From the NCBI GenBank assembly GCA_010015585.1, contig ML975149.1: 39,049 nucleotides of DNA. One strand, 5' to 3'. Positions within the stretch are counted from its first letter, which is position 1, and every line of letters starts with the position of its first letter. The notes beneath the pieces were generated by a model. The model had not been told where the DNA came from. It worked only from the letters and a program-made list of their open reading frames with translations, and did not search any database. The stretch comes from Eremomyces bilateralis CBS 781.70 (lineage: Eukaryota). The position numbers and the translations under genes were made by a program. This document shows positions 1 to 39,049 of this stretch, piece by piece.

Positions 1-263
1 AAGAAGGTTCGGATAGATCCCAATGTTAAGTTCGCACAGATTAAAGAGATCAAAGTAGCGCAAGAGGCTGTACGGCTTCTGGAGGCAAATACTATACTAG
101 AACAGAGTATTCCCGTGGCTGAAACTATACCAGACGCTCCCCAAGATGCTGTACAATAGTCCTATGGTTTGAATTTTCAATATAATTACGTGGTGGTAGA
201 GATGTCACGGTTTTCATGATGGTGGCTAAGATGGTGATACTGGCCAAGTAGGTGGTTGGCCAA
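1..263 (+). mobile_element. 3' end remnant of a Fot1/pogo-like (Tc1/mariner) transposon
   Basis: Frame 1 reads KKVRIDPNVKFAQIKEIKVAQ, similar to the KKVxxDPNxxFAxI C-terminal motif of fungal pogo/Fot1 transposases. It is followed by TGGCCAAGTAGGTGGTTGGCCAA (241-263), which looks like an interrupted TIR. Confidence 0.55.
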
Positions 264-1469
264 CAGGCAGGGGTTCGAACTTAGTCACCTACAAAGTGGC
301 TTGCCCGGCTCTAATCCGGCCCAGCCAATAAACACATCCAATTGCCTAGAAAGCAAAAAACAAAAACATAACTACTGCAATAGGAGTTCCCCTAAAATCT
401 CCCAGCTGCACACCGCCGAAAGTCGTGGGCCCGTCGAACAATACTCCCTCCCACCACTGTAAAAGTGGTAAAGACACCGTGTTCCCCCTTCGAAGAGGCC
501 CGGGGCGTAGATGTAGACCCTGATGGTAGGATCCCCTGACGACCGTGCCGTGGATCGCAAGCTGCAATCTGTTTCAAGTCCGCCGTCCCCCTCTTTAGTC
601 GCTGTACCTTCTTCGGCCCCTCGCTCTCAGTCATAGTCTTAGACGCAGTCTACAGTGCTCTCCTTCAGTTACAATTTCATCGGCTCAGTCGTAGCCCACG
701 TAATCAATCCTCCAAAGGCTGCAGAATTCCTATATCTTTATCACTAGGCCTTCGTGCGGTTCAGGAGGTTGTGGCCTGTGGCCATTTGGTCAATGTGGTG
801 CGGGAGATCTGGGAAGCTCCAGTAACATCTCCACTGGTTCAGCTACAAGGACTAGTAAATAGTGCCTTCATATTGGCAAACCTACCTCGCTTAAGGTAGG
901 CGGCTGCAGAAAGGGATGGGAAAACTAGACTCGACGAAGAGCTGCCTCGAAAGCGCTATGTTCGCTCATAGGTACTTATGTCCGGAAGAGCCTGTATTCG
1001 ATTTGGTCCAGGATTCGTATAATCTCGTTGTCATGATGAATACGTTATCTTAATGTCGCCTCTTCTGTACTTCATTCTTAATTGCTTGCCGCTTTCTCTT
1101 GGAAGCGCGCGCAAACCCCACTTTTCGAGACCTGCGCTTTGGTTTCTTATCTAGTTGGAGCCGTACTAAATAACTGGCGATCGGCATGTTTCGACTCCTC
1201 CCAGCTTTCTCAATATCCCACGTCGATCTCCAGAGATATACGCCGCGCCTGCACATATCTTCCCACCTGTCAGTATTCACTAGGGGTAATAGGCAGCGGT
1301 CAAGTAAGATAACAAGTCCTACACTCCCAACTGAGGGGGCCCCTTTTGGCGCAGTGGACTTTCAACAGTAAGCCATCGTTTCGGAATCCAGTATGCCCTG
1401 TACGTTACAGCCTTGAAGCAGAGTGACTTCATCCCTTCAACACTCTTCAGCCAGCATCGATGGGTAGAA

Positions 1470-3169
1470 TCAAGTGGATTTCAGCACGGGAGCCTTCATC
1501 ACGGGAGCCGACGTCCCTGTGGTGCTGTTCCCGGGGGTGGAGCTAGAGACGTCCATCGGAGCGAATGTCAGATCCCACATGCCCATAACCTCAGCACCGT
1601 GACCATCGCCGTGACCAGCCCCCTCATCTCTCGAACGGTGTGAATGTCCTCCCATCCCCTCCATCCCGTCGGTAGTGGCTCCTTGTGTTCGGCTGTTTAA
1701 ACCTGTTAGCTCCAACTGGTCGAGGAATCTATCAACAAGAGAACAAAAATCTTACAGAGGGTGGAGTTTAAGGTCATAGACGGCCGTCATGGTGATGTAG
1801 TCTCCTTTCTTGACAGGAATTGGCTCCGCGCACCGGGTCATATTAGAGATGGTCTCCCATTTCTCGCCGTTGAGCTCCATGGTGCCGCTAGCGCCACCAT
1901 ATGTGGCTTTGCTGGTGCACACCTCCTTATCGTTAACGAGGAGAATCATCGAGACTCCGCCGTCGTGCAAGTGGCCCTCTGATTTGGTCGCATTATTAGC
2001 ACGGTTTTAGCAGACGAAGAACAAAGGTCCGGATTGGCAACTCACTCCCATTGATGATGTATCCGTCTTCATAGATTGCGAATTTGTCGCTCGTCGTCCG
2101 CGACTCACCGGCAGTGTCAAGTTTGATCTCACGGCCCGCGCAGCCAGCGACGCTCATCAACTTAGTCTTCGTGTCGGGGCCAATTTTCCCCGGCATGTAC
2201 TCCAAATTCATGGACAAGTACACCTCTTGCGGTTCGTCCTTGTAGTTGACAAGGTCTGACTGAATGGTGATCATCGCATCAGCAGGGAGATAGTAACCGC
2301 TCTCGAACTTTCCATCCTTGTCTGAGTAGTAAACCGGGGCGTTGCCACTATCCTCACCAACCATGAGGAAGGGGGAACCCGGAAGGATACCAAGCTGGCG
2401 TCGGCGGTGAGAATGACTGTGTTCATCAGATGCTGCTCCCGCAGAAGATGACGTGGGTGTGGTAGCCGACCCTGATGTATCGTATTAACGTCCATTCAAA
2501 AAATACCACGGGGGCTGCTAGCTGATACAGGAATAGCTGGGATGCCTTACCTGAACCAGTGGCCTCATCAGTGCTTGATGCTCCAAAGAGTCCTGCCAAT
2601 TCAGAGGAGCCACCATCATCACCTGAGCCACCAAATATAGACAACCAAGACGGACCGCCTGAACTACCTAAACTGCCTAAACCGGCAAAAAAGTCCGTTA
2701 AACCCGAAGCAGGCTTAGCATTAGGGTCAATCGTCGGCGTATCACACTCCGCGACCCAAGAAGTGCTCTCCTTGTTCGTGAACGACAGCATGTGGTGGGT
2801 GTACACACCGGTCTCGACTCCAATAGGCTCGCCATTGGCCGACGTGAGTTTGATCTGCCCAAAGAGGACAGACGCGTCCTTTGGGAAGCCCTCATTCAGG
2901 ACTGACATGAACGTCTCGCCTCGTGGGTCCATAGAGATGGTTCCGAAGGGCTTATCAGCGTTGCCAGGAAGCATCGTGATAGGCCCCCAGGTGATGACGG
3001 TGCGCTTTGCGTCGGGTCGGATGACAGGGGTCTCTTCGGTACTGTTGACGACGGGGAGAGTATCCAAGAACATGCTGAGGAGACCGCTGAGCTGCCGTTT
3101 GCTCTGGGGATTGCTAGCCGGCGCAGCCGAAGCCAGCAAAGGAAGGGAAAAGAGAATGAGTGACTTCAT
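1470..3169 (-). CDS. Secreted His-rich protein, Nod19-like / copper monooxygenase (PHM)-like; 4 exons
   Basis: Signal peptide MKSLILFSLPLLASA. GT-AG introns at about 2472-2550, 1979-2045 and 1695-1755 join ORFs 2426..3169, 1996..2364, 1752..1970 and 1470..1715 into one frame. Motifs YTHH, GHLHDGG and EVMGM. Confidence 0.75.
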
Positions 3170-4471
3170 TATGACTAGAAGATGACAGGACTAGAAACTG
3201 GATAGACCAACAAGGAACGACTGGGGAGCGAAGACAAACTTGTTTGGAGGATCCACCTACTTATATCTAACAAATGCTGTGGCAGCAAAGGAATCAAGAT
3301 ATATTGTGGGGTTCATCTACCTACCCCCTTCTAAATATCAAGCTAGACTCATAACGCGCAAGTATGCACTGTTGAGTGTTGACTATGGAAGAGCGTCATC
3401 CAGCGTCCTGCGAGAAATATTCCGAATGTGACGTTGCGACGTTGGTGGAGCCGCATCTCCATCCTTTTAATCACAGATCTCCCCAGGCGTATCTAGTCCT
3501 AGTTGGACCAATCAGATTCGAGAGTCAGCATATATATGTGAGAACGAATGTCGCGAGATCTTGATAGGGCAAAGCAAGCTTTCATTATTAATTCATTTAT
3601 TTACAGTGAGGAACGTGTCGCAAGATGCCCCTGCTGGTTTCAACTGATTGATTGATTGATTCCAGCACCCGTTCGGGCCAACATCGGTTAGCCCACGTGG
3701 GGAACTAGGTGCCTAAGTACCATTTGCCTTTGCCCTAACTAGTGACCCGTATGCTTGGAATCTTAAGTTCTGAGCGCTATGCCCTATTAAGGCAGATGCT
3801 AGGAATACCTAAAAGAGTACTCCGCACTTTACTTAGGACAAGTTCATCCGGACCTGCGTCGAACTGGACACCTTTGATATGCCAAATGAAGTAAGAGAGT
3901 GAGTATTATTGAATTATTAATTGTATCATCCAAAGTCTCCAATTTTTTGGCGGAAAATGGGCAGGAAAACGACCCCATAGAGCTGATTAAAGCACGGAAT
4001 ATGGCACTCGCTATAAGGGGGGATTGCTTCCTGCACCCCAAAAATGGCATAGAATTATCATTTCAGAGATATAGAAGCATTCTACGGTGAAAGATTTGCA
4101 CAAGTCGATACTCGAAACCCCCTTTTTGAGTCTCAGAATGTGCGCAGAGAGCGTCCTAAGCGTGTTACAGGCCTGCAGCAGAGACGGCTTCAAACGCTTA
4201 GAAAAGACTTAGCCCCCGCAAGAGTCAGCGACGTTAGTAGAAGATAGGCCTAACAGCTTTTTGAAGAATAAGATGCCGTCTGATGATCATGATCACGATA
4301 CATACTCAGTTTATGTAATTTTATCACGCTAGTAAGAGTTGGGCTAGCGTTGGGGACAAATCTAACCAGCCAAATTTCCATTGCTTCAAGTGAATGTCAA
4401 ATCTGCTATTCATTACCGGTCCGTGAAGAAATGAAACCAAAAATACGCTCCCCTTCCCATCCGTAAGCCTC

Positions 4472-5470
4472 TCACAACTCAAACTTCTGCCCCACAAGCT
4501 CCTCACTCAACGTCCACAACCTCGTCGCATCCGCCGGATCCTTCGCCCAGGCATTCTGCTGCTCCACCACGCAATCCGCCAAATACTTCCCACTCTCACT
4601 CTCCATCCTCGGATCCAACGCCGCCACCAACGTTGTCGCGCATCCTTCCTCTCTGTTCTTCAGCGGGTCGACCTCGAACCCATACGAGCGCGTCAACTCG
4701 CCAATGTTCCTAATTTACTCCTGGGTAAGGTTGGCCCCGAGGCTTGTCTCGTAAACACTTCCCGGATGCACGCTAATCGCGACGAGGCCCTTCGTGGCCC
4801 CCCGATTTGCGAGCTCTATGCTAAAGAGGATATTGGCGGTCTTGCTCTGCCCGTAACTATCCCAGGCATTATACGCCTTGCCGTCGGAGAAGTTGTAGTC
4901 GTCGAATCGGACTGGGCCGCATTTGTGCCCGGAGCTGCTGAGGTTGACGATACGGCTGCCGTTGCCGGCGGCGAGGAGCAGAGGCGTGAGGAGAGTGGTG
5001 AAGAGGAAGTGGCCCACGTGGTTCGCGGCGAATTGGTACTCGACGCCAGATTTGCTGAGCGTGAAGTTCGCGACTGCCATCACGCCCGCGTTGTTGATGA
5101 GTACGTCGAGTTTAGGGGTTTGTGACTGGATCGCCGAGGCGGCGGCGCGGACGGAGTCGTAGTCTGCGAGGTCGAGGTTCACGAAGACGGCTTTAATACA
5201 CGGGTCAATCGCGTGGATCTTCTGGATGACGCTGGTGACTTTGGATTCGCTGCGCGCGCGAGGAGGAAGATGGTGGCGGGGTGCCCGTGGGCCAGGGAGG
5301 TGGCGGTGGTGGCTCCGATACCATTCTCGCTGGTGCCAGTGATAGCGACTGTTGATGTCAATATAGGGTTCGGGATCATGCAGGGAATACTTACAGGTTC
5401 TGCCTCTAACCTGCTCTGGGAATGTCTCGACGACCTGCTGGCCGGTTGTGTGGAAACCGAATTGAGTCAT
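4472..5470 (-). pseudogene. Short-chain dehydrogenase/reductase (retinol dehydrogenase-like), disrupted
   Basis: Motifs TGTSENGIG, LDVLINNAGVM, NHVGHF, YGQSK and VHPG; intron 5349-5394. An extra GC in a (GC)n run near 5252-5260 shifts the frame (LAR/SESK), and an in-frame TAA lies at 4715-4717. Confidence 0.85.
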
Positions 5471-5863
5471 CTTGACCGTAGTTCTCGGTAGTAACAATAG
5501 TTCAGTTCGACTGATCTGGTTATTGAAGATTAGGCTCAATTGTGAAATGGTAGTTATGACTTTGTTAGTTTGTCCTGATGATGAGTCTGAAACCAATTAA
5601 GATATTGACGCGATTCCTACGACCTTATATACTTCTCCTACATCTCTACTGGGTAAGTCTCCAATGATACTAGTGAGATGAGACGGTTAGCCAATATAGA
5701 GCAGGTCGATGGAGGTATGCAAGTTATCTTAACTCCTGTGGGAAGGAATAGAACATTATTGTTGCGATCAGGGGCTCTGTAGTCTGTTCGGCCGTATTTA
5801 ATGCTCTAGAACCCGTAACTCCGGATATCCCTTCTTTAATACTGTCCCGAGTCGAAAGAGAAG

Positions 5864-5940
5864 GTTAGACGAAGGGGGGAGAGAGAGAGATTCATACGCC
5901 CGTCAGGCCTCTCGGCGAGGCCCATGTGTTAGACGAAGGG
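5864..5940. repeat. 13-bp direct repeat GTTAGACGAAGGG flanking a ~50-bp insert; possible 5'-truncated LINE end with TSD
   Basis: Copies at 5864-5876 and 5928-5940. The insert contains a (GA)n tract and a 6-bp GGCCTC/GAGGCC stem-loop. Confidence 0.45.
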
Positions 5941-6163
5941 AGGAGGGAGGTCGGAGTTTAGTGGCACCAGTCACCGGGCACCGGGCACATGGCGATGGTT
6001 TAAATCCAGACCAACGAGACTGCCAAACTTGATCAGATAACTAATTAAGGCTAGTGAGATTTTCACCCGCGCTAGCTATTATTAGTTGAAATTAAATGAT
6101 AAATTGGGTCCAGCGCATGTTTCCGCTTCTTTAGTTCTTTTTCTCATAGATCTCAGCATAGAA

Positions 6164-6452
6164 GGTATTGCTCTCCCTCTAGATTGTCTCTACGCTTCCT
6201 ATGAAGAAGCCTACAATGCTCTCAAGATCTATAGTATGTAACATGGTTACGGCTTCCTACTCAAACGGAGCAGACCTCACCATTCTGATGTGAAGACGCG
6301 ATATTACTATCACTGTGATCGATCCGGAAACTATCAGTCAAGAGCAAGAATTCTAAGCATAATAACACGTTCAGCAGGATGTCCTTCTAAACTTGTCATT
6401 TTCAAGACAAAGGGCGATGACCAAAGAGGTTCTGGATAAGCATCATGACCAT
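6164..6452 (+). mobile_element. MULE/Mutator transposase remnant (FAR1-like DNA-binding domain)
   Basis: Reads YASYEEAYNALKIYSM*HGYGFLLKRSR...YYYHCDRSG...RSAGCPSKL...EVLDKHHDH, i.e. the CDR..GCP..HxH pattern, with a stop and a deletion. Confidence 0.7.
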
Positions 6453-6456
6453 CCCC

Positions 6457-6531
6457 GATGATGATGATGATGATGATGATGAAGAAGGAGAAGAAGAGGA
6501 GGAGGAGAAGGAGGAAGAAGAAGAAGGAGAA
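6457..6531 (+). repeat. (GAT)8 followed by GAA/GAG low-complexity tract
   Basis: Seen directly in the sequence. Confidence 0.9.
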
Positions 6532-6799
6532 GATTATGGGCAAGAGCGCGTGCCCCGTTGTGCTCTCGGTGGTCGGCGACGGAAAGCTGGAGTACACGGG
6601 GGACGTGAACGCCGTGGAGGGGACTACGGCTGTGGCTCAGCATGTTCGCGCTGCTTTGATCCCCACCCAGCGGAGTATGTTTGACCCTAGGTTACCTTGC
6701 GCGAGGTGTAACCATGTGATTAGCTCCGTATGTGGAAGACGTATAGGTAAAATTCTCCTAAGAAAACCGTATTCCTTTCCAGTAGTTGGCTAATTCGGG

Positions 6800-8424
6800 T
6801 TAGGTAGGTGTGCTGGGGTCTTGAGTACGAATGTTGCTATATACAGAAAGAAATAGCTGCTTCACTATCAACGCCGCAGGGTAGGTTCGCTCAATTGTTT
6901 CCAGGAGATGAAGGCAGCAGGAAAGTCGCCTTTCTCCCAGCTCCCTCTTATATAGTTCTGTAGACTTTAGTGCCGAAATAGAGATGAGCATAGCCGGCAT
7001 AATTAGAGGTACCACTGTCGGAGGAACGTATGCGATAGTATCGTCGTCATGATATGACTGGACTGTCGTGATGATTCCGTCCGCCGCTGTTTCGGCCATC
7101 TCCTTGTCGCCACTGAGCTGACATATTGCGATCATCGCCGCATTCTGACAGAGCCGTAAGTGACGGTAGCAAAGCGAGAGTAGTAGACTTGAACAGATGT
7201 CTTCTTGGACTTGGAGGCTGTCTTTGACACGGTTTGAGAAGACGGGAGGCTCGGTGGTCCTGGACGAGAGAAACTGACGCAACATATTCGCGGCTGTGAC
7301 TGAGGTTCTCCACATCTTCTCGAACCCCTCTGCCTCTGCTTCGGAATAAACGCTGTTGCCTTGGAGTTTCACGTCTTGAAAGCGACATTCGGCCATGAGG
7401 GGCAAAGTGGTGCTACGCGCTGCTTCATCGAGACGCAAAGGCCTTCCCATGCTGTAAGACAGCCATGTGTCTCGAAGCATACAGCAGTGCCACGCGTTTC
7501 TCCAGACATGATACTCCGCCCTGAAGATTTGCCGGGCATCAGGCATAGGTGTGCGATGAAGACCAAGGGTCTGAGAGATGCTAAAAGCAATGCCCGACCA
7601 GTACCAAGACTGCTTGATGTCCTCGGCATCGTCGAACCAGAAGCTAAGCAGGAGGGCGGACTGGACGAGAACGAGTTTATCATTCTCGCCACCTAGTTCG
7701 AAAAGAACATTCCCTCGAGTGACGAATGACGCTTTAGTTTCCTTGTCGGAACATGCGGGGACGTAGCTTGCACTGACTGAAAACATACTCCATAAGAGAA
7801 GCAAATTCAATCTACCTAGCCCTCCACTCGCGTGATCTCGTAAGAAGGAGGGTCCATCGAGGACTGGAAATATGGGGTGGACAAAGCGGAAATAGGCTGC
7901 GAGAAGGTCATTACTTTCGGTCGGCAGCTCGAAGCAACCCTTGAGCCAGAGGTATTCCAGATCCTCTGGATTGAGGGCTGCGTCAGCCCTACCGTTGATG
8001 GTAATGTGGCGACGTTTTGGACTTTCTGGTCTCAACATATCGAATATCGCACCATAGCCACTTTCGCCAACATATATCGATGTTGTTCTGGAACTTGGCT
8101 GCGTAACGACAGATGCGACAATTCTGGTTTGATCAAGCTGGGAAACAGACCTCGAGATATCCACAGTATCAGGAGGAGCCTTTTCTTCGGGATTGACGTT
8201 CTCATTCTTCTTGTTCCTATTCGTGGACCTGTGCGCAAGGTCAATGAATCGTATTGAGAATAGAATAAGGTGAAAACTAACCTATATGGTTTCCGAGTCC
8301 GAGGCGTGCACTCTGAGCGGTACTCCCGGCAATTCGAGCATGGACTCGTAGTCGTATCCAAGTCACAACGGATCTTGCGCTCGTGACATGTCGAGCACAC
8401 ATTTATCGCACGTTTCCGTGCCAT
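6800..8424 (-). CDS. Zn(II)2Cys6 transcription factor with fungal-specific TF (middle homology) domain
   Basis: Zn cluster CSTCHERKIRCDLDTTTSPCSNCREYRSEC. Intron 8229-8281 joins it to ORF 6800..8164, which has YFRFVHPIFPVLD, LGLHR and GRPLRL. Confidence 0.92.
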
Positions 8425-8894
8425 TTTTCTTGATTAGGTTTGTTTAACCTGGTACTACTAGTAAATGCGACTCTAGAAAGAGCCGTAAAAGGTGGTGAGA
8501 TTTATATTTCTAAGATGCCGAATATACCGAAGCTGACGAGTAGGTAGCGGCTTACGGCAGCAAGGAACCACAGTGACGACGCCTTTTGATCCTTCCGACG
8601 AGTCCCGGAGGCTTAGAAAAGTAGGATCGACAGTCTGAGCTTTGGGCGCCTAAGGGATTCCAGCGCATTTCGATAAATTTGATATACTCGGTATGGCGCT
8701 TGCGTCTGTTAACTAACATAAATGCTTGATGCTCGATGGTGATTATCTATACGGTAATTTCGGTATATTGCTCCTTGGTTTTCATTGACTTGAGATGCAT
8801 GCTAGATGCTGGACGGTGACTATATATACTCCTGTCTTGCCATCACCTTTCAGAGATATGCTTCATCATCTTCTAATTCCAATTCATTTCAAGG

Positions 8895-10337
8895 ATGAGA
8901 CTGCAACTTATTGCCGCTTGCTTTGCGGCAAGTGGCTTGCCCTTGGTAGCGGCGCAAACGGCGCAAGAACTTCTTAATTCAGTGTTAAACCCCGACCCAG
9001 GCTCATCAACCTATGCATCCTACTCGACGGAGATCTATTATAATGCGACTCTTTACAACCAGACAACCCAAATTTCGACCAGCTACTACAAGCTGGAAGC
9101 TTCCGCCAAGCTACGGCTGCCTCCAGCTGCGTACGATTATGCCGCAGGTGGTGCTGGATTGGAAACGACCGTTGCAGCGAATCGAGCGGCTTTTGACAAT
9201 GTCAGTGTCACATAGCTTCATATCACCACCTCAATACTAACTATTGTTAGTGGAGCATCGTTCCTCGAGTAATGCGTAACATACTCCCGAAGCGGAACCT
9301 TACCACTACGCTCTTCGGCAAGAGTCTACCGGCACCCATCGTCATGGCTCCCGTGGGAGTGCAGACGATGTTTCATCCGGATGGAGAGCGTGCCACAGCA
9401 AGTGTATTTGGGGAGCTAGGACTGCCGTATACCTTGAGTACAGCATCTAGTACCGGCTTTGTAGACGTCGCTGAGGCCAATGGGGACAATCCGAGATGGT
9501 ATCAGCTTTACTGGCCCACCGACGACGACCTGACCAGATCTTATCTAAAGTCGGCAAAGGAGAACGGATACGACGTTCTGGTTGTGACGGTGGACACTTG
9601 GGACTTAGGGTGGAGAACCCGCGACCTGGACCGGGGGTTCTTCCCCTTTATTCGAGGCATCGGAGTTCAAATTGGGCTCGAGGATGCCTGTGCACATGAA
9701 AAGTTGGGGTTCAACCCCTTGTCGCCCAATGCAACGGACGAACAAAAGCAGATGGCAGCACTTTATCACGTTATTTCGACATCCAGGGGGGTCTCCCCGA
9801 TATGGGAAAACCTGCCCAAACTGAGAGAATTTTGGGGCAAGGGACCAATCGTGCTTAAAGGGATACAGTCGGCAGACGATGCGAAGAAAGCTGTGGAACA
9901 TGGAGTCGACGGGATCATCGTGAGTAATGTAAGGAGAATTCTATGGATTATTTATTCTGTTTGCTAACGTGACGCAGCATGGTGGTCGCCAAATTGATGG
10001 GGCCATCGGCTCCCTTGACGCCCTATATGGAATTTCGAAAGCAGTTAAAGGCAAGATCACTATAGGCTTTGATGGCGGTATTCGTTCAGGAGCAGATATG
10101 TAAGTGTTATATGATTCTTTTGGCAGCGCCTGACCATGTTTTAGATTTAAAGCACTTGCGATTGGTGCCGACTTCGTTCAGATAGGTCGGCCAGTTCTAT
10201 GGGGGTTGGCTCATGAAGGAGCAGTCGGCGTTCGGCATGTGCTGAAATCTCTGCTTGCTGAATTCGATTTGACACTGGGTCTGTCGGGCTGTAAGAGCGT
10301 TCAGGAGTTAAACCAGTCTTTTCTCGTTGCTAGGTAA
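8895..10337 (+). CDS. FMN-dependent alpha-hydroxy acid dehydrogenase/oxidase (lactate 2-monooxygenase-like) with N-terminal signal peptide
   Basis: Introns 9201-9250, 9929-9977 and 10100-10144. Motifs YDYAAGGAG, APVGVQ, WYQLY, VTVDT, LKGI, SNHGGRQ and DGGIRSG. N-terminus MRLQLIAACFAASGLPLVAAQ is hydrophobic. Confidence 0.92.
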
Positions 10338-10728
10338 CTAACCTTGGCCTATATTTTCTGGACAATGGCTTTGATTAAAGCAACAATCATTGTCTATCCG
10401 TCAGGTGATGCACATTAAGTGATACATTCCTAATCGGGAATGTACCCTTAGCTAGCTATAAATAGTCCTAGATTATCCTTCCGATGATAGACTTAGAATC
10501 ATCTCAATGAATGAGTTTTCAATCTAACAGGTTATGCAAGGGTCTCACTGTAGGGAATCTCCAATCGTGAGGCAAACGTAGAATTGTTGCTATGAAGGAG
10601 GAATCTATCTAAGGTGTGAAAGGCGTTTGTCCTTGTGCTGTGGAGCTGGAGTAACTAACAGTAATAGGCCACGAGGCCACTACGCTGTACGCATCCAAGT
10701 CCATAGCCCTCTGATCCACCTTAGGTTA

Positions 10729-10779
10729 TAGTTAACTGAGCCTAACTTAGTTAACTTAGTTAACTAGTTAGTTAACTTA
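10729..10779. repeat. TAACT/AGTTA array, probably accumulated Fot1/pogo excision footprints
   Basis: TAACTTAGTTAACTTAGTTAACTAGTTAGTTAACTTA lies immediately left of the MITE; TAGTTAGTT lies on its right. Confidence 0.5.
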
Positions 10780-11213
10780 ACGTAATCCACCGCCGAGCTG
10801 CGAATATCACCGAGCTGCGAACTTCAAATCTCACCAAAATCGGGATATTTCATAACCCGATATCTCAACAACAGCATCATAATAAAATCTACAAGTTGAT
10901 AGATAGACTTTACTAGTCATTTTAAGCCTTTACTCAAATTCACAGAGCTCTAGCTATTGTAGTTGTAGATATACCTAGGTCATAGTAGATTCTTGCACCT
11001 TTTAGCACCTAGGATCTAGGTATATCTACCATTACAATAGCTAGAGCTCTATAAATATGAGTAAAGGCTTAAAATGACTAGTAAAGTCTATCTATCAACT
11101 TTAGATTTTATTATGATGCTGTTGTTGAGATATCGGGTTATGAAATATCCCGATTTTGGTGAGATTTGAAGTTCGCAGCTCGGTGGTATTCGCAGCTCGC
11201 TGGTGGATTACGT
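10780..11213. mobile_element. Fold-back MITE of Fot1/pogo type with ~200-bp inverted arms and TA TSD
   Basis: Ends are TA|ACGTAATCCACC ... GGTGGATTACGT|TA. Arms at about 10780-10979 and 11015-11213 are near-perfect reverse complements around a ~35-bp spacer. Confidence 0.9.
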
Positions 11214-11904
11214 TAGTTAGTTGATGTACTTAACTAGTACTTTAGCACGACGAGTCGCTTTCGGGCTCCAGCACCATCTAAGCACAGCGAAGCAGTCCAG
11301 TTTCTTACTGGAGAGGTTTTGCAACCTCAAAAACCATTTTACAACTTCACTACAACCCACCTTTCTGTTACCCTAGGTCCTAATAGAGTTTAGTTACGGA
11401 ATAAATTCTGATGACCCACAGTTGTACTCCGTAAACTGTGTGCTACCGAACTTCCGTTCGTAGATTAGCATCGCCCTATCTGGTATAGCGCTGATTTTCG
11501 TTTTCAATGAAAATCTCACCAGCCCTTCTAATTACAGTACAGTAATTCATCATTCCCTAGTCGCAAGATGGCCCTGTTGATTTCAATTGCCACCTATATT
11601 CATTTCGCTGCCCATTACCCCTAGAACTAAGCCTATTTAGGACTGCTCAGTCCTTTCCGACGTATTTACATATCTTCAACGGTTATCTAGCTAGATCTCT
11701 TTTTTGGAGAGAAGGGGAATCGTCAATAATAACATATATTGTGTCTCTACAGTAACTGAGCTTAAGCTGCGAACCTGCTTAATCATCACCCCGCGTAATG
11801 CGACACATGCTATATTCTATGGTTTCGCCGACCAAAATAGGTCTATACCACGAATTCGCCCGTACAGACTAATTACGTGGTGATCAAGAAGATGGTCTGG
11901 ACTC

Positions 11905-12225
11905 CTATATTACGTCTATCCAGACATCTTGTCTATAGATGATGGTCTCCAGCTCTATATCACCATTAACACCCTGCCTAAACCAGTGCTGTAAGCAGAT
12001 CAAATTCCTTAAGGTGGGCGCCTCCATCCGTGTCCTCTCCGTATCCAAGATTCTCCCGCAAGCTGACCAGATCCGCTCCATATCAGCGGCCGATGAAGGA
12101 GTCACGAAAAGGTCTATCGCGATCTAATATAGAGAGGGATATCGCGTGCGATTAGCTACCCACCAGGCGATAGGAGTTTCGGTAGGGAAAAGGCCCTCTG
12201 CGAGGTATTGAGAGACCTCATTAGA
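11905..12225 (-). mobile_element. hAT transposase remnant (C-terminal dimerisation domain)
   Basis: Reads NEVSQYLAE...PIAWWVANRTRYPSLY*IAIDLFVTPSSAADMERIWSACG...LICLQHW, with an internal TAG. Confidence 0.8.
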
Positions 12226-12391
12226 TATGGGTGTTTTCCGTGGTTCTATATTATGTATCGTGACTATAATGGCAAGACCGCAAGAGTCACGTCGTCGCCA
12301 ACTTCAGGCCAATCATTATCGCCAATCATTTTGGGGTGATACTGCACCCACATCCCGTTGTACTAGGCAGAAACAGGAAACCAAAGGATGC

Positions 12392-15300
12392 TCAATCCAG
12401 GGCTTGCGCCTCGCACATCCTGCGATACATGCCGCTGTTGGCTATGAGCTCTTCGTGAGTGCCCATCTCGGCGATCTTGCCTCCGTAGAAGACGCAGATG
12501 ACGTCCGCATCCTTGATGGTGCTAAGACGGTGGGCGACGGCGAAAGTGATACGGTCGGCGTCCTTGGCGGCTTCGTTCAGGGCGCCCTGGACGATCTTCT
12601 CGCTCTCCGTATCGAGGGCGCTGGTGGCTTCGTCGAGTAGCAGGACCTTGGGGTCGCGGATGAGCGAGCGCGCGATGGCGATGCGCTGGCGCTGACCGCC
12701 GGACAGCTGGGTACCGCCCGAACCGGCCTGGGTATTCAGCCCGTCGGGAAGAGAAGAGACGAAACCCCACGCGTTGGCGCCGCGCAGAGCGGCTTCAATT
12801 TTCTCGTCGCTAACCCGTAGCGCGGCATCGGTGGACGAGAGTTCGTCCATGGTCGGGTCGTCGAGGCCGAGGGCGATATTCTCGCGGATGGAGCCTTTGA
12901 AGAGGATCGGCTCCTGCTGGACGAAGGATACGATGCGCCGGTAGAGGCGGGGGTTGAGGGTGGTGAGGTCCGAGCCGTCGATGACGATGCGGCCGGTTGT
13001 GGGGTCGTAGAAGCGCTCGAGCATGGCGATCATGGTGGACTTGCCACAGCCGGAGGCGCCGACGAAGGCGACGAACCGGCCCTTTTCGACGGTGAGGTTG
13101 ATGCCGCGAAGGACCTGGGCGTCGGGTCGGAGAGGGTAGGAAAAGCGGATATCGTCCAGGGCAATGGGACCGGCGGATCCAGGGCCCTTATCTAGGTTCT
13201 CGGGGGTTTGCCGGATGGTGGACTCTAGCCCGCTGAGCCAGAGGATGTAGTTGGCGCCGTTGACACCCTTGGTGATGCTGGTTGAGAACTGGAAGAGCTG
13301 GGCGGTGGCCTGGCCAGAGAAGAAGACAGCCAGGAAGGCAACAAAGAAATTGTACATGCTAATCTTGTCGAAGGAGAGAAGGCGGCAGCCGTACCAGAAG
13401 CCAAGGGCCATGAACCAGTACTCAATAGCCTGTGTGAAGCCAAAGCAGATCATGGCTGCGAACAACGGGGGAGTAGAGTCGGACAGAGCATGGTCGAGTT
13501 CGTTGGTGTACTGTTCCAGAACAGACTTTTCAATGGCGAGAGATGAAACGGTACGAATGGCGTTGACGGCTTCCGACGCGATCGAGGCGCTGGCGGAGTA
13601 ACGCTTCGACGTGTCACGATCGAGCTTGGAGTCCAGCTTAATCTTCAAAAAGGCAGCGCCGAAAAGAGGGGGGAGACCACCAAAAACCACGACCAGGCCC
13701 AGGTTCCAGGAGTGGGCGATAGCAAGAATGCTGCACGTGAGAACGTTCAGGACGGAGATCGTAATGAGACCGACATTGAAACCCATCAGCTCAAGAATGG
13801 ACTGTGCATTGGAATCGATGCGACTACTAAGGGCTCCGGTGCTGTTCTCCTCGCGGTCAAAGAACTGGAGATCCTGGCGGAGGATCATATCGAAGCTCTG
13901 CCTGCGCATCAGTTGGCTCAGTGCCTGGGCAACGCAGTTGGTGGACCAGCCAAGGGCGAAGTAGCTGATAAGAGCGCCGGCCGCGAGGACGATGAACATT
14001 TTGGCGTAGAAGTTGCCCTCGCGCTCCATCGCGGCGCCGGTGAGCGTGAAGACATCCATGACGTTGGCGAGGAGGATAGCTTGGCCAGGGAAAATACCAC
14101 CTTCATGCTGGTTAGCGACCGGATATTTTGAATCGGGTATGGGAAATTTTGAAACTTACTTGCACCGATGCATCCAAGAAGCACTAGTACGTACCACCAG
14201 AACAATTCAGGAGTCATCTTCATCAGGCGGAACACAACATGCAGCATACCAAATTGCTTGTGATGGTCGTAGTTGTCGCGCTCCTTTTTCGCTTCCATGC
14301 GGCCCTGGACAGACGAGGCGTACCGAGTCAGGGGCTTGTGCAGGTCCGCAGGATCTGGGTTCTGGGTGTCCTCAGTCTCCGTTTCGGACTTGCCCTCGCC
14401 GACAGCGAGGCTTTGGATCTCCACCAAGCGAGCGTAAGCACCGCCGTCGGCAATAAGAGACTCGTGGCTGCCCTGCTCGATGATGCGACCATTGCGCATG
14501 ACAACAATGTTGTCTGCCTTGCGGATAGTAGCGAGCTTGTGGGCAATGACGATTGTGGTGCGACCTTCCGCGGCCTTATCGAGGGCTTGTTGGACGACAC
14601 CTTCGGCATGAGGGTCTAGGGCACTGGTAGCCTCATCCAGCAAGAGAACCTTCGGTTGAGATACGATGCTGCGGGCGATGGCAACACGCTGCTTTTGACC
14701 GCCGGAGAGCAGACCTCCACGCTGACCGATCTGGGTGCCGTAGCCGTTTGGGAGTTCGGAAATGAAATCGTGGGCAAAGGCCATCTTGGCAGCGTGTTGA
14801 ATCAGTTCCATTTGCTTCTCGCGGGACGCGTTCTCCCACTCGGTTCCGATGAGGCCATGCTTGATATTGTCGAAGACCGAGCCCTGAAAAAGTACGGGCT
14901 CCTGCTGAACCAGGCGGACGTTCTTACGCAGCCAATTCAAATTCAGCATGTCGATGGGGCGACCATCTAACTTGATGGTGCCTGACTCCGGGTTGTACCA
15001 GCGCTCGATGAGGCCAACAATGGTGGACTTGCCGGAGCCGGATTGACCCTGAAGGAGTCGTTAGCGACGGACCAGGGTACGAAAGCCAAGGTAGAACTTA
15101 CGACCAGGGCAGTGACTTTGCCCGACGGGACCTTCAGGGAGAAGTTATCCAGAACAGTGACGCTGGGGCGAGTGGGATAGGCAAAGGTGACATTCTCGAT
15201 CTCGATGACACCTTCAGTCTCGGTCGGCTGCTCGCCATCCTCGTCGAAGGGGTCAATTGACGACTTGCGGTCAATCAGTCTAAACAGCATGACAGCAGCA

Positions 15301-16429
15301 GAAGCGGCGCGGCCGAAGTCGATAGCATAAGGAGCCAAAATGGTCAGTTGGATGGAACCAATAACAACAGAAAGAAGAACACTGATAAATAGGGTTAGTT
15401 TAGGACCGAATACAAGGAGCCAAAAGCGCCATCGTGCAAGGGTTTAGCCTACGTGAAGATTGTGCCTGGGTCTTCGATCTCGCCAGTGGCCATCATTCGG
15501 ACCCCCTGCCAGAAGGCCAGACCGAATCCCAAGTAAATTATGGTGTACTCGGCGGAAAACAGGATACCAAATAGGGGCGAGATCTTGTCACCGATCCTAT
15601 GGGTCTCGGTCAAATAGGTGTTAAATCGATTGACGAGCCTCGCGCGCATGTCGAAGGCGTGAACAGTGCGTACGCCGGAGAGAACCGCTTCTGTAAAAGC
15701 ATTACCCTGGGCATGTATCTCCATCATCTTGGTTTCGAAACCGGCCTCGATGCTGGCGACGACGCCCATAACGATGATGATGGCAGGGGCGATGCAGAGG
15801 CAGATGAGTGCAAGCTTCCACTGGACAACGACAGCGATGATGAACGCAGTGACGAAGGCAGCCAATCCCTGGAAGGTCAGGCCGAGCTTCTCTGCGATAC
15901 CGTTCTGGATCTGGCGACCATTGGATGTGGCCTGCGTCGCAATGGAGCCACCGGTTCCGAAATCGTAGTAGGCGACTTCCTGGCTGAGGGCTGCCCTGAG
16001 GTAGGCGTAGCGCATATTGCGAACGAGACGGTAGGCAACATAGGTGAACAGGCTGTTGTAGATGTACGAGAGCACCAGCCTGCCGATACCCAAATATACG
16101 AAGTAGAGGGCGAGTTCGGCGGCATCGCTCCGGAAACCGGGAGGACTTGACACCCCAGAGACGAAGCCGGTGATGACAGTGACGAATCTACCAAATATGA
16201 GGTTTTGGAGGGCAATTCCGGCGCCTGAGCCAAGGGCGGCGACGATGGCGATGGCCTGGAGAGTATACTCGAACGCGCCGCCGTACGTGAAAACGCGCGT
16301 GTAAGCGGCAAATGGGGTCATCTCCTCGGGAATATCTGGAGTAGGAGCCTTTGCGGCGGCATCTATGGGATACTCATCGCCGCGCGCCTCTTCCGCGGCC
16401 TTCTCCTTCTCGACGATATCTGCGCCCAT
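12392..16429 (-). CDS. Full-size ABCB/MDR-type multidrug transporter (TMD-NBD)x2
   Basis: Two NBDs (GQSGSGKST/LSGGQKQR/LLLDEATSALD and GASGCGKST/LSGGQRQR). Introns at about 15382-15452, 15049-15101 and 14101-14159 restore a single frame. Confidence 0.93.
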
Positions 16430-17513
16430 GATGGCGCCTGAGAGTTGTGGTGTTGACAACCTGGTGTACCTACGTCAACACCTAGACGACCCTGTGGCGA
16501 TGGATTGAGGAAAGTGGGAACAAAGGAGCGGCAGGAATGCAAAGCGACTTAAAGGAAAGAATATCAGGATCCTTATGCCCTTGAGCGGACAAGTCAGGGA
16601 AGAGAAAATACAATACAATGGTTTCGGGAAACAGGCAACGAAAGAGTGCCCTGCAAAGTTTGACCCAAAGATCTGTAAGCTGGAACGCGCGGATTCTACG
16701 AAGTAGTTATGGGACGCGACGAAATCCATCTCTTCTTGGGTCCCGTATAGGCTGGGCCTTGGCTAATTCGAAGTTCATAAGAAGGTGATGTGTACGTTAG
16801 GCAGGTAGGTTCGAGCCAGCGCGACCCGCGCGTCCCGGACTGAACACCAAGAGATTTGGCGGGCTGTGTCAACGTTCGAGAAGAAAAGAAAAGTTCTGTC
16901 TGAAATGAAAATTAGTCTCAGATACCTCAGCCGCTGAAAGGCACGTGACAAGGAAGATCCGAAGACTTGGCGCCACTACCAACAGCGTCTGAGCCAAAAT
17001 CCCAGGATTTGGTGTAGCTTTCCCAACCGAAATCACGATAACGAACATATTGAAGGCCATTCTGCTGCTTTTCGACAACTAATTGGCGTTTAAAAAAAAT
17101 ATAGATACTATACTTTTGATTATTACCTTTCAGACTATCTACTTTTAAAGAGTCCCTACGCCCTATGGACTGAGATCAATTGCAATCTAGTTGCACTATT
17201 CCATGTTAAGGGCTCTCAACATATTTCCATCCATCTCGACTCCTGATGCACAATATACCCCATTAAGATCCGTATATCCATCTAAAACATATAGAAAATA
17301 TACTTTCAATCATTCTCTGTAAGGATAACTACTTATAAAGCAATCTCCCCTTCTGGATATTGAGATTAATTCGGGTTTAGTTGACCTATCCCTGGCCTAT
17401 TCCTTCAAACGCTGCCAAACTTGCTCAAATATTCCTTAAATTATAATACATATTCCATCAAAGTCAATCCCCCTATCATTAAGAGTCCTTATACAGTATA
17501 GAACATTCTCTTT

Positions 17514-20191
17514 ATGCCACCAAAGCAGAAGCGGGGGGCTAAACCAAAGCAAGACTGGCGAACCAACATCAATCTATTTTCCGAAGTCGACCCAGTTAAG
17601 AAGGAGGAGCTGCAGGATATACAAAGGAGAGTTGAGAGGTGTAGGGAGGCACAATGGCAGGATCAGATATTGGTGGTTAAAGAAGGAATCCAGTCCTTCT
17701 TTGGGTTTGAAGCAAAGGATGACCAGGCACGGTGTATTGCACACCTCCTTTTCAAACAGAGAGACCTGATCTTAACTGCAAAGACATCCTTTGGCAAGAG
17801 CTTAATCCATCAAGCACTACCATGCCTCTCTAGAGGATCTGTTGCCATTGTGATCGTCCCTCTTGATGCACTTGGTAAAGAGCAAGAAAAGAAGATCTCA
17901 TTAATCCCTGGAACCCGACCAATCTTCTTAAATGCATCAAACACGAACGATGGAGTGATTCAAGAAGTACAGAAAGGTGCTTACACTCATATTATTACCT
18001 CACCAGAGCAATTGATTGGCAAGAGGTTCCGTATCCTTATCCAGGATCGGCTCTTTCGGTCCCATCTGCTCTCTGTTTGTATTGACGAGCTTCATCTCGT
18101 TTTTGACTGGGGTGATAAGTTCCGCCATTCCTATACAGAACTACGTATCGTCCGACGGGAGCTTGAAGATATTCCGTGGTTTGGAACCACTGCAACTCTG
18201 GACCGGTTAACATTATCCCATGTCCGGGGGCTCCTAGAATTATCAGACCATATTCAGGTTATTCAAACAGACACCAACCGAGAGGATCTTACCTATATTG
18301 CCAAGCAGATCCCTATACATACACAGAAGTCATTTCTCGGGTTGAATTTCCTGCTCGAAGGTGCATTTCGACATTGTGTAAACAGGGAACAAGACCTACC
18401 AGGGGGATGTTGTGATGCTTGTCATTGTCAAGGAAAAGGGTTTATACCTACGCCTGAGCAAATTGATAAAACCATCATCTTTTTTAAGGCAAAGCGCGAG
18501 ATCCGGGAGTGCACTAAGATAATCCGTTCATGGTTCCAAGAATATGGATATTCTGAGATACTAGCGAAGGACACAGTGGCACAATATGGTACCATGCTGA
18601 CCTAAGCGAACATGAGAAACAAGGGATATACTCAAAATTCTACCATTCCCCTATCAGGATCCTCCTTTCAACAGATGCACTTGCACATGGTTGCGATATT
18701 CCAGATATCACAAGATCTATTATATGGAAAATTCCTCCTGATAATCTGATCAACCTTATCCTACAACGGTTTGGGCGTGCTGCTCGAAGCGTGCCAGCTG
18801 GGACTGCTATCCTTTTCTTCCAACAATCTTACCAAGGGCACCGAACTCGTGCAAAAGATATGCAAAAGGAGCATCAACACCAGACTACTCAGGGAGGTTT
18901 ACCCGAAGGAGAAGATCCAGGAGACCTCAATTCATCTACTTCAGATGATGACGATGATGAAGAAGAGCCTTTAATAGGAGAAGGAGCTAAAGGATCATCA
19001 TCTCGCGAAGACCATTTGAGCCAAACCCCCAAAGGCCAGAAATCGAAAGCAAGACTATCAGAAGCAGAGAGACGTGGACTTCTCCCTAACACCATTTACC
19101 AGCTCTGCAATACCAATGGTGAACGGTGGATCCGGGAGTTAATCAATACACACTACGAATGCAAAACACCAGAACGCGACCCTATTACATGCTGTGGAAG
19201 TTGTAACCCTGAACTCCTGTCTACTTTGGACACACAAATCAAGACTAGCCAGGACAAGGCAATGGCTGCAAAGAGGCTTCGACCATTAGTTGATTCCCTT
19301 AAACTCTTTTTTTATAAAGAGGCGCAAAGGGAATATCCAACTACGGACATTTGTTATACACCATATTAGCAATGGTTAATATTCCGTGAGGAACTATCAA
19401 TACTTGCAAACACATACAACCAGCTTCAGGAGAGCGTGCCAAAGGAACAAAAACCAGATGGATATTATATCCTTCTTTTTGGAGATTTGCTAGACATTCG
19501 CAAGGCTTTACCACAAAACGAATGGATACGTGAGGATGGACATTTGATAAGCCTAGGGAAAGCATTGGAGAGCTATAAACATGCTCAGTACCAATTAAAG
19601 GAAGAGAAACAGCGCACGATCGAAGATAAAAGGAGGCAGGCTTTGGCAAGGAAAGCTCAAGAGAAAGAAAGGTCACAAGATAAAGCGATTGGCCTATCCT
19701 TATTGTTTGAGCCTGGACATCCAACCTTTACGCCCCATTTGAAGCCCCCTTGCCCATCTGTCAGTGATGCTCCTCAGCCTATACAAGAGCATCAGCTATC
19801 TCCAGTTACACAAGATACTAGTGCTTACCCAAAATCCCCGAAACGACGTCAAGGTGCACAAGTACAACAGCTGTATACTCTTCCAGATATTTCGAGCCTC
19901 CCTGAAGGTAGCAGCCTCCTCAAACTTCTAATGCCAATGTCTACTATTGGTGATAAAGATCTAGCACCAACTAAGCGACGGCAGCAAGGGCAGAAGTTGG
20001 TAAATCAACCAGCGCCTTTACAGCCGATGGCTACAGATCATACCATCCTCCCTCTCCGACCAAATAGCGGTGATCAATTTCAACATGATGAGACTTTATA
20101 TGACCCACTCCGAGTAATGATCTTATATGGATCATATGGTAGCAATAAAGCATCGTGTACATCATTGTCCTCCTTTTTTCGAGCAGTATAG
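17514..20191 (+). pseudogene. Transposon-encoded RecQ-like SF2 helicase with frameshift and premature stop
   Basis: Motifs AKTSFGKS, DELH, TAT, WYHADLS, TDALAHGCDIPD and QRFGRAAR, plus Zn-like C...CCGSCNP. An extra AT at ~18584-18587 shifts the frame, and an in-frame TAG lies at 19367-19369. Confidence 0.85.
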
Positions 20192-22620
20192 ATTGAGAAT
20201 GCAAGATGGATGATATCCCGCTGTGCTGAGCTGATAGTATAGGAGTCATTGATCTTGATCTTAAATGTGTCTTCTAAGTATTTAGAGATCTTCTGAGTGG
20301 CAGACATAGCCCATACTCCATGGGAGAAAATCTTCTCCATGCCAAATGTCGATGTTGTCCCATGGGCTGATAGGTAGTCTTTGATATTCCGATTCAAATG
20401 CTCCACGTCAAGATCAAACTCATGCCACGAGTTTAGACTCCTCTCCTGATTGTTAATCAAGCCCCCTGCTAGGATAGCATCTTGTAAATCCTTGTCGGAG
20501 GCTCGAGTACATGTTTGGGTAAAGAGGAGAAGCATCTCATATCGGTATTAGTCTCGCTTAGCTCCTGCAAAGATAATGGCATACTGTGCAAGTGCCCGTC
20601 GGAGTTGACCAATATCACCAAACTTGATTGCATATCGGAGGGTTAGGTAGGCCTCGACGATTGAAATAAATCGAAGATGGTTTATACGCTCGATCTCGCC
20701 GAGTCTCTTTTGTGGAAGTGAGGATCCTGCATACTTTTTGAAAGTCTTGGGTGGGATTGTTTCCGAAATGGTCTTGTATGCTGTAGGCGAAAGCCAGTTC
20801 CGGAGTGTCTGCATCTCTGCTTCGTAAGGAAGGTCTTGGGACTGGGCCCGGGCGTCAGCACTGAAGAGCTGTTGGTAAACTGCATCAAGACAGGACTGGA
20901 ATTGAGCTGGTGATAGACCTCCTAGGCGTGTTGAAAGTTGTTCAATGTTAGGGGGATAGAAGCTGCCTGTAACGTGTTCAATCACGAAGCAAATAACTCT
21001 AGCATAAAAGCTATGTATAATCACTTCTTCCATGATCTTGAATGAGGCATTCTCGCGAGAAAAGCCACGTCGGTTAAGGAAGGTTGCGCTGTGACAAAGA
21101 GTCGATGAAAGGAAATTGCAGCTTTCAATGCCATAAAACTCGCGGGTAATCAGATAAAGGAAATTCAAGCGTGTATGCCAAAGGGCTGGGACTGGATGTA
21201 GCCAGTTGTAAGCATCAAAGGGCCTTTCAGAATCAGCACGCTCTTTGATACAGCTCCGAAGAAGTCTGACTGTTTTAACATCTCCATATACCAGGAAGAG
21301 GCGTTCAGTAAAGTCTGTCTCGATATTAAACTTAAAAAAATCTAAGAATATCTTCTCGAGGATTTGGTGATTCCCATTTGTAGTAGACTGGTTGACTGGT
21401 ATAGGCCCAAGGTTATTCTTCACTGTCTTCTCTGCTTGGAGTCGATCGATTGTTGGAAACTCAGGAAGCTTAATCCGTTTCGCCTTCAGTTGTCGAGTTG
21501 CGTCAGGGAGGGCTAATTCAATTGCCTGCCGAATCAGGAATAAGGCGTTCTGTTTTTAGATGCCTGAAGCATCAGGTAATTGGACTCCATCATAGTTGAA
21601 GAGATGTGGAGGCCGGATGGTAAACGGTCTCCGCATTGTCTGTACAAGACCATTTTCAGGCATCCGAGGACAGACTGCTGCAATTCCAGATGTATAGCTG
21701 AACATCTCGCCTGTATTCCCAATCCGCTGATGGGATGGTCGCTCATGCCCATCACAATTGTCCATTGCAATGGCCAGTCCGGGATATTTTGCAAACCGTT
21801 TAAGGCTATGCTAGATGTGGTTAGAAAGTTGGAATATAGTATCATATGACTGTAGAAAAAATACCATTTCTGTGCTGATTGTCTCCTGTGTAGAATCTCG
21901 AAGCGTATTATATGTAGGAGTCATCCCGAAGGCATGGAGATACTTTAGACCTTTGCGAGACAGACCTGCAGCTTGTAATGTAATCCCAATTCTCTTAGGA
22001 AGATTATTTGATAGCTTTTTATGCCGGGAAAAGGCCAATGAGGACGCAATCATTGTAGTGAGTCCATGATGAGGTTTCTGGCCAGATTGTTTCGTCTTGC
22101 TTAGGGTTGGGCAACTGACTCAACGATAGAGAAGAATAATGGTGCCCTATGTCGGACAATCTGGTGCATGCTTCCAACATTCCCAGGGGTCTTTTCAGCG
22201 TCCCATGCCCCAAAAAATTGAGATTCGTCTTGCATCAGGTTTTCAAATTCATCTGCGATGATGCAGGTAAAGACATGTCGAAGAATAGAAAGAATACGCT
22301 TAGGCTTATGCTTGATGATATAGCGTTGCGTGTCGGAATCAAGGAGAATATCAAGAAGAAACCCTTCTACAAGTTGATGCTTTCCAGTCTGCCTTTGCCC
22401 TGTATGCTTATCGATCATAAAAAGGAGGAACTGGTTCCTAGAAAAATGACCCTTCTTCATCATTGCCATGATTTCGGTATAGCAGGCATGAGTTGCTTTG
22501 TTTTGAGCTTTCGGTGTAGTATTCGGGGCACCATCATCGGTGAACGGAAGGGAAAAGTTAGAGGGGGTATCTTCGGCCTCTTCAATCGACTCTTCTTCAG
22601 ATAATGTATCATCTGTGTCT
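20080..22620 (-). pseudogene. Academ-type (DUF6589-like) DDE transposase, disrupted
   Basis: Candidate catalytic motifs AMDN, VYGD, PVPALWH and DLDVEHLN. Intron 21811-21864 (GTATTT..CTAAC..TAG). In-frame TAA at 21556-21558 and 20548-20550, and a frameshift near 22101. The 5' end is uncertain. Confidence 0.75.
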
Positions 22621-24181
22621 GAAATTATTTATCATTTAGTATATGATCATTGTAAGGTTAGATAGACATACCGTATGAAGTTTCACAATTAGAGGATAAA
22701 GACATCTTTAGTGATGTTCAAAAACTAATAGATAATGTGAAGCTTGATCTAACGATTCAAATGATATTAATATTATGTTATGAATATGTCCGGTCTCAAC
22801 AATCAATTCAAGATAACTTTCATACATCACCACATATAAGGTGGCGGGAAAGGCTCACGAAGGCAGGACTTTCTGGCTTAGGCCCCCGTCGTGCTGGCTC
22901 CGCCAATCACCTTCAGGGGGATACCAGGGTCCACCGAAAGGTGGCCTGAGGTATCTGAGGCTAGTTTAGACGACATTATCGTTTAGAGTGTAGGCGCTAA
23001 CTAGATTAAGGATCTAGCGTCGACAGTGTGGATGAGGTAAGCTTCAGCTGACGAACCAGGGGCGCGGATAGTGCCATCCCGGCGATGGTAGGACCGAGAC
23101 ATGCGTATGACAAATGATGCAGTTCGGGTGAAGGCCATGTGAAATACAAGACTTCGTAGCATGCGTGTGTTAGTGCTGACGGTGACTCTGTGGGTATGGA
23201 CCAGCAACCACAACTACCACACAGTATTGACAAACATTGTGACGTTCTCCTTGTACTTTTATCTCCCCTGTCCAATAATGCCAATTACTCGAAGCGATAC
23301 TGCAGAGTACGTACTTGTGGTCCGCGCCTCGCTGAAATAAACTACAGAAATAACTCTGCCAAGCTTCACTGTACCGGGGAAACTGTGTGGCCACGGATGC
23401 ACGCTCATGTCCTCCAGATCTCATTGAGCCCGAACAAGGTGTACTGAAGTACTAAACAGGGGGTTCAATGGCTGGTCAAATGTAGGAGCAGACCAGCAGC
23501 AAATTTATATCCGGGATTCTCCGAATAGAGTTGTGTACAGCACTCAAAAAATACCCGTACCTCATGGGCCCCATTGCGATACAACACTGCTCCGCCTCAC
23601 GAAGTACAACAACCTCAAACTAGCTTGATCAAAGCCTAACACTGACGCAGGCTGTCCTTTCGCATCGGGGGGCATGTTACATCTCAGGTCGAGACTCCCA
23701 GCCAAAGGGAGACGCTAGAGCCAAGGGCAGGATGTACGACAAGGAAACCTGAAGGTTCAAGGCCCTATACGGGACCCGTTCACCTCGGAGCTCCGGCTTA
23801 CTATGAAGACCTGCAGGTCCGGGCATCCGATTTTGAGTTGGACCGCAAGTCTCCATTACTCTGGCTGATGACCGTGGCAAAGATCCTCTGGTCTTTGAAG
23901 CAGGCTGCGTATTCATTCCATCTCGTTCAGGGAATAGAACGTGTTCCATCAAATCGGCGTCTACATGGCGCCATTTGCCAGCTTCGGATCCAAAATCTGG
24001 GAGGTCGTACACACCAGGTCTGGCTTTCCAGGAGCATACAAAAGAAAGACGATGTCATGCAAAATATTCAAGACACCCATTACAAGCTCTCTCAAGAAGA
24101 AGCATATAGACAAGACCGCCTCAGCTGGCCCCGTGACACTTCAACATGGGACGTCATCGCGTGTCTTCCTCTGTCTCGTTG

Positions 24182-27100
24182 ATGAGATGGGCTACTCTCC
24201 TTTGGACTCTTCTTTGCTCTTCAGCTTCCGCTCTCGAAACAAAGCCCCAGGCGACTTATCCACTCCCGCATGAGGCGGAAACCTCAGTCATATCGTCGAA
24301 TGTCCTCCAAGTGCGAGCCGACGTGAAGCCCTTCACTCTTCGTATCATGCCCTTGGGGGCATCCATCACGGCTGGATATGGCACTACTTTCGAGCAAGGA
24401 TATCGGAAGCCCCTCAGAGACCAGCTACGTTGGCGCGGCTGGCCTGTCAACATGATCGGGAGCTCACGTGGCGCCTCCGAGGTGAACTTCAAGAACGATC
24501 AACATGAAGGCCACGGGGGTCACGTCGTTAGCCAGACAATCGATGACTCAAACCTGAGCCTTTATCGGATGCCCAACCTGATTCTCATCAATTGCGGCAC
24601 CAACGACGCCGCCGGTGACAATGTTCCGACCACGGGAGATAGAATGAAGCTTGTCTTAGACCATCTTTACAACAAGGTTGACAACGTCACTATCATCCTG
24701 TCAACCTTGGTTCCCAGACTCGACGAATCCGCCGCCGATACATCCAGCATCAGCGCGCAGTATCGTACGCTAGCTTCGAACTACGCCGCGGCCGGCCGCA
24801 AAATAATACTCGCAGAACTGGGCAGTGGTCTCTTTGACAGCAGCACGGATTATTATGACAAGATTCACCCCAACGACAAAGGCGCAGCGAAGGTTGCGGC
24901 AGTTTGGGATCAAGCAATCTTGGAAGCAGAGGACAGGAATTTCATTACGGAGGCCATCGACACCGGAATCCCCGATATTAGCAACGGTGAGGATTCTGGA
25001 GGACAGGGCACATGTGCCGTCGTTCGTGGAGGCCTGCGCGGGCCGGTCAAGACGCAGTCAGGCTGGGGATACAACGACGGCACGTATGCGCATAAGGATG
25101 ATTCCACGGTTGGTCCGATCGACCTCGGGCATACCGTGATAGGTGACATCGAACCTGGAACAGGCGGTATTTGGTTTGCTCAGTTGGTCAACCCGGGAAA
25201 CGCTGACTTCGGTGACTATCTCGACGAGCTTGTCTACTGCACGGACACGGGGCCGGGCCAGGTGCCCGGGCCATGTCTCATGTGGGAGAACTCGGACGGC
25301 AACTACAACAAGATTGACGCCAAGCGCCTGGACATCGGTCTCAAATGCCTCGCGCGAGGCATCCGCTTCGGGGATGTCAACGGGGATGGTCTGGACGACG
25401 CCATCTGCATCAACCAGGAGGCGAAGATGTACGTGGCCATCAACAAGGGCGGAAACCCTCCTACCTTTGAGGTCCTTGAAAACGGCGGTCTCGTCCGGGG
25501 TACCGGCAGCGAGCAAACGTGCGACTCCCAGGCCCAGGTCAGATTGGGTGACATGGATGGCGATGGTCGTCTGGACTACTGCTGCATCGACAAGAAGGGT
25601 GACATCTACTGCTGGCGCAACGGCGGCTCGGGTAAAGCGCCAACCGCCAAAGAGAACGGCTACTGGCAGGAACTTGTGAGTCTCGAGGTGTCTCTTCTCC
25701 AATCTCTCGTGACTGACATCAATACCCCTTTTAGGTCGGCGGAATCACCTTTAAGGCCAAGGGCGAGGGCGAGGGTATCGATGGAGTCCGTTTCGTCGAC
25801 ATCAACGGCGATGGCCGAACCGACTGGGTCTACATACACAAGGACGGATCCAGCGATATCTACGTCAACCAGCGTGGAAGCTACAGCGAAGACGGTAAAG
25901 GCCTCGCGCCTCACTGGGCGAAGGCATCGTCAACCCACGCGGCGTTCGGCGGGCTGGACACGCGGGACAATATCTATTTCGGTCGACTCCAACCCAGATC
26001 GTCTCGCGGCGACAACCTTCCCGCTAGAGCCGACCGTATTGTCGTGCAAAACTTGACAGCAACCGCGGGTAAGAATGACCCCAAGGTACAGCTCTTCTTT
26101 CAGACCAACCTGGGCGCCGGTGGTACGAAGCTCAAGGGAGACGGTGTTTTCTACTGTGATATGTTTGGCAGTGGCAGCGACGGTGAGTGTTCCTTGTCTG
26201 TCATTCCTCGTGATATCGGCTAAGATGCAAGAAAAGACTATCTGTGGGTGCTTTCGACGGGCGCCATCACCCTGTTCAAGAACATCCACTCGCCACCTCA
26301 GTGGGGGCCTCTTGGACAGATCATCGACATCGAGAGGGACCGAAAGAGCATTCATTTCGTAAGTTGGAACGCAAGTCGCGAACATCCTGGGAAGCTGACG
26401 TATCGACAACAAGGGTGACTGGGATGGTGATGGAAAGTGCGACATCCTGGCGGTTGAGCGCCATACAGGCCGCGTCGAGTGGTGGCGCAATCTCTACAAG
26501 ACCGGCGACAAGGTGCCTACCTTCGCTGCCCCCAAGTGGGCTGTCGACTCCTACGACCACCTATGTACCGAGGGCTGGGGTAACGGCGTCTATGACTATG
26601 GCCTTGAGTTTGCCGATCTTGGTACGTGCTCATCTTCGTCGAGAGGTATATTGTGCAAGGTATTGACTATTAGAAAGATGGTGACAAGAGGGTTGACTAC
26701 TTGTGCATGAAGAAGAATATGCAGGTCTTTGGGTCCTTGAATAAGGCGGGAGGGCTTCAGTATAAGGATCAGATCAAGCTCGCCCCTGATGAAGGCAAAC
26801 TGGACCGAGCCAACTTCAAGTGGGCCGATGTAAGTGATCATGAGTACCTTGGCCTAGGCCCTTTGTCTCTGGTAAGGAAATATGTTCTGATCAAAGCATC
26901 TCTCCGCAGGTCAACGGTGACGGAAAGGCCGACTTGATCTGGGTCGACAAGTTCAATGGCAAGGGACGCCTCTGGACTAACGGCGGATTCACACCGGCCG
27001 CCAGCAGTAGCATGACCTGGAACTACGAGGGCTTTCGCTTCGACGGCTACGGCCGCGGGCAAAACATTCACTTCCCCAAGATCGGGACCAGTGGCCGCGC

Positions 27101-27332
27101 TGACTACCACGATGTCTGGCCGGATACGGGAATTTCCAACACCTGGTTCAACGAGTGTTCGCGCGAAGGCGAAGGTCAGGATGACTACCCGACTCCCATT
27201 GACCCCAACTTACCTGTCGTGGGTTCATGGGCTTCGTTGAATCCAACTTGGCAGGACCTTACCCCGGAAAGTGTCATTGTCACGAGCAAGGGTGACTTCA
27301 CCATCCCATACACGGACCATCAGGTTTATTCC
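24182..27332 (+). CDS. Secreted SGNH hydrolase (carbohydrate esterase family 3-like) with FG-GAP/VCBS repeats, probably 3'-truncated by a transposon
   Basis: Signal peptide MRWATLLWTLLCSSASA; motifs MPLGASIT, HEGHGG, GTND and DKIHPND; repeated DxxGDGxxD. Introns at about 25676-25734, 26183-26236, 26359-26413, 26622-26676 and 26829-26909. The last frame runs into the piggyBac-like left end and stops at 27356. Confidence 0.85.
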
Positions 27333-29831
27333 ACTTTAGCGCTGACAGGGGTATGATGGCGCCCAGTTAGTGTACTTCTAGAATCCAATCACAACGCGGT
27401 ACGAAAATTACAGCCTTTGCGCCTTTTTGCCTGCTCCATTGCTCATTGCAACTCTACTTGGTACTATCCAAACGATGAACTATGCTTTCGATGCTCCCAT
27501 CAACTTCAGACGCCGCCGCTTCCGATAACGAGGTATCTGAGGATGAGCTCACCACTGAATTTGTATGGAGAGTGCCATCTGATGCTACCACCGCTGCGGA
27601 AGTGGATTCGGAGCCCCAATTACAGCAACCTCAGGTTGAACCTGCAACATCCTCCGCTGGATCTCTCCCTACGCCAATTGGACGACCTGGGGATGCCTCC
27701 TACGTAGCCATTGATCCTGCTACTAAGAGGCCTCTAGGGCAGCCTGGAGCGTACTTTGAAAAGATGAAAGGATACGTCTCATACTATCACTACCCCGAAG
27801 CGTTGCTTGATCTCTCCATTGGCGTCCAAGGCCCTCTCTGCGCTACCGACACGGAGAGTGTATCCTGTGGGACTCCAGGTTGTACTGGCTGTGGGATTTT
27901 CCATAGCAATGGTCTATCCCTAGACCCCATGCTTCACGATCGCCCTCTAGCTTCCTTTGAAGAGCTTGCTAAGCGGTGGGATCTTCCGCTTGTCCTTTTC
28001 TCCCAGTTATTTGATGAAGGCATGTATAAGACGATCGCAGAGCACTCCAACCTATACGCCCAAAGGCATGAAATCTCGATTAGGCCTGTCACCGCCGGCC
28101 ATATCCGAATATGGCTTGGCCTTGTCCTTTACATGGGTACCTTCAATATCGCTTCTCGGGGGGATCTCTGGAGTAGGCACGGCCAGCGGCCTCTCCACTG
28201 TATCTCTAGGTTTATGTCCTTTAAAAGATGGAAGCAGATCAAACGGATTATCCACCTCTCCAATCCAGACACAGAGCCGCAGCCGCCCTCCGTCTTCGAC
28301 AAAGTACAGCCAATTGCCTCGCTTATAGGTGCTCGCTTCAGCCAGGTATATCTTCCTTCAAACTACGTCTCAGTCGACGAGATTATGGTTAAGTTTACGG
28401 GTCGATCGAAGGAGATTGTCTCAATTAAAGGCAAGCCTATCCCTGTTGGCTATAAAATCCTTGCCCTCGCCGATAGAGGCTATGTTTATAACTTCCTCTT
28501 TACCTCAGGGGGAAGCTTTGATACTGGAGGAAGGAAGGATACATCATCAATCCATGGTGTAAACTATCAGCCCCTCCCTGGATACGAGAATCTTGAGCTT
28601 ACGGCTACCTCAAAGGCGGTAGTTACCTTGGCAGCCTCTCTTCCTGTCGCTCTCCGCAAGTTTGTTATCTTTATGGATAACTACTTTACCAACATTCGCC
28701 TACTCTCCGTCCTTCGAAAAATGAGGATTGGGGCCTGTGGAACGACTAGGGCGTCGTATAAAGAGTACCCATTACAGCACTTCAAAGAGGCAAAGGACAA
28801 TTGCAGATGGCCGCTTCAAAAGCAGGGTTCCCTGTGCGTTCGTGATGTTGCCAGCCTCTTATGGAAGGATCGGGTACTCGTACGTTTCCTCCATACCATT
28901 TTTGAGCCAGAAGAAAATGACTGGGTACCTCGGAGGCGTCCGGCGACTGGAACAGCTACGTACCAGCGAGAACTTGATCAAATCTATCCTCCTGGGGTCC
29001 ATGAGACACCGGTTCTACAACCTAAAGCCGCTATACTGTACAACAGCTTCATGGGAGGTGTCGATATCGCGGATCAACGTCGAGCCTACTTCACATCCCA
29101 CCTGATTAGCCAGAAAACATGGCATCCTATTCTCTTCTGGATGCTCGACACGACTGCTTCGAACGCCCATATCCTCGGTACATGCCAGTTTCGGAAGCAG
29201 AATATTAGATATCTACAGAGCCTTAAGGATTTCCGTCTACAGCTTGCCTGGAATATGGTCATCAAAGGTATTTCAGATGGTCATGGTTCCCGAGTAGTAC
29301 AGGGCTTCAATGAGCAGGAAGGTCCTCAAATTCGAGGCAACCGAGGGATCAGGAGATCCGGTAACTCGTACGTACGGCCAAATACAGAGTTCCCGTATCA
29401 TACTACTCTTAGAAGTGGTGTTCATCGCTTGGCACGAATTTCAAGAGGGATGCGACGGTGGTGTTGGATGTGCAAGTGGAAAAAGCTAAGGGATACCCAA
29501 ATCAAGGACCGAAGGACCTTCTTTTGCTGTGAGGTCTGTGGAGAAGGATTTCCTCTCTGTGTTTGTTGTATAGAACCATTCCACAGTCAGAGACCTAGCT
29601 AGATACTACTAGATTCTTCTGTAACTAAGTTAGTAATTTTGTCTATTTACTTTATGAGGTCTGCATCGAATCGAATATGACGCCTTGATAAGTAAGAACT
29701 TGAAATTCTTCCAAACTAGGCCAAGTGCCTCAGGGGTGGTGCTAGCGCGGCCATGCCAAGTGGTATGAAAACCCAGTAGGGGATTTGGTGGGAAAATATC
29801 ACCAGCCTTTCCCGATTCGGCACGCTAAACT
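27333..29831 (+). mobile_element. piggyBac-family DNA transposon with short imperfect ends
   Basis: Candidate ends ACTTTAGCG (27333-27341) and CGCTAAACT (29823-29831) surround an intact transposase. No TTAA TSD, so the boundaries are tentative. Confidence 0.6.
27482..29602 (+). CDS. piggyBac-type DDD transposase, intact 706 aa
   Basis: Motifs VSVDEIMVKFTGRS, KPIPVGYK, FMDNYFT and YNSFMGGVDIADQ; C-terminal Cys-rich domain CWMC..CEVC..CVCC..H. Confidence 0.92.
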   Translation: MLSMLPSTSDAAASDNEVSEDELTTEFVWRVPSDATTAAEVDSEPQLQQPQVEPATSSAGSLPTPIGRPGDASYVAIDPATKRPLGQPGAYFEKMKGYVSYYHYPEALLDLSIGVQGPLCATDTESVSCGTPGCTGCGIFHSNGLSLDPMLHDRPLASFEELAKRWDLPLVLFSQLFDEGMYKTIAEHSNLYAQRHEISIRPVTAGHIRIWLGLVLYMGTFNIASRGDLWSRHGQRPLHCISRFMSFKRWKQIKRIIHLSNPDTEPQPPSVFDKVQPIASLIGARFSQVYLPSNYVSVDEIMVKFTGRSKEIVSIKGKPIPVGYKILALADRGYVYNFLFTSGGSFDTGGRKDTSSIHGVNYQPLPGYENLELTATSKAVVTLAASLPVALRKFVIFMDNYFTNIRLLSVLRKMRIGACGTTRASYKEYPLQHFKEAKDNCRWPLQKQGSLCVRDVASLLWKDRVLVRFLHTIFEPEENDWVPRRRPATGTATYQRELDQIYPPGVHETPVLQPKAAILYNSFMGGVDIADQRRAYFTSHLISQKTWHPILFWMLDTTASNAHILGTCQFRKQNIRYLQSLKDFRLQLAWNMVIKGISDGHGSRVVQGFNEQEGPQIRGNRGIRRSGNSYVRPNTEFPYHTTLRSGVHRLARISRGMRRWCWMCKWKKLRDTQIKDRRTFFCCEVCGEGFPLCVCCIEPFHSQRPS

Positions 29832-29851
29832 CTAAACGAAATTCACCTAGA

Positions 29852-30060
29852 TGTTATGGTCCCAGGCCTGTGGCCTGAGCCCTTGAGTATGGCTGACGCC
29901 ACAGGGATGTGGCTAGTGGATGGCACAAAGGAGATAGGAACAAAGGAGGTATCTCCTATATCTAGCGCGCAGAGACGCTGGGAGGTTTCTTCCTTCTCTC
30001 TCTTCAGTTTAGATTAATGGAACTTGGTAATCGCAGACCTTGCGCATCCAAACCGTGTCA
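29852..30060 (+). mobile_element. Solo LTR (209 bp) with 5-bp TSD CTAGA
   Basis: Ends TGTTATGGTCCCAGGCC...CCGTGTCA, with CTAGA at 29847-29851 and 30061-30065. Homologous to 38399-38620. Confidence 0.88.
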
Positions 30061-31231
30061 CTAGACGCCGTTTGCTTCTTATGAAGGAGTAAAGTGTATC
30101 CGTAAATGCTGCAATCATAAACTTCAGTTACTTTATCTACAAGTATTAAAGACATAGTCTATATCTATACAATTAATAGAATGCTAAAAAATCTTGTTGA
30201 TTAAATACGTTTGTTTCCCTTGGGAGATATTAAGTGAAGTGTTACTAACTAAGTGCTAGTTACTGAAGTCTGAACTTATAATATGGACATGGTACGGATC
30301 AAATTATTTCCGTTGTCTAGAGCTAAACCCTCACAAACTTGAGGTTCAACCCTCAGCTTTCTGCGGCATCGGCTCCAAGATCGATACGTTAGATGTAGGG
30401 CCGGGGGACCAGGCATTCAGCTAGAACACACAACTTACACACAACACACACAATACAAACAACTTCGCTACTATAACAACAGCACCTAACTCCCAACCAT
30501 TTTAGCACATCACGTACGACAATTCCATACGTTCGTAATTACCATATTCGACACTAGTGCATTGCTTAATCTCAATTTCAGCCTCTGGAGCCCGAAATTC
30601 CGAGCGAGTCTTTGTCAGAGTCTGCGGTTCTGGCCATCTGGGGCATTCCGGGCATATGCCAACGCCTAGCAATTTGCTTGTTGGACAAGGATGGGAATTG
30701 GACCGTGGCAGGGTGGCCCGGGTCGGGTTGCCGCATTTGCGTTCACTAGCTCAAACGCTTGGACCGCAATCTTGGCACTAACCCCCTCACCGAGCGGATG
30801 GTATGGGCAGCACAACGACAGGCCATGGAGGACGAGGATGGCGCATGCTGTCTCCTTGGTATCTCCAATATCTTGTGCCACTTATCTATAGGCCACAGGC
30901 CTAGAACCATAACAGGGGGAGAAATCTCACCAGCCATTAATCAAAAAATCATTAGGTACCGGACTACCGGTACAGTATTCAGAGATGTTTTGTAAAGGAG
31001 AAGGTAGAATTCGATTATCCCCTTCGTCATCGCAGTACACAAATTGGCAGGAGCTTTATATCACGTGAATTCCTAGTACCCAATAAGTTTCCAGCATTCT
31101 TAATCCCACTATGATACAGCATGATAGGTCTAACTGAAAAGGGGCTGTGTGTGTACTGCTGCAATGACGACAAAGGGGATAAGCGGAAAGAAGTTGGAGG
31201 AGGTGCTTCTATCCATGAAATAAATTTAACA

Positions 31232-33025
31232 TTAGAAAACACCTAGCGCAACTATTCCAACGACAAGTCGCTCCGCCCCGAGAAGCGCTGCAGTCATAGG
31301 ACCAACTGCAGCACCTGAAAACGGGGCAGGTCGAGATGAAGTTAATACTGCAACAGGGCTAACGGAGCTGTGCAGGGATGCTTCTGAGGGAATACGTTGC
31401 TCGGTAGACGCGGGAGCGGGACGAGAAGCAGGTGTCTTAGCCGACGCGGGAGCCGGGCCAGGAGCAGCTAGCTCAGTCGACGCGGGAGCCGAGCCAGGAG
31501 CAGCTAGCTCAGTCGACGCGGGAGCCGGGCCAGGAGCAGCTAGCTCAGTCGACGCGGGAGGGGGATGAGGAGCTGGTGTCTCAGTCCACGCGGGAGCCGG
31601 GTTAGGACCAGGTATCGGGGACCACGCGGGAGCCGGGTTAGGAACAGGTATCGGGGACCACGCTGGGGCCGGGTCAGGAGCAAGTATCGGGGACCATGCG
31701 GGAGCCGGATCAGGAGCAGGTATCGGGGGCCACGCAGGAGCCGGGTCAGGAGTAGATATCTCAGTCGGCACTGGAACTGGGCCAGGATCAGACAGGGCAG
31801 GAAGGCCTACTAGGATGCTGCTAACCGCCGAGATAGCCGCTCCGATGGCCGGCATCGTTGTCGTGGTCCCAGTCACACTAGCCCCCTCTTCCACCGTCCT
31901 GGTGTACATGACAGCTGGAGCGCTCGTGGCAGTACTAGGAGGAGCACCATTTGCTGGGTCACAACCAGATCTGATCGGAGTTCCACCGAGCTGCTCAAGA
32001 ATGGTGGGAAGGGAGTTCAAGTAGTCAATCAGTTCAGATGGAGGTGAAGCCCCGGCAGTAGGAATCGCGTCAACGGCGTAAATCAGAGACGCCGTTTTAA
32101 CGGCTGCTGGCAGCGTAAGTGATGCAACGGTGGTGACGCAGCCTGTGGCTCCGGGCTGGGTGGTTCGGAATGTGTGGTAGAAATCCGTGAAATAGAGATA
32201 GGTCGTCGGATAAAACCTAAACCAGTCAGATGCCGCCAGAGTGAGAGAAATGGTAAAGGGTTGCTAACAATGTCAGGCCAAGCGTCTCCCACGTGAGATC
32301 TGGCTCCGGCGCAGGTGTTCCTAATTGACGAACCGACGTGCTCGTGACCCGGGATCCATCGGCCAACTCGGTCACAATTACATCAATTGCTGCCGTGGGT
32401 ACCGTGGCCGTTGTTTGGAAAACTGCGGTTGGGTATGACTTTTCAGTTAGCCTTGGGCGGATAATGCTAAAGGAACCTCTAACTTACAAGGACGCTGGCG
32501 GTAACATCAACTTGACATCCTCCCGGACATGTCCCACTTGGTACTGAACGAGTTGATGTCGAGGCACCTGAATCAAAAAGTCAGCCTGAGAAGGGGCAAT
32601 ACGATAGTCACTATACGAAAGAAAATCGAACCAGGATTGCCTCCTGAGCTGGTAGACCTCGAGCCGGAAAGCGAAGAGGAAGTTGAAGGAATACTTAGAT
32701 TAGAAGGAGACTGACTTTGTGTTGTCGTAGACACTGTGGACCCGGACACGGTAGTAGTCACCATGGATCCAGATGCAGTGGCAGTCACCGTGACAGTCGT
32801 TGCGGAATTGGTGCCCGGAACAGTAGAGATCTCCGTGATAGTAACTGTGTCGTTCTGTCCTGGCAGTGTGATGGTGACCTTCTCAGTCTCAGTGATGGTA
32901 TCCCTGATGGTCTCGACGGTTTTTTCCGTAACAGTAAGAGTCGTTGTCTCCATGGTAGCGGTAGTTACGTCGAAGAGTGCTACCGCAATCCATACTGCTA
33001 TGATGTCCTTCCAAAGTCTCGTCAT
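31232..33025 (-). CDS. Secreted Ser/Thr/Pro-rich, probably GPI-anchored cell-surface protein; 4 exons
   Basis: Signal peptide MTRLWKDIIAVWIAVALFDVTTA and a Thr-rich tract. Three GT-AG introns between about 32218 and 32632 give a continuous frame (…LFYPTTYLYF…). C-terminus SGAAVGPMTAALLGAERLVVGIVALGVF is hydrophobic. Confidence 0.8.
31405..31750 (-). repeat. 36-bp coding tandem repeats of two unit types
   Basis: About 4-5 PDPAPAWSPIPA-type units, then about 3-4 APGPAPASTELA-type units. Confidence 0.85.
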
Positions 33026-34791
33026 TTTGATTAAAATGTTAAGATATTGTGCCAAATACGGTGTTAAACATCATTACAAGAAAACAAGCATTTGGTCAAG
33101 CGATTGACTGGGTGAGGGAAGAACAATACATCAAAGAAAAAGCAGCAAGGCTTGTTGGGAGTGAGTGGTCTGGTTAAATGGGATTTCAAATGGAAAGAAA
33201 GAATGGAGAACAGAAGACATGCAACCATCGACAAAAGTCTCACGGATCTATTATGTATCATGAGTCCATGTCTCCACGACCTTCCCTCCCAAGGCTACTA
33301 CGTAGTAGGTAGTAACGGTCGCCCAGGAGAGTCAGCCATTAGCACGATTCTTCTGTCAAGGAAGATTAGGAGGAAACATTCAACAGTCCACAGTATGTAC
33401 GGCGCATATGAACGTAAGATTCCGTTGCGCTACTGGATTGATATGCAAAAGCTGGATTCTGCATGCACTTGCATTCATCTTCGAAAAGCAATGAGACGGC
33501 TCCAGTACCGCACTCCCTAGCGTGGTGACTAGTGATGGTTAGAGCTCCTAACTGGGAGTCTGGGGACCAAAATTGTATTCAGAACTGGAAAGACGGGGAA
33601 AGCAGTTTGATTTGACCCACTACGGGATACCTGGATAATTCCGATGCTAGTGGATGTACCATTGCACATGAGTAATGAAGTCGAGTGGTGGAGGACATCA
33701 ACAATTGGTGGTGATGGTGAGGTATATTTAATTGGTGGTGATTGGATGAGGGAGGTAATTAATAGAGCTACAGTCATACTTGACTGTACAGGCCGTATAG
33801 TATTAGACAGATAAAGTATCTGGAGCCGAGAATTAGACAGGTACAGTCCCTTGAGCCGAGGATTAGACGATAGTGGAAATGAACCGAACGTAAATAGCGT
33901 TAAGATAAGCTTCTCACATAAGCATCGCATGTATAGTGCCTCTTGTCACACGAACCACTCAACCAAAAGGGATACACCCTTGACGAGGGTCGATTTAGCT
34001 CTTTTGACAGCTCTCTAGTCTAACTCCTGCTCAACTAGCTGAGACTACGGAGTACTACTCGAGCAATTTCTCTCTGGTTCTTCCATCTGCGATGATGAAC
34101 TCCAATCTCTACTGTATCGCATTATTGATAAATGACAATGTACATACGCAGTACAGTACTTACTACAGATACAGTACCTACCTCCTCAGCTATATCCGTT
34201 CATCTCACCAAGTCGAGCTGTTACACAGCGGAACAGAACCACCCACCTGCTGGCACATGCATGTCTTCCACTCGGTTTAAAATCATCGGTATCGTGATCC
34301 TGTACAGTATATGGCTGGCGTGCGCCCTCCCGCTATCTCCACTCTGTTCCCCTGAATATCATTTACAATGTACATTACATGGGGCTTTGCATCCTATCAT
34401 GGCTGAAGATTCCCGCTTACCCCTAGCTTCCCTCCAAGGGTCTCAGACTCTCAGTGACCGTGAGTGATGGCTTGACGGGTACGTATTGTATCCTTCAGTT
34501 TAAAGCAGCCCTATCCTTGGCAGTCAGGTATCAGATCCTCTGAGTCTTGCTTTCCCAATCTTGTGTGAAGCCCCCTAGCCCGGCAATTGCGATGCATTCC
34601 TTCCGTTGTTCCACACTGTCCCCCTGCTCATGTCGTGTGGTTCGTGGCTCAGTCCGAAAGTCTTGTTATGTCTGGTTTTGATATTGCTGTGCCCTTCTCT
34701 GGTAGTGCAGTTGGCTCAGCTGAGCTCGGTGCTTGACGTTGTCAGCAATTCGTCCACTCCACCATCGATACGGTACGTCGACACGAGTTGA

Positions 34792-36792
34792 GTGTGGACC
34801 ATTGCTATCTTTTCAAGGCGTCTTCATTGTTGTTCTTTCGATATGGGTTTCAAACGTCGCTCGGGTATCACTCCACAGACCGTCTCGTTACAGCCAACGG
34901 GAGAATTTGAAGGTAGTGATGGGCAGTGGTCGACATTCGCCGTCTCTGTCGGATCGGACAATCAGCCTTTTCGGGTGTTGGTATCGACCTCCTCTCCCTC
35001 TACGTGGATTCCAAGAGAAGGTTCCTGCAGCAATGGCAACCCACCCAGCAACTGTACCGGGTTAAGAGGGATAGAGGCGAACTTTGGCACCAAAAGCCAG
35101 GGATATCAACTCGCCCCGTCAAAGGAGTTGGACCAAGGTGTTTATCCTCTTAAAGTTGGAAACGACGATACGAAAGAACGATATGGACCATCTTTTGATA
35201 TGGCCGCGAGATTTGCGAACGACTCAATCAGCCTATCCAGCGACACTGGCAACGACGTGACACTGGATTCTCAAGTCATCGCTGCTTTTGTTACAAACAA
35301 AACTCTCCTGGGCACCTTGGGATTGTATTGGGGTCACAATACCTTTGGAAGAGTATCCGTAGGGTCGATGTTCTCCACGATCCCCAACAGCACCACCTCT
35401 TTTCGGCCGAGTCTCTCGTATGGATATACCGCGGGTGCAGTTTACTCACCCCCCAAATTCCTTGGTAGCTTGGTCATTGGAGGATACGATAGCTCAAGAT
35501 TTGATCCATCTCCGTATTCCTATGAGTTGGATAAGACCACAAAGGAGATGCGCCTCTCCGTGCAATCCATCAAAGCGGTCTATAAATCTGGGAGCGATGC
35601 TCTGGATTTATCGAGAGAGAGTTATGAACTTGAACGACACACTGTTCTTCTGGACTCCACCTTACCCTATATGTTCCTTCCGCGGAGCATTTGTGACCGG
35701 TTTGAAGAAGTGCTTGGTCTTACATACGACAACCGCACTGGTCTCTATTTAATGGATGAGGCAAATCGGTCAAAGCATCGCGATCTTAACACGACTATTC
35801 AGTTCAACCTTGCGGATGCCTACTCCTCAGCCAGTATCACACGCATTTCATTGCCATTTGTAGCCCTCGACCTCGAAGCCTCTTGGCCGACTGTTCCCAA
35901 CGGGAATCACACACGATTCTTTCCTATTAGAAGGGGCGTTGCATCCGATAAATACATCTTGGGCAGGGCATTTATGCAGGAAGCATACATCATTGTGGAC
36001 TATGAGCGGGGAAACTTTTCTGTCGCACAGTCACGAAATTTCGGTCCAGCCCCTTCACCAAACATCATCGCCATCACTTCGCCTCATACAAAGGAAAAGG
36101 AAGGTGGGCTCGGCGCTGGAGCCTTGGCCGGCATCGGTATCGGTGCTACAGTGGTGGTTATTGCCATGTGCGCGCTCGCCTGGTACTTGTTCAAGGGAAG
36201 GCAAAAGAAGACACCGAAAATTGAACTGGACGGCACAGCCGTGGAACCTGAAAAGCCTCCAGCCGACAGGGACCAGGACAGACGTCACACCGTATTCAGC
36301 ATCGCATCTTCCGAACTGCCCGGATCGCCCGTGCCCAGAATATCGATGCCCGGAATAGCGAGACTCATGAGTGGTCGACGTACCTCGGAGCTAGCCACAC
36401 CGGTGAATCTGGAAGGATACTTTGCGCCGCGCCTTAGAAAGACGGATTCGGCCGAAAGCAATGAGCTGAATACACCACCAGAACTCGAACCTATTCGACA
36501 ACAGCAACGGAATACATATATCCGCAATTCTACTGGAGGTTATAGCCCACCAAGTCCCATTGCCGAACTCCCTGGGAACACATGGGTTGGAAGTGGCGTA
36601 CCCGCTAGTACTTCAAGAACTCCTCCACAAAGCCCCCCGGAAAGCCTTTCGGACAGCTCTGCTACGATTCAAAACTCGCTTCGACAGCCATCCAGTTCTT
36701 CTGAGCAGAAATCGAAAGAGGAGTCACCTGAACCTTCCCAGGGCTCCGTGACCGATGGATATCCATGGATTGTAACCTCCCAAAATCGATGA
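34792..36792 (+). CDS. Membrane-anchored pepsin-like (A1) protein with degenerate first catalytic Asp; start uncertain
   Basis: Motifs EGSDGQWSTF, FRVLVSTSS, GSLVIGGYD, LLDSTLPY and ILGRAFMQEAYIIVDYE; TM segment GAGALAGIGIGATVVVIAMCALAWYLF; Ser/Pro-rich cytoplasmic tail. Confidence 0.85.
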   Translation: MWTIAIFSRRLHCCSFDMGFKRRSGITPQTVSLQPTGEFEGSDGQWSTFAVSVGSDNQPFRVLVSTSSPSTWIPREGSCSNGNPPSNCTGLRGIEANFGTKSQGYQLAPSKELDQGVYPLKVGNDDTKERYGPSFDMAARFANDSISLSSDTGNDVTLDSQVIAAFVTNKTLLGTLGLYWGHNTFGRVSVGSMFSTIPNSTTSFRPSLSYGYTAGAVYSPPKFLGSLVIGGYDSSRFDPSPYSYELDKTTKEMRLSVQSIKAVYKSGSDALDLSRESYELERHTVLLDSTLPYMFLPRSICDRFEEVLGLTYDNRTGLYLMDEANRSKHRDLNTTIQFNLADAYSSASITRISLPFVALDLEASWPTVPNGNHTRFFPIRRGVASDKYILGRAFMQEAYIIVDYERGNFSVAQSRNFGPAPSPNIIAITSPHTKEKEGGLGAGALAGIGIGATVVVIAMCALAWYLFKGRQKKTPKIELDGTAVEPEKPPADRDQDRRHTVFSIASSELPGSPVPRISMPGIARLMSGRRTSELATPVNLEGYFAPRLRKTDSAESNELNTPPELEPIRQQQRNTYIRNSTGGYSPPSPIAELPGNTWVGSGVPASTSRTPPQSPPESLSDSSATIQNSLRQPSSSSEQKSKEESPEPSQGSVTDGYPWIVTSQNR

Positions 36793-37134
36793 CCTTTTTG
36801 TACTGGACAGGTACCCATAGCCCTGGCGTAATACTAGTGGCCCTAGGTGGGCGAGTCTTCTATAGTGCTGCCCTTGTTCCCCTTCGCTGCGTATGGGTTG
36901 GCAGGCGAAGCTCAGAGCAATGAACAGTTTATAATTGGCAACGGCATGCTTTCATTCAGTGTTCTGTTCTGGCGCTGGGACCAGGGAAACCCAAATTACT
37001 TTCAATCGACCTGCCTTATCAATCATGTCGGCCAGAAGTGTCAACGTTTAATCCCATGTCTCTCTATGACGCTTCTCCACAGTGAAACTATTCTCCCTGT
37101 GCCTTTTGATCAGGTTCTTGTGTCTCCCGCTCCT

Positions 37135-37829
37135 TTAGCTTTGCCATCCACATGGAAGCGACACGAGCAGCATCCTCCCAATGTTTTCGTATCGAACCAG
37201 ATCCTTCGTCTTGAGAGACAGTCAAATCCGTGCCCAGGGCTCCTCATTCACAATAGAACTGAATATCAACCGCAAGTTCTTCCCCACCAGAATACCTTTC
37301 GGCGGAGATGTCGTCTTTCAAACTTTTGAGATACGAATGCACTTTCAGGATGTAGTCACCAACCGTAACGCCGTTTTCTCCAACGCTCGCTTCAACAAAC
37401 CGGGTTTAGCGGGAAATATCGATGGCAAGTCCCACAAAGGCATCAATCATGGGTTTGCTCGGACTCGGATTCTGAATCACAATCGCACCAACCCTTGGAG
37501 ACGAAATAATACTCACACAACGTATATACCTCCACATGGATCGACAAAGCCGGAAGACGGCGGATGGAGGACTTCGAGAGCGGATGGAAAGTCCCCTCCG
37601 GATTCTGGAACGGTCTAGCGGTCGATTGCACATCGGTTAGGGCGTCCAAGATCTTGATGTCGGACATTTCACCGAATATCGGCCACCGGATTCCGCAGGA
37701 TTGTTGAATGCGCTCATGTGACATCTGAGCCCACGCTTTAAATTGAATCTCCCTGTCGATTCCCGCCTTGTACCATTCATAGGGCTGCAGTGGGGTATTG
37801 GAGTTAGGGTTCGTTTATTTACTGTCCAT
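37135..37829 (-). pseudogene. Decayed fungal hypothetical protein gene
   Basis: Coding-like pieces (IRWPIFGEMSDIKIL…FHPLSKSSI; ENGVTVGDYILKVHSYLKSLKDDI) are separated by several stops and frameshifts. Confidence 0.45.
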
Positions 37830-38398
37830 AGTTGTTGCTAGTTTGAAGGTCGATATAATGTGAATCGTGTTTGGATGTGCGAAATACACTCTGCCAAGTT
37901 GAGTGATCAGTCGCAGAGGTACGGGATATAGAATTCGATATGGTGATGAAGTTATAACATGTCCACGAGGATCTGAGAAGATGGAGATCTGTTGATGGTG
38001 TCAGGTCTGCGGCTTCAGTTGGAGCCATTGGGCCTGGTGCCTGTACGTACATTAATTCATCCTTCACCCAATCACTTTCCACGTCCTCTTCCAACTCACA
38101 TAAACGAAGGATCAACCTACCGATTTAAAAGGACTTCAAGACCACATTTCTATCTCTAGAGGTGACGATTCAGACTTTCGACGACCCAAAGGTTGATGTT
38201 GAAGACTAATGTATTATCTGAAGGAGCCTGAGGCTACAAACTGCATTAATAATCTTGCTATGATTCTCATACGTTAACTATCACGAGCGTAGCGAGTTAC
38301 TAAAGTGGTCGAATCAAAAACTTTTTTCTCGCCCTCTGATTGGCTTGACAGGGGTTCGTGAACTTAAACCACGTGACTTTGGTCCTTTTCACCATTTC

Positions 38399-38620
38399 TG
38401 TTATAGTCCCAGGCCGGTTCCCTTGGTTGTGGCTGAAGACGTGGCTGGTGGATTATATCAGAGAAGCAAACAAATATGGTAACACAGCAGTAGGGCATTG
38501 GAGAGGAGAGTCGCTATCTCGCGCACACAAAGGTGCCGGGAGATTTCTTCTCTCTCTCTCTCTTCAGTTTAGATTAATGGAACTTGGTAATCGCAGACCT
38601 TGCGCATCCAGACCGTGTCA
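38399..38620 (+). mobile_element. LTR (222 bp) of the same family as 29852-30060; no matching TSD
   Basis: Ends TGTTATAGTCCCAGGCC...CCGTGTCA; the last ~66 bp are nearly identical to the first LTR. Flanks are ATTTC and ATACT. Confidence 0.8.
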
Positions 38621-38706
38621 ATACTCGGTCTGCTCCTCTGTATTTATGCATCATCTTCTTCTTTCCTCTAGATCTCTCTTTTCTAGACAATGGGAATCGC
38701 CAATAC

Positions 38707-39049
38707 TAGGGCTTGACACGAATAAGGATTTTAGGGCTGGACACGAATATTCGATTACGAATATTCGTACGAATATTCGTAGTCGAATACGAATAAAATT
38801 TAGAATTTCCGCTTACTAATATTCGTACGAATAATATTCGCATTATTCGTAATTATTCGTAATTATTCGTAAATCTCTGAAGCTATTTCCATGTATCTCG
38901 CAGCATCATAAGACGCCTCATAGTCTCTGCACTCATTGAGCTCCTCCGCACTCCTAAGAGATCTCTTCCCCCACTGAACAGTCTTTCGACTGATACCCCA
39001 GATGCTGGTATAGCCAAATAATCTCTGGCAGCTGCAGCCATACGTGGGT
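38707..39049 (-). mobile_element. 3' end of a hAT transposon: TIR, subterminal repeats and transposase C-terminus
   Basis: TAGGGCTGGACACGAATA at 38732 with a near copy at 38707, and many CGAATATTCG/TATTCG repeats. The minus strand 38883-39049 reads PRMAAAARDYLAIPASGVSVERLFSG/RDLLGVRRSSMSAETMRRLMML, with a 1-nt deletion. Confidence 0.88.

Follow-up and report, generated by a model that had tools for sequence, protein, structure and literature searches.

A RecQ-like helicase gene in the ascomycete Eremomyces bilateralis CBS 781.70 faces a gene for a DUF6589 protein on the opposite strand, and both lie within a short inverted repeat. Is this a transposon, and if so, what would a helicase do in it? 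We analysed the surrounding 39,049 nucleotides (contig ML975149.1; hereafter the window), and the locus is very probably a dead Academ-type two-gene transposon, with DUF6589 as a predicted DDE transposase that likely inserted the element with an 8-base stagger and the RecQ-like helicase as a likely accessory motor. The features that define the element are as follows.

16913..22963, no strand: whole element, 6051 bp
16913..16930, plus strand: left terminal inverted repeat, beginning with TAG and containing two CTCAG units
22946..22963, minus strand: right terminal inverted repeat
16983..16994, minus strand: left inner copy of the second terminal unit, in inverted orientation (10/12 bases)
22876..22887, plus strand: right inner copy of the second terminal unit, in inverted orientation (9/12 bases)
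17094..17340, no strand: pair of imperfect direct repeats of 57 bp each (17094-17150 and 17284-17340; 75% similarity), upstream of the helicase gene
20093..20094, no strand: deletion point, where 326 bp of copy 2 are absent; the transposase C-terminus and the intergenic gap are lost

The two 18-bp ends (TAG...CTA) are inverted and identical at 17 of 18 bases, as the earlier note had read them. Inverted pairs of at least 17/18 arise in 6 of 20 block-shuffled windows, so the end repeat by itself is just modestly beyond chance, which favours a reading in which a host RecQ or telomere-linked helicase (TLH) lies by chance beside transposon debris and the inverted repeat is a chance one as well. The boundaries are fixed not by the repeat alone but by a second copy (copy 2, G000:C1:1431459-1437815), which is 92.8% identical to the window element, begins at element base 1 and stops at base 6051, with flanks unrelated to those in the window. 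Copy 2 sits at a different locus and encloses both genes within these ends, and such a coincidence is thereby refuted; the expectation that other copies would end at TAG/CTA held for this other full copy. The element has a GC content of 43.6%, compared with about 50–60% in the flanking genes. Inner copies of the terminal unit comparable to those listed are present at most other ends examined, and the one at 16983..16994 is likely an extra transposase-binding site.

The window copy belongs to a two-gene DNA transposon but is dead and incomplete. A frameshift and internal stops interrupt each of the genes, and the 20093/20094 junction is spanned with zero differences by a contig of run X2, a run guessed to be RNA and taken as such for its GT..AG joints. 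The earlier description of the element as complete, or full-length but decayed, was right about both ends and the decay and wrong about completeness, since 326 bp are missing. A possible third copy on contig C48 was rejected, as it repeats window positions 10766-17267 at 99.97%; it is most likely an assembly overlap, because the neighbouring ABC-transporter gene and the right flank have equal DNA depth.

The minus-strand gene could be reconstructed as follows.

22672..22705, minus strand: transposase exon 1, with start codon
22619..22671, minus strand: transposase intron 1, GT..AG, from a spliced joint in run X2 and a frame check
21865..22618, minus strand: transposase exon 2, N-terminal region without Pfam match; frameshift near 22103
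21811..21864, minus strand: transposase intron 2, with in-frame acceptor
20080..21810, minus strand: transposase exon 3, with DUF6589 and a predicted RNase H/DDE core that has a large helical insertion; interrupted by stops at 21556-21558 and 20548-20550
21760-21762, minus strand: D codon of the MDN motif
21280-21282, minus strand: D codon of the YGD motif
21175-21177, minus strand: H codon of the PxxWH motif
20413-20415 (D) and 20401-20403 (E), minus strand: DxxxEHxN motif, counted from the part of alignment A1 with both copies in register

The in-frame acceptor of intron 2 occurs at the same position in 6 of 6 sister-family loci checked; in run X2 splicing of this intron uses another, out-of-frame acceptor 5 bases further along (21806). 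DUF6589 is matched in two pieces (E 2e-41 and 7e-11), and all four motifs previously read in this protein are present, their residues being conserved across 116 aligned homologues (D 44/48, D 108/113, H 112/115, D 104/104 and E 100/105). An AlphaFold model of the copy 2 transposase core (pLDDT 89, pTM 0.90) has the P element transposase as its best structural match (Z 9.4, 283 aligned, rmsd 5.2), followed by integrases, Tn5 and Hermes (Z 8.9, 283 aligned, rmsd 7.2), with Z values of about 9 that slightly exceed the 7–8 range the comparison tool labels common. Hermes also heads the rows in Foldseek, where none reaches E ≤ 0.001. The transposase profile gave no sequence match to solved structures (best E 0.08). 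The model thus points to a predicted RNase H/DDE fold with the D, D and E of a DDD/E core conserved, which, with the DUF6589 match and the Academ-like motifs, agrees with the earlier assignment of this protein as Academ/DUF6589-like. A word-index homologue search with the copy 2 transposase returned nothing at E ≤ 0.001, which we attribute to limited sensitivity because a profile search found 2521 proteins. Ten homologues that were looked up carry no informative name. Its neighbours in the atlas, DUF6589 clusters, come from Basidiomycota, Mucoromycota, Cnidaria and Mollusca, and in one of these clusters 14% of the members have PHD fingers.

On the other strand, the helicase gene has two features of note.

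17319..17380, plus strand: GT..AG intron within the helicase 5′ UTR, from a spliced joint in run X2
17514..20191, plus strand: RecQ-like superfamily-2 helicase gene, broken by a frameshift near 18584 and a stop at 19367-19369, and with a 3′ end that the deletion has altered

DEAD (E 1e-13) and Helicase_C (E 1e-11) domains on the plus strand, together with DUF6589 on the minus strand, bear out the reading of a RecQ-like gene and a minus-strand gene facing each other within the ends. Walker A, DExH, motif III and motif VI are all intact, and a remnant of a CCxxC zinc site is visible. Transcription and splicing of this gene in the guessed RNA run would also suit a host helicase beside debris. Against this, the element helicases form a 100/100 clade separate from the host RecQs, in a tree that contains long branches that meet, excludes 9 of 36 database hits (<600 aa) and includes no Hrq1 or TLH reference. 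The host genes, one Sgs1-type (L085; RecQ_Zn_bind and RQC) and a second RecQ (L086; RecQ_Zn_bind), are located elsewhere and branch apart. Neither RecQ_Zn_bind nor RQC is matched by the element helicases scanned, and the helicase departs from a host Sgs1-type RecQ in copy number, in these domains and in not grouping with cellular RecQs, so the concern that it might be a single-copy housekeeping RecQ can be dismissed. With regard to a telomere-linked origin, the window sits near the middle of a 2.4-Mb contig, and the RecA lobe begins within about 70 residues of the start, leaving no N-terminal room for the C2H2 motifs described for TLH proteins. With copy 2 at hand, a chance neighbour is hardly credible.

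Between the window copy and copy 2, dN/dS is 0.15 for the N-terminal half of the helicase, climbing to 0.41 and 0.78 nearer the C-terminus, and 0.29 for the transposase core. These ratios (0.15 and 0.29) show an apparent signature of purifying selection on both genes; for the helicase they tell only that it was maintained, and nothing on its activity. A helicase could be maintained as a passenger with another benefit, such as interfering with host silencing, outside the chemistry of transposition. The RecQ-type QDE-3 acts in quelling, a fungal RNAi defence, according to PMC5751038, and KolobokH, another transposon lineage, independently carries a RecQ helicase (PMC9587614). There is also no strong CpA-specific mutation bias between the copies (CpA 0.13, CpG 0.16, CpC 0.10, CpT 0.09), which leaves RIP unsupported as the cause of decay. 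We nevertheless consider a passenger unlikely, as the facing gene arrangement is fixed across distant families and duplication length follows the accessory enzyme across the Academ lineages described in PMC10045372. The genome holds 21 DUF6589 matches, several adjoining a helicase, and sister families with long open frames and numerous near-identical copies. The TAG-ended family is distinct from these sister families, which start with TTA. Among the metagenome loci, the helicase is found in 8 of 26, always downstream on the opposite strand, and in 5 of the 6 with at least 3.7 kb downstream.

Of the 8 end pairs examined, 7 are flanked by an 8-bp duplication: six sister-family pairs are perfect, three of them paired across contigs via their flanks and hence partly circular, and copy 2 agrees at 7/8. 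The window copy has no target duplication (3/8 flanking bases agree), which leaves a single copy, itself with one mismatch, as the basis of the 8-bp figure for the TAG family. The 3-, 4-, 7-, 9- and 10-bp registers gave no consistent match across the end pairs, with best scores of 4/9 for 9 bp and 3/10 for 10 bp, and a 9-bp duplication obtained by shifting the element ends was rejected for its poor fit. Of nine metagenome loci scanned, none has a convincing duplication, and the sole locus with both ends (L103) has flanks that do not match. The right flank of the window copy is of a different origin.

22964..23070, plus strand: pogo/Fot1-type (DDE_1) terminal-repeat fragment in the flank outside the element; outer 107 bp, severed exactly at the right end of the element

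This pogo-type transposon is unrelated to the element, and because the right end abuts its truncated end we infer a later rearrangement. An end-pattern search for the reciprocal product gave five ends, all accounted for; of 24 pogo-end matches none stops at the matching break, and the nearest (C51) is interrupted at another place. No element-skipping (empty-site) joint occurs among the 15 joints listed (2 not displayed), in runs of which 3 of 5 listed contain the stretch, from 2 studies; this carries no weight either way.

Intramolecular replicative transposition leaves a flank cut at the element end without a duplication, which is what the window copy displays. In the same element, the helicase might thus power a replicative (copy-in or peel-off) route that keeps the donor, rather than aid cut-and-paste. 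Its 3′–5′ type helicase, more constrained than the transposase core, and the many near-identical sister copies would be consistent with such a route. However, the nearest solved folds belong to cut-and-paste enzymes, recombination of two direct copies accounts equally for the lost duplication, and neither a donor-retaining intermediate nor a circle or cointegrate was observed; we regard the route as improbable. It could be extended to a separate Academ lineage of 8-bp-duplicating ascomycete elements with helicase-driven replication, the window copy being an intramolecular product that deleted neighbouring DNA and supplied the upstream control region of the ABC-transporter gene, whose apparent transcript start lies within about 60 bases of the left end. 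This proposal would be a long shot.

Under the preferred reading, a two-gene transposon with a helicase as accessory motor, the transposase most likely bound the CTCAG units that are repeated at each end and a little way inside it. Cleavage at the TAG...CTA ends would then have freed the element, to be joined to a target with an 8-base stagger; excision and joining are proposed because P element and Hermes, the nearest solved folds, are cut-and-paste enzymes. In the least certain step, put forward tentatively, the helicase may have acted on the product of strand transfer, unwinding or remodelling it and so allowing the 8-base gaps to be filled. Following insertion the window copy would have decayed, and a later deletion, whether driven by the transposase beside the end or arising from recombination of two copies, likely removed the duplication and brought the left end by the ABC-transporter gene together with the right end inside the pogo-type repeat.

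The locus gives sequence evidence that a helicase was selected alongside a transposase, and a replicative helicase-driven route, if true, would be new among eukaryotic terminal-repeat transposons. Being internally deleted and without its duplication, the window copy is a poor exemplar; because it is dead, it is the sister families of this genome, whose frames are open, that have experimental value. A tie between DUF6589 and Academ would let annotators spot many fungal pairs of a RecQ and a hypothetical protein as transposons.

Among known systems, the P element (6p5a) and Hermes hAT (8edg) transposases share about 10% identity with the transposase core at rmsd 5–7. Both generate 8-bp duplications, their end sequences differ from those of the element, and neither is known to encode a helicase. 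KolobokH is likewise a fungal DDE transposon with a RecQ helicase, as far as PMC9587614 describes it, whereas the helicase here is a separate, facing gene. AcademX is defined by an accessory nuclease and 3–4 bp duplications; here no nuclease family was found in the eight frames scanned, and the 3- and 4-bp registers were inconsistent. The transposase scores far beyond the cut-off of DUF6589 (PF20231), to which Pfam assigns no function and which is connected here with the ends of a transposon, with a predicted DDE fold and, by eye, with the Academ profile. The one paper that a literature search on DUF6589 turned up concerns stripe rust. In the supplement of PMC5751038, the Academ profile has DNxD at 3-6, GDQ at 190-192 and DxxxE at 450-454. 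The first D and the E lie 451 positions apart in the profile and 453 here, and the first and second D 188 and 160, so that inner spacings differ; by eye and unscored, the three motifs and the overall spacing agree with the 4 of about 19 profile parts that were compared. A literature search on Academ ends in fungi found no paper; in table S3 of PMC8290104, fungal Academ families start with TAGTCT and TAGCCT, and the autonomous one is 6026 bp.

The closest system is AcademH, a known but little-studied Academ lineage reported, in PMC10045372, PMC8290104 and PMC10799480, from Ascomycota at low copy. Its duplications are given as 9–10 bp (PMC10045372; PMC8290104), compared with 8 bp here. The window element differs also in its 18-bp terminal repeat, against 159–167 bp in three Marasmius families (PMC8290104), in being broken with its duplication lost, and in having sister families that begin with TTA rather than TAG. 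The earlier AcademH-type label is supported by the helicase, the TAG ends and, by eye, the transposase motifs but not by the duplication, and because the duplications are 8 bp we file the element as an AcademH-like variant, suggesting that helicase-bearing Academ elements vary in duplication length. In common with the published AcademH, as far as described, it has TAG-beginning terminal inverted repeats, whose TAGTCT / TAGCCT starts are those of the fungal Academ families, a transposase with, by eye, DNxD / GDQ / DxxxE motifs, and a DEAD/Helicase_C superfamily-2 helicase encoded inside the ends in both copies, all within about 6 kb.

The earlier note placed two facing genes between 18-bp TAG...CTA inverted ends, and this was borne out: the repeats at window 16913–16930 and 22946–22963 match at 17 of 18 bases, with TAG at the start and CTA at the end. 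By itself the inverted repeat is weak evidence for element ends, since 6 of 20 shuffled windows yielded a comparable pair. The ends are settled by a second genomic copy (copy 2, G000:C1:1431459-1437815), one of nine matches to the element in a DNA search of its own genome. Its similarity runs from the first base of the element to the last and none lies beyond, showing that another copy stops at both TAG/CTA repeats. Copy 2 is 6357 bp long and identical to the window copy at 5593 of 6026 aligned positions (92.8%). Element fragments lie on contigs C6, C35 and C59, and the GC content of the interior (43.6%) is lower than that of the surroundings. The C59 contig carries a 198-bp left-end piece (L100 3992–4188, 99% identity to the window left end), set in a repeat cluster and with a flank unlike the window's.

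The gene models draw on X2, a sequencing run guessed to be RNA from GT..AG joints in adjacent host genes:

Start 17514, plus strand: helicase gene (DEAD and Helicase_C domain scores)
Minus-strand gene of the element: transposase gene (DUF6589 domain score)
17319–17380: intron upstream of the helicase start (X2 joint)
22619–22671, minus strand: transposase intron (X2 joint)
21806–21864, minus strand: transposase intron (X2 joint, out of frame)

Two X2 contigs are identical to the window copy with zero differences; the window copy therefore appears to be transcribed, the contigs giving neither level nor start. For the 21806–21864 intron, an alternative acceptor 5 bases nearer the donor preserves the reading frame, and we take it to be the ancestral one, because the frame is kept and its position is identical in all six loci checked from sister families (other DUF6589 and helicase elements of this genome). 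The tandem acceptors (21806–21815), of which X2 uses the out-of-frame one, would yield a short N-terminal protein when spliced out of frame; the second acceptor is found in both copies of the TAG-ended family. In the window copy, the helicase frame is shifted near 18584 and interrupted by a stop at 19367–19369; the transposase frame is shifted near 22103, with stops at 21556–21558 and 20548–20550. Thus, of the "full-length but decayed" element described earlier, both ends and the decay stand and the full length does not, as 326 bp present in copy 2 are lost at 20093/20094 and both genes are broken. Copy 2 is also broken, at other sites, and neither copy can move unaided. The decay is ordinary rather than heavy RIP, because transition rates at C are alike across contexts (CpA 0.13, CpG 0.16, CpC 0.10, CpT 0.09).

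The flanks of the window copy agree at only 3 of 8 bases, leaving it without a target duplication. A pogo-type element, matched 22 times in the genome, supplies the right flank (22964–23070): the outer 107 bp of its terminal repeat. This repeat runs on inward in 4/4 other copies inspected and in the window halts at the final base of the TAG-ended element. To the left lies the region upstream of an ABCB-type transporter gene that starts about 480 bases off; the X2 contig of this gene terminates at 16854, about 60 bases short of the left end of the element, a weak hint of the transcript start. The simplest history of the missing duplication is insertion followed by one-sided loss: the window copy would first have inserted into the pogo repeat, after which all sequence on the element's other side would have been lost by end-initiated deletion or by recombination between two copies. 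Neither an end-pattern search nor the pogo-end matches revealed a reciprocal piece of the rearrangement. DNA contigs from runs X1 and X3 span the left junction by 32 bases; among the X-run contig matches listed, none bridges the right junction. The transporter gene itself (12392–16431, minus strand) is full-length, with a spliced transcript in X2.

To characterize the transposase, a profile built from seven genome copies was searched against 1.84 billion proteins, giving 2521 at E ≤ 0.001. In a 116-row alignment (4 genome copies and 112 of the 150 matches listed, picked for coverage), the first D is conserved in 44 of 48 covering rows, the second D in 108/113, H in 112/115, the final D in 104/104 and the final E in 100/105. 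AlphaFold2 modelled the core of copy 2 with pLDDT 89 and pTM 0.90. With this model Foldseek returned nothing at E ≤ 0.001, and the best 11 rows listed were all Hermes transposase. In a wide structural search the highest rank went to P element transposase (Z 9.4; 283 aligned, rmsd 5.2); next came integrases, Tn5 and Hermes (Z 8.9). A DDE fold is predicted for the DUF6589 transposase. The minus-strand protein, which the earlier note proposed to be Academ-like, scores to DUF6589 and carries DNxD, GD and DxxxE, in agreement by eye with the RNase H profile published for Academ (PMC5751038 supplement; DNxD at 3–6, GDQ at 190–192, DxxxE at 450–454). The spacing from first D to E is 453 residues in the window protein versus 451 in that profile, and Q follows GD in 87 of 113 homologues, whereas the middle motif spacing differs (160 versus 188). 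Made by eye on 4 of about 19 profile parts, this comparison provides strong, though unscored, evidence for DUF6589 as the core of the Academ transposase.

The best solved relatives of the plus-strand gene are RecQ proteins (E 5e-18), and Walker A, DExH, motif III and motif VI are all intact. In a 38-row tree, built without a TLH or Hrq1 reference and with long branches coming together, one clade (100/100) unites the helicases of the window, copy 2, five sister families and 23 database relatives. The host Sgs1-type gene (L085, with RQC), a second host RecQ (L086) and bacterial RecQs fall outside, setting the element helicase apart from the host genes. Between the two copies, dN/dS (point estimates by a counting method) is 0.15 in the helicase N-half (356 codons), 0.41 in the next 256 codons and 0.78 in the tail, and 0.29 in the transposase core and 0.37 in its N-part, suggesting that selection maintained both genes during the activity of the two sublineages. 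Facing gene pairs of this kind are also present in sister families, as well as in 8 of 26 metagenome loci, or 5 of the 6 of sufficient length.

Sister-family termini are TTACCTCAG or TTATCTCAG, in a register matching TAGYCTCAG of the TAG-ended family, and each has a second CTCAG unit. An inverted inner copy of the unit lies 65–120 bases inward at 11 of 12 ends examined, matching 8–12 of 12 bases (raw counts). P and hAT elements make 8-bp duplications. The target duplication, whose length other copies had been expected to reveal, is 8 bp in copy 2 and the sister families: of eight end pairs whose flanks were set against each other in six registers, six matched perfectly at 8 bp, three of them joined across contigs using that very flank, and copy 2 reached 7/8 bases; no other length fitted. 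What was observed directly comprises the ends, the duplications of relatives, the conserved residues, and the linkage and constraint of the two genes. As to mechanism, the transposase would bind the CTCAG units and cut and paste with an 8-base stagger, or the element may instead move by a replicative route. The helicase may counteract host silencing; our preferred role, processing of the strand-transfer product, would fit with PMC10045372, where the length of the duplication is said to seem tied to the accessory enzyme.

Several other features were observed. One sister-family copy (L084 607–6995, G000:C6) is internally rearranged and may hold extra sequence; its 8-bp duplication is perfect, and an open frame of 1779 codons runs across the helicase. 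At L078 4789–4885, L079 4947–5044 and L081 2186–4119, one helicase–transposase family is nested in a sister family's end at an identical site, the inner element carrying an 8-bp duplication of its own; at least two different outer flanks surround the composite, so it seems to have travelled as a single unit. A distant DUF6589 match within a 1130-codon open frame (L035, G000:C3:560509-561018) may represent a separate family or a domesticated gene. In the window, 27482–29602 (plus strand) is an unbroken 706-aa frame with a piggyBac-type transposase domain (PF13843, E 1e-46) and a cysteine-rich tail. A fold-back element at 10778–11215 (arms of 114 bp, 97%, and 93 bp, 92%; very high read depth), where contig C48 departs from the window's path, is likely a MITE. 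At 29852–30914, 25-bp inverted repeats enclose 1013 bp with nested repeat pieces, and related pieces lie at 38399–38632 and many other loci. A GDSL-type hydrolase with FG-GAP repeats (24137–27356, plus strand) has several introns visible in X2, and ten copies of a 36-bp tandem repeat (31336–31811) encode a Pro/Ala-rich stretch in a minus-strand frame.

AcademH, the helicase-bearing Academ lineage, has a PHD-bearing animal sublineage. The window element is a decayed and rearranged copy of an AcademH-like variant, and what the earlier note observed is real, rightly spotted and, in outline, rightly interpreted. AcademH is described at low copy in Basidiomycota, Ascomycota and Mucoromycota (PMC10799480). 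The window adds a further family, distinguished by TAG ends and about 30% identical in protein to the sister families of the genome, the published-profile match and the selection estimate. Duplications are reported as 9 or 10 bp for AcademH and 3 or 4 for AcademX (PMC10045372); as only 8 bp fits here, the element differs from AcademH as so reported. The Marasmius Academ families (PMC8290104 table S3) share the TAGTCT or TAGCCT start of the window element, whereas their duplication is 9 bp.
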